Assembly (NCBI GenBank): GCA_039715075.1
Contig: JBDLIC010000003.1
Location: 7 to 64,006, forward strand
Direction: 5' to 3'
DNA from: Nitrospirota bacterium
GTDB lineage: Bacteria; Nitrospirota; Thermodesulfovibrionia; UBA6902
Length of the DNA: 64,000 nt
The translations under genes were made by a program, and so were the position numbers. Of the stretch, positions 1 through 64,000 are shown in pieces. The notes beneath the pieces were generated by a model that saw only the letters and a program-made list of their open reading frames with translations, was not told where the DNA came from and did no database searches. The number at the start of each line of letters is the position of its first letter. The stretch's first letter is position 1.

Positions 1-88
1 CCTCTTTGCCAAAGAGGGGAATACAGACTGCATGATCATTAATAAAGCTATTCTTTTGATGCCCCGCCTTGTAGGCGGGGAGCTTCAC
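1..88. repeat. Two-hairpin ~90-nt repeat element, copy A (left end cut by window edge)
   Basis: Hairpin cctcttt-gcc-aaagagg, AT-rich spacer, hairpin ccccgcc-ttgta-ggcgggg followed by agcttcac; near-identical to 57984..58074. Confidence 0.8.
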
Positions 89-412
89 TATAGTAAGTTA
101 TCCGCGCTGGGTGTTATTTGTTAAAAAAATATACAGGAATATTTTTCCACAGCTGTCAAATTTTTCCGGGGAAACAGATGTTTAAAAGCAAAAAGGTTGT
201 CTGCCAGAATGTGCAGTCCTGAAATATGTTCATTTTGAGGATTTGCGGTTGAAAATTGAGCATTAACAGATCTGATATTTTGAGCAGATGGGAAATGAGT
301 AGTACCCCTATGAGTCAATGAAATGGATGAATTTGAAAATCGTTTATTAAAATCAGAAAGTGTGATGATTCTGGAAAGAAAATAAGGGCTTAAATCAGCT
401 CAATCTTTTTTC

Positions 413-724
413 TTATGGCATATTCATAGACTTTAATAAGATAAGATGTATAGCCTGTTCATATTCCTCTATTGCCTCTGTGTGTCTACCAACTTTGGCA
501 TAAGCTTTTCCAAGACCAGAATGAGCTTTTACTTCCTCTGGATTAAGCCTTATTACTTCTTTGTATAAAACTATAGCCTCCGAGTATTGTCCTGAATTAT
601 AAAAATCATCTCCAGAACGCAACAAATTCTCTGTTGTTTTTTTGGTGTCCTTTGTTGTTGCACAACCAGAAATAAAAATCAAAAGCAATACTATCAAAAA
701 AGATTTTTTCAATATCACAATCAT
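413..724 (-). CDS. TPR-repeat lipoprotein
   Basis: Lipobox LIFISGC after hydrophobic N-terminus; TPR-like YSEAIVLYKEVIRLNPEEVKAHSGLGKAYAKVGRHTEAIEEY; AAGGA RBS upstream. Confidence 0.7.
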   Translation of the reverse strand: MIVILKKSFLIVLLLIFISGCATTKDTKKTTENLLRSGDDFYNSGQYSEAIVLYKEVIRLNPEEVKAHSGLGKAYAKVGRHTEAIEEYEQAIHLILLKSMNMP

Positions 725-819
725 AGTCCTTTACTATTCTAATCTTATTACTTTACGGCTTTTTAGACAAAAAATATAACTGCTAATATAATGAATTAAT
801 TTTTATATAATTTATTCCT

Positions 820-1098
820 TTAGTACTGACAACACCTATTACTAAACAATTTAATGAAGACGAACTTTCGCAGATTACTAAATGAAAGGTTTACTTGGGA
901 AGACCTAAATCTATTGATCTTTGAAATTAAAAATAAAGAACCTACTATAACAGCAGAAAACAATAGGAGTGTAAATAAAAGTTTGGGTTTGCGGAACAAC
1001 ATCAAAAGAAGTATTCCTGCCAGAGCAATTGCAATATATTTGTTATTTTGGAAATATTCAATAATACCAGAATATAATGTTGTGAAATCCAAATTCAT
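820..1098 (-). CDS. Small membrane protein (hypothetical)
   Basis: Two clear hydrophobic helices; the overlapping plus-strand ORF 854..1111 looks less protein-like; weak RBS. Confidence 0.35.
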   Translation of the reverse strand: MNLDFTTLYSGIIEYFQNNKYIAIALAGILLLMLFRKPKLLFTLLLFSAVIVGSLFLISKINRFRSSQVNLSFSNLRKFVFIKLFSNRCCQY

Positions 1099-1655
1099 CT
1101 CTATAATATAGTCACTCTTATTTCATTGCTAATTAAAAATTATTTTATCATAACTCCAGAATAACAAAAAGCACGGACATGATCAAATTTATAACATTTT
1201 AACCTGTTATCATTAGTTTTTTAATATCGGCAACATTAAAGAGAACAACTATTTATTAATGAAATGGAGTAATTTGAAAATCGTTTATTACTTTTTGAAA
1301 GTGAGCAGTTCTGAGTCTGGCTGGATTTCGTTTGTAAGTTGAAGTTATAAATAGTTTTGCTTCAATCCATATTCTGCAGATAGTCCGTTCTTATCTTCAT
1401 TTTTACCAGTTTCCCAAACAGCAAGATTATTTCCTGAAATAGAGAAAAAAAGGCGATAATATTTTCAAATAACTGTAGTAAATTCCATACACAATTAACC
1501 AAAAAAAATTATACTTAGAGGTTCTATTTAAAATATATTGTTTAAATTAAGGGAGTTATCATGACAATTATAATTGGCATGCTAGTTGCATGTAATGAAA
1601 TTACCACCTTCTTAAAGGTGGCAGATTTTTTGATGTCTCTAATAAAAAAATTAAA

Positions 1656-1857
1656 ATGGATGATATTAAAAAAGTATTGTTAGTCATTATTTGGTATAAT
1701 GTTCATTCTGAGTTTTTCTTTAGTAGCTTTTCAGGCAGAAGACACGACTAAGGGAAAATAGGCTGTTACCGAATCTGAAGATCCAGGCGAAATAAAGCTC
1801 GCTGCAGAATCTGGCAGATACGGTGAAGAAAAACCAACTGAGAAAAGCGGTCATTAA
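1656..1857 (+). pseudogene. Degraded paralog of the secreted repeat protein at 2688..2942
   Basis: Same signal-peptide DNA (aaaaaagtattgtt...tttttctttagtagc..ttcaggc.gaaga) and same 3-prime end (gagaaaagcggtcattaag) plus similar downstream flank, but with a 1-nt frameshift and an in-frame TAG. Confidence 0.7.
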
Positions 1858-1955
1858 GAAACTAAAAGATTATAACCATACTACATTTCATTAAAGAAAG
1901 AAAAATTAGCTAAAATTAAAACTGGAAACTTAAGATCCACTGGAGGTGTATCACT

Positions 1956-2426
1956 ATGCGATCAGTACATATTGTATTGCTGGCAATAATCCTTATTTTC
2001 TTTGCTCTAAATAATAATTCGTTGTATGCAAAGGAGAAAGGAGCTTTGGGGGCAGGAATAATTTTAGGAAAGCCTATCGGTCCAAATGTTAAATACTGGT
2101 TTAATTCTAATGCAGCAGTAGATTTTGGGCTGGGTTTTGATAAAGATTTCGTTGTTTATTCCGATTTCTTATGGCATGACTGGACAATCTTTCCTCAGCC
2201 CAGTAAGGGTGCACTTGCAGGCTATCTGGGGCTGGGCATTCGATATGAAGAGGAAAGTGAAGATGACGAGTTTGGTTTCAGGGCTGTCGCAGGTGTTGAT
2301 TATTGGCTCGCATCTCATCCAATCGAGTTTTTTCTGGAAATCGCTCCAGTCTTTCAAGTTACTCCAGATACAGATACTGATTTTGATGCTGGTGTTGGGT
2401 TGCGCTACTATTTTATGGGTCTTTAA
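1956..2426 (+). CDS. Small outer-membrane beta-barrel-like protein
   Basis: Signal peptide, alternating hydrophobic strands, Gly/aromatic-rich, ...GVGLRYYF near the C-terminus. Confidence 0.6.
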   Translation: MRSVHIVLLAIILIFFALNNNSLYAKEKGALGAGIILGKPIGPNVKYWFNSNAAVDFGLGFDKDFVVYSDFLWHDWTIFPQPSKGALAGYLGLGIRYEEESEDDEFGFRAVAGVDYWLASHPIEFFLEIAPVFQVTPDTDTDFDAGVGLRYYFMGL

Positions 2427-2687
2427 TCGTTCATCTCTCTTATCCATTATGTATATGTTGAGAAAAATATTCGGCAGTCTAACAGGCCATTGAAGCTACA
2501 ATATCAGGTTCAATTAAAACTAGCGAAAATTCAAATGAAAGCCTCAATTTAAAGGTGAACAAAATCTGATTAAAAATATCAAATTTATTGCAGACATTGC
2601 GATGTATTAAAGTATTGCCGTTGTAATTAGTTTATTAATCATAACAGGGTATTCCACCCTTAATCTTTTAGAAAGGAGGATAATTAA

Positions 2688-2942
2688 ATGAAAAAAGTAT
2701 TGTTGGTGCTTATGGGTATTATGTTAGTTCTAAGTTTTTCTTTAGTAGCACTTCAGGCGGAAGAGACGGTTAAGGGTAAAGAGACCGCTGCTGAAGCAAG
2801 CGAAGAAGGTAAAACAAAGGCTGCTGAAGCAAGCGAAGAAGGTAAAGCAAAAGCTGCTGAAGCAAGCGAAGAAGGTAAAGCAAAAGCTGCTGAAGCAAGC
2901 GAAGAAGGTAAAGCAAAAGCTGCTGAGAAAAGCGGTCATTAA
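2688..2942 (+). CDS. Secreted protein with tandem AAEASEEGKAK repeats
   Basis: AGGAGG RBS, signal peptide MKKVLLVLMGIMLVLSFSLVALQA, four exact or near-exact 11-aa repeats. Confidence 0.75.
   Translation: MKKVLLVLMGIMLVLSFSLVALQAEETVKGKETAAEASEEGKTKAAEASEEGKAKAAEASEEGKAKAAEASEEGKAKAAEKSGH
2787..2918 (+). repeat. 33-bp tandem repeat x4 inside CDS
   Basis: gctgctgaagcaagcgaagaaggtaaagcaaaa repeated head-to-tail; first unit differs at two bases. Confidence 0.95.
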
Positions 2943-2993
2943 GAGACTGAAAGATTATCATTCTACTAAATTTCTTTAAATAAGGAGTCCTAT

Positions 2994-3296
2994 ATGACGA
3001 AAAGACTTGGGATTATAATCCTTTCCTTGACGCTGGCTTTTTCTCTTATTCTAACCATAGGCTGTCAGAAGGCGAAAGAAAATACAGAAGTGGTCAAAGA
3101 GAAAGCCACAGACACCACAGCAGAGATTAAAGAAGAGGTCTCAGAAGCCATGGAAGATGTCAAGGAGAAAGTCGTGGAAACTGCAGGCGAAGTCAAGGGA
3201 AAAGTGATAGAAACCACAGCAGACATTAAAGAAGAGTCTGGCGAAACGCTGCAAGAAGTAAAGGAAGCAGCCAAAGAAGCAACAGGCTCCAAATAA
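2994..3296 (+). CDS. Lipoprotein with Glu/Lys/Val-rich amphipathic repeats
   Basis: AGGAG RBS, lipobox LTIGC, degenerate repeats (EIKEEVSEAMEDVKEKVVETAGEVKGKVIETTADIKEE). Confidence 0.7.
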   Translation: MTKRLGIIILSLTLAFSLILTIGCQKAKENTEVVKEKATDTTAEIKEEVSEAMEDVKEKVVETAGEVKGKVIETTADIKEESGETLQEVKEAAKEATGSK

Positions 3297-3353
3297 CTAT
3301 TCTTTAAAGAATAGTTAGCTCAAACTATAAAACTGAAAACTTGATTTATTTGA

Positions 3354-3380
3354 GGGCTTGAATATTCAAGCCCTTTTTTT
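3354..3380 (+). terminator. Rho-independent terminator
   Basis: gggcttgaa-tat-ttcaagccc stem followed by T7 run. Confidence 0.8.
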
Positions 3381-3657
3381 CTTTCTTTCAAGGGGCTGGT
3401 TTATACAGGACATTGAGAGAGATTTCAGGGATGTTATTATTCCATCCATGGCTTCAAACGTTGTGGGAACACCGAGTAATGCAAGCTCTCCAGATGTTTC
3501 AGCTATTCCGGTTTCGTGCGCTGTTTGACCGGTTGAAATGCCTGAAACAATTTAAACTGTTGTGATTATTATTTGCACTTCTATTCTTTTCTGCTTTTAA
3601 CAGTACTTATGAAATTGTTAATATATGCCGTATAAACAATTTATGGAGAGGACATCC

Positions 3658-4692
3658 ATGACAGAGCTACATTTTAAAAGGACCAACAATTCAGTTGACG
3701 AGGCTATAGACAGCTTGATCGGTATGGTTGACGGCATTGAAGAACCGGGACTGATGCGTGAGATGATAATCGCCGCTCTCAAGGCCGGCCAGGAAAAACA
3801 GAACAGGGCGGACCTGAAGCTTATGAATGCCACTATGAAAGAAATGCGCTTTACAGGGAAAATATTCGGGCCCTATCGTAATGTGCGAAAAGTTACTGTC
3901 TTTGGCTCTGCCCGGACCCGGCCGGAAGAACCGATTTATGAAATGGCCCGTCTGTTTGGAGAGAAACTGGCAGGCGCTGGGTACATGGTTATAACAGGGG
4001 GCGGATCGGGTATAATGCAGGCTGCAAATGAGGGTGCCGGACCAGAGCATTCATTTGGCGTTAATATTATGCTGCCCTTTGAACAGCAGCCGAACCCGGT
4101 ACTTATAGGCAATCCCCGGCTTATCACATTTAAATATTTTTTCAACAGAAAGGTTGCCTTCCTTAAGGAAGCTGACGCAGTCGCGCTGTTTCCGGGAGGA
4201 TTCGGTACGCTTGATGAGGCAATGGAGACACTCACATTATTGCAGAACGGGAAAAACCTGCCCCTTCCGCTATTACTCATAGAAGAACCTGATGGCACCT
4301 ACTGGGATCGGTGCATCCGTTTTTTTAAAAAGGAACTTCTCGAGCCGAACTATATAAGTGATGGTGATTTTGATCTGTTTGAATGTGTTCATTCGGTTGA
4401 TGAGGCCATAGCGAGGATTAACCACTTTTACAGCCGTTATCACAGTATGCGGTATGTGAACGCGAAGCTGGTGATAAGGCTTTTATCTCCCCTGGACGGG
4501 TACTCTGTCGGGAAACTTACTGAAGATTTTACTGATATTCTCAATCCAGGCAGCAGGATTGAGCTCTCGGAGCCGCTGCCTCAAGAAGCTGATGAACCGG
4601 AGATCAATGACCTGTCGCGCATTATAGTAGATTTCAATCTTTCGGACTTTGGAAGGTTAAGGGCTCTTATCAATGAAATCAATGATTTCTAG
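3658..4692 (+). CDS. LOG/TIGR00730-family (PpnN-like) nucleotide nucleosidase with C-terminal extension
   Basis: GGGSGIMQAANEGA and PGGFGTLDE motifs; start moved to ATG 3658, behind a GGAGAGG RBS. Confidence 0.75.
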   Translation: MTELHFKRTNNSVDEAIDSLIGMVDGIEEPGLMREMIIAALKAGQEKQNRADLKLMNATMKEMRFTGKIFGPYRNVRKVTVFGSARTRPEEPIYEMARLFGEKLAGAGYMVITGGGSGIMQAANEGAGPEHSFGVNIMLPFEQQPNPVLIGNPRLITFKYFFNRKVAFLKEADAVALFPGGFGTLDEAMETLTLLQNGKNLPLPLLLIEEPDGTYWDRCIRFFKKELLEPNYISDGDFDLFECVHSVDEAIARINHFYSRYHSMRYVNAKLVIRLLSPLDGYSVGKLTEDFTDILNPGSRIELSEPLPQEADEPEINDLSRIIVDFNLSDFGRLRALINEINDF

Positions 4693-4693
4693 T

Positions 4694-4781
4694 GCGGAAG
4701 TTCGAAAGCGCGGAAGTTTAAAGACAACAAAGGCGACCCTTAGGGTCGCCCTTTTTTTTAACTTCCGCGCTTCCGCGCTTT
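4694..4781. repeat. Nested-palindrome repeat element with bidirectional terminator core, copy 1
   Basis: Outer arms gcggaagtt.../...aacttccgcgc enclose ggcgaccc-tta-gggtcgcc + T8; second copy at 11281..11366; lies between convergent genes. Confidence 0.85.
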
Positions 4782-4786
4782 CCCAC

Positions 4787-6316
4787 TTACCCGCTGTCTT
4801 TACTGTTTCTTCCGTAAATCCGGGTTGTTTCTGTTAATTCATTTATTAGAGAAGGAGAAAGCTGTTCAGAGGTGAGCCTCCATTGCCAGTTTCCTGTTGG
4901 GCTTGCAGGAAGGTTCATTCTGTCCTTTTCGCCCAGACCCAGGATGTCCTGCATGGGTATAATAACGATGTCAGCAACAGACATCATGGCGAGTCTGATG
5001 ATCTCCTTATGTATTGTTTTTTCAGTTACATCCCTGCCTAAATAGTTGGAGATCCTTTTTTTGCCTTCTGGATTCAGTTCCTTGCGAAACCAGCCTTTAA
5101 TAGTATTGTTGTCATGTGTTCCTGTGTAGACAATACAGTTCTTCTTATGGTTATGAGGGGCGTATGGATTGGTCGGGAGATCATCTCCAAAGGCGAAAAG
5201 CAGCACCTTCATTCCGGGGAAACTGAAATTTTTCATGACATCCCTGACATCAGGAGTAATGACCCCCAGGTCTTCGGCAATAATGAAGATATCCGGGAAA
5301 TGTTTCAGCAGAGTGTTGAAAAAATCCTTTGCAGGCGCCTGTACCCATTTGCCGTTTATGGCGGTCTTTTCGCTCGAATGCACCTCCCAGTAACCGACAA
5401 ACCCCCTGAAGTGGTCAAGCCTGAACATATGAAAAAGTTTGAGGTTATGTTCGACCCGTCGTATCCACCATGAATATCTGGTTTTCTTTAAAACATCCCA
5501 GTTGTAAACCGGATGGCCCCACAGCTGGCCTGTTGAGCTGAAGTAATCAGGTGGGACACCCGCTACATACACAGGCTTTTTGTCTTTATCGAGACTGAAG
5601 ATCTCCGGGTTTGCCCAGACATCCGCGCTGTCGTAATTGACATAAATAGGGATGTCCCCGAATATCTTTATCCCTTTACTTTCACAGTAAGTCATTAATT
5701 GAGACCATTGAGTGAAAAACACATACTGAAGAAATTTCTCTTTTAATATGTGGGTGCCAAGTTTTTCCGAATATTCAGCAAGAGCGCTTTTTTTTCTGTC
5801 CCGGAGTTCGCCTGGCCATTCGCTCCATACTATTCCGTCAAGATGGTTTTTTATTGAAATAAAAAGAGTGTAATCATCCAGCCAGTGCGCGTTCTCATTA
5901 CAGAACCTCTGGAACTCCTTATTGCTCTGCAGTTTTGCGCTGTTCTTTTCATATGTCTGATCAAACAGGTTGTTTTTGAACTTGATAACAGCATCATAAT
6001 CGACCCTGCCTGCAGGAAAGGAGGGGATGTTTTTAATGTCCTCTGAAGATAAAAGTCCATGATTTACCATCTGATCGGGACTTATTAATAGATGATTGCC
6101 GGCAAAAGCGGAAAAGCTGCTGTAGGGAGAATTGCCGTATGCAGGACAGGTTATATTCAAAGGGAGTATCTGCCAGTATTTCTGGTTTGACTCAGCAAGA
6201 AAATCAGCGAACTTGTATGCACTATTTCCCATGTCTCCAATGCCGTACGGTGAGGGCAGGGAGGTTAGATGCAGGAGTAATCCGCTGCCTCTTTTATTTG
6301 AACTGTTTTTGCCCAT
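4787..6316 (-). CDS. malQ: 4-alpha-glucanotransferase (amylomaltase, GH77)
   Basis: N-terminal GLLLHLTSLPSPYGIGDMG signature and full-length GH77-like sequence. Confidence 0.9.
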   Translation of the reverse strand: MGKNSSNKRGSGLLLHLTSLPSPYGIGDMGNSAYKFADFLAESNQKYWQILPLNITCPAYGNSPYSSFSAFAGNHLLISPDQMVNHGLLSSEDIKNIPSFPAGRVDYDAVIKFKNNLFDQTYEKNSAKLQSNKEFQRFCNENAHWLDDYTLFISIKNHLDGIVWSEWPGELRDRKKSALAEYSEKLGTHILKEKFLQYVFFTQWSQLMTYCESKGIKIFGDIPIYVNYDSADVWANPEIFSLDKDKKPVYVAGVPPDYFSSTGQLWGHPVYNWDVLKKTRYSWWIRRVEHNLKLFHMFRLDHFRGFVGYWEVHSSEKTAINGKWVQAPAKDFFNTLLKHFPDIFIIAEDLGVITPDVRDVMKNFSFPGMKVLLFAFGDDLPTNPYAPHNHKKNCIVYTGTHDNNTIKGWFRKELNPEGKKRISNYLGRDVTEKTIHKEIIRLAMMSVADIVIIPMQDILGLGEKDRMNLPASPTGNWQWRLTSEQLSPSLINELTETTRIYGRNSKDSG

Positions 6317-6323
6317 AGCTTAT

Positions 6324-8741
6324 CTAAATCTTTACATGAAGATGTTCGCCAAGGTTAAGAAACAACCTGACCCAGGTTTCAGCATCCTCATTTTTTTTGT
6401 CCGCCTTCTTTTTCATTGTGTTATAGAAATTCATCCCTATCGAAAAATAGATGTTCTGGGCCTTCCAGAGATCCAGCGAGAAATGCAGCGGTGTTAATGC
6501 TGCCAGCGCATCATCCAGTTTTTGTACCAGCTCCAGATTTTCCGGTTCTTCGTTCAGGCTTTCCATTGTTGAGTTGACCCATGTGGTGGCGTTATAACCT
6601 ATAGTGGTTGTATCAAGCTTTATGGACCATCTTTTTGTTTCATCAATCAGTCTTCTCAGTTTTTCAACCTCCAGGCCATTTTCGAAAAGTTTTTTTAAAT
6701 CCGTGTTTATTACATATTCTGCAGCAGATAAAAAGGGCCTGGGCAGGCGCTGCTGCAGGCTGTGGTAATAATTCATAATTGCGGAATTGTTTTCATAAAT
6801 CTGCCGGTAGGAAGCTTCGACTCCCTCATATGTGAGTTGAAGTATCTCATCGAGGACCTTCCGCTGTTCATCTTTGAACAGGTGCCAGAGTGAGTAGATT
6901 TCATCATTGAAATGTTTGCCCATGAGTCTTATTATCTCAGGTACATCTCCTTTTTCAAAGGACTCGATAATTTCGGACTGCATGGCAGAGAAGTCCTTTT
7001 CCCCGGGAAAAGACTTGACCCCGGCATTAATATTGTGGTCACCGAGATGCAGTACGGCAAAACTGATTGTTTTTCCTTCCCAGGTTATATTAGAGCGTAT
7101 ATCTGCTTTTCCAATTGCGAGCTTAAGCTTTCCTGCCTCCAGTTTGTTATACATTTCGCTTTTTGCTGTATAGCAGAATATCTTAATATTTTCCGGATAC
7201 TCCTGGAAGATGGAGGAAATGCTGTAATGTGCACCAACACGGAGCAGGTCGGTTTTTGCGGATTTAACATACATTTCATACGGTTCAGCCGCATTCTTGA
7301 ATATGTTGCTCGGAGTTTTAGCAAGGTAATTCGAAAATTCTTTTTCAAACATTGAGCCGTTCATTTCTTCTGCATACTGAATGGCTTTTGAAGCATACTG
7401 GATTATCTGTACTGTTTCGATGCCGGAGACTTCATCAAAGAACCATCCGCAGCTGGTGTACATCAGCATTGCATTCCTTTGTGTTTCGAGCAGTTTTAAT
7501 ACTTTGATCTGTTCCTCGTCTGAAAGCTTCCTGACAGCGTGTTTTTCCAGGAAAATATTGATGTTTTCATGTGACCTGTCAAATATGACTTCAATGTAGT
7601 CGTTTCTGGCGTCCCAGGGGTTTTTGAGATATTTTGCTGCTTCTTCGGTAAATATATTTATGAGATTGTCTCTCAGCCAGTCTAAAGCATTCCTTAATGG
7701 TTTTCTCCAATCCTGTGTCCAGCCCTGGTTCATTCCGGAGTGGCACCCGCAATTGTCCTTCCATCTTTCTATTCCGTGTACACAACTCCATGAAGAGTTT
7801 TCAAATATCTCAACCACATGAGTTGGCGGATGATTTTGGAGGAATTCGCTGTAGTTCGTTATTTGGGCCAGGTTATTGGATTCAATATGGTGAAGGGCAT
7901 AGGAAAGGGCCATGTCGCCGTGACGGTGATGATGCCCGAAAGTCTCTCCATCAGTTGCCAGGTGTACTAACTGCGGCCTGTTTCTCTGATCGTTAAAGGC
8001 GGACATAAGTCTGTTTGCCAGGGTCTCTCCGTTTTTCAGCAGGTTGCCAAAGGAGATATTCTGGGAAATCGGCCCGTCATAGAAAAAGAGATTTATTGAT
8101 CTGCCGGAGGGCAGAATGCACTGGTATGGCATTGTAGGATCAATTTTTTCCCCGCTTACATCGCGCCATCTTTTTGCGTCTCCCAGTTTTCTCGTTTTTT
8201 TTGCCTGCTGCGGCGCGAGGATTGTAAATTTTATCCCGAGGCTGACAAGCACCTCAAGGGTCTCTTTATCAACCGCTGCTTCCGGCAGCCACATTCCTTC
8301 GGGGAATCTTTTGAATCGTTTCTGGAAGTCCTTTATCCCCCATATTATCTGTGTATACTTGTCCCTCCTGTTTGCGAGGGGCATGATCATATGGTTATAT
8401 GCATGGGCAATTGCCGAGCCGTGTCCGGAGAACCTCTCCATACTAAGCCGGTCGGCCTCGATTATCTCATCATATACATCCGGTTTATGTCTTTCGAGCC
8501 AGGACAGAAGAGTGGGGCCAAAGTCAAAGCTGATCTTTGAATATAAATTTACAATGTCGATAATACGTTCTTTTGAATCGAGTATACGGGAGGCTGCATT
8601 CGGAGCATAACATTCGGATGTGATTCTCTCATTCCAGTCATGGTAGGGATAGGCGCTGTCCTGAAATTCGATTTCTTCCAGCCAGGGGTTTTCTCTGGGC
8701 GGCTGGTAAAAGTGACCGTGAATACAAATGTGTTTGTTCAT
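6324..8741 (-). CDS. GH57-family glycoside hydrolase with long C-terminal domain
   Basis: HGHFYQPPRENPW N-terminal GH57 signature; 805 aa. Confidence 0.85.
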   Translation of the reverse strand: MNKHICIHGHFYQPPRENPWLEEIEFQDSAYPYHDWNERITSECYAPNAASRILDSKERIIDIVNLYSKISFDFGPTLLSWLERHKPDVYDEIIEADRLSMERFSGHGSAIAHAYNHMIMPLANRRDKYTQIIWGIKDFQKRFKRFPEGMWLPEAAVDKETLEVLVSLGIKFTILAPQQAKKTRKLGDAKRWRDVSGEKIDPTMPYQCILPSGRSINLFFYDGPISQNISFGNLLKNGETLANRLMSAFNDQRNRPQLVHLATDGETFGHHHRHGDMALSYALHHIESNNLAQITNYSEFLQNHPPTHVVEIFENSSWSCVHGIERWKDNCGCHSGMNQGWTQDWRKPLRNALDWLRDNLINIFTEEAAKYLKNPWDARNDYIEVIFDRSHENINIFLEKHAVRKLSDEEQIKVLKLLETQRNAMLMYTSCGWFFDEVSGIETVQIIQYASKAIQYAEEMNGSMFEKEFSNYLAKTPSNIFKNAAEPYEMYVKSAKTDLLRVGAHYSISSIFQEYPENIKIFCYTAKSEMYNKLEAGKLKLAIGKADIRSNITWEGKTISFAVLHLGDHNINAGVKSFPGEKDFSAMQSEIIESFEKGDVPEIIRLMGKHFNDEIYSLWHLFKDEQRKVLDEILQLTYEGVEASYRQIYENNSAIMNYYHSLQQRLPRPFLSAAEYVINTDLKKLFENGLEVEKLRRLIDETKRWSIKLDTTTIGYNATTWVNSTMESLNEEPENLELVQKLDDALAALTPLHFSLDLWKAQNIYFSIGMNFYNTMKKKADKKNEDAETWVRLFLNLGEHLHVKI

Positions 8742-8839
8742 ATATTAATGTTGTATTTTGTAGAGGCGTAGTATTATGCGCCCAAAGGTAAGGGCATATT
8801 TCAATGCGCTCATAAATAAGGGCATATTGCAATATGCCA

Positions 8840-10792
8840 CTAGCACTTAAAAAACAACACACTCAGCGGGGGTAATGTCAGGTGAAGAGAAAAGTCCCTC
8901 CCCTGACCAGGCTCTGATGAAGCTTCAACCCCGCCGGAATTGCCCTTGCCGCTGCCTGCATATATTTCAGCATCACTGTTGAGAATCTCTCTCCAGAAAC
9001 CTCCCCTCGGAACGCCTACTACATAGTTGTCCCGTACAACCGGAGTGAAATTGCAGACCACAAGAATGATTTCATTAGAGTCCCTGTCTTTCCTGATATA
9101 GCTTATCGTGCTTCCTTCCCAATCATGAGAATCTATCCATTCAAAACCATCCTGAGAAAAATCAAGGTCGTATAACGCCTTCTCACTTCTGTAGAGGTGG
9201 TTCAGGTCCTGAAGCCATTTTTGTACCCCCTTATGAAAAGGATACTCAAGGACATGCCACTCCAGACTTTCTTCATGGTTCCACTCTTTCCATTGTGCAA
9301 GTTCGGCCCCCATAAAGAGGAGTTTTTTGCCGGGATGGCTGTACATATATCCTAACAGGATCCTGAGGTTTGCAGAGCTCTGCCATTCATCACCCGGCAT
9401 TTTTCCGATAAGGGCCCCCTTACCATGGACTACTTCATCATGAGAGAGGGGGAGTGCAAAGTTTTCTGAAAAGGAGTACCAGATGCTGAATGTCAGCTGG
9501 TCATGGTTGTACTTCTTAAACAGGGGGTCCTTTGACATATATTTAAGGGTATCATGCATCCATCCCATATTCCATTTCATCCCGAATCCGAGTCCGCCGA
9601 CATATGTCGGCTTTGAAACCATCGGCCAGGCAGTTGATTCCTCGGCTATGGTCTGGACATCCGGATGTGCCATATAGATAGCTTCGTTAAGTTTCTTAAG
9701 AAAGCTTATTGCGTCCAGATCTTCTTTCCCGCCGTACTTGTTCGGTGTCCAGTCTCCGTCTTCCCTGGCATAATCCAGATAAAGCATTGATGCAACTGCA
9801 TCGACCCTGAAACCGTCAAGATGGTATTTATCGAGCCAGAACAGTGCGCTGCTGATCAGAAAATTTCTTACTTCATTTCTGCCGTAATTAAAAATATAAC
9901 TGTTCCATTCAGGGTGGTACCCTTTTTGAGGATCTTCGTGTTCATACAGATAGGAGCCGTCAAAATAGGAAAGACCGTGCTGGTCTGAGGGGAAGTGTGA
10001 CGGTACCCAGTCCAGAATGACACCGATGCCGTTCTGATGAAGGTGGTCGATCATATACATAAAGTCCTCGGGTGTTCCGTATCTGCTCGTGGGTGCAAAA
10101 TATCCTGTTGTCTGGTATCCCCATGAGCCGTAAAACGGGTGCTCTGTGACCGGCATCAGTTCAATATGGGTAAATCCCATTTCCTTTACATAATCGGCGA
10201 GTTGATGTGCCAGTTCCCTGTAAGTGAGATACCTGTTGTCCTCTTCAGGAACACGCCGCCAGGAACCGAGGTGTACTTCATATATGGACCAGGGGGCATT
10301 CAGGGAATTATTATTATGCCTGTTTGCCATCCACTCCCCGTCATCCCACTTATAATCCAGGTCCCATACGACCGAGGCTGTTTTCGGGGCCCTCTCCCAG
10401 CGCAGTGCATATGGGTCTCCCTTGTCGACCGTGTAATCATTGTATCGTGAGGCAATGTGGTATTTATAAACAGTGCCTTTTTTTATCCCAGGTATGAAAC
10501 CTTCCCACAACCCTGACTGGTCCCACCGGGCTGCGAGCTCGTGGGTCTCCCTGTTCCAGCCGTTAAAATCTCCAATGACAAATACTTTTTCCGCATTCGG
10601 CGCCCAGAGGGCAAAATACGTTCCCTCCTGCCCATTGATGGTCATTGTACGGGACCCGAGCTTGTCGTACAGATTAAAGTGGTTCCCCTCTTTAAAGAGA
10701 TAGATGTCGTGGTCTGTAAAAAGGCTTACGTCATGTCTTACCATGATTTTCTCAGTCTCTTTCATATTTGTGGATGAATTATTGTTGTTCAA
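8840..10792 (-). CDS. glgB: 1,4-alpha-glucan branching enzyme (GH13)
   Basis: Full-length GlgB-like: DGFRVDAVASMLY, HPFYGSWGYQ, LSHDEVVHGK. Confidence 0.92.
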   Translation of the reverse strand: MNNNNSSTNMKETEKIMVRHDVSLFTDHDIYLFKEGNHFNLYDKLGSRTMTINGQEGTYFALWAPNAEKVFVIGDFNGWNRETHELAARWDQSGLWEGFIPGIKKGTVYKYHIASRYNDYTVDKGDPYALRWERAPKTASVVWDLDYKWDDGEWMANRHNNNSLNAPWSIYEVHLGSWRRVPEEDNRYLTYRELAHQLADYVKEMGFTHIELMPVTEHPFYGSWGYQTTGYFAPTSRYGTPEDFMYMIDHLHQNGIGVILDWVPSHFPSDQHGLSYFDGSYLYEHEDPQKGYHPEWNSYIFNYGRNEVRNFLISSALFWLDKYHLDGFRVDAVASMLYLDYAREDGDWTPNKYGGKEDLDAISFLKKLNEAIYMAHPDVQTIAEESTAWPMVSKPTYVGGLGFGMKWNMGWMHDTLKYMSKDPLFKKYNHDQLTFSIWYSFSENFALPLSHDEVVHGKGALIGKMPGDEWQSSANLRILLGYMYSHPGKKLLFMGAELAQWKEWNHEESLEWHVLEYPFHKGVQKWLQDLNHLYRSEKALYDLDFSQDGFEWIDSHDWEGSTISYIRKDRDSNEIILVVCNFTPVVRDNYVVGVPRGGFWREILNSDAEIYAGSGKGNSGGVEASSEPGQGRDFSLHLTLPPLSVLFFKC

Positions 10793-11063
10793 AACTTCTG
10801 TCTCCCTTACAGTACCTCATTAAGACGACTGTTTGTAACTATACATAATATAGAAAAACATTAAATTCGTAAAGCAGTAAATTTCTGAAAAAGAAACAGG
10901 TTACGTGAATTGGTCTGAAAAAGTCAAATCTTTCTGTCAGGCTTTGTCTGTTTTGGATGATTTTCAATGAATTTCTAAAGTTTTTTCCGGCCTTGGGTCG
11001 ATAGGTTTTAATATAAACTATTTCCTGAAAATAGTTTAAATTTAATATGTTGGGGAAAACTTT

Positions 11064-11234
11064 ATGGATGTACTTGAGAGTTTTGTCAAGGATGTAATCA
11101 CACTTCCGTCTTTACCGGCTATTGCGCTCAGGATAATCAGGGAAGTAAAAAAGAACAAGTTTTCGATAGGGAAACTTGCGGACATAATTTCTGTTGACCC
11201 GTCACTTACCGTAAAAGTGCTGACATATTTGTGA
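11064..11234 (+). pseudogene. 5-prime fragment of an HDOD-domain gene (56 codons)
   Basis: MDVLESFVKDVITLPSLPAIALRIIREV...ADIISVDPSLTVKVLTYL matches the start of the HDOD domain, then stops; the rest of the domain is absent. Confidence 0.6.
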
Positions 11235-11280
11235 CTTCCCTGTTAATGGATGCAGGTGTTTTAACCATGTAACTCAGCAA

Positions 11281-11366
11281 GCGCGGAAGTTCGGAAGCGC
11301 GGAAGTTTAAAGATAGCAAAGGTGACCCAAAGGGTCGCTTTTTTTTAACTTCCGCGCTTCCGAACT
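11281..11366. repeat. Nested-palindrome repeat element, copy 2
   Basis: gcgcggaagttcggaagcgcggaagttt...ggtgaccc-aaa-gggtcgc + T-run...aacttccgcgcttccgaac; homologous to 4694..4781. Confidence 0.85.
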
Positions 11367-11486
11367 TATAAATAACGCTTTCCTTATAACAGGGTAAAGT
11401 TGTAAAATGTGTTCTGAATCCCCGCGAAAGCGCATTGCGATAGTCTTTTCGGATAAAAGGGATATTGATCGGAATGGAGATGATTA

Positions 11487-12914
11487 ATGCAATATGAAGT
11501 GGTTATAGGCCTGGAAATTCATTCGCAGTTATTGACAGATACGAAGATATTTTGCGGCTGTTCTACAAAGTTTGGTTCTGAACCTAATACACAGACCTGC
11601 CCTGTATGTATCGGCATGCCGGGTGTTTTGCCGGTAATGAACAGGAAGGCTGTAGAGTATGTTGTGAGGACAGGACTCTCAACAAATTGCAGCATTTCAT
11701 CATACAGTCGTTTTGCAAGAAAGAACTATTTTTATCCTGATCTCCCGAAGGGCTACCAGATAAGCCAGTATGAACTGCCTCTCTGTGAGCAGGGGAGTGT
11801 TGATATAAACATTGACGGCAGCACAAGGAAGATAGGCCTGACCAGGATTCACCTGGAAGAAGATGCCGGGAAGAACATACATCAGGACAGCGGCAGTGAA
11901 AGCCTTGTTGACCTTAACAGGGCAGGGGTGCCTTTAATGGAAATTGTGACCGAGCCTGACATCAGGACCCCCCGGGAAGCTGTGGAGTTTATGAAAAAGC
12001 TGAGAATCATAGTGCGTGACATAGGTGTATGCGACGGAAATATGGAACAGGGGTCTTTAAGGTGTGACGCGAATATTTCTGTCAGGCCTGAAGGACAGCA
12101 GGAGTTAGGCACAAAAACAGAGATAAAAAATATGAACTCCTTCAGGTTTGTTGAGAAGGCGCTTGATTATGAGATAAAACGGCAGATCAAGGTCCTTGGC
12201 GAAGGCGGCAGGATTGTTCAGGAGACAAGACTCTGGAATTCAGAAAAGGGAATTACTGAATCAATGCGGTCAAAAGAGGAAGCGCATGACTACAGGTATT
12301 TCCCTGACCCTGACCTCATGCCAATCGAATTTGAGAAATCACTGATAGAAACAATCAGGGAAAGTATCGGGGAACTTCCTGACGCCAGGCGGGAAAGGTT
12401 TATAAAAGAGCATCAGCTTCCGGAACAGGATGCTGACCTTATTGCCATTAACAAATCCTCCTCTGATTTTTTTGATGAAGCTGTAGGACTTGGTGGAAAT
12501 CCAATCAGTTTAAGCAACTGGATGAAGGGAGAATTTGCAAAGTCACTTAATGAAGAAAATAAGTCGATCGAAGACAGCTTAATAAAACCCGGACATCTTG
12601 TTGACATGCTGAAACTGATTGACAAAGGGACCATTAGTGGAAAGCTTGCAAAAATAGTATTTGAAGAAATGTACAGGACGGGTAAGAATGCGGAGGAAAT
12701 TGTCAAAGAAAAAGGACTCGTCCAGATAAGTGATGAAGCAGGCATTGGAACAATAGTTGACGAAATAATAAATAAGAATCCTGAAGCAGTTGAGCGGTTT
12801 AAGGCAGGAGAGGCAAAACTGATGGGCTTTTTTGTAGGGCAGGTAATGAAAGAGACCAGAGGCAAGGCCAATCCGAAGATTGTGAATGAGCTGCTGAGGA
12901 CGAAACTTGGGTAA
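11487..12914 (+). CDS. gatB: Asp-tRNA(Asn)/Glu-tRNA(Gln) amidotransferase subunit B
   Basis: MQYEVVIGLEIHSQL..., full-length GatB-like. Confidence 0.93.
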   Translation: MQYEVVIGLEIHSQLLTDTKIFCGCSTKFGSEPNTQTCPVCIGMPGVLPVMNRKAVEYVVRTGLSTNCSISSYSRFARKNYFYPDLPKGYQISQYELPLCEQGSVDINIDGSTRKIGLTRIHLEEDAGKNIHQDSGSESLVDLNRAGVPLMEIVTEPDIRTPREAVEFMKKLRIIVRDIGVCDGNMEQGSLRCDANISVRPEGQQELGTKTEIKNMNSFRFVEKALDYEIKRQIKVLGEGGRIVQETRLWNSEKGITESMRSKEEAHDYRYFPDPDLMPIEFEKSLIETIRESIGELPDARRERFIKEHQLPEQDADLIAINKSSSDFFDEAVGLGGNPISLSNWMKGEFAKSLNEENKSIEDSLIKPGHLVDMLKLIDKGTISGKLAKIVFEEMYRTGKNAEEIVKEKGLVQISDEAGIGTIVDEIINKNPEAVERFKAGEAKLMGFFVGQVMKETRGKANPKIVNELLRTKLG

Positions 12915-12948
12915 ATTACGAATTACGAATTATAAATTATAAATTATG
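12914..12948. repeat. Heptamer tandem repeat (aattacg x2, aattata x2, aattatg)
   Basis: Five head-to-tail 7-nt units starting in the gatB stop codon. Confidence 0.9.
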
Positions 12949-12970
12949 TTTTTTCTGCCGAATATATACT

Positions 12971-14338
12971 ATGGAAAAAATTCTCATTGTAGAAGATAAA
13001 GACTCTCTGGCACAGATGCTGAAGGAGACCCTGGAGCTCGGGGGATATGAGGTTGTAACTGCAAGTGACGGGGCTGAAGGGATCGAGAGGGTAAAGGACA
13101 GTAAGGCTGACGTTGTAATTACTGACATGAAACTGCCCAAGAAGAACGGGCTTGAAGTACTGAAGGCATCGAAAAATGAGAACCCCCTTGTACCAGTAAT
13201 CGTAATGACAGCGTTTGGATCTGTTGAGACTGCCGTTAATGCCATGAAACTTGGTGCCTATGATTTTATTACAAAACCGCTTGACACAGACTACCTGCAG
13301 CTGCTCATTCAGAGATCAGTTAAAAACCAGAGGATTGTTACGGAAAACCTCCTTTTAAAGGATATGCTGTCCCAGCGGGTAGGTATGCCCGACATTATAG
13401 GAAAAAGCCCTAAAATGATCGAGGTTGCCGAGAACATCCGGAAGGTTTCCGCCACCCGAACGAGTGTACTGCTGCTGGGTGAATCAGGTACTGGTAAGGA
13501 ACTCTTTGCAAGGGCTGTGCATGATTTAAGTCCAAGAAAGGACTACCCCTTTGTCCCGATAAACTGTGCTGCGATACCCAGGGAATTGCTGGAGTCTGAA
13601 CTCTTTGGCCATGAAAAGGGTGCATTTACCGGTGCAGGGGAGAGAAAACTTGGTAAACTGGAACTTGCTGACAAGGGCACGATGTTCCTGGATGAGATTG
13701 GTGAAATGGACATGTCATTACAGGCGAAAATACTAAGGGCCATCCAGGAGGGAGAAATTGACAGGGTCGGAGGAACAAATTCGGTCAAGATAGACATTCG
13801 GATAATTGCTGCCAGCAACAGGGACCTTGAGGCTGCAGCGGCTGATAAAACTTTCAGGGAAGACCTGTACTACAGGCTGAGTGTTTTTCCGATTTCACTG
13901 CCTCCTCTCAGGGAGAGAAAAGAAGATATTCCTGCGCTGGTTGAGCACTTTATAAGCAAATATTCTTTAGAGATGAATATAGCGCACAAAACAATAAGCC
14001 CGGAGGCTGTAGACCTTTTGATGAGTTATACGTGGAAAGGGAATATACGGGAGATTGAAAACGTGATTGAAAGGGCGCTCATCCTGTGTGAAGGAGACAT
14101 TATAACAAAAAATGAATTAAGGTTGAATCCCATTGCTTCATCTGAAGGGCAGTCTATGGACAGTGACCTGACCGGAACTCTTGATGAAGTTGCAAAGGCT
14201 GCCCTGAAATCAGCAGAGTCCCGGAGAATAAGAAAGGCGCTTGAAGATACTCACGGTAATAAGACAAAAGCAGCGGAAATGCTTAAAGTCAGTTATAAGA
14301 CACTGCTGACGAAGATCAAGGATTACAGGATAGGATAA
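12971..14338 (+). CDS. Sigma54-dependent response regulator (NtrC/AtoC family)
   Basis: REC domain (DMKLP), AAA+ GESGTGKE, GAFTGA motif, C-terminal Fis-type HTH. Confidence 0.9.
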   Translation: MEKILIVEDKDSLAQMLKETLELGGYEVVTASDGAEGIERVKDSKADVVITDMKLPKKNGLEVLKASKNENPLVPVIVMTAFGSVETAVNAMKLGAYDFITKPLDTDYLQLLIQRSVKNQRIVTENLLLKDMLSQRVGMPDIIGKSPKMIEVAENIRKVSATRTSVLLLGESGTGKELFARAVHDLSPRKDYPFVPINCAAIPRELLESELFGHEKGAFTGAGERKLGKLELADKGTMFLDEIGEMDMSLQAKILRAIQEGEIDRVGGTNSVKIDIRIIAASNRDLEAAAADKTFREDLYYRLSVFPISLPPLRERKEDIPALVEHFISKYSLEMNIAHKTISPEAVDLLMSYTWKGNIREIENVIERALILCEGDIITKNELRLNPIASSEGQSMDSDLTGTLDEVAKAALKSAESRRIRKALEDTHGNKTKAAEMLKVSYKTLLTKIKDYRIG

Positions 14339-14450
14339 GAAGTAAGTGAGAAATGAGAAATAAGAAGTGAAAAATGGGAAGTAGATGTTTCAAGAGAGCT
14401 ATAGCCGGTTATTTTTTATTTCTAATTTCTGATTTCTTACTTCTCATTTC
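14339..14450. repeat. Long imperfect palindrome built from purine-rich 7-nt words
   Basis: Left arm agaagtaagtgagaaatgagaaataagaagtgaaaaa; right arm ttttttatttctaatttctgatttcttacttctcatttc. Confidence 0.8.
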
Positions 14451-14453
14451 ATA

Positions 14454-15317
14454 ATGTGGATCGTACTTTCCCTCTTAACCGCAATTTCCCTGGCAACGAG
14501 TGATGCTTTGACAAAAAAAGCCCTTGTCACAAGGGATGAATATTTTGTGGCATGGGTCAGGTTGATATTTGCCCTTCCCCTGCTGTTATTAAGTATGCTT
14601 TTTGTAGAAGTACCATCGCTTGATAAAACTTTCTGGCTTGCAACTATATGTGCCCTGCCGCTGGAGATGGCAGCCATAGTCCTGTATACAAAGGCCTTGA
14701 AGGTTTCGCCCATAAGTCTCGCCATGCCGTTTCTCGCGCTGACTCCTCTTTTCCTGATATTTACCTCAAGCATCATTCTTGGCGAGGGGGTCTCTGTTTA
14801 CGGCGGGGCAGGCATACTGCTTATGGCGATCGGCAGTTATTCTTTAAATATTCATATGATCAGCAAAAATGTCCTGGAACCTGTGAAGGCAATATTCAGG
14901 GAAAAGGGCTGTGTAATGATGATTGCCGTGGCTTTTATCTTCAGTATTACGGCTTCACTTGGGAAAGTTGCTATTGAACATTCATCGCCGGTTTTCTTTG
15001 GAGGGTTTTATTTTGTACTTGTAACGATCCTTTTTACCCCGATTGCCTTGAAAATGAACAGGGGCAGGATCAATATAAAAAAGAAGGATGTTATCCCCCT
15101 GGCGTTGATTGGAATTACTTTTTCCCTGATGATTATTTTTCATAATCTTGCGGTGAGCATGAGCAATGTTGCTTACATGATCTCAATAAAAAGGACGAGT
15201 CTTCTCTTCAGTATTGCCTACGGGCATTACCTGTTTAAAGAAGAGAGAATAACCGAAAAAACATTTGGCAGTATAATAATGCTTGCCGGATTTGTACTCA
15301 TTGTCCTGGGTAAATAA
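14454..15317 (+). CDS. EamA/DMT-family transporter
   Basis: About 10 TM segments in two halves, typical EamA length. Confidence 0.7.
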   Translation: MWIVLSLLTAISLATSDALTKKALVTRDEYFVAWVRLIFALPLLLLSMLFVEVPSLDKTFWLATICALPLEMAAIVLYTKALKVSPISLAMPFLALTPLFLIFTSSIILGEGVSVYGGAGILLMAIGSYSLNIHMISKNVLEPVKAIFREKGCVMMIAVAFIFSITASLGKVAIEHSSPVFFGGFYFVLVTILFTPIALKMNRGRINIKKKDVIPLALIGITFSLMIIFHNLAVSMSNVAYMISIKRTSLLFSIAYGHYLFKEERITEKTFGSIIMLAGFVLIVLGK

Positions 15318-15443
15318 TGAGCTGAAACTGCTATGGCTCCAGCCGTTTCAGCTGTTCCATCGGTTTAAATGTCCGGGATTATCTCTGCACCCTTGGCTTT
15401 CCAAATTGAAATATGTTAACCTTATTTGTAGGAGATAAATTAC

Positions 15444-17351
15444 TTGTATAGAAGCATAGCCATATGGGTCCTCTTCGGTTTAATGATGATTCTTGTCTTC
15501 AATCTTCTTGAGACATCAAAGCCGAATGAAGAGATGATTTTTTCAGATTTCAGTGCGAAACTGAGCCAGGGCGAAGTTGCGGAAGTAACGATAACAAAGC
15601 CTGAGAATGCCATCGAAGGGACAATGAAAAACGGTGTAAAGTTTAAGACCTACGCCCCCGAATATCCTGATCTTGTAAAAGAGTTGAGAGCAAAGGGAGT
15701 AAGGATAGCCGCAAGACCTGATCACACTCCATGGTACATGAGTGTGCTTTTTAATTTCGGCCCGATTGTACTTCTCGTGCTGTTATGGGTCTTCTTTATG
15801 AGGCAGATGCAGTCAGGAGGAAACAAGGCCCTTTCCTTTGGAAGAAGCAAGGCAAAGCTTGTTTCGGAAAAAGGGATCAAGATTACATTTAAAGATGTAG
15901 CAGGGATTGAAGAGGCAAAAGAAGAAGTCCAGGAAATAATTGATTTTTTAAAAGATCCTCAGAAGTTCCAGAAACTGGGAGGTAAGATTCCAAAAGGAGT
16001 CATGCTTGTCGGTCCTCCGGGTGCCGGAAAAACATTGCTGGCCAAAGCAATCGCCGGTGAGGCGGGTGTTCCTTTCTTTTCTATCAGCGGTTCCGATTTT
16101 GTAGAGATGTTCGTTGGTGTGGGCGCCTCCAGAGTGAGAGACCTTTTTGAACAGGCGAAAAAGAATTCACCATGTATTATTTTCATCGATGAAATAGATG
16201 CTGTGGGCCGTCACAGGGGAGCAGGGCTTGGAGGCGGACATGATGAGCGTGAACAGACGCTTAACCAGCTTCTGGTTGAGCTGGACGGTTTTACCCAGAA
16301 CGAGGGTACTATAGTAATCGCTGCAACCAACAGGCCTGATGTTCTGGATCCAGCGCTTCTGAGGCCCGGAAGGTTTGACAGGCAGGTCATCGTCCCTCAC
16401 CCGGACGTTAAAGGCAGGCTTGAGATAATTAAAGTCCATATAAAAAATATTCCCATTGATGATGATGTGAAATTTGAAGTCCTTGCCAGGGGTACTCCCG
16501 GCTTTTCCGGAGCGGACCTTGCCAATCTTATTAATGAAGCGGCGTTGCTTGCAGCGAAACAGTCGAAAAGCAAGGTTGAGATGTCTGACTTTGAAAGCTC
16601 CAAGGACAAGGTCATGATGGGCAAGGAAAGAAAGAGCATGATCATCTCTGAAGACGAGAAGCTTAATACAGCCCATCATGAAGCCGGTCATGCACTCGTT
16701 GCAATGCTTACTCCCGGGACCGACCCTCTTCACAAGGTAAGTATCATACCGAGAGGAATGGCGCTTGGTGTTACACAGCAGCTTCCTGTTGATGACAGAT
16801 ATACTCATTCAAGGGAGTTTATTCTTAACAGTCTGGCAGTCTTAATGGGAGGAAGGGCCGCAGAGGAAATCTCTCTGGGTCATTTAACTACCGGTGCAGG
16901 GAATGATCTGCAGAGGGCAACTGACCTTGCAAGGAAAATGGTCTGCGAGTGGGGGATGAGTGAAAAGCTTGGACCTCTGACATTTGGGAAACGGGAAGAG
17001 CAGGTTTTTCTCGGCAAGGATATTACAAAGTCTAAAGATTATTCTGAAAAAACTGCAGAAGCAATTGATGATGAGATTAGGGTAATTGTCGGTGAGAGAT
17101 ATGAATATGCAAAAAAACTTCTTCTTGATAACAGGAATTCCTTAAATAATATTGCGCAGGCACTTCTTGATCTGGAAACACTCGACGCTTCCGAGATAAA
17201 AGACATAATAGCAGGTAAAGATATCAGCCGTAAAATTGACAGCAATGACAAGCCCGAGCCGGCTGAGAAAGAAAAAGATAAAGACGACAAGGATCCAGAT
17301 AAAGTTGCTTTAGATAAAAACATCAATCCCTCTCCTGAAACATCATCTTGA
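15444..17351 (+). CDS. ftsH: ATP-dependent zinc metalloprotease FtsH
   Basis: Walker [12 protein letters not shown] region, HEAGH zinc motif; TTG start as in the ORF track. Confidence 0.93.
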
Positions 17352-17368
17352 TTTCATAAAAAACTCCC

Positions 17369-18226
17369 GTGAAACTCACCTGGAAAAATCACTGCTTTGA
17401 CTTTTCCCAGAGGACCTATATTATGGGTATTCTGAATGTTACTCCTGATTCTTTTTCTGACGGCGGCAGCTTTTTATCTGAAAAGAGTGCGGTAGAACAG
17501 GCCCTCAGGATGCGGGATGAAGGGGCAGACATGATTGACATCGGTGGAGAATCAACCCGTCCGGGTGCTGAAAAGGTTTCTGTCAAAGAAGAAATAAAAC
17601 GTGTTGTTCCTGTTATCGAGGCGCTTGCAGAGAAAATAGAACTTCCCATATCAATTGACACATATAAAGCTGCTGTTGCGAAGGCCGCAATTTCTGCAGG
17701 GGCTTCTGTAATAAATGATATCAGCGGACTCAGGGTTGATCCTGATATGCCGGGGGTTGCTGCCAGGAACGAAGTTCCTGTCATTATAATGCATATAAAA
17801 GGTTCGCCTGAAAATATGCAGAAGGACCCATCCTATAAAGCGCTGATACCCGAAATCATGGACTATCTGTACGGGGGTATTGAAATTGCCAGAAAGGCCG
17901 GGATACCGGATAACATGATAATCATTGATCCCGGTATCGGATTCGGCAAGTCGGTTGAGCATAACCTTGAGATCATAAAACGGCTGAATGAGTTTTCAGG
18001 ATTTGATAAACCGATACTTTTGGGCCACTCACGAAAATCCTTTATCGGGAAAATCCTTAATGACCTTCCTGTTACGGAAAGAGTCGAAGGCACAGCTGCT
18101 GCTGCTGCGATAGGTATATTTAATGGGGCCAATATTGTGAGGGTGCATGATGTCAGGGAAATGGCCAGGGTGGCGAGAATTGCTGACAGTATAAAACGAG
18201 GTTTTTGGAAACAGCATACACCGTGA
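17369..18226 (+). CDS. folP: Dihydropteroate synthase
   Basis: GILNVTPDSFSDGG, DIGGESTRPG; conserved ftsH-folP adjacency; GTG start. Confidence 0.9.
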   Translation: MKLTWKNHCFDFSQRTYIMGILNVTPDSFSDGGSFLSEKSAVEQALRMRDEGADMIDIGGESTRPGAEKVSVKEEIKRVVPVIEALAEKIELPISIDTYKAAVAKAAISAGASVINDISGLRVDPDMPGVAARNEVPVIIMHIKGSPENMQKDPSYKALIPEIMDYLYGGIEIARKAGIPDNMIIIDPGIGFGKSVEHNLEIIKRLNEFSGFDKPILLGHSRKSFIGKILNDLPVTERVEGTAAAAAIGIFNGANIVRVHDVREMARVARIADSIKRGFWKQHTP

Positions 18227-18458
18227 AGATGCAATTCATTAGATCACTCATTGTAACTTAATGATTTTTAAGGTTTTAGTCTATACCATCGCCTGCCCTC
18301 AATAATGTCTTATAGAACTCTGAGAATTAAAGTTTTTTCGTTTTCCTACCGATAAATACTAAACAAATGTCTTAACAGGACGAATATAACTAAGAGAGAA
18401 TATTTATTAATTCAGATGAAATTAAAGAAATTTAGAGGTAACCTGCAAGGAGGGGAAC

Positions 18459-19043
18459 ATGAGAAATAAGTCGGGGGAGAAAGGTTTTACACTGGTTGAG
18501 CTGGCGATCGTGATGGTAATTATCGGTCTGCTGGTGGGGACTGTTTTGAAAGGGCAGGCGATGATTGACGATGCACGGATAAAAAGAGTAATAAATGACA
18601 TCAACGGGATAAGCGCTGCGTATTTTACATACCTGGACAGATATAATGCGATTCCCGGTGATGATTCTAATGCAAATGCCCGCTGGACAAATGTTGCTGA
18701 CGGAGGCGGGAATGGTTTGATAGGTGGAACTGAGACAACTCCTACCGGTGAATCTCTTGAAGCCTGGCAGGCATTGCGGTATGCAGGCCTTATTTCAGGT
18801 AACCCTGCCGCAACAGGTGCAACAGTTCTTCCGCGTCATCCATATGGAAACGGCATTGGCCTCGGTGATTTAGCTTTTACAGGCATAGGTACAAAAAATC
18901 GTATACTTATAGTTAGCATACCTGCGGAAACTGCCGAAATTATAGACATCAAATTTGATGATGGAATATTTAACTCCGGCACTGTTCAGTCAACAGCAGC
19001 TTATGCAGCGGATACAACAGTTGATCTCAGTTATGCATTATAA
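18459..19043 (+). CDS. Prepilin-type N-terminal cleavage/methylation protein (pilin or pseudopilin)
   Basis: KGFTLVELAIVMVIIGLL N-terminal motif; GGAGG RBS. Confidence 0.8.
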   Translation: MRNKSGEKGFTLVELAIVMVIIGLLVGTVLKGQAMIDDARIKRVINDINGISAAYFTYLDRYNAIPGDDSNANARWTNVADGGGNGLIGGTETTPTGESLEAWQALRYAGLISGNPAATGATVLPRHPYGNGIGLGDLAFTGIGTKNRILIVSIPAETAEIIDIKFDDGIFNSGTVQSTAAYAADTTVDLSYAL

Positions 19044-19122
19044 GTGATGGAGACTGTGAAGTTTACTTTGATGCCACAGACAGGTAGAAATTATTAGTGA
19101 TTACTAAAAAACTCAATTCTTT

Positions 19123-21219
19123 CTAAATAAGCCCCAGCAGAATCTCCCTCTCCTCTATATCAACCCGTTCAATCCTTACTTTTAATTCCTTGCCTAAGGA
19201 GAAAACTCTTTTGGTACGCCGTCCAATAAGGCGGTAGTTCTTTTCGTCAAACCTGTAATAATCATCGGTCATGGAAGAAACATGAAGAAATCCCTCAACA
19301 AAGAAATCCCTGATCTGAATTTTCAGGCCGTGTGACGTCAGGCCGGTGATAATGCCTGCATATTCATAACCGACTTTGTCTTTCATGAACCATACCCTCA
19401 TTGCGCTGACTATTTCTCTTTCAGCTTCCTCTGCTGTCCGCTCGGTCTTTGAAGAATGGTCGGTAATTTCCGGGAGGAATTTATCAAGATACTGTATTTT
19501 CTTGTCAGAGAGAGTTTTCCTGCCAATGACTTCCTTAAGTATCCTGTGGACGATGAGATCTGGGTATCTTCTTATCGGTGATGTGAAATGGGTATAGCTT
19601 TCTGAAGCGAGACCGAAATGCCCGATGTTCCCGGTCGAATACTTTGCCTGTTTGAGAGAACGCAGAAGAAGGATATTCAGAATGGATTCTTCCGGCCTTC
19701 CCTTTATCTCTTTCAGAACTGACTGGAATATCCTGCCCCCCGTTTTTTTAATTTTAAGGCCGAATGCCAGAAAAATCGGCCTCAGCTCGTCCAGCTTTGC
19801 GGTGTCCGGCTTTTCGTGCACTCTGTAGACAGAAGGTACACCGGTCTCTTCAAGAAATGAAGAAACAGCCTCATTGGCAGCTATCATAAATTCCTCGATC
19901 ATCATATGCGCGAGGTTCCTCTCTGCCCGTATAATTGCCTCGGGTCTGCCCTGTATGTCCAGGAGCACCTCGGGCTCGGGCAGGTCAAAATCGAGGCTGC
20001 CCCGTTTTATGCGCTGCGTTCTCAATAAAGCACAAAGCTCTTCCATGGTTTCAAAGCTTTCGAGGAGATATGCGTACTTCTCCCTTTCATCAGGATCTTT
20101 ATCCGAGAGTATCTTCTTCACCGATGTGTAGGTCATCCTCTCATTGCTGTTTATGGTACTGGTATAGAAATCCTTCTTTGTGATGCTCCCGTTTTTATCA
20201 AAGTGCATTTCAGCAGTGAATGTAAGCCGGTCTTTCCTCCGTACAAGGCTGCAGAGATTATTTGAGATCTTTTCAGGCAGCATCGGGATCACACTGCCGG
20301 GGAAATAGACGCTCGTGCCCCTGCGCCGGGCTTCAAGATCAAGCGCAGTGTCCCATTTAATATAATGGCTGACATCGGCGATGTGTACATAAAGTACATA
20401 CCCGTTTTCTGTTTTATTGATCGAGACCGCGTCATCAAAGTCCTTTGCAGTCTCTCCGTCAATGGTAACCGTAAGCAGTTCCCGGCAGTCGACCCTGTTC
20501 CTGAGGTTTTTTTTCTCTGTGAGTTCTTTGAGTTCAGACAGGACCGGAGCAGGAAATTTGCGGGTGAATGAATACTCTTCAATGATCATGTCTATTTCCT
20601 GTGCCGGTTCACTTATATCAGGAAGGACCTTCAGTATCTTTCCTTCCGGGGGAGCGGCTGAAGTGGGGTAGGCGACTATTTCAACAGAGACAGTGTTCCC
20701 GTCCTTTGCCTTGCCCATGTTTTTGGGACTGACAGAAATGAAGAAGGGAAGCTTTTTATTCTTGGGCCGCACATAATATATCTTTCGGTCTCTGCACAGG
20801 GTCCCGATGATCTTCTTCTGTCCCCGTTCAAGAATTTTAATGATAGTGCCTTCACGCCTGACCTGGCTCTCTACACGGGCAACTACCCGGTCGCCTGACA
20901 TTGCGCCCATTGTCTTCCTCGGGGGAATGAAGATGTCCCGCTCTCCCGGCTCCTCGACAATTACAAAGCCATATCCGTCTTTGTGCGCCTCAAAGTTCCC
21001 GGAGACAAGGTTCATTTCAGTGACCGGGCCGTACAGCCCGGTCTTTGTCCTGAAAATATCACCGGACCTTGTCATGGAACGGAGGATACGCTTCAGAGAA
21101 CCGATTCTTTTTTTAATATGGAGAGCCGATGCAATCTCTTTCAGGCTGACAGGCCCGGAGGTCTTTGTCTTGAGGAATTTAAGGACAGCTTCTTTTTCTT
21201 TAATGTCTTTTGGAGTCAT
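19123..21219 (-). CDS. rnr: Ribonuclease R
   Basis: RNB catalytic domain plus C-terminal S1 domain; 698 aa. Confidence 0.9.
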   Translation of the reverse strand: MTPKDIKEKEAVLKFLKTKTSGPVSLKEIASALHIKKRIGSLKRILRSMTRSGDIFRTKTGLYGPVTEMNLVSGNFEAHKDGYGFVIVEEPGERDIFIPPRKTMGAMSGDRVVARVESQVRREGTIIKILERGQKKIIGTLCRDRKIYYVRPKNKKLPFFISVSPKNMGKAKDGNTVSVEIVAYPTSAAPPEGKILKVLPDISEPAQEIDMIIEEYSFTRKFPAPVLSELKELTEKKNLRNRVDCRELLTVTIDGETAKDFDDAVSINKTENGYVLYVHIADVSHYIKWDTALDLEARRRGTSVYFPGSVIPMLPEKISNNLCSLVRRKDRLTFTAEMHFDKNGSITKKDFYTSTINSNERMTYTSVKKILSDKDPDEREKYAYLLESFETMEELCALLRTQRIKRGSLDFDLPEPEVLLDIQGRPEAIIRAERNLAHMMIEEFMIAANEAVSSFLEETGVPSVYRVHEKPDTAKLDELRPIFLAFGLKIKKTGGRIFQSVLKEIKGRPEESILNILLLRSLKQAKYSTGNIGHFGLASESYTHFTSPIRRYPDLIVHRILKEVIGRKTLSDKKIQYLDKFLPEITDHSSKTERTAEEAEREIVSAMRVWFMKDKVGYEYAGIITGLTSHGLKIQIRDFFVEGFLHVSSMTDDYYRFDEKNYRLIGRRTKRVFSLGKELKVRIERVDIEEREILLGLI

Positions 21220-21268
21220 GAGGAATTATAGCATGAGATGCAATATCTAATTTATTAAATTTTCAATA

Positions 21269-21400
21269 CCCCACAGTTTCTGCTGTGGGGTTTCCTCTTA
21301 ATCCCCACTTTGGAAAAGGGGGGCGAGGGGGGATTTTTTAAAATAATAGTTTTTTTACCTAACGATCCCCCGCTGTCTCCGCGGCGGGGAGTCTTCATTT
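21269..21400. repeat. Hairpin cluster related to the two-hairpin element family
   Basis: ccccacag-tttctg-ctgtgggg; taatccccactttggaaaagggggg; ccccgc...gcggggagtcttca, which resembles ggcggggagcttcac of copies A and B. Confidence 0.6.
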
Positions 21401-21419
21401 GGAATTTGATAAATGGAAT

Positions 21420-22958
21420 TTATTTTTCTTTTGTTGCCCACTTGATTATCTCTTCGACCATGGCCTCAACGGTCGCTTTTTCAGGTATGATACTGACCTT
21501 CAGTCCTGCCTTTTCCACTGCCTTTGCGGTAACCGGGCCTATTACGGTTATTGCGACATCCTTAAGAAGTCCTTTCGCATCATCACCCATAATATCCATA
21601 TAGTTATTGAATGTGGCAGCACTTGTGAAGGTTGCAATAGAAATTTTCCCCTGCTTCAGAAAACGCTTAAGCCTCTTGCCATGAACCTCCGGCTTCACAA
21701 TCTTATATGCAGTAAATACATCTATCTCCCCGCCCAGTTCCCTGACTTTCTGCGGAAAAACTTCTCTGGCAATCTCAGCCCTCGGAAGAAGTATCTTTAT
21801 CCCTTTCAGGCTGTTTTCTGAAGTCTTTTCGCGATGCTCCTTCATGAAGGATTCAATCAATCCCTCTGCATTAAACTTTTCCGGAACAAGATCGACTCTT
21901 ATGCCGTACTTGTTGATTGCTGTTTCCGTCTTGGATCCGACAGCGCATATCCTGATTCCTTTCAGGTCTCTGATGTCCCTGTCTTTTTCCAGTAATCTCT
22001 GGAAGAAGAACTTAACACCGTTGACGCTTGTGAAAATCAGCCAGTCATAGGAATCTATTTTTTCCATGGACCGGTCAAGCTCTGACCAGTCGTCGGGTGG
22101 AAGTATATCTATTGTACGGAACTCTATTAATTCAGCCCCCAGATCCTCCAGCTGCTCAAATCCCTCTGTATGCTGTCTGGTGATAAGCACCCGCTGACCG
22201 AACAGAGGTTTATTTTCATACCACTTAAGGGTTTCCCTCAGTTTTACGACTTCTCCTACGACCATAACCGCAGGGGGTTTGATATCATTCTCTTTGACCA
22301 GGGCAGGGATATTTGACAAAGTGCCTGTCAGTGTTGTCTGGTCCGCCCTTGTTCCCCATCTAACTACAGCAACGGGAGTATCCGGTTTTCTGCCGTTCTC
22401 AATAAGTTTGCTGCATACCTGTGCGATATTTTTTACTGCCATCAGGAATACAATAGTACCGACCCCTGTGGCCAGCCTGGACCAGTCAATAGAGCTCTCC
22501 TTTTTTGTAACATCCTCATATCCAGGCACTACAGCAAGTGATGAGGAGTACGACCTGTGGGTCAGGGGAATACCGGCATATGCCGGAGCTGCAACTGATG
22601 AGCTGATGCCCGGAATGACTTCAAACTCGATGCCATTTTTTACAAGGACTTCTGCCTCTTCTCCGCCCCTTCCGAACACAAAGGGATCTCCCCCCTTGAG
22701 GCGGCAGACGGTTTTGCCTTCATTTGCTTTTTCAATGAGGGTTTTGTTTATATCATCCTGAGTCATATCATGCTGGCCGCCCCTTTTGCCGGCGTATATG
22801 AACTCTGCATCATGATGTACATAGTTCAGGACCTGGGCATTCAGGTGGAAGTCATAGACCACGACATCTGCCTTCTGGAGGCATTTGAATCCCTTGACCG
22901 TAAAAAGTCCGATATCTCCCGGCCCTGCGCCGACGATGTAAACTTTACCTTTTTTCAT
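21420..22958 (-). CDS. Uroporphyrinogen-III C-methyltransferase / uroporphyrinogen-III synthase fusion
   Basis: N-terminal VYIVGAGPGD SAM-methyltransferase half, C-terminal HemD-like half. Confidence 0.85.
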   Translation of the reverse strand: MKKGKVYIVGAGPGDIGLFTVKGFKCLQKADVVVYDFHLNAQVLNYVHHDAEFIYAGKRGGQHDMTQDDINKTLIEKANEGKTVCRLKGGDPFVFGRGGEEAEVLVKNGIEFEVIPGISSSVAAPAYAGIPLTHRSYSSSLAVVPGYEDVTKKESSIDWSRLATGVGTIVFLMAVKNIAQVCSKLIENGRKPDTPVAVVRWGTRADQTTLTGTLSNIPALVKENDIKPPAVMVVGEVVKLRETLKWYENKPLFGQRVLITRQHTEGFEQLEDLGAELIEFRTIDILPPDDWSELDRSMEKIDSYDWLIFTSVNGVKFFFQRLLEKDRDIRDLKGIRICAVGSKTETAINKYGIRVDLVPEKFNAEGLIESFMKEHREKTSENSLKGIKILLPRAEIAREVFPQKVRELGGEIDVFTAYKIVKPEVHGKRLKRFLKQGKISIATFTSAATFNNYMDIMGDDAKGLLKDVAITVIGPVTAKAVEKAGLKVSIIPEKATVEAMVEEIIKWATKEK

Positions 22959-23071
22959 ATTTTAAATAACCTGAATCGTGATTTTCTCAATGCGGAATGC
23001 GCTATACATGATAACATATCGTGCGAAGGTAATGCAGGGGGGGAATCGTGAATTACCCTGACCCCACTCAC

Positions 23072-23307
23072 AAAGGATAAAAAGAGATTGACGATTGACG
23101 AAGGGAAAGAGGAAAGGAAAATGACGATTGATGATCAAGGAATGACTAATGACGTTTTTTTACTTCGTAATTCGTAAATCGTCAATCGCTATTCGTCAAT
23201 TTCCGTTTATCTTTCCCGCTTCCGCACTTTTCTTTTTTTCTTGACACGTATCTATATTTTTCATACCATTGTTTTTGAAAAGGAGTGGGATTTCTTAGGC
23301 CCATTTT
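23072..23307. repeat. Island repeat unit copy 1: ~145-nt attgacg-word palindrome plus conserved ~90-nt module
   Basis: aaaggataaaaag..attgacgattgacgaa...ttcgtcaatttccgtttatcttt, then cccgcttccgcacttttctttttttcttgacac...gggatttcttaggcccatttt. Confidence 0.85.
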
Positions 23308-23349
23308 CATTGATTGATAATTGTTAATTGATTAAAAGAGGGAACGACT

Positions 23350-23793
23350 ATGGAGCAGAACCGAGCCACGCAAATCATGGAGCAAGGCTGTACTTGATCG
23401 GAGGCTGTACTCCAGGCCGTGTGCCAGGAATTTGAGATAGAGATAGAGAACGATGTCCTTTCCCGAGTTGCCTTCGGCTTCGCAGGGGGGCTCGGCAACA
23501 CGGGGGCCGTCTGCGGTGCCGTCATTGGTGCTGTCATGGCTATCGGCCTTAAGCGCGGGCGGGCTGATACAATGGAAGAAAGTCTCCGCGAATTGGCGCT
23601 GCCGCGGGAGTTTCGCCGCCGCTTCGAGGCAGAGATGGGGACCATCAGCTGCCGTGAATTGACGGGGCTGGATTTGACCACAGAGGAGGGGCTTCAGCAG
23701 CTCATGAGGTCTGACATACCCCAGACGGTCTGCTTTCCAGCGGTTAGCACAGCTTACCGGCTGGTGGTGGAACTGCTGAAGGAAACCCCTTAG
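23350..23793 (+). CDS. C_GCAxxG_C_C-family redox protein with in-frame TGA (candidate Sec) at 23395..23397
   Basis: ATG 23350 (GAGGG RBS) is in frame with track ORF 23419..23793; the TGA aligns with the first family Cys (G-x-x-C-[AS]-[EQ]-[AS]-V-L); GAVCGAV, SCREL and TVCF are present. Confidence 0.65.
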
Positions 23794-24016
23794 AAAAGGA
23801 TAAAAAGCGATTGACGAATAGCGATTGACGATTTACGAAGTAAAAAAAACGGCATTAGTCATTTTTCTTTCCTCTTTCCCTTCGTCATTCGTCATTCGCT
23901 ATTCGTCAATCGTCAATTTCCTTTTATCTTTCCCGCTTCCACACTTTTATTTTTTTCTTGACACATGCCTATATTTATAATATCCACTATTTTAGTGGGG
24001 GGGTCTTAGGCCCATT
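23794..24016. repeat. Island repeat unit copy 2 (palindrome core inverted relative to copy 1)
   Basis: 23836..23880 is the reverse complement of 23103..23167 apart from a 21-nt indel and point differences; same downstream module cccgcttccacactttt..cttgacac..gtcttaggcccatt. Confidence 0.85.
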
Positions 24017-24046
24017 AATACGTTATCTTTGAAGAAATATAATTAT

Positions 24047-24081
24047 TTGACTTCATATATAATGTGGGTTACTATAGCTAT
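24047..24081 (+). promoter_or_regulatory. Putative sigma70 promoter with overlapping palindromic operator of the RHH-mazF module
   Basis: TTGACT-N17-TACTAT; 10-bp perfect palindrome tatagctata (24072..24081) overlaps the -10. Confidence 0.45.
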
Positions 24082-24108
24082 ATATATCCACATAACTTGG
24101 AGGTGTTT

Positions 24109-24339
24109 ATGAGAACCATTCAGATGACGTTAGATGATGACCTTGTGGAAGCTGTAGACAGGCTGGCAAAGAAATTAAAAACAACCCGTTCTGCTTTTAC
24201 ACGTAAGGCCTTGCGAGAAGCCATTAAACAAGTAAATATCAGATCGCTCGAAAATAGACATAAAAGAGGTTATGAACGTTATCCCGCAGGTAAAACAGAA
24301 TTCAGAGTTTGGGAATCAGAACAAGAATGGGGCGATTAA
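24109..24339 (+). CDS. Ribbon-helix-helix (CopG/MazE-like) antitoxin
   Basis: GGAGG RBS; MRTIQMTLDDDLVEAVDRLAKKLKTTRSAFTRKALREAI is RHH-like; TAATG overlap with the toxin gene. Confidence 0.8.
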   Translation: MRTIQMTLDDDLVEAVDRLAKKLKTTRSAFTRKALREAIKQVNIRSLENRHKRGYERYPAGKTEFRVWESEQEWGD

Positions 24340-24650
24340 TGAAAAGGGGAGAAGTCAGGTGGTATAAATTCAGGAATCCTGACAAAAAACGTCCAATAGT
24401 AATACTGACAAGAGATGCAATATTAGAATATTTAGGCGAGGTCACTATAGCACCAATAACATCAACTATCAGAAACATTCCAAGCGAAGTATTGCTTTCC
24501 ACTCAGGATGGAATGAAGAATGATTGTGCCATTAACTGCGATCACATTCAAACAGTTTCAAAATCAAGAATTGGTTCATTAATTATTACCTTATCTAATG
24601 ATAAACTTATAGATCTCCGCAGCGCTATATGCTTTACATTAAGTATTTAA
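24339..24650 (+). CDS. mazF: MazF/PemK-family endoribonuclease toxin
   Basis: KRGEVRWYKF...KRPIVILT...VTIAPITST pattern; start overlaps the antitoxin stop. Confidence 0.8.
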   Translation: MKRGEVRWYKFRNPDKKRPIVILTRDAILEYLGEVTIAPITSTIRNIPSEVLLSTQDGMKNDCAINCDHIQTVSKSRIGSLIITLSNDKLIDLRSAICFTLSI

Positions 24651-24746
24651 ATAATAAAAGGAGATAACCATTAGATACTCATGAAAGCTCAGTGGTGGCA
24701 GCACCTGCTACCATTTGATATAATTATTTAGTAACTTTTTAAATAA

Positions 24747-25202
24747 ATGGGAATAAAACAACTTATAGGGCTCATAAGCATACTTCTTATTTTTCTGGGC
24801 TGTGCAACTAAATGGCATCATCTGGAAGGGCATGGTAAGGAAGTACAAAAACTTGATGTATCAAGTTGCAAAGCAGAGGCATATTCATACGCAACAGATA
24901 AATTGACCGACCCTTCACATCCAAGAGGGCCCAAAGTGTGGAAATTTGCCTTCAGACTAAATTATGACGTTCATTATCACGAATGCATGAATAACAAAGG
25001 CTGGGAGTTGGCATATTATGACGGTAATGTTAAGGATAAGCATAAGTCTGATAGCGATAATTGCACAGTTCAGGGATGGAGATACGCGAGAGATAAATTA
25101 TTCGAACCTTCGCATCCACAAGGACCCAGAGGCTGGAGATATGGCTATAAACATAATTTAAAATCTCATTATCAGGAATGTATGCAGAGCAAAGGCTGGT
25201 AA
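24747..25202 (+). CDS. Lipoprotein with internal two-fold duplication
   Basis: Lipobox IFLGC; two ~50-aa repeats each with C...DKLxxPSHPxGPxxW...HYxECMxxKGW. Confidence 0.6.
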   Translation: MGIKQLIGLISILLIFLGCATKWHHLEGHGKEVQKLDVSSCKAEAYSYATDKLTDPSHPRGPKVWKFAFRLNYDVHYHECMNNKGWELAYYDGNVKDKHKSDSDNCTVQGWRYARDKLFEPSHPQGPRGWRYGYKHNLKSHYQECMQSKGW

Positions 25203-25231
25203 AGCTGAGTAAGCTTTAAAGAATCAATTCA

Positions 25232-25285
25232 CATTAGTCATTCCTTGATCGTCAATCGTCAATTTCGTTTATCGTACCCGCTTCC
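25232..25285. repeat. Island repeat unit, partial copy
   Basis: cattagtcattccttgatcgtcaatcgtcaatttcgtttatcgtacccgcttcc; same orientation as copy 2. Confidence 0.7.
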
Positions 25286-25348
25286 TGTTTTTCGAATGTC
25301 CGAGCTTCCGGGTTGAATATAGCATGAGTACCGTGCTATCATGATAAT

Positions 25349-25642
25349 ATGATCCAGTCGTTCCGGAATAAAGGGACAGAAGATATATTTAATGGCATAA
25401 ATTCAAAGGATGTGCGAAAGATATGTCCTCAATCAATATGGAAGGTTGCTACAAGAAAGCTGGATCAACTGGATTCTGTAATAGAGCTTAATGAACTACG
25501 CATTCCCCCAAACAATAAGCTGGAGTCATTAGCAAGAGATAGAAAAGGACAATACAGCATAAGGATAAATGATCAGTATCGTATTTGTTTTATATGGAGT
25601 GATTCTGGTCCGGATAAAGTAGAAATTACTGATTATCATTGA
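25349..25642 (+). CDS. higB: HigB-family (RelE/ParE superfamily) toxin
   Basis: MIQSFRNKGTEDIF...YSIRINDQYRICF...ITDYH matches the plasmid-maintenance killer protein pattern; toxin-first gene order. Confidence 0.85.
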   Translation: MIQSFRNKGTEDIFNGINSKDVRKICPQSIWKVATRKLDQLDSVIELNELRIPPNNKLESLARDRKGQYSIRINDQYRICFIWSDSGPDKVEITDYH

Positions 25643-25664
25643 GATAATTATTAGGAGGTTAACA

Positions 25665-25982
25665 ATGGTGAGGATACCAACACATAGAGAACCGACGCAC
25701 CCGGGAGAAATGCTGCTTGAGGAGTTTCTTAATCCTATGGGCATTACTCAGAGAGAACTGGCTGAAAAGATTCATGTGCCATATCAGCGAGTAAATGAAA
25801 TCATTAATAAAAGGCGAGGCATTACACCGAGTACAGCCTTAAGGCTTGCAAAATTATTCAGAGTTTCTGAAGATTTCTGGATGAACCTTCAGTTGCGCTG
25901 GGATTTATATAAAGCAAGACTAAATGAATCAAAGGAATTGAAGGAGATTAGACCCTTAAAGCTCAAGCAGACAGCGGTTTAA
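25665..25982 (+). CDS. higA: HigA-family XRE-HTH antitoxin
   Basis: HPGEMLLEEFLNPMGITQRELAEKIHVPYQRVNEIINKRRGITPSTALRLAKLF. Confidence 0.85.
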   Translation: MVRIPTHREPTHPGEMLLEEFLNPMGITQRELAEKIHVPYQRVNEIINKRRGITPSTALRLAKLFRVSEDFWMNLQLRWDLYKARLNESKELKEIRPLKLKQTAV

Positions 25983-26033
25983 TAAAATGCCCAAGAAGGC
26001 AGTGCATTGGAACGAGTGATAAAGGGTAATTCG

Positions 26034-26150
26034 TGAATTACCCCTACACTTGAACTTACCCGCTTCCTCACTTTTCTTTTTTTCTTGACACATGCCTGTA
26101 TTTGAAATATCCTTATTTTAAGTAAAGGGGGGATTTCTTAGGCCCATTTT
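26034..26150. repeat. 20-bp palindrome plus island module copy 3
   Basis: gggtaattcgtgaattaccc, then cccgcttcctcacttttctttttttcttgacacatgcct...ggggggatttcttaggcccatttt. Confidence 0.85.
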
Positions 26151-26210
26151 CATTTATTCGTAATTCTGACCCCAAACGTTTAAAACGTTTTTTAAAAAGG
26201 AGGCGATATC

Positions 26211-26399
26211 ATGGAAGATATTCAAAAGCACACTGACTGTGATAATTTTCAAAAGCCTGAATGTCCGCATTATGACAATGGCATAATGAAGGATCTTTAT
26301 CTTATTAAGGAAGATGCCGCAAATTATTCAGGTAACTTACCTGATCGAGTTGACAATGAATTATGTAAAGAATGCTATGAATTCTCTCCTATAACTTGA
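26211..26399 (+). CDS. Small Cys4 (zinc-ribbon-like) hypothetical protein
   Basis: Strong AGGAGG RBS; Cys pairs C10/C18 and C52/C55. Confidence 0.5.
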   Translation: MEDIQKHTDCDNFQKPECPHYDNGIMKDLYLIKEDAANYSGNLPDRVDNELCKECYEFSPIT

Positions 26400-26588
26400 T
26401 GATCTTTTTAACCTGAATACAGAACGGTGAGCAATGTATGGAGTCAAATCTTTATTAGATATTTAGCAAATTCCGACATAACCTACTTGCATGCGGTGCT
26501 CCAATCCCCAAGCCGCCAGCTGATTTGGATTAAAAGGGCTGACCCCTTATCCGTTAATGGTAGAGATTAAATATAAGTGGAGGGTGAT

Positions 26589-26921
26589 ATGCAGCGTTTC
26601 AAAAAATTTATAGATCAAAGTCTTAATTCAGAAAATATAATAAACTCAGATCAATTATCTGCATTCGGGATAACATGTACAACTCTGCCGGACCCGCCGG
26701 AAGAATTTGACGAGTTTGAATTTAGAACCGGTTTTTCAGAGCAAATGGATGTTGTGATCGGGGTGGCAATAGAAATGGGGAAAGTTAAAAGGATCTTGTT
26801 GGGTTTGTCAGAAAAGAGTGACCCTGATAGTTTTATGGCTTTGTCTGAATTACAATTAGAAGAATTTTTAACGCAGAGGGGCGATCAGCTGATCGGGTTT
26901 TTTAAATTCATTACGCAATAA
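26589..26921 (+). CDS. Hypothetical protein
   Basis: GGAGGG RBS before ATG 26589; no motif recognised. Confidence 0.45.
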   Translation: MQRFKKFIDQSLNSENIINSDQLSAFGITCTTLPDPPEEFDEFEFRTGFSEQMDVVIGVAIEMGKVKRILLGLSEKSDPDSFMALSELQLEEFLTQRGDQLIGFFKFITQ

Positions 26922-26925
26922 AAAT

Positions 26926-27156
26926 ATGTCGAATGCGAAAAAGTTTATTTATAGCAATAAATTTATAGGGATTCTTCTCATCTTAACTTCTTTTATGCCT
27001 TTCATTAACGGCTTCAAAGGTGAGAGAATTGCTATCTCGGCTAGATATGGGGGCGCATTCGAAATGGAACCATGGCAAAGTATAATTATTGGATTTTGTT
27101 TTTTACTTGGCGGATTATATTTTGTAATTGATTTGAATAAAAGAAATGAAAAATGA
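26926..27156 (+). CDS. Small two-TM membrane protein
   Basis: Two hydrophobic helices; directly follows the previous ORF. Confidence 0.45.
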   Translation: MSNAKKFIYSNKFIGILLILTSFMPFINGFKGERIAISARYGGAFEMEPWQSIIIGFCFLLGGLYFVIDLNKRNEK

Positions 27157-27620
27157 GTGGCTGCGAAGGATCATATAAATCCGGTGTTAGTGAAGTTGTA
27201 CGACGTTCTGTAAGTGAAATAATAAATGAAAATATAAACATAGAGTGGACTCAAACAGGCTATAGCCGAACGGTGGACTACCCCTAGCTATAGTGCCACT
27301 CTAAGTTAGCGTTTTCCAGTAAATTCATTTTTTAAAAGGTGCACTTCTCGATAATTTATTAGGTTATGGGAGCTGGGCGCTGTTAATAGAAAATTCTTGT
27401 AGAATAGGCGGGTTTTCGTTAAAATGTAACATCTTGATTAATTGGGATTTTACAATTCTTCCCAAATTGGCAAATAGGGGAGTTTTAAACCTAATCTAAT
27501 CAGTGGATTTATTTTTGGGGTGGATGTTTGTTAATTGCATAGAGTTGAACCTACTAATTCTAAAAAAATCCGCAAAAAGCGTTATCATTAAAATAGTTTG
27601 ATAATAAATTAAGGAAATAC

Positions 27621-28640
27621 ATGGCTAATAAAGCAACAAACAAAAAACAGAAGAGCCTGGAAGAGACCCTTTGGGATTCTGCTAACAAGCTGCGTGGAAG
27701 CGTTGAACCATCAGAATACAAGCATGTGGTTCTGAGTCTTATCTTTCTGAAGTTTGCCAGTGAAAAATTTGAGCACCGGCGACAGGAACTGACTGATGAG
27801 GGGAAAGAGAAGTATCTCGATATGGTGGAATTTTACACTATGAAGAACGTTTTCTATCTTCCGGAGGAATCCCGCTGGGGCTATATCAAGAAGCACGCGA
27901 AGCAGGATGATATTGCCATCAAGATTGATACGGCTCTTCATACGGCTGAAAAGACGAACAAAGCTCTGGAAGGTGCATTACCGGACAACTATTTTTCCCG
28001 CTTGAACCTTGATGTCAGTAAACTGGCCGCATTGATAGATACAGATAAGAGTAAAGAAATCGATATTTTTAATGATGACTATCTTGCAAAGATAGAAAAG
28101 ATCAAACTGCCCAATACGAAAATTAAGCTCTTGCAGTATTTGCTGTCTAAAGCTATTGATGAATTTAAGAAGATCAATAAAATCAAAGGAATTGACTTTA
28201 CAAAAAAGTTTAATGCTTTAGTTGAGCAATACAATGACAGGAAAGAGCAGGATGTTTTGGTCAGTAATGTGCTTGAAGATTTCACAGGAGAAATTATTGA
28301 TCTATTTCATGCCATGAAGAAAGAGAAGGAATCTTTTGGTGATATGGGGATCGATCTTGAAGAGAAGGCTTTTTATGACATCCTCAAAGCACTGACTATT
28401 AAGTATGATTTTGAATACCCCGAGGACAAACTACTGAAATTGGCAAAGGGAGTAAAAAAGGTTGTTGACGATAAAGCGAAATATACAGACTGGAGCCATC
28501 GCGATGACATTAAAGCTGAACTAAAGGCGGATCTGATCATCCTTTTGGCAGAGAATGGCTACCCTCCCGTAGACCGGGATGAAGTGTATAAAGAAATCTT
28601 TGAGCAGGCTGAGAATTTTAAGAAGTATCAGGGAAAATAA
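27621..28640 (+). pseudogene. In-frame chimera of HsdM N-terminal domain and HsdR C-terminal domain (type I R-M remnant)
   Basis: N-terminal ~140 aa look like HsdM_N (LEETLWDSANKLRGSVEPSEYKHVVLSLIFLKF); the rest resembles the HsdR C-terminal helical domain (LVEQYNDRKEQ...EEKAFYDIL); no methylase, S or helicase/nuclease sequence. Confidence 0.6.
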
Positions 28641-28718
28641 TGGGTGGTATCATTACCTGTTCTCCTCAATATTTGATGTGTTTCCCATTTTTAGGTAAAA
28701 TTTTCTTAGAGATCCTAT

Positions 28719-28931
28719 ATGAAAAGACAATTACTATATTTAGCGCTTATTTGTGTTGTCCCGGCAATACTGTATTTCCTATCACTGGAGAAGGTCATTC
28801 CAATGCCTGCTGATGATGCTCATGCAAACCTTACGGAAATCGCCCAGTGTTTCGAGTGTCACGGCGAAGGCATGGAATATGCCCGCAAAAAAGAGCATCC
28901 ACCAAAAGACCAGTGCTTTAAGTGTCATTAA
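28719..28931 (+). CDS. Small membrane-anchored diheme c-type cytochrome
   Basis: N-terminal TM helix; two CxxCH motifs (CFECH, CFKCH). Confidence 0.65.
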   Translation: MKRQLLYLALICVVPAILYFLSLEKVIPMPADDAHANLTEIAQCFECHGEGMEYARKKEHPPKDQCFKCH

Positions 28932-28990
28932 AAATGCGGTAGTCAAAAATTGTGTTTACAATATTTGTAAAGAGAACTATTGACTAATTA

Positions 28991-29033
28991 ATTTTCATTA
29001 AATATGGGGCTCTGCCCCATATTTAATGAAAAT
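28991..29033. repeat. Perfect 20-bp-stem palindrome
   Basis: attttcattaaatatggggc-tct-gccccatatttaatgaaaat. Confidence 0.95.
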
Positions 29034-29119
29034 CTATCAATTACTTAAATATATAGACAGCACCTCTAAACAGGTGCTATAATAAAACCAATTAACAATA
29101 CCAGTAAGGAGGTTCGAAT

Positions 29120-29425
29120 ATGGGAACTAAATTTTCCGAAGATATAATCCCGCTAGGTGACCTAAAGGTGAATCCCGGTAAAGTTGTTTCTCATGTGAAT
29201 GAGACGCACAGGCCGGTACTGCTGACCAGCAGAGGACGGGGGGTGGCTGTAGTACAATCACTTAGCGACTATGAGGATGAGACTGAGAAGCGTGTTTTTA
29301 TGCAGGATATAGTAGAGGGATTAATGGACCTTGAAGAAGGCAGGGAACTTTCACTGAAGGATGTAAAGAAGCGTCTGCGTATTGTCCGCATCTGGAGAAG
29401 CGAAAGACATCTGAAAAAGCCATGA
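29120..29425 (+). CDS. Phd/YefM-family antitoxin (orphan)
   Basis: GGAGG RBS; LGDLKVNPGKVVSHVNETHRPVLLTSRGRGVAVVQSLSDYE; no intact toxin gene downstream. Confidence 0.7.
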   Translation: MGTKFSEDIIPLGDLKVNPGKVVSHVNETHRPVLLTSRGRGVAVVQSLSDYEDETEKRVFMQDIVEGLMDLEEGRELSLKDVKKRLRIVRIWRSERHLKKP

Positions 29426-29489
29426 CTCCTGCTTCTGTAAGCTTCCCCCTTAAGTCGATAGTTCTAAATTAGATTTCCCGGGAGATTGT

Positions 29490-29783
29490 CTATTGATCCT
29501 TTTTTGTACGATTTGGAATCACAAAAAGTATTATCAGTCCAATGAAACTTAATAAACCCAATAAAGCAAAAGAATCGTGATAGCCTTTTCCTGTTGCCAT
29601 GTGATAACAACCGAAAAAGAAAATAACAACCCCCACAATATATGTCGCCGTAGAAATGTATTCGTAATTTCCCCCCAGCTGAAAAAGAATATCAAAAAAG
29701 TACCCCATAAAAGCTACAAGAAAACCAATGCCTGCAAGCTGAGTCCCTTGTTTATATTTCTTATTCACAATCTCCACTTTCAA
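29490..29783 (-). CDS. Small membrane protein (3 TM)
   Basis: Hydrophobic helices; AT-rich; downstream of the transglutaminase-like gene. Confidence 0.5.
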   Translation of the reverse strand: MKVEIVNKKYKQGTQLAGIGFLVAFMGYFFDILFQLGGNYEYISTATYIVGVVIFFFGCYHMATGKGYHDSFALLGLLSFIGLIILFVIPNRTKKDQ

Positions 29784-29849
29784 ACGTCAGCTTTCATATT
29801 TAATCTTAATCTCTCCAAACTTGTTTTTATATTCGATGAAGGTGCTGCT

Positions 29850-30224
29850 CTATTCTCTACTTTTTCTTACAGGTATAATACCCTTTTTTAGCAACTTACA
29901 AAGTATGGGAACTTCCAAACCACTTATTAAAAAGGAATCCCCAAAGGTAGCCATATGCCAATAAAATAAATTCTCATTTGTCTTGGTCATTTTTAATAAC
30001 AAAGTATCTAGAACGATGTTTGGGTCATACTGAATAGCTGTAAATCCTTCGTGATAAGCAAGGTAACAATTTATTGCGACACTGGTTAAAACAAAAATCA
30101 TCCCGATAATTGTAATTATAAATGTCCAGAGTATGGATTTTTTGCAAATAGTTGTACGACAATCAAGGATACAAATAGTCCAGATGAAGAGATATCCCCA
30201 AAAAACAATTTGATATTTATTCAT
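29850..30224 (-). CDS. Small membrane protein (about 4 TM)
   Basis: Hydrophobic helices; starts 9 nt after the stop of the 1055-aa gene. Confidence 0.5.
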   Translation of the reverse strand: MNKYQIVFWGYLFIWTICILDCRTTICKKSILWTFIITIIGMIFVLTSVAINCYLAYHEGFTAIQYDPNIVLDTLLLKMTKTNENLFYWHMATFGDSFLISGLEVPILCKLLKKGIIPVRKSRE

Positions 30225-30232
30225 AGTTAGTG

Positions 30233-33200
30233 CTAATTATTACCGTACAATACAGAGTTAACACATTGTCCAAAGTTATGGATACTTAAGCCCATTAAAG
30301 CACCATTAATAATATTACCCAGTATTTTAACAATATTTGATTTCAGAAATTTGCTCATATAGTCAAATGATACTTTGGCAGCAACTTCAGTAACTTTTAT
30401 TCCATAGAAGCAGTTCACAAAATCAGACCCTACTTTTCCCCCATAGAGATACATTATTGATAAAATAACAGTAGCAAAAAAAGCTGCTAACAAAGCTGCT
30501 AAGATGGGTAGCAAAAGTGGAGCAGCAACTGTCGCTCCAGTCAATAATAGTGTTAAGAATAGAAAAAAACCTGCCAGAAGTAACAATAGTGTACCTATTA
30601 TCATCATAGCACCTGCTAATCTCCCACTAATCATATAAGCCCCAGCCCCTGTAAGCGGATCAATGATTATATAGCCCAATCCTGTCCAGCCGTTGTGTGT
30701 GATATCGGTTCTCGATACAGTCACTGTTTTGCCTGCATTCACCGCATTCTGTATATCAGCTATCGTTCCGCTATCTGTTTGTAACTGTGGAAGGATTGTA
30801 TCAATATTGGTTTGATTAATTGTATAAATAGGTATCCCCTGATCATTAGCAATCTTTAAGGCCTTAACTGCACTTATTCCCTCAGCCGGATTCTCAGGCG
30901 TCGAAAACAACTGTTCAGGCACCGAATGCTCCAGAGCCGATCCACTCATACCTGATGAAAGCATAAACTGCTTCGGCTTTTCTTTATCAGCATCCAATGC
31001 TTTAACAAGTGTCATAATCCTGTCCGCATCCATTGCCAGTCCGCCGGGGCTAACCGACAATGGCATATTCATAAACTTGTTTACACTCAGTTCATACGAA
31101 AAGATTGTCTCAGAGGGCAATCTCATCGCTTTGACTCCCATAGTCTGTGCACTTATATAGTCCATCACATCATGCTCTGCAAAATATGATATAGCAGTTG
31201 TGTACAGCAGGTCCCCAAGGATATCATCTTTTGTCATATCTGAGAAATCCTCTGCTTCCAGCTTTGCTTTAGTTGCCTCCAAATTTGCTTTAACCGCCAG
31301 CATCTGCTCTTCCGATATCCTGTATGGATCAATTCCAATACCCAGGTATTCCCCTGCTTGTATATCATTGAATATTATATCGGCACCTGCAGCAGGATCC
31401 ATAAACGTCATCTTGAATTCCTCTGTTGCTCCCAGACCAATTTCTGTCCCTGTTGCTACTACTTCCCCATCGATCATTAACTCAGGTTTAAGATTTATCA
31501 GATAAGCAGCCAATGATGTCGGCAGTTCAGTTGGATCAATGGGTGTCCCGTCTTCATGTGGCTCTGGAAGATAGGAATTGATGACAGCTTCATCATCAGG
31601 CGTTGCAGGTGAATAGCTTAATGTCACCTTCTTCCCAGCCAGCTCCGGCAGACTCTTTGTTATGTTTATCGGAGTACCCATTAAATCATCATGTATATCT
31701 TTTTTAACTTCAAACGTTATCTTATGTCTCAGACTATCCGGAACTTCAGCATGCTCTGCCCCATTTACTATTGTCCTGTACGGAAGGGTCCCAAGTAAAT
31801 AGGGAAATTCCTGAGGGATTATTTCTTTCTTCCCCAGCACGTCCCCGACCGTTGCATCCGGATAGTTCGTGTTTATATAATCTTCGACCTGAGTCTGATA
31901 ATCCGTCATTGTATTATCTATAAATAAAGAATCAACATCAGTTACATAGCCTTCTTCTTCGTTAATGGTAGCAGAGGCCTGTATCTGGTTTATGAATGTC
32001 TGTGCATCAAAGGGCACTGCTGACTGTATATCTACCCCCTGCATGTAATTGTACTGCTTGAAACTTGCATCAAGATGTATCCACGTATCTCCCTGTCCTG
32101 TCTGGTGGGTTGATCCTCTGTACGGGAAATAATCTATCCATGCCTCAACCCAGACATGCTCAATCCTCGCATATTTAACCTCTCCGCCAGCCAGTATGCC
32201 TGATACCGGTATTCCTGCTGACGCAAGCAGGTTTAGTGCCTCCATTTTGTCCGTAAACCCACCAAGCCAGTTCATTACTTTCTCTATCGGTATTTCAACT
32301 GTTCCTTCTACATATCTTGCATGAATACCTGATATACGGAGAAGTGCTATCAAAAGACTGGCTGTATCAATGGCGTTGCACTGTTTTGTCTGAAGACAAT
32401 AGTCAGCTCCCTGTATTGATCCATATGTCGGAACAAAATCAATATTATTACGGACCCATTCGTAGATTTTTAGCGGATCATTTTCGAGCTCTGCTGCTTT
32501 TGCTGTTATTGCATCCGTAAATTGTACTTCTATCGTCTCTTCCAGATCCTCAGATACAGGCGGGGCAGATTTTGCTATGAGAAAAACCGGAAGTTCAAAA
32601 GCAGGGAAGCCAGGATGATCAGAATCCCACCACTCTGTTCCATCAAAACCCTCAAGCTCCCCTGCTTTCTCCCTTCCTTCTGCCCCCATGTCCCCTGCTG
32701 GGTACTCTGACCCTGAAGGCAATATTCCTGCCAATGACCCATGTGACGCAATAAGAATCATCTTTTGTCTTTTGCTTATGACCTCTGCCCTTCGCTCTAT
32801 GCCAAATTCTTCTTTCTTTATACGAGGCTCCTTAAAAACCGGCTCTGCTGTCCTGTGTGGAAGTTTATTCGGGTCTACCGGCTTATATTTTTTCGGAGGG
32901 TTAAGTTTCTCAATATGCTTCTTCGCATTTTCAAGTGCAAAAATTTCACTTTCTACGGTCCGTGCCTGCCCTATGGCATTAAGTTTACTTTTTAGCTCTT
33001 CAAGATTTTCTTCATATTGATTTACAAAGTCATAATGCCTCTTTAATATCTTCTGAGGCAATCCTGCGTTCTTTAATCTCTGTTCCGTCTCTTTAAATTT
33101 CCCTCTTATTTCTTTATCAAATACTGCTATCTCTGCCATTTTCTCCTGCAATTTATCATTTTTGGCACACGCATTTGAAACGGGATCATCCAGAATCTGC

Positions 33201-33400
33201 TCCATTTCTTTTAATTGCTTCTGAAGTTTTTCTTCAGGCTGCCGTTCTTTCCTCTTTCGCTTATTGCTGACCGCTGACAACTGATCGCTGTCTTTAATTG
33301 CATACGCAACATCCATTAGCCCGCCAAACGTCCATGAAAAAAATAACAGTACTACACACGAAACAATCCTTACAGCATATAAATGCCTCATTTCAGCCAT
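30233..33400 (-). CDS. Large transglutaminase-like (Cys-protease fold) protein with N-terminal coiled coil and C-terminal TM bundle
   Basis: Core QCNAIDTASLLIALLRISGIHARYVEG ... HVWVEAWID; N-terminal signal/anchor; Lys/Glu-rich coiled coil; C-terminal hydrophobic block. Confidence 0.7.
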   Translation of the reverse strand: MAEMRHLYAVRIVSCVVLLFFSWTFGGLMDVAYAIKDSDQLSAVSNKRKRKERQPEEKLQKQLKEMEQILDDPVSNACAKNDKLQEKMAEIAVFDKEIRGKFKETEQRLKNAGLPQKILKRHYDFVNQYEENLEELKSKLNAIGQARTVESEIFALENAKKHIEKLNPPKKYKPVDPNKLPHRTAEPVFKEPRIKKEEFGIERRAEVISKRQKMILIASHGSLAGILPSGSEYPAGDMGAEGREKAGELEGFDGTEWWDSDHPGFPAFELPVFLIAKSAPPVSEDLEETIEVQFTDAITAKAAELENDPLKIYEWVRNNIDFVPTYGSIQGADYCLQTKQCNAIDTASLLIALLRISGIHARYVEGTVEIPIEKVMNWLGGFTDKMEALNLLASAGIPVSGILAGGEVKYARIEHVWVEAWIDYFPYRGSTHQTGQGDTWIHLDASFKQYNYMQGVDIQSAVPFDAQTFINQIQASATINEEEGYVTDVDSLFIDNTMTDYQTQVEDYINTNYPDATVGDVLGKKEIIPQEFPYLLGTLPYRTIVNGAEHAEVPDSLRHKITFEVKKDIHDDLMGTPINITKSLPELAGKKVTLSYSPATPDDEAVINSYLPEPHEDGTPIDPTELPTSLAAYLINLKPELMIDGEVVATGTEIGLGATEEFKMTFMDPAAGADIIFNDIQAGEYLGIGIDPYRISEEQMLAVKANLEATKAKLEAEDFSDMTKDDILGDLLYTTAISYFAEHDVMDYISAQTMGVKAMRLPSETIFSYELSVNKFMNMPLSVSPGGLAMDADRIMTLVKALDADKEKPKQFMLSSGMSGSALEHSVPEQLFSTPENPAEGISAVKALKIANDQGIPIYTINQTNIDTILPQLQTDSGTIADIQNAVNAGKTVTVSRTDITHNGWTGLGYIIIDPLTGAGAYMISGRLAGAMMIIGTLLLLLAGFFLFLTLLLTGATVAAPLLLPILAALLAAFFATVILSIMYLYGGKVGSDFVNCFYGIKVTEVAAKVSFDYMSKFLKSNIVKILGNIINGALMGLSIHNFGQCVNSVLYGNN

Positions 33401-33605
33401 GTCCCCTTAACATGTTTTTTAGTTGTATTAGGCTGTACAAAACAGCTTGTTACGAATCATTAATTCTAGCACTTGATTCGTTTAAAAGAACCTGTCATTT
33501 CTTACAGGGGGGTAGGGTGGAAAATTAAAAGAACGGTTCGAACGATCCAATGTTCAAGCGTTCAACAGTATGCAGCGGATGGTACATACCGTGCCTTGCC
33601 TGTAA

Positions 33606-33625
33606 GGGTAATTCATGAATTACCC
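33606..33625. repeat. Perfect 20-bp palindrome gggtaattcatgaattaccc
   Basis: Same motif at 26034..26053 (one centre base differs); degenerate copy at 23041..23058. Confidence 0.9.
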
Positions 33626-33695
33626 CTACGTTTTCCCTGCCTACCGGCAGGCAGGTACTTCTCATGACGATTACCTAAGTTCGACAGTCTCTCAA

Positions 33696-33727
33696 AATAA
33701 CAACAAACAAAAAAGACCCGGATATAA
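33696..33727 (-). terminator. Rho-independent terminator of the rpsA-sppA-ihfB transcript
   Basis: cccgga-tataaa-tccggg stem followed by a T-run on the minus strand. Confidence 0.8.
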
Positions 33728-33793
33728 ATCCGGGCCTTTATTTTGGATATTAATTTTTATATGATATTTTTCCTTAAATCAAAGGAAACAGTT

Positions 33794-34078
33794 TCAGATG
33801 TTCTTGTTAACCATCTCGCGAAGCTCTTTCCCTACCTTGAAGTAAGGGACCTTCTTTGGAGGAACTTCTACGCTTTCACCTGTCTTGGGGTTTCTGGCCT
33901 TCCTGGCGTTCCTGCTGCGGAGACGAAAATTACCGAAGCCTCTTATTTCGACTTTGCCGCCCTTTGAAAGGGCTTCCTTAACACTCTCGAAGATCGTCTC
34001 GACTATTACTTCTGTCTGCTTCTTTGAGAGACCGTCAAGTTTCTCGGCAATTTTTTCAATAAGAACAGATTTTGTCAT
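33794..34078 (-). CDS. ihfB: Integration host factor beta / HU-family DNA-binding protein
   Basis: GFGNFRLRSRNARKARNPKTGESVEVPPKKVPYFK; located downstream of rpsA, as in E. coli. Confidence 0.85.
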   Translation of the reverse strand: MTKSVLIEKIAEKLDGLSKKQTEVIVETIFESVKEALSKGGKVEIRGFGNFRLRSRNARKARNPKTGESVEVPPKKVPYFKVGKELREMVNKNI

Positions 34079-34159
34079 GAATCCCTCCCTCGATGAATTA
34101 ATTTATAGTTTACTATTTCTTATCAATCGTTAGCTATTTTAAATAATACTATATTTTTC

Positions 34160-35008
34160 TCACGGCGTAAACAAATATTTTAACTGGATGCCGGAAAAGA
34201 CATTACCCAGCAGATTCTCAGGAATTTCCTGTTTGAGTATATCGAAGATGCTGAACTCGTCGTTTTTTTCAATTACTTGAGGTTCGCCTTCAATGCCTGT
34301 TAGTTTGCCTGCCAGCATAATGGCGTCCTGGAGGTTGCCTATTTCATCAACAAGCCCGACTTCTTTTGCCATTCTCCCTGTAAAAATACGTCCATCTGCG
34401 AGCTTTTTTATCTCTTCGAAGTCCATGCCCCTGGCTTCGGATACGTCTTCAATGAACTGATTGTGTACATCATCAAGGACTGTCTGGAGGATCTTTTTAT
34501 CTGCAGGCGCCAGGGTCTTGAAGACGGATGCCATGTCTTTGTGCTTGCCGCTTTTCACGACCTCTGTTTTAACGCCTATTTTTTCCATCAGGCCGGCAAC
34601 ATTCGGAATTTCCATTATGACGCCGATAGAGCCGGTCAGGGTCCCTGCATTTGCAACGATCTTGTCAGCAGGAGAGGCTATATAGTAACCTCCGGAGGCA
34701 GCCACAGAACCCATGGAGACGACAATTTTTTTCTTTCCCTTTAATTTTACTATTTCTTCGTAGATTTCCTGGGAAGGGGCCACTCCTCCGCCCGGGCTGT
34801 TGACCCTTAGAACAATGGCCTTAACGGACGAATTCCGGGAATGCTCTTTGATCTGCTCGATAACATCGGTGGAATCAATGATGACACCAGTGACGCGTAC
34901 TACAGCAACCTTTTCTCCCAGGGGGACTTTATCAGAAAAAGTCAGAACGAAACTGAGTGCGAGAATGACCAGAAAGACTATCGCAAAGAAAATCAGTACT
35001 TTTTTCAT
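34160..35008 (-). CDS. sppA: Signal peptide peptidase SppA (36K type)
   Basis: SPGGGV, ASGGYYIASPADKI, GSIGV motifs. Confidence 0.88.
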   Translation of the reverse strand: MKKVLIFFAIVFLVILALSFVLTFSDKVPLGEKVAVVRVTGVIIDSTDVIEQIKEHSRNSSVKAIVLRVNSPGGGVAPSQEIYEEIVKLKGKKKIVVSMGSVAASGGYYIASPADKIVANAGTLTGSIGVIMEIPNVAGLMEKIGVKTEVVKSGKHKDMASVFKTLAPADKKILQTVLDDVHNQFIEDVSEARGMDFEEIKKLADGRIFTGRMAKEVGLVDEIGNLQDAIMLAGKLTGIEGEPQVIEKNDEFSIFDILKQEIPENLLGNVFSGIQLKYLFTP

Positions 35009-35011
35009 TTC

Positions 35012-36589
35012 CTATCCGAACATTGTTTTCATGCTGAGGTCAAGCTTTCTTTCCGATGTATTGATGTTTATAACTCTGGAAGTCAGTTCAGCACCAATTT
35101 TGAAGAGGTCCTCTACGGTCTCATCGGGGTTTTTCTCAATCTCGGATTTATGTATCAATCCTTCTGCGCCGTCTTCAAATTCTACGAAAATGCCGAAATC
35201 AGCGACACTCACTATTTTTCCTGTAACAGTATCGCCGAGTTTGTATTTTTCCGGAATTTCGCTGATCCACGGGTCAGGGGTCAACTGTTTTATCCCGACC
35301 GAAATCCGTTCTTTTTCCGGTTCTACATTCAGGACGATAATTTCAGTTTCCTGTCCTTTATTAAGGACATCTGACGGGTGGTTCACACGTTTTCCCCAGG
35401 ACATATCAGAAATGTGCAGCAGGGCGTCAACGCCTTCATCAAGGGCAATAAAGGCCCCGAAATCAGCGAAGCTCTTTACTTTTCCTGTGATTTTTTGCCC
35501 GACTTCATATTTATCACCTACAGTTTCCCATGGGTTGGGTTTAAGCTGTTTAATGCTCAAAGATATCCTTTTGTCGTCTTTGTTGACTTTTAGAATAACT
35601 GCCTCAACACTGTCTCCTATTGAGAAGAATTTTGAGGGTTTTATGGATTTTTCAATCCAGTCGATCTCGGTAACATGAATGAGTCCCTCAACGCCTTCTT
35701 CGAGTTCAATGAAAAGTCCATAATCCGTAATTGTAATAATTTTGCCTACTACGGTTTTATTGGAGGGGTACTTTTCTTCAACTGTAGTCCACGGGTCCGG
35801 TTTTTTCTGCTTGTAGCCCAGAGTGACTTTATTGCTTTCCGTGTTAAATGTGAGGACAATTACTTCAACGGTATCCCCTATGCTGAAAAGTTCGCCGGGA
35901 TGACTTATTCTTCCCCAAGACATGTCCGATATGTGAAGCAGGCCGTCAATCCCCCCGAGATCAACAAATACACCGTAATCTGTGAGGTTCTTGATTTTTC
36001 CTTCAATAATTGCACCTTCGGTAAGTTTTGTGATTGTCTTTTCCCTGAGTTTGCTGCGTTCTTCTTCAAGCAGTGCGCGTCTGGATACAACTACGTTGGG
36101 GCTCTTATGGTTTACGTTCAGAACTTTGAATGAATATATCTGTCCAATAAGAGTGTCTGTATTTTTCGGCGCCTTAAGGTCAATCTGCGATCCTGGTAAA
36201 AAGGCCATTACACCATCTATATTTACCGTCATTCCGCCTTTGACTTTTCCTGTGATCTTGCCGTCAATAGTTAAGCCCTGCTTGAACACGTCTTCAATCG
36301 TGTCCCAGGCCTTAATGCCTTCAGCTTTTTGTCTTGAGAGTCCGACAAAGCCGTCAGAGTCAGTCAGTCTTTCAATGAAGACATCAACTTCATCCCCGGG
36401 CTTTAATTTGGTATGCTCATTATCCATGAGTTTGCGTACGGGTATAAACCCCTCGCTTTTTGATCCAACATCAACTATAATCCCGTCCTGCTTAACCTGT
36501 ATTACTGTGCCTTTGGTTACAGCGCCGGTTTTTAGTCCCCTGAAGGAATCAGCGTAAAATTTTTCCAGATCATTCATTTGAAGTTCCAT
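35012..36589 (-). CDS. rpsA: 30S ribosomal protein S1
   Basis: Six S1 repeats (e.g. GKV..ITDYGLFIEL..GVEGLIHVSE). Confidence 0.93.
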   Translation of the reverse strand: MELQMNDLEKFYADSFRGLKTGAVTKGTVIQVKQDGIIVDVGSKSEGFIPVRKLMDNEHTKLKPGDEVDVFIERLTDSDGFVGLSRQKAEGIKAWDTIEDVFKQGLTIDGKITGKVKGGMTVNIDGVMAFLPGSQIDLKAPKNTDTLIGQIYSFKVLNVNHKSPNVVVSRRALLEEERSKLREKTITKLTEGAIIEGKIKNLTDYGVFVDLGGIDGLLHISDMSWGRISHPGELFSIGDTVEVIVLTFNTESNKVTLGYKQKKPDPWTTVEEKYPSNKTVVGKIITITDYGLFIELEEGVEGLIHVTEIDWIEKSIKPSKFFSIGDSVEAVILKVNKDDKRISLSIKQLKPNPWETVGDKYEVGQKITGKVKSFADFGAFIALDEGVDALLHISDMSWGKRVNHPSDVLNKGQETEIIVLNVEPEKERISVGIKQLTPDPWISEIPEKYKLGDTVTGKIVSVADFGIFVEFEDGAEGLIHKSEIEKNPDETVEDLFKIGAELTSRVININTSERKLDLSMKTMFG

Positions 36590-36603
36590 GGTTATAAATT
36601 ATA

Positions 36604-37443
36604 TTACCTCCTGACAGAAATTTCCCGTATTTTCTCTTCAACATCATCAATTATCCATTGGGGCGTTGAAGCTCCACCTGTTATACCGATGCTTTCGGCC
36701 TTATCAAACCACTCATCCTTTATTTCATCGGCAACTTCTATGTGATGTACTATAGCACAAACTTTTTTTGAAAGCTTGACAAGCTGATTTGTATTTGCGC
36801 TGTTCTTGCCCCCGACTATGATCATCAGGTCGACTTTTTCTGCAACTTTTTTTGTTTCCCTGACCCTTTGGGTCGTTGAGTCGCAGATCGTATTATAAAT
36901 CTTAACTTCCCTTGCCGAACTGATTACCTGTAACACAACCTCCCTGAATGTATCAAATGATTGTGTTGTCTGAACAATTATACCAACTTTCTTTTTTAAA
37001 TGTGTTAAATTTTCAGCATTACCGGCTACTATGGCATCTTCTCCGGAAAAACCGATCAGTCCCTGGACCTCGGGATGAAGCCTGTCCCCTATAATAAGTA
37101 CCTGATACCCCTCATCTTTCAGAGCTTTTGCATATTTCTGGGCTTTTTTTACAAAGGGACAGGTGGCGTCAATAACACTATATCCCATTTTTGATGTTTC
37201 AGCATATGTCTCCGGTCCTACGCCGTGGGTCCGGATTATTAAAGTTTTGATATCAGGGGAATAGAGATCAGTGCTTGCATTAACGCCTTTCTGTTCAAGT
37301 TCAGAGACAACCTGGGGATTGTGGATCAGCGGCCCATATGTGTAGATCCCTTCATTCCTGTCTCTGGCAAGATCAAAGGTAATATCGATTGCGCGTTTGA
37401 CGCCGAAACAAAACCCTGCTGTTTTAGCTATCGTTATTTTCAT
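36604..37443 (-). CDS. ispH: 4-hydroxy-3-methylbut-2-enyl diphosphate reductase
   Basis: GFCFGVKRAI, HNPQVV, TCPFV motifs. Confidence 0.9.
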   Translation of the reverse strand: MKITIAKTAGFCFGVKRAIDITFDLARDRNEGIYTYGPLIHNPQVVSELEQKGVNASTDLYSPDIKTLIIRTHGVGPETYAETSKMGYSVIDATCPFVKKAQKYAKALKDEGYQVLIIGDRLHPEVQGLIGFSGEDAIVAGNAENLTHLKKKVGIIVQTTQSFDTFREVVLQVISSAREVKIYNTICDSTTQRVRETKKVAEKVDLMIIVGGKNSANTNQLVKLSKKVCAIVHHIEVADEIKDEWFDKAESIGITGGASTPQWIIDDVEEKIREISVRR

Positions 37444-38056
37444 GAGTCTTTTTCAGTTCTCCTATGGCTGCCATAATTCTCTCACTAAGCTTTTCCTGGG
37501 CATTATGTTTGTTTTCTCCCTTATCAGAAGAGTCATAATACAGGGGGTTGCCGAATGTTACCGATATGTTAGCCCGTTTCAGCCACCTGGCTTTGGGGGG
37601 CAGCACTATGTTGGACCCTGTTATCAATGCAGGAACGACCGGGACCTTACTCATAGAGGCTATCATCACTATGCCCCGTTTTGCCTCCTGGAGTTCACCT
37701 GTTTCACTCCTTGATCCTTCAGGAAATATGACCAGAAGTTCACCATTTCTTAATCTTTTGATCGCCTCTTTTATTGTTGATGGACGGGGTTTTTCCCTGT
37801 CGACCGGAAAGGCGGCGGGTTTGATTATCGATCTGAGCACCGGGATTTCAAAAAGCCCTTTTCTGGCCATAAAGGTCACCCTGCGGGGAGCTACCGCTCC
37901 TATGAGAGGTGGGTCGAGATAACTGATATGGTTTGAAGCGATTATTACTCCTCCCTCAGGAATGTTCTCCTGGCCTTTGACAGTCAAACCGCCGTTGATC
38001 CGGAACACGCTTCTTATAAGCAGGGCGGATAAATTATAAAATGTACCGAAAAACAA
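37424..38056 (-). CDS. plsC: 1-acyl-sn-glycerol-3-phosphate acyltransferase
   Basis: NHISYLD (HX4D) and FPEGSRS motifs. Confidence 0.85.
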   Translation of the reverse strand: MFFGTFYNLSALLIRSVFRINGGLTVKGQENIPEGGVIIASNHISYLDPPLIGAVAPRRVTFMARKGLFEIPVLRSIIKPAAFPVDREKPRPSTIKEAIKRLRNGELLVIFPEGSRSETGELQEAKRGIVMIASMSKVPVVPALITGSNIVLPPKARWLKRANISVTFGNPLYYDSSDKGENKHNAQEKLSERIMAAIGELKKTHENNDS

Positions 38057-38060
38057 TTCT

Positions 38061-38714
38061 CTATTTCTCCTTCTTTAATTTTCCCATGATCCTCTCAACC
38101 ACCTCTTCTATAGTCAGGCTTGTTGAATCTATATCTATCATATCATCTGTTTTTTCCAGGGGAGAACTTTCCCGGGAAGAATCCCTTGAGTCCCTTTTTT
38201 TTATGTCTTCAATAGTCTGTTCTATTGTTATATCAGGGTCTTTAAGCTTCAGTTCCTCAAACCTTCTTCTTGCCCTTTCTTCTATGCCTGCATCAAGGAA
38301 AAACTTATTTTCCGTTTCCGGGAAGATAGTTGTGCCCGTGTCCCTTCCCTCAATTACAACCCTGCCTTTCATGCAGATGTCTCTCTGCAGGGGAAAGAGA
38401 CCTTTTCTTACAACAGGCCTGGCTGAAACCTTTGAACTTAATTCCCCGATTTCAGCAGTCCTGATCTCCTTCGAAACATCGATGGCGTCCACAAAGATCT
38501 TATCATCAGTGAATGTTATGCTGATTTGATCTAAAACCTTTTTGAGATCATTGTCACTTTCAGGGTCAATGTTTTCCTGTTTTGCCTTCCATGCAACAGC
38601 CCTGTAAAGGGCGCCGGTATCAAGGTAGCTGTAACCGAGTCTCTTTGCGACAATTCTTGCAACCGTTCCTTTACCTGACCCGGAAGGGCCGTCTATTGTA
38701 ATTACGTTTTTCAT
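38061..38714 (-). CDS. cmk: Cytidylate kinase
   Basis: ITIDGPSGSGKGT P-loop; start moved to MKNVITIDG because the upstream track codons lie in the repeat element. Confidence 0.88.
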   Translation of the reverse strand: MKNVITIDGPSGSGKGTVARIVAKRLGYSYLDTGALYRAVAWKAKQENIDPESDNDLKKVLDQISITFTDDKIFVDAIDVSKEIRTAEIGELSSKVSARPVVRKGLFPLQRDICMKGRVVIEGRDTGTTIFPETENKFFLDAGIEERARRRFEELKLKDPDITIEQTIEDIKKRDSRDSSRESSPLEKTDDMIDIDSTSLTIEEVVERIMGKLKKEK

Positions 38715-38726
38715 ATAAATACAATA

Positions 38727-38807
38727 GGGGTCGAGGATTCGAGGGGTCAAGGGTTCAAGTGAAAGACCTCTAACAAAGCTCCCTTGAACCCTCGAACCCT
38801 TGACCCC
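38727..38807. repeat. Palindrome built from 8-nt words (gaggattc/gaggggtc/aagggttc), family member 1
   Basis: ggggtcgaggattcgaggggtcaagggttcaagtgaaag ... cccttgaaccctcgaacccttgacccc. Confidence 0.85.
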
Positions 38808-38813
38808 TTTTTC

Positions 38814-40136
38814 TTACGTTTGTAATCCTTCCAGCATATCGATAAATCCCGGAAAGGAGGTATTCACACAATCCGTGTCAGTAACGACCGTCTCGCCGTT
38901 GGCAGTAAGCCCGGCTATTATCATGGACATGGCTATTCTGTGGTCCCCGTAACTCTGTACAGTTGCGGGGGACAGATCTTCTTGTCCCTCGATAACAAGG
39001 CCGTCATCAAGCTCTTTTATGTTAACTCCCATTTTTCTTAGTTCAGCGGTCATTGCCGCTATCCTGTCAGATTCTTTTACCCTTAGTTCCTGTGCCCCGG
39101 TTATCGTTGTTTTTCCTTCAGCCTTTGCAGCTGCAACGCAGAGTATCGGGAACTCGTCAATAGCACTTACAAATACGTCACTTCCAAAATCCTTGCCTGA
39201 GGTTACCCCTTTAAGGCTGCTATGTTTTACGCGGACATCAGCAACATGTTCCCCTGATTGCACCTGTTCGTTTTCGAGTTTGATATCAGCCCCCATTTTT
39301 TCAAGGATATTCAGGAGGCCGCTCCTCGTTGGATTTATTCCTGCGTTCCTCACGATTATCTCAGAGCCCGGGACAAGTAAACCGGCAACAATGAAAAAAG
39401 CAGCTGAAGAGAAATCTCCCGGTACGGTTATGTCCATGGGGTTGAGTCTGGCAATCCCTTTTACGCTTACCTTTTGCCCTGAAGTCGTGACCTCAACACC
39501 GGCAGCCTTGAGCATCCTTTCGGTATGGTCTCTTGACCTGACAGGTTCGAGTACAGATGTTTCTCCATTGCAGTAAAGCCCTGCGAGAAGCACCGCTGAT
39601 TTAACCTGCGCACTGGCAATCGGTGATTCATATGCCATTGGACTTAGATTCCCGCCTTTTATATTAAGGGGAGGGCGACCCCCTTCTTCTGAACTTATTT
39701 GTGCTCCCATCTTCGTGAGCGGGTCAATGATCCTCTGCATAGGCCTCTTCAGAAGAAACCTGTCACCCGTCAGCGTAGAAGAAAACGGCTGGCCTGCAAG
39801 CACCCCGCTCATAAGCCTCATCGTGGTCCCTGAATTCCCGCAGTCAACAGCCTCATCCGGCTGGCTGAGCCCCGTCAACCCGTTACCATTAATTATTATC
39901 TCATTATTCCGGATTCTGACTTCTGACTTCTGACTTCTGACTTCTATTTTAACTCCCATCTGCCTGAATGCCTCAAGCGTTCTCAGCGGGTCTTCTGCCT
40001 GCAGAAAATTTCTGACAACACTTTTACCTTCAGCCAGTGAAGAAAGCATGATCGCGCGGTGGGAAATTGATTTGTCCGGGGATGCGGTGATCTCTCCGCG
40101 TAAAGGGCCTTTATGTTTTATACTAATCTGACTCAA
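38814..40136 (-). CDS. aroA: 3-phosphoshikimate 1-carboxyvinyltransferase (EPSP synthase)
   Basis: Full-length AroA-like (LAEGKS, GNSGTTMRL, ELRVKESDRI). Confidence 0.92.
   Translation of the reverse strand: MSQISIKHKGPLRGEITASPDKSISHRAIMLSSLAEGKSVVRNFLQAEDPLRTLEAFRQMGVKIEVRSQKSEVRIRNNEIIINGNGLTGLSQPDEAVDCGNSGTTMRLMSGVLAGQPFSSTLTGDRFLLKRPMQRIIDPLTKMGAQISSEEGGRPPLNIKGGNLSPMAYESPIASAQVKSAVLLAGLYCNGETSVLEPVRSRDHTERMLKAAGVEVTTSGQKVSVKGIARLNPMDITVPGDFSSAAFFIVAGLLVPGSEIIVRNAGINPTRSGLLNILEKMGADIKLENEQVQSGEHVADVRVKHSSLKGVTSGKDFGSDVFVSAIDEFPILCVAAAKAEGKTTITGAQELRVKESDRIAAMTAELRKMGVNIKELDDGLVIEGQEDLSPATVQSYGDHRIAMSMIIAGLTANGETVVTDTDCVNTSFPGFIDMLEGLQT
39914..39946. repeat. Heptamer tandem repeat (ttctgac x4.7) inside the aroA coding sequence
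   Basis: ttctgacttctgacttctgacttctgacttcta; encodes IEVRSQKSEVRIR on the minus strand. Confidence 0.95.
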
Positions 40137-40977
40137 CTAACTTTTTTGCCTCTTTTGCCCTTTTGAATTCTTTCTCGAGACCTGTCCAGTCCGATGCTTC
40201 TATAAAATCTGTCATCTTTGCTATTGAAGAGGAGAACTTTTTGAGGGTTTTCAGCAACTCTTCTCTGTTGCAGGCGCATATGTCCCTCCAGAGCTCTGTG
40301 GGACTCAGTGCAATTCTTGTCATATCCTTAAGCCCTTTGCCCCCGTGTTGAAGTATGTTATCTTCTACATCCGAAATGGTATTTACCAGCGCATAAGCAA
40401 CAACATGCGGAAGGTGGCTTACTGCAGCGAACACGAGATCGTGATGTTCGGGACTCATGACTACGGTATCTGTCCCGATGAAATTCCAGAGGTCGATGAC
40501 CTTAATAAGGGCATCCCTGTCCGTATTATCATTCGGGGTGATGATACATCTGGCATTATCGAACAGGTCTGCGGTTGCTGCATCAACACCTGAGCACTCT
40601 TTGCCTGCAATGGGATGTCCTCCTACAAAGTGCACTCCATCAGGGACCAGGTTCTCTATCTGCTTCATGATCCCGGCTTTTACGCTTCCTACATCAGTTA
40701 CTATCGTACCGGGGGCCAAATCATCCTTTATGCTCTTCATGATTTGCTCAAAGTAGCCTGCTGAGGAGGCAAGAAGGACGAGGTCCGCGTCTTTTATCCC
40801 TTCAGCATGGAGCGTAGTATGAGCATCGATAACACCCATGCCTTTTGCCTTCAGGAGGTTGTTTTCATTTCTGCCTATCCCGGTTATCCTGCCGTTAAAG
40901 CCGCGTCTTTTTAATGCGAGGGCAAAAGAACTGCCGATAAGCCCGACACCTATAATTGTAATGTTTTTAAAATCCAT
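40123..40977 (-). CDS. tyrA: Prephenate dehydrogenase
   Basis: IIGVGLIGSSFALAL Rossmann motif, GGHPIAG; 14-nt overlap with aroA. Confidence 0.88.
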   Translation of the reverse strand: MDFKNITIIGVGLIGSSFALALKRRGFNGRITGIGRNENNLLKAKGMGVIDAHTTLHAEGIKDADLVLLASSAGYFEQIMKSIKDDLAPGTIVTDVGSVKAGIMKQIENLVPDGVHFVGGHPIAGKECSGVDAATADLFDNARCIITPNDNTDRDALIKVIDLWNFIGTDTVVMSPEHHDLVFAAVSHLPHVVAYALVNTISDVEDNILQHGGKGLKDMTRIALSPTELWRDICACNREELLKTLKKFSSSIAKMTDFIEASDWTGLEKEFKRAKEAKKLVESD

Positions 40978-40989
40978 AATATTAAAAAA

Positions 40990-41086
40990 GGGTTCCAGGA
41001 TTCAAGGATCCAAGGGTTCAAGTGAATTTTTTTGTACGTTTTCTTTTTTCACTTGACCCCTTGGATCCTCGACCCCTTGAATCCTC
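40990..41086. repeat. 8-nt-word palindrome, family member 2
   Basis: gggttccaggattcaaggatccaagggttcaagtgaa ... ttcacttgaccccttggatcctcgaccccttgaatcctc. Confidence 0.9.
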
Positions 41087-41154
41087 AATACATAAGGTTC
41101 AAAATGAAGAACAATAATTATAAATAAACTGAATGAGAAAATTCCTGTATTTAT

Positions 41155-42231
41155 TTATGGTATAAATTTCCTTAATGCTGCTATAAGTTTTTTATTTTCA
41201 TCAGGAAGACCGATAGTTACCCTGATCTCTGAAGGGCCCATTGGCCTGACAATTATGCCTTCTTTCAAAAGGGAATTATAGAGCCCGGCAGAATCAATCT
41301 TTTCTAAAGAAATATATATGAAGTTTGCTTCGGTAGGCACATAACCGAGTTTCAGCTCTGCAAATTCTTTGTAGAGGTACTTTTTCCCCTCCTCATTGAT
41401 TCCCACTGTTTTTTCGAGATGTTCTTTGTCAGAAAGTGCTGCAATTGCGGCTTTCTGAGCCAGTGAATTAATATTGAAGGGCTGGCGGATTTTATTCATT
41501 TCAGTGTTTATAGCAGGCTGCGAAATGCCGTACCCGATTCTCAGTCCGGCAAGGCCGTATATTTTAGAGAAGGTCCTCAAAATTAAAATATCTCTCCCCT
41601 GTTCAAGGTATTTCATGCTGTCAGCATAGGCGGGCGACATCACATACTCGTAATAGGCTTCATCGACTATAACCAGTATGCTGTCAGGGACCTTTTCCAT
41701 AAATGAATCAAACTCTGCCTTTGAATTGATTGTACCCGTGGGATTATTCGGGTTTGCTATAAAAATGATCCTGGTGCTGTCTGTTATTTTTGATGCCATC
41801 TCATCGAGGTCATGGCAGTAATCCTTTAACGGAACAATAATGTTTCTGCCCCCGGCAGCCTGGACAATAGTCGAGTAAACTACAAAGGATGGGTGTGCCA
41901 TTATTGCTTCATCTCCGGGACTAATAAAAGTCCTGACAGCGAGTTCAATGATTTCATTGGAACCGTTCCCGAATATGAGGTTGTCAGGATTGACCCGGAG
42001 CTTCTCTGATAATGCATTCTGCAGATAATAACAGCTCCCGTCAGGGTACCTGTTCAGGTCATCCAGATTATTGCGCAGGACCTCGACAGCAAGAGGCGAG
42101 GGCCCTGCCGGATTTTCATTGGAAGCAAGTTTAATTGAATCCGAGATCCCTAGCTCCCTTTCGAGTTCTTCCACCGGCTTGCCCGGGACATAGGGCTTGA
42201 TAGTGTTTATATGTTCAGGAGAATGGATCAT
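41155..42231 (-). CDS. hisC: Histidinol-phosphate/aromatic aminotransferase
   Basis: Class II aminotransferase pattern (SNENP, TFSKIYGLAGLRIGY); start moved to MIHSPEH because the upstream track codons lie inside the repeat. Confidence 0.85.
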   Translation of the reverse strand: MIHSPEHINTIKPYVPGKPVEELERELGISDSIKLASNENPAGPSPLAVEVLRNNLDDLNRYPDGSCYYLQNALSEKLRVNPDNLIFGNGSNEIIELAVRTFISPGDEAIMAHPSFVVYSTIVQAAGGRNIIVPLKDYCHDLDEMASKITDSTRIIFIANPNNPTGTINSKAEFDSFMEKVPDSILVIVDEAYYEYVMSPAYADSMKYLEQGRDILILRTFSKIYGLAGLRIGYGISQPAINTEMNKIRQPFNINSLAQKAAIAALSDKEHLEKTVGINEEGKKYLYKEFAELKLGYVPTEANFIYISLEKIDSAGLYNSLLKEGIIVRPMGPSEIRVTIGLPDENKKLIAALRKFIP

Positions 42232-42242
42232 AAAAAAATATT

Positions 42243-42351
42243 GAAGGGTTCGAGGATTCGAGGATCCGAGGGTTCGAGTGAACTGCAATATGTTATTCAA
42301 AGAATAACAGTTTTTTCACTTGACCCCTCGGACCCTTGACCCCTTGACCCC
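42243..42351. repeat. 8-nt-word palindrome, family member 3
   Basis: gaagggttcgaggattcgaggatccgagggttcgagtgaa ... ttcacttgacccctcggacccttgaccccttgacccc; inner hairpin tgttattc-aaa-gaataaca. Confidence 0.9.
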
Positions 42352-42356
42352 TTTTT

Positions 42357-43424
42357 TTATTCAGCTGAAGGATAAGACCCCAGCACCTTGAGATACAGGC
42401 ACTCTTTTGTGACCTCGTTAATGGCTTTCTTTACTCCCTTGTCTTCCATGTGACCCTCCATGTCCACAAAGAATATGTACTCCCATGCCTTTCTTCTTGA
42501 CGGCCTTGATTCTATCTTCGTCAGATTAATTTTATGCCTCGAAAATGAGCGTAATATGGAGTAGAGGGCGCCGGGCCTGTCTTTTATTGAAAACATGATC
42601 GCTGTCCTGTCCTTGCCGGTCTTTTTTGTTGACTCCTTTGCAATTACCAGGAAACGTGTGAAGTTTGTTTTATAGTCTTCGATCCCTTTTTCAATGAACT
42701 TGAGGTCATAGACTGAAGCGGCCAGTTCGCTCGCAACTGCAGCGGAAGATGCATCCTTTGAAACACGTTTGGCTGCAGCCGCTGTGCTGATCTCTTCAAT
42801 AACCGGTGTGTCCGGGAAGTTGTTCTCGAGCCAGTCCCTGCTCTGCGCCCTTGCCTGGGGATGGGAATAGATTTTTTTAACGTCCTTTTTCTTCCCGGTT
42901 TTTGATAAAAGGTTATGTGATATCTCGAGCGTTATTTCAAATGCAATTTTCAGGTCTGAATCTATCAGCATATCCAGCGTGTAATTGACGACACCTTCGG
43001 TCGAATTTTCAACAGGCACCACTCCATACTGCGACCTTCCCCTGTAGACTGCCTCAAATACCGCCTTGATCGTACTCTCGGGCAGATATTCCGTTGAAGA
43101 GCCGAACTGCCTTCTGGCAGCCAGGTGCGTGAATGTCGCGGATGGTCCCAGGTATGCGACTTTTAACGGCTGCTGCAGGGAAAGAGATGCGGAGAGTATT
43201 TCTTCATAAATATGTTTGAGGGCATCAGTCGGAAAAGGTCCCGGGTTGGTCTCTTTGAGCCTGTTAAGGATTTCCTTTTCCCTTTCAGGTGAATGTATAT
43301 TCAGGTTTTTTGTCTGCTTGGCCTTACCCACGTCAAGGGCAATATTCGCCCTTTTATTTAACAGGTCGAGTATCTTGTGGTCGATGTCATCGATCTTTAC
43401 CCTCAGTTTCTTTAAGTCGCTCAT
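42357..43424 (-). CDS. pheA: Bifunctional chorismate mutase / prephenate dehydratase
   Basis: N-terminal CM helix (LRVKIDDIDHKILDLLNKR), PDT domain, C-terminal ACT (ESRP). Confidence 0.9.
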   Translation of the reverse strand: MSDLKKLRVKIDDIDHKILDLLNKRANIALDVGKAKQTKNLNIHSPEREKEILNRLKETNPGPFPTDALKHIYEEILSASLSLQQPLKVAYLGPSATFTHLAARRQFGSSTEYLPESTIKAVFEAVYRGRSQYGVVPVENSTEGVVNYTLDMLIDSDLKIAFEITLEISHNLLSKTGKKKDVKKIYSHPQARAQSRDWLENNFPDTPVIEEISTAAAAKRVSKDASSAAVASELAASVYDLKFIEKGIEDYKTNFTRFLVIAKESTKKTGKDRTAIMFSIKDRPGALYSILRSFSRHKINLTKIESRPSRRKAWEYIFFVDMEGHMEDKGVKKAINEVTKECLYLKVLGSYPSAE

Positions 43425-43548
43425 AATTGCTTCGTGTGTGCTTGATACAGTGATTTTAAAGTGTTTTAATGAAAACTGGTATTGAAGGTTAATTTAGCAA
43501 TAAACATGAGTTTTTTCAAGGTATTAATTATTTTGTTTTCCTGGAGGG

Positions 43549-46500
43549 CTATTTAACGATTTTTACCAGAATGTCTCCGAAACCCGGCATTCCGGTCATG
43601 GGGGTAAGATTGTCAGGATCAAAGAACTCGTTAATATTGGTGGTGTATTCACTTACATTATTAATAAAACCGAGCCCCGATGCATTTTGTCCTCCCGGGC
43701 CAAAGGCGGTTTTTATGACACCCGGCATTATTTCTTCAGTAAGGTAAACCTTTCCCTTCATGCTTTTCCCGGAGGGGTTTTCAAGAGTAATGACATCTCC
43801 TTTTTTTATGCCCAGTTTCCTGCCGTCACTTTTGCTGATTGCCAGCACAGGGATGGATACACTTCCAGCCTTGAAACGGGGTTTCATATTCCCGGGAATC
43901 CCGTATTTTTCCCGGAACCCGCTATTTTCCGGTAATGCATATTCGAACCCGTTATTCATCGGCTTCATGCATTCCGTTTCTGTTTCAGCAAGATAAGGAC
44001 AGACTGCTGTCATTGTCATGGCATGGTGTACCCTGCCTGATATCAGCTGGAAAGGGTATTCATCTGTTATGTTTTTGAATTTCGGGTTTTTCGGGTTCCA
44101 CAAGCAGTCGCTCCAGTAGAAAGTCACAGGCAGGCCGGTCCCGAACTTTTTGTTAATATTTTCAATATAGCTGAATCTGAATTCAAACTTTTTTGAACCG
44201 GTTGCGGGATATAGCCCGGATGGATCGTTGTTTGATTTTTTATACCGGTAATAACCTGCGGGCCATACTGCTACTCCATTATTTTTCCTGAGCCAGTCGA
44301 CTGTAAGCAGTGTGCCCTTTTTAATGACCTTCTTTCCCCACACGGCCGCGGGATTATCCGGTGTACCTACTATTAAGCATCCTTCAGGAAGGTCGGGATA
44401 GGGTAGAGGCCGGCCCAAATTGAAAAATCCCGGCGCCTCGCTTAATATCTCATTTATGAAATCTTCTTCGTCTTTATACCTTCCGGCAAAATCTTCAATC
44501 CTGATATCATGATCTCCATTTTTTATAAGGGCGTCCGAGAGCGTTATCATAAATTCATAAGGGGTCTTTGATTCATGGAGAGGCTTGATGACCTGGTCCC
44601 TTACAGCTATTTCCGGACTCATTGTGTAGACATCGCTCACGCCCATTCTCTCAAGGAAACCGGCATCGGGCAGGATAATGTCAGCATATTTGCCGGAGAC
44701 TGTGATGTGGGTGTCTGTGAACACCATCAATTCAAGAAGGTATTCACCATTTTCATCCCTGGCCGTCAGTGCGTCAACCCAGTCCGGGGTGCTGCCGGCT
44801 GTTATAACAGGGTTGCCTGCCCTGGTTATAAAAGCTTTGGCAGGATAGCTTAGGCCTTTAAAGGGGCCGTGTTTCAGTTTGGTCCCTTCCCTGATCTTTT
44901 TGGGAAGGTCTGCCAGCACCCCTTTCCATGCTGCGGGATATTCACCATACATGTCCTTGTTAAGCTCTGACAGTTTTCCGGAAACTTCATTGCCGTCAAC
45001 ATTTCTGCTGACAGTGTTTTCGAGGAAATGTTTTCCAGTGGTCCTGTTCCCCTTCTTTGCTTTTTGAGAATCTATGAAGACCAGGCCGCCCGGAACATCA
45101 ACGTTTCCTGTGATCAGGCAGAGTGCTGTCATGAGTATTGACGTGACATCACCATTCGTATGGTGCGCAGTGCCATGCATCCCTATTTCAATGGCAGCCG
45201 GTTTTGTAATGCCGAAGAGGTGGGACACCATTTTTATCTTTTCCGCTTGTATGCCTGTTTTTTCTTCCGCCCATTCCGGAGTGAAAAAGTGCATTTCGTT
45301 GGCAGGGTCAATATTTTTTGAATGGTCGAGAAATGCTGTCTTAAATTCTTCCCAGCCGACAGTATACTTTTTAATGAAATTATGGTTTAAATATTTCCGT
45401 TCAGGATCTGAAGAAGAGTCCTCACTGATAATACAGTAAAGCATTGCCGCAAGCAGTGAGGCATCTGCTCCGGGTATGATCGGGAGCCACAGGTCCGCAT
45501 GGGCCGCTGAATTGGTATAAGCAGGGTCGACCACTATATACTTGCAGCCGTTCTCTTCCCTGGCAGCAGGGATTCCGCGGGACATATAATTGAAACGGGT
45601 AGCAACGAGGGGGTTTGTCCCTATGTTGAGAAGCAGTTTTATGTCATGACTTTCTTTGAGATGCAGTTCACCTTCTTCATTTCTTATAAGAAACGGTCTC
45701 TGTATGTCAGGAAGCGGCCTCTCGTCACCTGTCATTATTCCCTGTCCCCACTTACGGTTGGGGTCGCATATGCTTCCGTGGTTATAGGTGTTTGGAGTGC
45801 CGAACGCATGGAACAGCCTGTAGTATGCTTCCCTGTCAGTAACATCGCCGCAGTCCATGAATACAGACTCAGCTCCGTATTTCTTTTTTATTTCTATCAG
45901 CTTTTTTGCAATGTAATCCGCTGCTTCATCCCAGGTGATTTCTTCCCACTTATCTTCCCCCCTGCTGCCGGACCTTTTTAAAGGAGTCTTTATCCTGTGG
46001 GGAGAGTATGTGAGCTGCAGGCCTGATGCGCCCTTTGCGCAGAAGGCCCCGTTATTAATTAATGAATGTGGGTTGCCGTAGATTTTTTTTGCCATGCCGT
46101 TTTCAACTACAACCGATATGCCGCATTCGGACGGACACATGGCATCTGACGTATAGACTGTTTTTGATTCTTCCGGCCTGACTGAAGATGGAGCAGACTT
46201 AATGCGTCTGGTGGAAGGGCCTTTGGTTACTTCATGGTTTTTTAATGATGTGTGATCAATATCTTTTTTTGATATATAAAAAACAGACGGACTTGTTTCC
46301 AGTTCAGGATTGAGGACTTTCAGCTGTTGTTTATTCATTTCAGTACTGATGCTGCTTTTTGGATCATTAATATCACCAAACAGGAGCGCCTTTCCCATGC
46401 AGCTCTGCACGCAGACAGGGCTTTCCCCGTTTTGCACCCTGCTGCAGCAAAAGTCGCACTTTTCAGCTTGTCCAGTAGCATGATTAATTTCAATCGCATC

Positions 46501-46818
46501 ATAAGGACATTTATCCTGGCACATCCCGCAGCCGGAGCAATTTTCATTGTTAATAATAACAATGCCGTCCTGGTTTTTATAAAGGGCGTTTTCTTCACAT
46601 GCATTAATGCAGGGGGCATTGTCGCAGTGATTGCAGAGACGGGGAAGAAATGTTTTTTTTGTTTCGGGAAACGGGCCTGAAATATGTGTGTGAACTTTGC
46701 ATCTAAAGAGCCCGAAAGGAATTTCATATTCAGTTTTACATGTGACCTGGCAGGCATAACACCCGATGCACCTGTCAAGGTTGATCAGCATGCCGTACCT
46801 TTTGTTACGTTTTGCCAT
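43549..46818 (-). CDS. Fused four-cluster ferredoxin (beta-like) and molybdopterin oxidoreductase (alpha-like), Psr/Phs/DMSO-reductase superfamily
   Basis: N-terminal ~190 aa with CIGCYACQVTC, CNHCDNAPC, CSGCGMCQDKCP, CDFC; then MopB-like domain (CPSECGISV...FCAKG); no twin-arginine signal. Confidence 0.8.
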   Translation of the reverse strand: MAKRNKRYGMLINLDRCIGCYACQVTCKTEYEIPFGLFRCKVHTHISGPFPETKKTFLPRLCNHCDNAPCINACEENALYKNQDGIVIINNENCSGCGMCQDKCPYDAIEINHATGQAEKCDFCCSRVQNGESPVCVQSCMGKALLFGDINDPKSSISTEMNKQQLKVLNPELETSPSVFYISKKDIDHTSLKNHEVTKGPSTRRIKSAPSSVRPEESKTVYTSDAMCPSECGISVVVENGMAKKIYGNPHSLINNGAFCAKGASGLQLTYSPHRIKTPLKRSGSRGEDKWEEITWDEAADYIAKKLIEIKKKYGAESVFMDCGDVTDREAYYRLFHAFGTPNTYNHGSICDPNRKWGQGIMTGDERPLPDIQRPFLIRNEEGELHLKESHDIKLLLNIGTNPLVATRFNYMSRGIPAAREENGCKYIVVDPAYTNSAAHADLWLPIIPGADASLLAAMLYCIISEDSSSDPERKYLNHNFIKKYTVGWEEFKTAFLDHSKNIDPANEMHFFTPEWAEEKTGIQAEKIKMVSHLFGITKPAAIEIGMHGTAHHTNGDVTSILMTALCLITGNVDVPGGLVFIDSQKAKKGNRTTGKHFLENTVSRNVDGNEVSGKLSELNKDMYGEYPAAWKGVLADLPKKIREGTKLKHGPFKGLSYPAKAFITRAGNPVITAGSTPDWVDALTARDENGEYLLELMVFTDTHITVSGKYADIILPDAGFLERMGVSDVYTMSPEIAVRDQVIKPLHESKTPYEFMITLSDALIKNGDHDIRIEDFAGRYKDEEDFINEILSEAPGFFNLGRPLPYPDLPEGCLIVGTPDNPAAVWGKKVIKKGTLLTVDWLRKNNGVAVWPAGYYRYKKSNNDPSGLYPATGSKKFEFRFSYIENINKKFGTGLPVTFYWSDCLWNPKNPKFKNITDEYPFQLISGRVHHAMTMTAVCPYLAETETECMKPMNNGFEYALPENSGFREKYGIPGNMKPRFKAGSVSIPVLAISKSDGRKLGIKKGDVITLENPSGKSMKGKVYLTEEIMPGVIKTAFGPGGQNASGLGFINNVSEYTTNINEFFDPDNLTPMTGMPGFGDILVKIVK

Positions 46819-46915
46819 GTCTTAATTTAACTGAATTGTCTCATAAAGTGAAGTTTTCCGCCTGCAAAGCGGGCATCAAAAAGGAATAATTTAATTTATG
46901 ATAGTTCAGTCTGTT

Positions 46916-47036
46916 ATTCCCCTCCCGAGTCGGGTCTCACGAGGGTCGATTCGACTTTGGCAAAGAGGGGCCAGGGGAGATTTTCAAAAGAAATTATTCG
47001 TAAAATCCCCCTTAATCCCCCTTTGTAAAAGGGGGA
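46916..47036. repeat. Multi-hairpin region related to the two-hairpin element family
   Basis: ctttggcaaagagggg and cccttaatccccctttgtaaaaggggg resemble motifs at 1..20 and 21297..21325. Confidence 0.55.
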
Positions 47037-47157
47037 AACTTAAAAAGGATGGAGAGAAGGTTAATTGACAGGTCCTTTTATCAAATGTTATTTTTGGATT
47101 TAGTGATTTATTCTTAAAAAATAATCGGTTAAAAAAATTATTATGGAGGCGGGGCAT

Positions 47158-47508
47158 ATGTCATATCAGCTGGATTGGAATATAAAACTGGACTGTGTCA
47201 GCAAAGAGGGTCTTTTGAAGAGGTTTGAAGAGAAAAAGGATTTTATTCTGATCGACACCATAGGGACGTACGGCGGCAATAAGCACAGGATAAAGGGAGC
47301 TACGACCATCCCTTATATTGAAGTAGTGGACAGGCGCAGGGAATTCATGCATTACGGTGAGATCATTGTTTACTGCAAGGAGAAGACCTGTGTGGCGTCC
47401 AAGAAAGTTGCGTCTGCCCTGAAAATGCTGAATGTCCCTAATGTGAAAGTATATGAGGGCGGTATTGTAGAGTGGGAAGAAAATAATCTTCCTGTTGAGG
47501 AATGCTGA
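47158..47508 (+). CDS. Single-domain rhodanese-like protein
   Basis: GGAGG RBS; ILIDT...IVYCKEKTCVASKKVASAL...GGIVEW. Confidence 0.7.
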   Translation: MSYQLDWNIKLDCVSKEGLLKRFEEKKDFILIDTIGTYGGNKHRIKGATTIPYIEVVDRRREFMHYGEIIVYCKEKTCVASKKVASALKMLNVPNVKVYEGGIVEWEENNLPVEEC

Positions 47509-47571
47509 TATATCATTTCTGTCTGATTTGTTAGATCTTTTTCTATTGTGAAACCTGACAGGAGCAGCATA

Positions 47572-48867
47572 ATGAAGAAAAATCCCAAGATGATTATTTA
47601 CAATATCTTCCCTCTGCTCGCAGGGAAGTTTACTGACTGGGACAGGCATTTCAAAAAGGCATCGGAAATGGGGTTTAACTGGATTTTTCTGAACCCCATC
47701 CAGTATCCGGGGAGTTCGGGCAGCCTGTATTCAATCTCGGATTATTTCAGGTTCAATCCCCTTTTTGTTGATGAACGGTCTAAGAAAAGCCCTGAAAAAC
47801 AGGTAAAGGAAATGGTCAGCTGTGCAAAAAGGCATGGGCTCAAGGTGATGATTGATCTGGTAATCAACCATTGTTCCTTTGATTCGGACCTTACCAGAGA
47901 ACATCCCGAGTGGTTCCAGTGGAAGAGGGGCCGTGTTGTCCATCCCTTCTGTATGTCAAACGGGAAAAAGGTCATATGGCGTGATCTTGCCAAATTTAAT
48001 GTGAGCAGGACGAAGGATCCTGAGGGACTTTTAAAATTCTTTACTGAAGTGATAAGCTTCCTGACTGATCTCGGTTTTGAGGGCTTCAGGTGCGACGCGG
48101 CATACCAGCTGCCGGGAAAATTGTGGGAAAGGCTTATCAAAAGGACGAAGAGAAAAAAAACCGGTGTTATTTTTTTAGCTGAAACCCTGGGATGTACAGC
48201 AGACCAGACCATATCGACCGCCAGGGCAGGATTTGATTATATTTTCAATAGTTCCAGGTGGTGGAATTTCAAAGGCCATTGGTTAATGGGACAGTATGAC
48301 CTGACAAGAGAGATAGCCCCGTCAATCAGTTTTCCTGAAAGTCACGATACTACAAGGCTTATGAAGGATGTCAGAGGCAATATCAATGGGCTCAAACAGC
48401 GCTATCTTTTTTCTGCTTTATTTTCTTCCGGTGTGATGATGCCTATGGGATTCGAATTTGGGTTCCGCAAAAACCCGCATGTTGTCAAGACACGGCCGGA
48501 TGACTGGGAGGAGACGGACATAGACCTTTCGTGGTTTATTGAAAAAGTCAATGATATAAAGGGGAGGTACTCTGTTTTCCAGGAGGAGGCCCCGACAGAA
48601 ATCATTCAGTGCAGCAATCCGAATATTTTAATATTATGGAAAGGCTCAACAACCTCAAAAGATGAAGCCCTGATCGTCCTTAATAAAGACATCTCGAATA
48701 TGCAGTATTTTTTTGCTGAGAATATGAGAGAATTTGTGCTGGCCGGCGCCCCTTTAAAAGATGTGTCCCCTGAATACCCGGTTGAATTCATAGCGGAACC
48801 TTTTAACTATACTCTTAATCCCGGGCAGGGGCTTGTCTATGTAACGAAAAGAGATATAGGCAGGTAA
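47572..48867 (+). CDS. GH13 alpha-amylase-family protein (GlgE-like catalytic core only)
   Basis: MIDLVINH, GFRCDAAYQLP, FLAETLG, FPESHDT conserved regions; AGGAG RBS. Confidence 0.7.
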   Translation: MKKNPKMIIYNIFPLLAGKFTDWDRHFKKASEMGFNWIFLNPIQYPGSSGSLYSISDYFRFNPLFVDERSKKSPEKQVKEMVSCAKRHGLKVMIDLVINHCSFDSDLTREHPEWFQWKRGRVVHPFCMSNGKKVIWRDLAKFNVSRTKDPEGLLKFFTEVISFLTDLGFEGFRCDAAYQLPGKLWERLIKRTKRKKTGVIFLAETLGCTADQTISTARAGFDYIFNSSRWWNFKGHWLMGQYDLTREIAPSISFPESHDTTRLMKDVRGNINGLKQRYLFSALFSSGVMMPMGFEFGFRKNPHVVKTRPDDWEETDIDLSWFIEKVNDIKGRYSVFQEEAPTEIIQCSNPNILILWKGSTTSKDEALIVLNKDISNMQYFFAENMREFVLAGAPLKDVSPEYPVEFIAEPFNYTLNPGQGLVYVTKRDIGR

Positions 48868-48903
48868 CAAGTATTTAAAAAGAGGTTTTTAAACGAAAAT
48901 AAT

Positions 48904-49674
48904 ATGATTGGTTCTATTGCCGGTGATATCATTGGTTCGGTCTACGAGAGACATCCCATAAAAACAAAGGACTTTCCGCTGTTCAATCCTCATAGCAGAT
49001 TCACGGATGACTCAGTGCTGACAGCAGCAATTGCGCATGCTATTTTGAACGGGGATGATTATGAGAACTCGGTAAGGGAAGTTGGCAGGGAGTATCCTGA
49101 TTGCGGGTATGGGGGTTCTTTTTTCCAATGGCTTTTTTCAGAGTCAGCCCTGCCGTATAACAGCTGGGGTAACGGCTCTGCGATGCGTGTGAGCCCGGTC
49201 GGCTTTGCATTTGATTCAAAAGAGAAGGTGTTAACCGAAGCAAAAAAAACAGCTGAGTTTACGCACAATCACCCCGAGGGGATAAAGGGGGCTCAGGCGG
49301 TTGCCCTGGCAGTATTTGTGGCAAGAATTACAGGTGATAAGGAGCAGGTAAAGTCAGAGATACAAAAAGAGTTCGCTTATGATCTTGATCGCACTTTAGA
49401 CGACATCAGACCGGGATACCGGTTTGATATATCATGTCAGGGAACGGTACCGGAAGCGATTATTGCTTTTCTTGAGTCAACCTCTTATGAGGACGCTGTC
49501 AGGAATGCGGTATCTCTTGGCGGTGACAGCGATACACTTGCCTGCATTACCGGCGGGATCGCACACGCTTATTACGGGGATGTTCCGGATTCTATCGCAA
49601 ATAAAGTAAGCGAGCTCTTGCCTGGAGATTTGTGGGTAATAGTAGAAAGATTCTGCAAAAAATTTCGAATCTAA
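48904..49674 (+). CDS. ADP-ribosylglycohydrolase-family protein
   Basis: GDIIGSVYE, FTDDSVLT, GGDSDTLACITGGIAHAYYG. Confidence 0.8.
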   Translation: MIGSIAGDIIGSVYERHPIKTKDFPLFNPHSRFTDDSVLTAAIAHAILNGDDYENSVREVGREYPDCGYGGSFFQWLFSESALPYNSWGNGSAMRVSPVGFAFDSKEKVLTEAKKTAEFTHNHPEGIKGAQAVALAVFVARITGDKEQVKSEIQKEFAYDLDRTLDDIRPGYRFDISCQGTVPEAIIAFLESTSYEDAVRNAVSLGGDSDTLACITGGIAHAYYGDVPDSIANKVSELLPGDLWVIVERFCKKFRI

Positions 49675-50396
49675 TCCCTTGGCCTCAATACAACGAACCC
49701 GGGTTTATTTGCCAGGTAGTTTTTGAAATCTTCGTCCAGTACTTTTCGCTGTTTTGCTGCAGAAGAAGCATGTCGTATAGTGACCGAATCACCCTTCATT
49801 ATGATAATGCCTACATGTGAAACGTCGAGCCCTTTAATGTTTGAATAAAGACCAACATAGTCACCTGTTTTTAATCCTGCAATGACAGTATCATCGGAGA
49901 GTGCTGTGGGGATATATTCAACTTTCCTCTGTAGACATGGAATGCCGGGGAGGAACAGTGTTCCATCTTCTTTCTCATTCAGCCTCCTGCTTACACTTTC
50001 AGTCTCTCCATCCCCAATTTGCGGTGTTAAGTCAACTATGAATCCGGTATTAAACTCCTTCCAGTCAGTGAAGAAATGGTTCCTGTTTTTGTAGTCAATT
50101 TCCCCGGACCTGTATCTTACATTGACCAGATTTTTTCTGAAATCAAGATACGATCCGGACCGTCTCATTGCTTCTATATAGTCAATAAATGTAAAACAGT
50201 CTACTTCTTCAAGGTTTATCACCAGAATTTCGGGAGTCCTTATATTCCCGATCAATGTTGATTCCTTATAGCGTGTATTCAGAAAATGCTTCGAGAGAAA
50301 ATCTATGCGATTTCCAGTATCCTTGATTTTTGAGGCTTCGATCAGTGTGCGATCTAACAGACCTTTTGTCCATTTGCCTAAGAGAACCTGCTCCAT
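49671..50396 (-). CDS. DUF1460-like (amidase-like) protein
   Basis: FLNTRYKESTL...LVINLEEVDCFTFIDYIEAMR pattern. Confidence 0.55.
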   Translation of the reverse strand: MEQVLLGKWTKGLLDRTLIEASKIKDTGNRIDFLSKHFLNTRYKESTLIGNIRTPEILVINLEEVDCFTFIDYIEAMRRSGSYLDFRKNLVNVRYRSGEIDYKNRNHFFTDWKEFNTGFIVDLTPQIGDGETESVSRRLNEKEDGTLFLPGIPCLQRKVEYIPTALSDDTVIAGLKTGDYVGLYSNIKGLDVSHVGIIIMKGDSVTIRHASSAAKQRKVLDEDFKNYLANKPGFVVLRPRD

Positions 50397-50474
50397 AGTT
50401 ATTCCATCATTTTAGCATTACAGAATCTATAAAGTTAATGTGCAAATTAGTTCCTGTTGCGGAAAGCCCGAGTT

Positions 50475-50600
50475 GTCACCCTGAACTCGTTTCAGGGTCT
50501 CATAACCCGTTGGCATCCTGAGATTCTGGAACTCGAATCGAGTCTTCGCTGAGAGTCGCTCCGATAAGTTCAGAATGACATTGATAATAATATTTGTTTT
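50475..50600. repeat. REP-like hairpins of the gtcattctgaac / accctgaa..ttcagggt type
   Basis: caccctgaa-ctcgt-ttcagggt hairpin; ...aagttcagaatgac end motif. Confidence 0.5.
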
Positions 50601-50668
50601 CGCTCACATAACTTCACTTATGATATACTTAACAAATTACAGATTATGTATTAAAGAAGGATAGCGTA

Positions 50669-50986
50669 ATGATAACAAAAAAGGAAGAAGAGTGGTTTAA
50701 GAAGTTCTACGACGGGACCGTTTTTGTTAAGGGCTGGAAATATCATATGAATGATATGCTGCAAAAGGTCCCTGCTGATGAAAAGGAAAAGATACGAGGA
50801 CTTCTTGATGACTTCGGAAAGAAAATCGGCTATGAATGGGCTAAAGACAACAATGTTCGCAAAATTGATACTGCAACGCTTCAAAAATGGGGTGATGATC
50901 TCCGGATGGCTGGTGAAAAAGGGCCTGAAGCCCTGATTGAAAAGATTCGCCTGCTTGACAGTGCGGCGGATAGTATTCTTTCCTGA
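50669..50986 (+). CDS. Hypothetical protein
   Basis: Protein-like ORF; no motif recognised. Confidence 0.45.
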   Translation: MITKKEEEWFKKFYDGTVFVKGWKYHMNDMLQKVPADEKEKIRGLLDDFGKKIGYEWAKDNNVRKIDTATLQKWGDDLRMAGEKGPEALIEKIRLLDSAADSILS

Positions 50987-50994
50987 ATTGTACC

Positions 50995-51327
50995 TTACTT
51001 CACTGAATCTCCAAACATGAATTTGCAGCAGCCAAGGTCTAGAACCTGATTGTCTTTTGAAAAACGGGACCGGAAGTTCTCTGTTATATGATAAATTCTG
51101 TGGATTCCGTCTTTTCTTTTCTGGACCAGACCGTTTGACTCCAGAATCTTTAAGTGCTTGGAAATATTATACATCTGAACATTGAGGATGGTGGACAGAT
51201 CCTGGACCGTTGCTTCCTGCTTTAAGAGCTCGTGGATAATAAGCAGACGGTTTTCATCTGCCAGTGCTTTCAAAATGGCTGTCCAATTGAAAGGAGAGTC
51301 GTTTATTGAATTATTATTCTGGCCCAT
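50995..51327 (-). CDS. ArsR/SmtB-family transcriptional regulator
   Basis: LKALADENRLLIIHELL...VQDLSTILNVQMYNISKHLKILESNGLV winged HTH. Confidence 0.8.
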   Translation of the reverse strand: MGQNNNSINDSPFNWTAILKALADENRLLIIHELLKQEATVQDLSTILNVQMYNISKHLKILESNGLVQKRKDGIHRIYHITENFRSRFSKDNQVLDLGCCKFMFGDSVK

Positions 51328-51473
51328 AACCTGTTCTATATATTTTATTATTTTTAATTTATAAACGCAAATGGCATGCCAGAGTTGCCTGAGTAATAAT
51401 TGTTTCTCGGTATTATATATTCAGTATAAACATGCTTGATAACCGGATTGTTATTGAACTATTAAAATTTCTA

Positions 51474-51504
51474 ATTGTTTCATGAAGTAGCAGTATGTTA
51501 TAAT
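51474..51504 (+). promoter_or_regulatory. Putative extended -10 promoter for the glycan cluster
   Basis: TTGTTT-N18, then TGtTATAAT (-10 at 51499..51504), about 70 nt upstream of ATG 51573. Confidence 0.35.
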
Positions 51505-51572
51505 TTTTCGACAAAACCCGCGATCGATATATTCAAGTTTAAAATTTAAAACTTTTAAAAAGGTTAGTAACA

Positions 51573-53093
51573 ATGCTGCTTTATCTTTTTCTGGCCGTAT
51601 ACTTTTTTATTTTGATAACAGTTTTTATTTACGCATCCCATCGTTATTACATGGTTTATCTTTACTATAAGCATCAAAAAGATAAGCCTGTTCTTAAAAG
51701 CAGTTTTAAGGAATTGCCGCGTGTTACCGTACAGCTTCCGATATATAATGAGCTATATGTCACAAGGCGCCTGATTACTGCATCATGTGAAATTGATTAT
51801 CCCGGGGAACTCCTCGATATACAGGTGCTTGACGACTCGACAGATGAAACAGCTTCTGTGGCCCTGGAATGTGTGAATGAACTCAGGGAAAAGGGATTTG
51901 ACATTCATTATATTCACCGTGCAGATAGAGAGGGCTTTAAAGGTGGTGCATTGGCAAACGGGTTGAAAACTGCCAAAGGAGATTTTATTGCGGTATTCGA
52001 TGCGGACTTTGTACCTCAAAGAGATATTCTGAAAAACACAGTCCATTATTTTGCTGATGAATCAATTGGTATGGTCCAGACGAGATGGTCCTATCTGAAC
52101 AGAAAGTACTCATTCCTGACGAAGATACAGGCAATTATGCTTGATGGTCACTTTGTCATAGAGCATACGGCAAGAAACTGGTCCGGCCGGTTCTTTAATT
52201 TTAACGGTACAGGCGGGGTCTGGAGAAAAGAGGCGATTGAAACAGCCGGCGGATGGCAGAATGATACTCTGACAGAAGATCTGGATCTGAGCTATAGATC
52301 ACAGCTGAAGGGATGGAAGTTTATTTTCCTCAAGGATAATCTGTCCCCTTCGGAGATACCTGTAGAAATTAATGGATTCAAGAGCCAGCAGCATAGATGG
52401 GCAAAGGGTTCAATACAGACGGCCAAGAAGCTGCTCCCGCAAATCCTGAAGAGCAAGCTTCCTTTGAAAGTGAAAGTAGAGGCATTTTTTCATCTTACAA
52501 ATAATTTCTCCTATCTGTTAATGCTGATGCTTTCTATCCTTATATATCCTTCCATGGTTGCGAGGATTAATATTGGATGGTTTCAAATGATCATAACCGA
52601 TGTGCCCTTTTTGCTGGTAGCAACAATAGGTATTTCATTCTTTTACCTTTGCTCACAGAAAGAGGCATACAAAGACTGGAAATCCAGGCTTTTTTATATG
52701 CCCATGCTGATGTCTCTTGGTATAGGGTTGTCTGTCAGTAATTCAAAGGCTGTCCTGGAGGCTGTGTTTAACAAGGATACGGAGTTCAAAAGGACCCCTA
52801 AGTATAATATTGAAAAGAAGAAAGACAGGTGGCTTGGAAAGAAATACAAGGTTGAGATGAACTCTCTGGTATTTATGGAACTGCTGCTCGGAATTTACTT
52901 TACGTTTAATATATATTTTGCTTTTGTTAACAGGATTTATGTTTCGATCCCCTTTCTTATGATTTTCCAGATGGGGTACTTTTATGTTGCTTTTTTATCG
53001 CTTTATCAAGTAGTATTGGGAAAGCTTGCTTCAAGCCGGCTTACACGCCATTTGAACTCAAAGAATAATACTGAAGACGTAATTACTGCTTAG
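51573..53093 (+). CDS. Processive family-2 glycosyltransferase (cellulose-synthase-like, membrane-integrated)
   Basis: DDS, DAD, TED and QQHRW motifs; flanking TM helices. Confidence 0.8.
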   Translation: MLLYLFLAVYFFILITVFIYASHRYYMVYLYYKHQKDKPVLKSSFKELPRVTVQLPIYNELYVTRRLITASCEIDYPGELLDIQVLDDSTDETASVALECVNELREKGFDIHYIHRADREGFKGGALANGLKTAKGDFIAVFDADFVPQRDILKNTVHYFADESIGMVQTRWSYLNRKYSFLTKIQAIMLDGHFVIEHTARNWSGRFFNFNGTGGVWRKEAIETAGGWQNDTLTEDLDLSYRSQLKGWKFIFLKDNLSPSEIPVEINGFKSQQHRWAKGSIQTAKKLLPQILKSKLPLKVKVEAFFHLTNNFSYLLMLMLSILIYPSMVARINIGWFQMIITDVPFLLVATIGISFFYLCSQKEAYKDWKSRLFYMPMLMSLGIGLSVSNSKAVLEAVFNKDTEFKRTPKYNIEKKKDRWLGKKYKVEMNSLVFMELLLGIYFTFNIYFAFVNRIYVSIPFLMIFQMGYFYVAFLSLYQVVLGKLASSRLTRHLNSKNNTEDVITA

Positions 53094-53165
53094 CGATAAC
53101 GTTGATTTTTTTAAAACTTATTAAGTTTTTTCAGTAATAAATCACTATGTTAAAGGAGTTATGTT

Positions 53166-54146
53166 ATGAGAAGAAAATTTTTATTGCCTCTGGTACTGCT
53201 TATAGGATTAGTTTTTATATCTACTGAGTCATTTGCCGGATGGACTCAGGCAAAAGGACACTCATATAATCAGCTTACCTACTCGTATTACAGAACAACA
53301 CAAAAATTTACTACTATTAATTTTGATGGGGATGAGAATATCATCGATACAGACCACGACATAGAAAGAAAAGCTACGGAGGAATTTTCATCCAAGAAAG
53401 TATCATACTACGGGGAATATGGAGTAACGGACACTTTTACTGTTTTTCTTTCCGGCGGCTGGGACTGGCAAAGAACTAATGATACCATTAAATATTCAGG
53501 TGAAGACGGACCGAGCGGTATTGGTGACATTAACATTGGTTTAAGGCAGAACCTTATAAAAAATATTCCAGGCACAGGGGTTATAATGTCTTTCCAGACT
53601 GAAGTGAAAATACCTGAGGCATATGACTATGGAAATCCTACAACACACCAGAGTCTTGGAGACGGCCAGTATGACTGGACAGGAGGTTTGGTCTTCGGCA
53701 GGGGGCTTGGCAAGGGTTATGCAGTGTTCAGTGTAATGTATAAATACAGATTTGAGAATGATGAGCATGACCCTCTTACTTTTAAACCGTCTGACCAGAT
53801 GAAATATTCTCTTAGCGGCGGATATTCACTCACTTCCTGGATGTCCTTAAGGGCGAACATTGAATGGGCAGAATCACTCGACAACGCTGAAGTTTCAGAT
53901 GAACTGGTCGCAGCAAACTGGGCAACCGGCGGTGAGAAGAGACACAATGATGTGGTAATAATAAAAGATTCGCTGGGACTTGCACAGGATACTTTAAGTG
54001 CAGGCGTAAGCCTTGCAATAAATTTGGCTCCCAAGTGGCAGACAGTCGTCTCATATAATGAGGTTTTAACCGGCTATGGTCATTTCGTGACAAAGGATTC
54101 CTCCCTTGGAAAAACATCTTCTATAGCACTTGTCTATATGCATTAA
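53166..54146 (+). CDS. Outer-membrane beta-barrel protein
   Basis: Signal peptide ...ESFA; alternating beta-strand pattern throughout. Confidence 0.6.
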   Translation: MRRKFLLPLVLLIGLVFISTESFAGWTQAKGHSYNQLTYSYYRTTQKFTTINFDGDENIIDTDHDIERKATEEFSSKKVSYYGEYGVTDTFTVFLSGGWDWQRTNDTIKYSGEDGPSGIGDINIGLRQNLIKNIPGTGVIMSFQTEVKIPEAYDYGNPTTHQSLGDGQYDWTGGLVFGRGLGKGYAVFSVMYKYRFENDEHDPLTFKPSDQMKYSLSGGYSLTSWMSLRANIEWAESLDNAEVSDELVAANWATGGEKRHNDVVIIKDSLGLAQDTLSAGVSLAINLAPKWQTVVSYNEVLTGYGHFVTKDSSLGKTSSIALVYMH

Positions 54147-54324
54147 TTTCTAAGTGAAAAGTTGAAGGGTGTTTTCTTTTGAGACTTAATGGGTTTCATA
54201 AAGAAAACACCTTTTTATACTGTTTAACAGGGATGCAGATAAAAAAAAAATTATATTTCAGCTGACCGTTTTTTTTGTCCTGTTAATTCTGTCTCTCTAT
54301 ACCTTCCAGAACAGGTTTACTCTA

Positions 54325-54846
54325 ATGGCTGTTTTTTATCAGACCCTTCAAATGCATGACAAAGCAATGGACCAGTTTGTCAGTGCTGTAGATATAAATC
54401 CGGATGACTCTTACTCTTATTATCAGCTGGGATTAATGTATAAAGAGAGAGCTGACTTTGATAATGCGGAAAGGATATATACAAAGTTAATTGAAATTGC
54501 ACCCGAACACCCTTATGCCTATTTTGATTTGGGACATATTTATATAGAAAAAAAACAGTTTGACAGGGCAATAGAGCTGTGTGAAAAAGCCATAGAAATA
54601 GATCCTGACAATGTTTATGCCCATCATTCTCTCGGTAAAATTTATAAAGATAGCGGGAAATATGAGGAGGCCCTGTATGAATTCAGAAAGGTGCTTGAAA
54701 CAGAGCCGTCACACCGTTATGCACTTTGGGACATTGCTGAAGTCTATGGTAAAATGGGATTAAAGGAAGAGGAAGAAAAACAGCTTGAATATTATCATGA
54801 AATGACTGACTGCAGTTTCAGGAGATTCTGGAACTGTTTTGATTAA
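54325..54846 (+). CDS. TPR-repeat protein (5-prime end probably disrupted at an A10 tract, see findings)
   Basis: Four to five TPR units; the frame is open back to 54202 without an ATG. Confidence 0.7.
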   Translation: MAVFYQTLQMHDKAMDQFVSAVDINPDDSYSYYQLGLMYKERADFDNAERIYTKLIEIAPEHPYAYFDLGHIYIEKKQFDRAIELCEKAIEIDPDNVYAHHSLGKIYKDSGKYEEALYEFRKVLETEPSHRYALWDIAEVYGKMGLKEEEEKQLEYYHEMTDCSFRRFWNCFD

Positions 54847-56865
54847 TTGAGAATTTCCGAATATATCATAATAAATCTTTTTCTGTTTTTTTCCTGGCAT
54901 GTATTTCTTTTAAAGAAAAGAGATATTTTTTCGTTTCCTGATAGAATGATGGCTGTTTGTGTCCTTGCCCTGTCACAAATCATTGTGACAGAAATGCTTC
55001 TCGGTGTTGTTTTTGAAAATCTTTATGCCGGGCCACTGTTTATTCTTAATCTGACCGTATCTGCAGGATTATTGTCTTTTTCTATTATATTATCAGGCAA
55101 GCCTGGATTCACTGCTGTTATTAGACTGCTTGAAGGAGTTTTAAATGAGATAAAAGATGGGGTAACCTCCTTTATCCGGTTAATCATCGGGAACAGGATG
55201 CTGCTTTCTGTTTTTTTATTTTTTATTGCTTCTATCTGCTCAATCGTTTTTTCAGGATACCTTTTCCCTTCTTATACGTGGGACGCTCTATGGTACCACC
55301 TCCCTATTGTGGGTAATATTATGCAAAGCGGAGCAATTCAGGAAGTTGCTGTCAATTCATTTATTGATCAATTTATCAATATTTTTCCGAAAAATATAGA
55401 GCTTTTTTTCCTCTGGAATATAATTTTTTTGCAGGACAGCGTTATAACGGACCTGAGTCAGCTCCCTTTTGCTATGGCAGGTGTTGTGGCGATATACAGC
55501 ATAGCAGTTAAAATGAACATAGGAAAGAAGAATGCTGCTTACTCATCTCTGCTTTTTTTCTTTACTCCAGTAATTATTCTTCAGTCAGCAACGAACTATG
55601 TAGATGTTGCGATAACGGGCCTATTTCTTACTGCTCTTAACTTTCTTCTTGATTCGGAGGAGAGCCAACATGCAGGCAATAAAACGGGGGAAGGGGAATC
55701 CCGACAAAAGAATTTGCCGCTCATTATCGCAGGACTGACAGCTGGAATTTTACTTGGTTCAAAAGGTTCCGGGCCGCTTTTTATTATTACCCTTTCTCTT
55801 TTTTTTGTAATAAAGGAGCTGCGAAGGCATTGTATGCGGCAAGGCTATTTGTTTTCAGAGATACCGTCCCTGCTGAAAAGGACTTCAAAACTGTATTTAT
55901 TATATTTTTTAATCCCTGTTTTTTTGCTGGGTGGCTACTGGTATATAAAAAATTGGGTCATATACGGCAATCCGGTTTATCCGATGGAGATTTCAATTTT
56001 TAATATGACCATTTTTAAAGGTCTTTTTAAGGGATTAATAGAACCACCACCCGAAATTATAAAGAGCCTTTCCTGGTTCACCCGACCGCTGTATGTGTGG
56101 AGCGAGAATATCAGCCACTATTTATATGATTCGAGGCTCGGGGGGTTGGGCCCCATATGGTTTATCCTTTTCCTGCCAAGTATAGTGTTTTCTGTTGTCT
56201 ACGCAATTATTCGGAAACGTTTTTCTTTGCTTGGAGTCAGCATGATCATAATTATAACGTTCCTGCTTTACCCGAGAAACTGGACTCCGCGGTATGTTAT
56301 TTTTGTAACCGGTCTTGGAGCGATTTCATTCGGAGTAGCCCTGGAGTATTTTGGCAGGAGGGCGTATGTTTTGAAAATTACAGCTTTGTTTCTCGCCGGA
56401 TATACACTCGTTACTGCAAATTCACCGATTGTGAATGCTGAGCAGATTAAGAAATTTATACATTTGCCTGCAAAAGAACGTACAATAGGATGGCATGCTC
56501 CTTTTAATATAGACATTCATGCGAGACAGGAATACGGTTACTGGATATGGATAAGCAGGAACATTTCCGGAAATGATAACCTTGCCTATACTTTTGAACC
56601 ATTGTTTCACGCTCCTTTGTGGAACAATGGATTTTCAAACAGGATCAGCTTTATAAAATCAGACACATATAAGGAGTGGTTAAAGGAGCTGAAAAAGAGT
56701 AATGTTACGCATATTCTTGTACGGCAGAATTCGATGGAAGATAAATGGATAGAAAAGGAGAGAAAAGTGTTTTCTGCTATCGGGTGGTTGGGGGGGCTGG
56801 AAGAAAAATATAGGGTCGTGTATTCTGATGAGAACTATAAAATAGTGAAGTTTAATGAAACATGA
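54847..56865 (+). CDS. Polytopic membrane protein, possible GT-C (ArnT/PMT-like) glycosyltransferase
   Basis: More than 10 TM segments plus C-terminal soluble domain; function inferred from context only; TTG start as in the track. Confidence 0.5.
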   Translation: MRISEYIIINLFLFFSWHVFLLKKRDIFSFPDRMMAVCVLALSQIIVTEMLLGVVFENLYAGPLFILNLTVSAGLLSFSIILSGKPGFTAVIRLLEGVLNEIKDGVTSFIRLIIGNRMLLSVFLFFIASICSIVFSGYLFPSYTWDALWYHLPIVGNIMQSGAIQEVAVNSFIDQFINIFPKNIELFFLWNIIFLQDSVITDLSQLPFAMAGVVAIYSIAVKMNIGKKNAAYSSLLFFFTPVIILQSATNYVDVAITGLFLTALNFLLDSEESQHAGNKTGEGESRQKNLPLIIAGLTAGILLGSKGSGPLFIITLSLFFVIKELRRHCMRQGYLFSEIPSLLKRTSKLYLLYFLIPVFLLGGYWYIKNWVIYGNPVYPMEISIFNMTIFKGLFKGLIEPPPEIIKSLSWFTRPLYVWSENISHYLYDSRLGGLGPIWFILFLPSIVFSVVYAIIRKRFSLLGVSMIIIITFLLYPRNWTPRYVIFVTGLGAISFGVALEYFGRRAYVLKITALFLAGYTLVTANSPIVNAEQIKKFIHLPAKERTIGWHAPFNIDIHARQEYGYWIWISRNISGNDNLAYTFEPLFHAPLWNNGFSNRISFIKSDTYKEWLKELKKSNVTHILVRQNSMEDKWIEKERKVFSAIGWLGGLEEKYRVVYSDENYKIVKFNET

Positions 56866-56883
56866 ATGAGTTATGGCTAACTG

Positions 56884-57049
56884 GCTGTACAAAGGAGCTT
56901 TAGATTAAAAATACCTGAACTGCGATAAGATATTGAAGGAGTTATTGCTATATATTATTTTTCACCTAGAGTGAAATTGCGTATGGCATACTTAGATCTG
57001 AACTGAAGGTATCGCCATCTATTTTAAATCTAAAGCTCCTTTGTACAGC
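56884..57049. mobile_element. MITE-like element with perfect 23-bp terminal inverted repeats
   Basis: gctgtacaaaggagctttagatt (56884..56906) and its exact reverse complement (57027..57049) flank a 120-nt non-coding core. Confidence 0.6.
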
Positions 57050-57082
57050 TCCAGGGTGAAATTTTAAAGCAAGGGTGGATGA

Positions 57083-57235
57083 ATGAAGGACGAAGGAAAG
57101 AAAAATATACTGTTTATTATTTATATTACGGCTGTGCTTGTTTTAGCTGTAATATATTTTACTGTCCCTGAAAGGAAGGCCTTTCTTGATTTTCAGTTGA
57201 AGTGGTGGAGTGAATTCTGGAGTCTCCTGAAATAA
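57083..57235 (+). CDS. Small single-TM protein (50 aa)
   Basis: MKDEGKKNILFIIYITAVLVLAVIYFTVPERK...; below the track cutoff; precedes the GT2 gene. Confidence 0.35.
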   Translation: MKDEGKKNILFIIYITAVLVLAVIYFTVPERKAFLDFQLKWWSEFWSLLK

Positions 57236-57262
57236 ATTTTTAGTTAACACATAGAGGGAATA

Positions 57263-57958
57263 ATGTTATCCGGTAAAAAAATAGCTGTTATAATACCTGT
57301 GCTGAATGAGGAGAAGACACTGCCGCTTGTTATGAAAGATATATCAAGGGACCTGGTTGATGAAGTGGTAGTTATAGACAACGGGAGTAAAGACAGGACC
57401 CCCTCATTAGCGAGGGAAGAAGGGGCGACACTTCTGTTTGAGGCCAGGAGAGGCTATGGCTATCCCTGCCTGAAGGGAATTGATTATCTTAAAACAAAAA
57501 AGCCGGATATAGTCGCTTTTGTTGACGGGAACTATAGTGATCATCCTGATGAGATAAAAAAAATAGTGGGACCTATAGTTAAGGAGGATTATGACCTTGT
57601 CTGCGGATCCAGGGTAATGGGAAGGGCTGAAGAAGGTGCGCTCCGTTTTCCTGTCCTTTTCGGCAATCTCCTGGCAACTGTTCTGATAAGACTGTGCTAT
57701 GGCTTTAAATACACCGATGTCGGGCCTTTCAGGGCCATCAAGTTTGAGAGGCTGCTTGAACTGGATATGAATGACAATCTTGGATGGACCATCGAAATGC
57801 AGGTCAAGGCAGTTAAAAAGAAATTTAAAATAACAGAAGTTCCGGTAAGCTACCGCGAGGGCACGGGTAAATCGAAATTCACAGGAAACATAACAGGAAT
57901 CCTTAAGATAGGCTACAGGATAATAAGAGCAATATTAAAAAATCTCTTTTATTCCTGA
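57263..57958 (+). CDS. Family-2 glycosyltransferase (polyprenyl-phosphate sugar synthase-like)
   Basis: IAVIIPVLNEE, VIDNGSKD, DGNYSD motifs. Confidence 0.8.
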   Translation: MLSGKKIAVIIPVLNEEKTLPLVMKDISRDLVDEVVVIDNGSKDRTPSLAREEGATLLFEARRGYGYPCLKGIDYLKTKKPDIVAFVDGNYSDHPDEIKKIVGPIVKEDYDLVCGSRVMGRAEEGALRFPVLFGNLLATVLIRLCYGFKYTDVGPFRAIKFERLLELDMNDNLGWTIEMQVKAVKKKFKITEVPVSYREGTGKSKFTGNITGILKIGYRIIRAILKNLFYS

Positions 57959-57983
57959 GATAGTTTTAGGTTCTATTTATATC

Positions 57984-58074
57984 ACCCCCTTTAGCAAAGG
58001 GGGGAATATAGACTGCATTATTATTAATAATGTTATTCTTTTTGATGCCCCGCCTTGTAGACGGGGAGCTTCAC
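57984..58074. repeat. Two-hairpin ~90-nt repeat element, copy B
   Basis: ccccttt-agc-aaagggg hairpin, spacer, ccccgccttgtagacgggg + agcttcac; near-identical to 1..88. Confidence 0.85.
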
Positions 58075-58093
58075 TTAAACTGAGAGGTCCATT

Positions 58094-58933
58094 ATGGCCA
58101 TATCTAATTACTTCAAACCTGTTAAATCAATGTCTGCGGACAAAGTCAGAGAATATTTGCGGGATGAAAATCCTGATGAGTACAACCTTATTGATGTGCG
58201 CCAGCCTTTTGAGTATGAACAGGATCACATACCGGGCGCGCATCTGATGCCCCTGAAAGACCTTTCTGCACAAGTTAAAAATCTTGACAGGGAAAAACCG
58301 ACCATTGCCTATTGAGGCATCGGGGTACGCAGCCGTGCTGCTGCATCCATACTCTCTGATGCGGGATTCAGTAATGTTATAAATATGTCCGGAGGCATTA
58401 ATGCCTGGAAAGGGGCGAGGGCTGAAGGGGTCCCGGAGTCCGGCATGGCGTATTTTTCAGGCAGTGAAAGTCCGGAAGAGCTTGCTGCCCTTGCATGGCT
58501 GCTTGAAGATGGGTCAAGAAAATTCTATTCAGAAGTCTCAACGCTGACAAATGATGGAGATGCAGTTTCATTATTTAAAGACCTTGTTACTGCTGAGGAA
58601 CATCACAAGGAATCCATTTTAAAAGTATACCAGGAATTGACCGGCAGTAAGGCTGTGCCGGAAGACATGGGTGAGCTTATATCTTCAGAGACACCGGGAG
58701 ACATGATGGAGGGCGGCATAAGTGTAACGGAGGCACTGGAATGGGCACAGGAAAAGAGTTTAAAGGAAATTCTCGAGTTTACGATCTCTCTTGAAGCCAA
58801 TGCTTATGACCTCTATATAAAGATGGGGAGAAAATTTGTGGACAGTAATGCCGGGAAGATATTTGATCTGCTTTCAGAAGAAGAGCGGATGCATCTTGAG
58901 CGTATGGCCGGTTTACTGGAAAAAGAAATCTGA
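58094..58933 (+). CDS. Rhodanese / ferritin-like (rubrerythrin-like helical) fusion with in-frame TGA (candidate Sec) at 58313..58315
   Basis: Track ORFs 58094..58315 and 58385..58933 share one frame; the read-through gives KPTIAY-U-GIGVRSRAAASIL, so the TGA occupies the rhodanese CX4R active-site Cys position; C-terminal half has AEEHH and EEERMHLE motifs. Confidence 0.65.
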
Positions 58934-58957
58934 CTTCATTATGTGAAGCACATGACC

Positions 58958-58990
58958 GTCATTCCCGCAGTCCTTTGAGCGGGAATCCCT
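58958..58990. repeat. REP-like hairpin gtcattcccgc...gcgggaatccc
   Basis: attcccgc-agtcctttga-gcgggaat between convergent genes. Confidence 0.7.
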
Positions 58991-59031
58991 AGCAATGCCT
59001 GTCTTATGTATTTAGGTTTGAACTGCTGTAT

Positions 59032-59535
59032 TCAATAGGCAATCTTTATCCTGCCTATTTCATCTTTAGTAATATCAGACCATGCTTTCATTGTCCAGTA
59101 ACCTACCCACTTTTTGAATATACCTAGATTCTTCTGCCGTTCTTCTTCTGTTTTCCCGAGGCGTTCGTACATCTTGCCGGGTTTTCCGTCCTCTGTATTC
59201 CTGCCATCGTCAAGGGCCTTTGCCAGCGATCCGGCATCCGGCCATATGACAAAAGAAACCAGATGCGAGAAGCTGTCCATTTTAGGGCCGATTTTCTTTG
59301 CTGTATATTTCTCTACATCTTTTACGAATCCCATATGCTCAGGTGATTTTTTGCCGTGGCACTTTGCGCATTTTTTATCGAATATTGGCTTGATGCTGTT
59401 TGTATAAGTGACGCTGCTCTTTGCGGAGGCATGTTTTTCCTTGCCATGTGCAAATGAGTCTTTCAGAACAAACGGGGAAAGTAAAAGAGTTAGTGTGAAC
59501 ACCGGTACAGTAATTAAGTGGAAAAATGTTTTCAT
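59032..59535 (-). CDS. Secreted monoheme c-type cytochrome-like protein
   Basis: Signal peptide; IKPIFDKKCAKCHG (CxxCH); GGAGG RBS before ATG 59535. Confidence 0.65.
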   Translation of the reverse strand: MKTFFHLITVPVFTLTLLLSPFVLKDSFAHGKEKHASAKSSVTYTNSIKPIFDKKCAKCHGKKSPEHMGFVKDVEKYTAKKIGPKMDSFSHLVSFVIWPDAGSLAKALDDGRNTEDGKPGKMYERLGKTEEERQKNLGIFKKWVGYWTMKAWSDITKDEIGRIKIAY

Positions 59536-59549
59536 TTTATTCTCCCTCC

Positions 59550-60149
59550 TCATGAACTCATTAAGGCTTGAATAATTGATTTCATGTCATCAGTATTCCA
59601 TTCTCCATAACCGAGAGAAACTCCAATGATGTCTCCGTTTTTATCTATCAGGAACTTCATGGGGTGAGACCTTACACCGTAGCTGGCGCTCACCTGTTCA
59701 TCCTGATCCAGTAAAAAAGTGAAAGAAAGGTTTCTTTCCTCAATAAATTTTAGGACTGTTTCCTTTTCCTCTCCTACATTTATCGCCAGTATTGAAAACG
59801 GTTTACCTTTAAAATGCCGGCCCAGTTTTTCAAGAGAAGGCAACTCCTTCTTGCACCAGCCTCACCATGTTGCCCAGAAACTCAGCATAATCACATTGCC
59901 GCGCTGCTGCCTGAGATTGATTTGTTCTTCAGCGATAGACATCAAAGTGAAATCCGGGGGCAGTAGCGGTTTCTCGGGTTTCTGGATATTCATTGCCGTC
60001 ATTAGCGAGGAGAGATCAGTATCTGACAAGTTCTGATCAGCCCCGGCGGCTTCAGGAAGAGTCCCTGAAAATTCTCTGAACCCTCCGTATATACTGCCCA
60101 GAAGAATGAGGATTATTGTTATGGTGAATACCTTATTTGATATATGCAT
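59550..60149 (-). CDS. TlpA/ResA-like thioredoxin-fold protein with in-frame TGA (candidate Sec, UGWC motif) at 59862..59864
   Basis: Track ORFs 59862..60149 and 59550..59843 share one frame; the read-through gives VIMLSFWATW-U-GWCKKELPSLEKL, so the TGA occupies the first Cys of WCxxC; N-terminal membrane anchor. Confidence 0.7.
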
Positions 60150-60168
60150 TTAAACTATTATTTCTCCA

Positions 60169-62961
60169 CTAATGCACATGTCTCCCGCTCATGGGCAGAC
60201 CGAGCATATAAATACTGGAAAGTACAACAACCAGTGCGTACAGAGACATAACCAGGGTCATCTTATACATATGATAAAGAGGCTTTTGATAGCGCCTGAG
60301 CAGGCGGTATAACACATATAATGTGAAACCGAATCCCGTTGCAAGGATACTCATCTGGATAAAGTAAATGGTCTCAAGTCCCAGCAGAGGGGAAGGGTTC
60401 CAGTTTGCAGAGAGTGACGCTCCGATACCAATGTTCTGCAGGAACCGGATAGTAGCAGGCAGCGCTATAGGGCTTTCAATTAAAAGGTGCTGAATGTTGT
60501 GTGCAAAGTGCAGTCCTACTCCCATGGGTATAAAGAGAAAAGCGAAGTCCTTTACAAGGTCCTGCGTTTTGTAGTCCCTCTTTCCAAGCCATAATTTAAG
60601 CAGATAACATATTAAATAAAAGATTGCGACAGGTATCAGAAGCACGGCCGTAAATACGATTGTATAAACCAGTGAAGGTGCTGTTATACCGGTAACTGAA
60701 CTGAAACCTCCTTTCAGCGGTTCCCATGATGAGGTCATGGCAAGAGTCTCTACAATGACCACTCCCAATAATAACAATGCTGCGATTGCCTCTGCCTTTG
60801 ATTTGCGCAGGCTGGCATATATGTCTTTGCCAAAGGACCTGAGGCGCAGACTCAGATTTTGCGAAGGGCAGGCCGGTTGGCATTTCATACAGAAATTACA
60901 GTACACGTTGTTGTCCATATCTTCCGGCGATTCGAGCATAGGACAGGCCTCTGTACATGTTTTCTTTTTGTGTGCGTCACAGCGGCCTTTATTGCATGAA
61001 CGCAGCTCAAAGGGTGATACCATGGAATAGATCCCGATAACTGCCCCGATAGGGCAGATATGACGGCAGAAGGAGCGCCGTTCATAAATAATACTAAATG
61101 CGACAGCTGCAGCCAGAATAATTAATATCACTACTGATGTCACAAACGGCTTGCTGCCGAATGCAAGGATCGTAAATGCCCAGGTCAGTACAAGGAAACC
61201 TATGGTCTGCAGTCCCATGTTTTGGAGCCAGCCGGGAAGTTTTTTGTTCAAAGAAACAAATTTCTGGGCAAAGTCGGCAATGGCCGCAAAAGGGCACATC
61301 ATGCACCAGAAACGGCCTGCAAGTATAAAAGTGAATATGACCAGACTCCACCAGATAGTCCAGGTAAAGACTGTCGCAATATTACGCTGACCATCCTGGA
61401 CATCAAAGAAGCCGAGATAAGTGACAGCCAGAAATATAAGCAGCGTGGGGATGACAAAAATATATCTGAAATATTTTGAGGTAACAGTGCGTTTAATCCA
61501 GCCTATTTTTAGAAGATCGAAGCCTTCTTTTTCACGATACTCAGGTTTGTTTTGTGACGAAGATCTGAAACGGCTGAGTATAAATCCCATCCCGATCATA
61601 CCTGAAAAAACTAACAGCCAGCTGACATAACCGGTCATCGAAGCCCGGCCGGCAAAGTCTTTCAGAGATATGCCTGCATAGTGGAAATGGGTCTCCTTTT
61701 TGGAAGGGTCAAATCCTGAATCAAAGCCGGTAAAAGCGGACATTATGGGATTCCCGAAAATGTCCCTGTCTGCACCCTCTCCTATACGGAATGTAGTCTC
61801 ATTGCTCGCCCATACATCCGCATGCTCCTGATTGCTTTTGGAATGATCGTGATTGGCATGTGCCTTATCAAGCGTGAAGATCCCGTAATGTTTCATGGTA
61901 TTTCCGACGACAAGGAGCATATTATAGGCTTTCCCGATTTCAAAGGATACGTCCTGCTTGTCAAAGGTCTTCAAGGGAAAAGCGAATTCATATGTATAGA
62001 AATCATTCTGATGATTGCCTTTTGCGGTGACGTGGTCGGTATCGTCCTTTTTAAGAAAAAAGGTCTTGTTCGGGCGCTGCGTGAAATATCTGTCGCTCAC
62101 TTCACCGTCTGATTTCATGACTTTAGCATCCTTGTATGCACCGAGCATCCCGAGATTAGCGTCATTTTTGAACATCAGGCCTACCCAGTAAGGAGTGTCC
62201 GTCTTTACTGCGAAATATATGTTTTCATTATCGATCTGCGTCCAGACCTCAACATAGTAATATGGTTCTTTGTGTCCTTCAGAAGGTTTATGAGGTTCAT
62301 AGCTCCCCAGATAAAAATACCTGTGCCCTGTGTCCTTCCATTCCCCTGCAGAAATCTTTCCGTCTATATTTATTGTATTTCCTGTATTCCGGGCAATGAA
62401 ATTCGTATTGTTTGAGGCATATACTACCGGACTGTCCGGCGGAGTCCCGTCAAAATCCGAAGGATTATATTTATAAACCATCTTCCCCGGTGCAGCGCCG
62501 CATCCGTTGGCAATATGAATATTGCCTGTCATGGCGTCAACATCAAGCACAAGCCGTTCTACCTTGAAGTTAACCGGACCAAGGTGGTAGCCGCCATCAT
62601 ATCCTTTTAAAGGTTCCGACTCAAACTGATATACGACCTTCCTGTGCACTTTCTCAAGCTTCCTGAATGCCAGGGGGAATGGGGGGGGCTGCAGATTTTC
62701 GGTGAGGAACCGCTCTGCTATCTCCCTGGCATGATCAGGAGTAATATTTATTAATGATTCATCATAGAGGAGGTTTCCCTCTTCATCATAATTATTCCCA
62801 CGATTGTTTTGCTCTTCTGTCTCAGTATTTTCAGAAAGGATTACATCTTTGCCGTTGCAGGCATATAACAAGTCTGCCTGAAACATGAATAATGCCATGA
62901 TTGTCAGAAGAACTGCAGCAATATAGATTTTGTGCTTTTTAGGCATGTCTTTTTTTAACAT
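60169..62961 (-). CDS. Membrane polyferredoxin of the NapH/NosR type with periplasmic PepSY-like and DOMON/CBM9-like domains
   Basis: GRFWCMMCPF and RSFCRHICPIG membrane Cys motifs; CNFCMKCQPACP ferredoxin motif; IDGKISAGEWKDTG module. Confidence 0.65.
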   Translation of the reverse strand: MLKKDMPKKHKIYIAAVLLTIMALFMFQADLLYACNGKDVILSENTETEEQNNRGNNYDEEGNLLYDESLINITPDHAREIAERFLTENLQPPPFPLAFRKLEKVHRKVVYQFESEPLKGYDGGYHLGPVNFKVERLVLDVDAMTGNIHIANGCGAAPGKMVYKYNPSDFDGTPPDSPVVYASNNTNFIARNTGNTINIDGKISAGEWKDTGHRYFYLGSYEPHKPSEGHKEPYYYVEVWTQIDNENIYFAVKTDTPYWVGLMFKNDANLGMLGAYKDAKVMKSDGEVSDRYFTQRPNKTFFLKKDDTDHVTAKGNHQNDFYTYEFAFPLKTFDKQDVSFEIGKAYNMLLVVGNTMKHYGIFTLDKAHANHDHSKSNQEHADVWASNETTFRIGEGADRDIFGNPIMSAFTGFDSGFDPSKKETHFHYAGISLKDFAGRASMTGYVSWLLVFSGMIGMGFILSRFRSSSQNKPEYREKEGFDLLKIGWIKRTVTSKYFRYIFVIPTLLIFLAVTYLGFFDVQDGQRNIATVFTWTIWWSLVIFTFILAGRFWCMMCPFAAIADFAQKFVSLNKKLPGWLQNMGLQTIGFLVLTWAFTILAFGSKPFVTSVVILIILAAAVAFSIIYERRSFCRHICPIGAVIGIYSMVSPFELRSCNKGRCDAHKKKTCTEACPMLESPEDMDNNVYCNFCMKCQPACPSQNLSLRLRSFGKDIYASLRKSKAEAIAALLLLGVVIVETLAMTSSWEPLKGGFSSVTGITAPSLVYTIVFTAVLLIPVAIFYLICYLLKLWLGKRDYKTQDLVKDFAFLFIPMGVGLHFAHNIQHLLIESPIALPATIRFLQNIGIGASLSANWNPSPLLGLETIYFIQMSILATGFGFTLYVLYRLLRRYQKPLYHMYKMTLVMSLYALVVVLSSIYMLGLPMSGRHVH

Positions 62962-63094
62962 CTAAATATGAACAAAGTGTGAAGAATAGAATTAATAATT
63001 GATCTTCACATTTTATTCATTTTCTCTTCATATTCCTTTCGTATTTTCAGTATATTCTCTAATTAAATCTAATATGGAAAAGGAGGTGGTAAAC

Positions 63095-63334
63095 ATGATG
63101 CATTGGGGCAATTTCAGTGGAATGGGATTTGGATTCGGATGGATATTTATGGTGCTTTTCTGGGCATTTGTAATACTGGGAGTCGCTTATCTGCTCAAGC
63201 AGTTGCTGAGCAGCGGCAGTTCCGGGGAAAGCAGAGAGACTGCACTCGATATTCTAAAGAAAAAGTATGCAGCGGGTGAGATTACAAAGGATGAGTACGG
63301 TGAGAAGAAAACAGCAATTTCAGAAAAAACTTAA
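63095..63334 (+). CDS. SHOCT-domain small membrane protein
   Basis: AAGGAGG RBS; one TM helix; LDILKKKYAAGEITKDEYGEKK. Confidence 0.7.
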   Translation: MMHWGNFSGMGFGFGWIFMVLFWAFVILGVAYLLKQLLSSGSSGESRETALDILKKKYAAGEITKDEYGEKKTAISEKT

Positions 63335-63450
63335 GCAGGACCACAAGGCTCAATACTTGACAAGCACATGGTTATGTATTAAAAGGAAGGTATATCACAA
63401 CCAGCAGAGTTAAGGAAGTCTTTAAGAAACTTAAAAAGGAGGTAATAAAA

Positions 63451-64000
63451 ATGAAGCGCTTACTATTAATAACAGTCTTGATTTTAGGTTTAACAGCGTC
63501 TTACAGCTTTGCCCAGATGGGAGAGGGGCATATGGGAGACCAGGGTCATATGTCGGGACAGGGGATGATGGGACAGGGCTATGCGGGCAGCCAGAGTCAG
63601 CAGCCGCCGCAGGGAATGCCCTATGGCCAGATGCCTTATGGCGGCGGTTATCCATGCCAGCAGATGATGGGACCGGGCATGATGGGATATGGCGGATACG
63701 GTATGATGGGCCAGGGCCACATGGGCGGATATGGAATGATGGGACCGGGTCACATGCGCGGCATGATGGGACCGGGCATGATGGGACATGGCGGATACGG
63801 GATGATGGGTCAAGGTCATATGGGTGGATATGGAATGATGGGGCCGGGTCATATGGGCGGATACGGAATGATGGGCCAGGGCCATATGGGCGGCATGATG
63901 GGTTACGGCAAAGGATACGGGAAACAGGGATACGATGATGAATCCTATAAAAAATATCAGGAAGACTATCAGAAGTTTATGGAAGAAACGTCGGATCTGA
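63451..64000 (+). CDS. Secreted Gly/Met/His-rich repeat protein, Spy/CpxP/ZraP-like tail (partial, runs off window)
   Basis: AAGGAGG RBS, signal peptide MKRLLLITVLILGLTASYSFA, repeats GYGMMGQGHMGGYGMMGPGHM, then YKKYQEDYQKFMEETSDL; absent from the track because no stop lies in the window. Confidence 0.7.
   Translation, partial: MKRLLLITVLILGLTASYSFAQMGEGHMGDQGHMSGQGMMGQGYAGSQSQQPPQGMPYGQMPYGGGYPCQQMMGPGMMGYGGYGMMGQGHMGGYGMMGPGHMRGMMGPGMMGHGGYGMMGQGHMGGYGMMGPGHMGGYGMMGQGHMGGMMGYGKGYGKQGYDDESYKKYQEDYQKFMEETSDL

Follow-up and report, generated by a model that had tools for sequence, protein, structure and literature searches.

Two open reading frames on the minus strand of the 64-kb stretch of DNA analysed here (the window) very likely constitute a single gene, in which codon 96, a UGA, would be read as selenocysteine by means of a bacterial SECIS element (bSECIS) located downstream. 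The predicted product is a membrane-anchored thiol-disulfide reductase of the TlpA/ResA/CcmG type. In public records the gene is annotated as two ORFs, which are called 'hypothetical' or are wrongly named.

The reading frame and its in-frame TGA

The features of the gene are as follows.

59550..60149, minus strand: complete coding sequence of the predicted TlpA/ResA-like selenoprotein, 199 codons including Sec96
59552..59550, minus strand: terminal stop codon TGA of the same gene
59862..59864, minus strand: in-frame UGA, proposed Sec96, at the first (nucleophilic) position of U-G-W-C; TGA in 11 of 11 sequences
59853..59855, minus strand: TGC codon of Cys99, the resolving Cys of U-x-x-C, read from the sequence and invariant in the homologue alignment
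60081..60131, minus strand: N-terminal hydrophobic signal-anchor, about residues 7-23, by Kyte-Doolittle hydropathy

ORFs 59862..60149 and 59550..59843 lie in the same frame with one TGA between them, at 59864..59862, as the original prediction had described. The read-through of the frame gives ...NVIMLSFWATW*GWCKKELPSLEKLGRHF... or, in a longer form, ...GNVIMLSFWATW*GWCKKELPSLEKLGRHF... TGA is the terminator of 8 of the 36 large ORFs in the window, the TlpA-like gene among them. Since it is an ordinary stop for these genes, the genetic code is standard and the codon has not been reassigned. Two read-through candidates with a single TGA at the position of a catalytic Cys were found in the window, the TlpA-like gene and a rhodanese gene.

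The fold, the active site and the membrane anchor

When a Cys is substituted for the stop, the read-through protein matches the Pfam families AhpC-TSA (1.6e-24), Redoxin (1.5e-22) and Thioredoxin_8. PDB matches extend over the whole catalytic domain and include 3kcm (2.5e-24), Bacillus subtilis ResA (about 1e-22) and TlpA (1jfu, 7e-15). The TGA aligns with the first Cys of the CxxC of TlpA/ResA-like homologues. The claim that the stop replaces the N-terminal, nucleophilic Cys is thus borne out by both the homologue and the PDB alignments, the comparison with Cys-containing TlpA homologues having been one of the checks proposed at the outset. Cys at position 96 is at least 90% conserved in a 20-sequence alignment, where the exceptions are the X of the window protein itself and P0069, a protein that ends there. 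It is invariant across 64 aligned homologues, and CxxC is read at 87 sites in related genome loci. The motif FWATW-x-x-x-C-K-K-E-L-P and P163, the Pro before a late beta strand, are conserved in the homologue alignments.

A peroxiredoxin (AhpC/TSA proper) was considered and rejected. The active site coincides in the alignment with the CxxC of ResA, whereas the published Sec-Prx motif is TxxU in the accessible parts of two papers (PMC13188914, PMC1088965), and the AhpC-TSA match reflects the shared fold. The scores against curated NCBIfam models are all below the cut-offs (ResA 107 vs 170 bits, TlpA 75 vs 230, DsbE 55 vs 123, StoA 64 vs 210), so that the protein cannot be classed as an orthologue of any curated member.

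The clade to which the gene belongs has the motif W-U-x-W-C-(K/R)-(K/R)-E-(L/F)-P-S-L-E. The second x of U-x-x-C is a constant Trp in the Sec clade, as opposed to Pro in 106 of 117 Cys homologues, and the first x varies among the relatives (T, N, I or S). As a distinguishing mark of the Sec forms, 'GW' in U-G-W-C was discarded, because the Cys forms of Nocardia carry C-G-W-C.

A single hydrophobic segment follows basic residues at the N-terminus in 10 of 10 full-length relatives, with no second segment. The best 19-residue Kyte-Doolittle window at the N-terminus of these proteins scores 1.75-2.97. The membrane anchor of the original prediction is thereby confirmed at the level of hydropathy. 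The protein appears to have the membrane-anchored architecture of ResA, TlpA and CcmG, and its catalytic domain would face the periplasm.

Conservation of the TGA and of the downstream frame

All ten relatives, which come from separate assemblies and are 43-92% identical in protein sequence to the window protein, have kept the TGA. They were taken from NCBI MAGs, ENA, JGI, Logan and GenBank metagenomes, and several were found with N-terminal peptides or fragments, independently of the codon at position 96. One of the contigs, L001, is partly chimeric with adapter sequence. The frame and the C-terminus are kept in the nine full-length relatives, and the partial L001 is in frame to the end of its contig. 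Neither TGC nor TGT was found at position 96 among the relatives within the clade.

The nearest proteins in a large protein database are Cys forms of 41-45% identity or less. The nearest proteins also include the 126-residue fragment P0069, which ends exactly at ...SFWATW. Its contig, L001, reads TGG-TGA-GGA-TGG-TGC at this place and then continues in frame with clear homology. A metagenome scan with N-terminal peptides yielded L082 (84% identity), L083 (84%) and L084 (64%), with identities as measured in that scan, all of which have the TGA and a frame that is intact to the shared C-terminus. L086 (NCBI GCA_030598485.1), reached through a neighbouring gene, has the TGA and the same gene order as the window. 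When the 95-residue N-terminal fragment was searched against 1.84 billion representative proteins, about 100 of the best 150 clusters proved to be gene calls of about 75-113 residues that end exactly at ...FW(A/T/S)TW. The DNA of five such clusters (L090 to L094, 43-48% identical to the window protein) contains in each case the TGA and about 103 further in-frame codons. The scan of genome contigs yielded only Cys forms, the best of them 38-43% identical; members of the Sec clade came solely from contigs of metagenomes and from gene calls that were truncated.

Nine pairs among the six closest sequences gave a computable dN/dS for the part downstream of the TGA, with values of 0.08-0.18 for eight of them and 0.32 for L084-L001; upstream of the TGA the ratio is 0.15-0.49. 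Synonymous divergence among these sequences reaches saturation, and the downstream part is free of stops. By these ratios, purifying selection is at least as strong after the TGA as before it, and the downstream frame is evidently translated. The conserved TGA, the purifying selection and the standard code together exclude, for practical purposes, a pseudogene, an assembly error and a reassigned codon.

The SECIS-like hairpin

Two RNA structures were delineated downstream of the UGA.

59835..59851, minus strand: bSECIS-like upper stem-loop AGAAGG-AGUUG-CCUUCU, 66 of 66 cells paired
59816..59860, minus strand: possible extended SECIS with a lower helix, tentative, from RNAalifold and MFE folds

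The mRNA after UGA96 reads GGCUGGUGCA-AGAAGG-AGUUG-CCUUCU. The hairpin is 17 nt long, starts 11 nt after the UGA and consists of a continuous 6-bp stem and a 5-nt loop at 59845..59841. The loop, AGUUG, has G-U at positions 2-3, in agreement with the GU-containing loop originally proposed, and the distance from the UGA to the loop is 16 nt. The bSECIS consensus, as given in the accessible part of a 2026 review (PMC13188914), sets the loop at 3-9 nt and the upper stem at 4-16 bp, requires a G at loop position 1 or 2, usually with G/U after it, places the loop 16-37 nt from the UGA and asks for an MFE of -7.5 kcal/mol or lower. The loop size, the 6-bp stem, the loop G and the 16-nt spacing, which is the lower bound of the model, agree with this geometry in 11 of 11 sequences. 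The energy is another matter: the hairpin alone has -5.9 kcal/mol in the window, weaker than the -7.5 kcal/mol of the model, and -5.9 to -8.5 kcal/mol across the relatives. In the SECIS prediction suggested with the original proposal, the geometric rules are obeyed, and the window sequence attains the model energy only if the less well-supported lower pairing is counted in. The 50 nt after the UGA fold with -9.7 to -18.1 kcal/mol, relying on a lower helix that has mixed support. The stability of the hairpin below the model cut-off is the main structural caveat.

The stem is paired in all 66 cells of the 11-sequence alignment, and it covaries. Seven sequences have A-U as the closing pair, two have G-U and two have G-C; at the third pair, ten have A-U and one has G-C. 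Of 500 shuffles, only 5 matched this pairing and compensation, and when the 3' partner is slid by 1-3 columns the pairing falls to 53-82% of the cells. Close relatives with TGC and an unconserved hairpin had been named as a refuting case; the opposite is found, since ten of ten relatives, down to 43% identity, keep both the TGA and the hairpin.

Synonymous variation is present in 61 of the 84 degenerate codons for invariant residues in six sequences. Of the six codons for K-K-E-L-P-S, which encode the hairpin, a single one varies, at the last loop base, and no other of the 79 six-codon windows has at most one synonymously variable codon. The hairpin overlaps the codons of the family-wide C-K-K-E-L-P motif, and part of its conservation is therefore due to coding. 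Chance seldom places an equally good hairpin after a TGA: one of -6 to -5 kcal/mol follows 44-68 of the 2698 TGA trinucleotides of the window (1.6-2.5%), as estimated with a strict, perfect-stem version of the bSECIS model. Any bSECIS-like hairpin was found at 9 of 88 Cys-form sites, all in high-GC Nocardia genes and with other spacings. The 16-nt spacing was found at none of the 88, and the hairpin as a mere by-product of coding C-K-K-E-x-P was rejected on this ground.

The lower helix, directly after the UGA, would pair 59860..59852 with 59824..59816. It is predicted in most sequences, in two registers, and has one compensatory pair among six sequences; shuffle tests are significant for the window and L001 only, and the helix is regarded as tentative. 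The hairpin as first drawn, at 59853..59831, can form, and its inner 6-bp AGAAGG/CCUUCU stem is the conserved part. The bulged 8-bp version, with its outer extension (CAA...UUG), was rejected, because 7 of 11 sequences cannot form the A-U pair in the middle of the extension (alignment columns 13-33). Rfam searches of the whole window at gathering thresholds and of 58250..59950 at E-value thresholds returned no SECIS or other RNA family.

A second TGA gene and probable selenocysteine decoding in the lineage

The other read-through candidate lies 1.2 kb from the TlpA-like gene.

58094..58933, plus strand: candidate selenoprotein gene, a rhodanese-rubrerythrin fusion
58313..58315, plus strand: its in-frame TGA, in Y-U-G-I-G-V-R-S, at the rhodanese catalytic Cys
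58329..58344, plus strand: its hairpin GCAGC-CGUGCU-GCUGC, with G-U at loop positions 2-3

The TGA and the frame of this gene are kept in the relatives L086, L087/L088 and L089, at roughly 58-88% identity, and the hairpin, 18 nt downstream, is kept in L086, L087 and L089. UxxG rhodanese selenoproteins are a listed family in the accessible part of the 2026 review (PMC13188914). The presence of this second conserved TGA gene nearby indicates that the Nitrospirota lineage very probably decodes selenocysteine. The lineage itself is apparent from the named GatB relatives (71-77% identity), almost all of which are Nitrospirota/Thermodesulfovibrionia MAGs. The window contains neither selA, selB or selD nor any tRNA gene, and searches of 14 related loci for sel genes and tRNA-Sec found none. 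The same review, as far as its text is accessible, reports for Nitrospirae a selC that is embedded in or overlaps selB (PMC13188914).

Proposed mechanism and alternative explanations

According to the favoured explanation, the ribosome would decode UGA96 as Sec, and the 17-nt hairpin, acting as a bacterial SECIS, would recruit SelB-GTP-Sec-tRNA(Sec) in the manner of the E. coli fdhF paradigm. The product would be an N-terminally anchored, periplasm-facing thioredoxin-fold protein with the active site W-U-G-W-C. If its chemistry follows that of the family, Sec96 would attack a substrate disulfide to form a selenenylsulfide with a substrate cysteine, and Cys99 would resolve it. The protein would thus work as a thiol-disulfide reductase, with the direction of redox flow presumed from ResA, TlpA and CcmG.

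Read-through of UGA96 outside the Sec pathway, by insertion of a near-cognate Trp or Cys or by a suppressor tRNA, would yield a full-length, selenium-free protein. The selection data support full-length translation, whichever residue is inserted, and the Sec machinery was not seen in the window or in the related loci. Such read-through is nevertheless unlikely. Against it stand the position of the codon at the catalytic Cys, a typical site of Sec/Cys exchange, the conserved and covarying hairpin of bSECIS geometry, and the neighbouring TGA-at-Cys gene that has a GU-loop hairpin of its own; TGA is otherwise a normal stop, and a Trp at the position of the nucleophile would inactivate the CxxC site. 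Very improbable is the synthesis of two polypeptides, an anchored N-terminal piece of 95 residues and a re-initiated C-terminal piece, with the AAGGAG of the hairpin as a Shine-Dalgarno sequence. AGAAGGAG does resemble a ribosome-binding site and is followed by a TTG at 59843, and gene callers give two ORFs in the public records, but there is no spacer between the AAGGAG and the TTG. A split at this place would also sever the thioredoxin fold after strand beta1, ahead of the active-site helix, and deprive the motif of its first Cys. The residues encoded between the TGA and the TTG, G-W-C-K-K-E, are conserved at the protein level. A Shine-Dalgarno function would leave unexplained why the 3' arm CCUUCU covaries with the 5' arm and is kept at four-fold degenerate sites.

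A gene that is intact apart from one in-frame stop is what a nonsense mutation typically leaves behind, and the chimeric state of the L001 contig could likewise be taken to point to faulty data. The probability that the gene is a pseudogene, a Cys-type TlpA gene with a recent nonsense mutation, or the result of a sequencing or assembly error is nonetheless negligible: the same TGA occurs in 11 sequences of separate assemblies whose synonymous divergence goes up to saturation, purifying selection persists downstream, the clade relatives are without TGC or TGT, and about 100 of the best 150 clusters stop short at this very residue.

Genomic context

The TlpA-like gene lies between two genes of the same strand, its putative operon partners.

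60169..62961, minus strand: upstream operon partner, a 930-residue membrane protein, Pfam Fer4_5
59032..59535, minus strand: downstream operon partner, a PccH-type monoheme cytochrome c, Pfam PccH 4.6e-45

The TlpA-like gene starts 19 nt downstream of the gene for the 930-residue membrane protein. The C-terminal part of the latter is a NapH-like Fer4_5 polyferredoxin, with a NapH score below the curated cut-off, and its N-terminal part is weakly DOMON/EB_dh-like (EB_dh, E 0.0011, below the cut-off). The protein had no PDB match. The PccH gene follows 14 nt downstream of the TlpA-like gene; its likely start is the ATG at 59535, which has a GGAGGG ribosome-binding site upstream, and an alternative ORF start is at 59553. 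In Geobacter, PccH is a cytochrome of low potential that resides in the periplasm and has been implicated in the uptake of electrons (PMC13591261).

In L084, L090, L092 and L094 the gene directly upstream of the TGA gene encodes a homologue of the membrane protein, with 67-85% identity. L086 has a gene in the Fer4_5 position that is cut by the contig end, and in L001 the last codons of the upstream membrane-protein gene are visible. A Fer4_5 homologue is therefore directly upstream in five of the nine readable relatives, with a trace in a sixth. The membrane protein is better conserved than the selenoprotein (67-85% vs 43-60% identity). PccH follows the TGA gene in L082, L083 and L086, and the membrane protein of L092 carries a PccH domain, 57% identical to that of the window, as a C-terminal fusion. 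Further upstream, SHOCT or RseC-like genes are encountered repeatedly. The TlpA-like gene has no CcdA/DsbD or ccm/res genes next to it.

The conserved linkage to the Fer4_5 protein and PccH suggests one of two roles for the selenoprotein. It may keep the CxxCH of the module cytochrome reduced for haem attachment, in analogy to ResA and CcmG, or it may exchange electrons with the polyferredoxin protein. The PccH-type apocytochrome (CxxCH) and the DOMON/polyferredoxin membrane protein are the most plausible candidates for its partner. A more speculative idea, and a rather doubtful one, is that the DOMON/NapH-like polyferredoxin, the Sec-containing TlpA-like protein and PccH form a previously undescribed three-part periplasmic module, with the selenoprotein as its thiol/selenol component. 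In such a module the polyferredoxin would take the place of CcdA/DsbD in exchanging electrons with the selenoprotein, or the selenoprotein would be a dedicated reductase of the module's apocytochrome. The idea draws on the upstream position of the Fer4_5 homologue, on its better conservation and on the PccH fusion in L092.

Relation to known selenoproteins and SECIS elements

Selenoproteins of a comparable kind have been described before. A 'Prx-like protein' with a thioredoxin-like UXXC and a 'thiol-disulfide isomerase-like protein' date from 2004-2005, according to the accessible part of PMC1088965. The table in the accessible part of the 2026 review (PMC13188914) contains both, together with a 'Thiol:disulfide interchange protein', a 'Redoxin family protein' and a 'UGC-containing TlpA disulfide reductase'. 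The protein of the window resembles the UxxC TlpA-like and Prx-like selenoproteins in its thioredoxin fold, in its AhpC-TSA and Redoxin matches and in having its proposed Sec first in UxxC. It also shares with them the widespread Cys homologues, a bSECIS within the coding sequence just downstream of the UGA, and the mis-annotation as truncated ORFs. It differs from those families in the Trp of U-x-W-C, in the N-terminal anchor and in the linkage to DOMON/Fer4_5 and PccH, three features that were not found in the accessible parts of reviews of UxxC selenoproteins. The TlpA-like selenoprotein appears to work like the established UxxC families and to fit them, as compared by their descriptions.

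With B. subtilis ResA, Bradyrhizobium TlpA and CcmG/DsbE the protein has in common the fold, the N-terminal anchor, the motif FW(A/G)TW-CxxC-(K/R)-x-E-x-P and P163. Unlike these proteins it would have Sec in place of the first Cys, and its gene is without CcdA/DsbD or ccm/res neighbours. Two NCBIfam families, NF041054 ('ResA-like WAxxUGC motif-containing protein') and NF053656 ('TUGYCR motif thioredoxin fold (seleno)protein'), are similar in their TlpA/ResA-like fold and in a Sec that directly follows a W-A-x-x context. The former corresponds to the 'UGC-containing TlpA disulfide reductase' of the review, as far as its text is accessible (PMC13188914). The window protein differs from NF041054 in its active site, W-A-T-W-U-G-W-C, which has the canonical two-residue spacing instead of U-G-C, in its length (199 residues vs a 354-position model) and in its score (55.5 vs 300 bits); against NF053656 it scores 20.6 vs 100 bits.

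The hairpin resembles the E. coli fdhF-type SECIS and the bSECISearch consensus in being located in frame after the UGA and in having a small loop with a G and then a U and a 6-bp upper stem. In E. coli fdhF, too, the minimal hairpin is 17 nt long and starts about 11 nt after the UGA. The element of the window differs from that of fdhF in that it has no sequence similarity to it, no bulged U and a weakly supported lower helix, and the hairpin alone is less stable than the -7.5 kcal/mol of the bSECIS model.

Biological implications

Because UxxC TlpA-like and Prx-like selenoproteins have been known since 2004-2005, the gene is a further mis-annotated example of this kind. Its recognition would correct the annotation, in that the split TlpA-like ORFs would become one selenoprotein gene, and the same mistake seems to affect about 100 of the best 150 clusters. 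Together, the TlpA-like and the rhodanese-rubrerythrin genes would mark the Nitrospirota lineage as a user of selenocysteine. The replacement of Cys by Sec in a periplasmic TlpA-type reductase is expected and not surprising. The only fresh lead is the conserved association with the DOMON/polyferredoxin protein and PccH, which hints at an uncharacterised periplasmic relay of electrons or thiols.

The module around the TGA-containing TlpA-like gene

The TlpA-like gene, with its U-G-W-C motif, is the middle member of a module of three genes found in the window and on contigs L084, L086, L090, L092 and L094. First comes a membrane protein, DOMON-like/Fer4_5 (NapH-like) and about 925 residues long, then the TGA-containing TlpA-like protein and last a PccH-type cytochrome c. 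The membrane protein is the better conserved (67-85%, against 43-60% for the selenoprotein), and on L092 its C-terminus carries a fused PccH domain (residues 919-1082). Upstream of these three genes, a small membrane protein with a SHOCT domain is encoded repeatedly.

59032..62961, minus strand: conserved gene module
63095..63334, plus strand, and 63430..64000: SHOCT gene and adjoining region (counterparts: L083, 600..1052 and 1158..1403; L092, 317..556)

On L083 the SHOCT gene is adjoined by a Gly/Met/Gln-rich periplasmic protein that matches Pfam Metal_resist (PF13801); its counterpart in the window, 63430..64000, is repetitive and extends past the window end.

Two contigs with relatives of the TlpA-like gene, L082 and L083, are without the 930-aa Fer4_5 gene. 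The DNA directly 5' of their TlpA-like start resembles the final codons of the window's Fer4_5 gene and the intergenic spacer that follows. This resemblance suggests that the membrane-protein gene was lost by deletion in the L082/L083 lineage.

Relatives of the TlpA-like protein

The 5' end of ENA contig NODE_173357 (L001) is chimeric with Illumina adapter sequence (AATGATACGGCGACCACCGAGATCTACAC..., approximately 98..155), which was called as the start of the 126-aa database protein P0069 and translated as MIRRPPRSTLFPYTTLFRS...; the true start of this TlpA-like gene is MKKLSLS. Nocardia thioredoxin-like genes (L054-L081) contain FWATW-C-G-W-C and thus share the rare Gly-Trp dipeptide with the window protein, but have Cys where the latter has U. 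Several of them have GC-rich hairpins downstream, at spacings that differ from that in the window.

Other regions of the window

43549..46818, minus strand: 1089-aa fusion ORF

In this ORF an N-terminal 4Fe-4S ferredoxin subunit (TtrB/DsrO/NrfC-like) is joined to the PhsA/DmsA-like catalytic subunit of a molybdopterin oxidoreductase, parts which are normally distinct B and A subunits. The 1089-aa ORF has no in-frame TGA. Elsewhere, ORFs of at least 120 aa are scarce or absent in 22958..27621 and 28640..29850, between which lies a 339-aa ORF combining an HsdM N-terminal domain with the C-terminal domain of a type I restriction enzyme R subunit. Together these may represent a degraded restriction-modification region.

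A second gene with an in-frame TGA

58094..58933, plus strand: rhodanese-rubrerythrin fusion gene (in-frame TGA, 58313..58315; hairpin, 58329..58344)

The TGA occupies the position of the rhodanese catalytic Cys (Y-U-G-I-G-V-R-S), and both it and the reading frame are kept in L086, L087/L088 and L089. The GU-loop hairpin, 18 nt 3' of the TGA, is kept in L086, L087 and L089. Public gene calls break the gene into a 73-aa piece and a piece of about 182-204 aa. The gene agrees with the UxxG rhodanese selenoproteins, a family already described.
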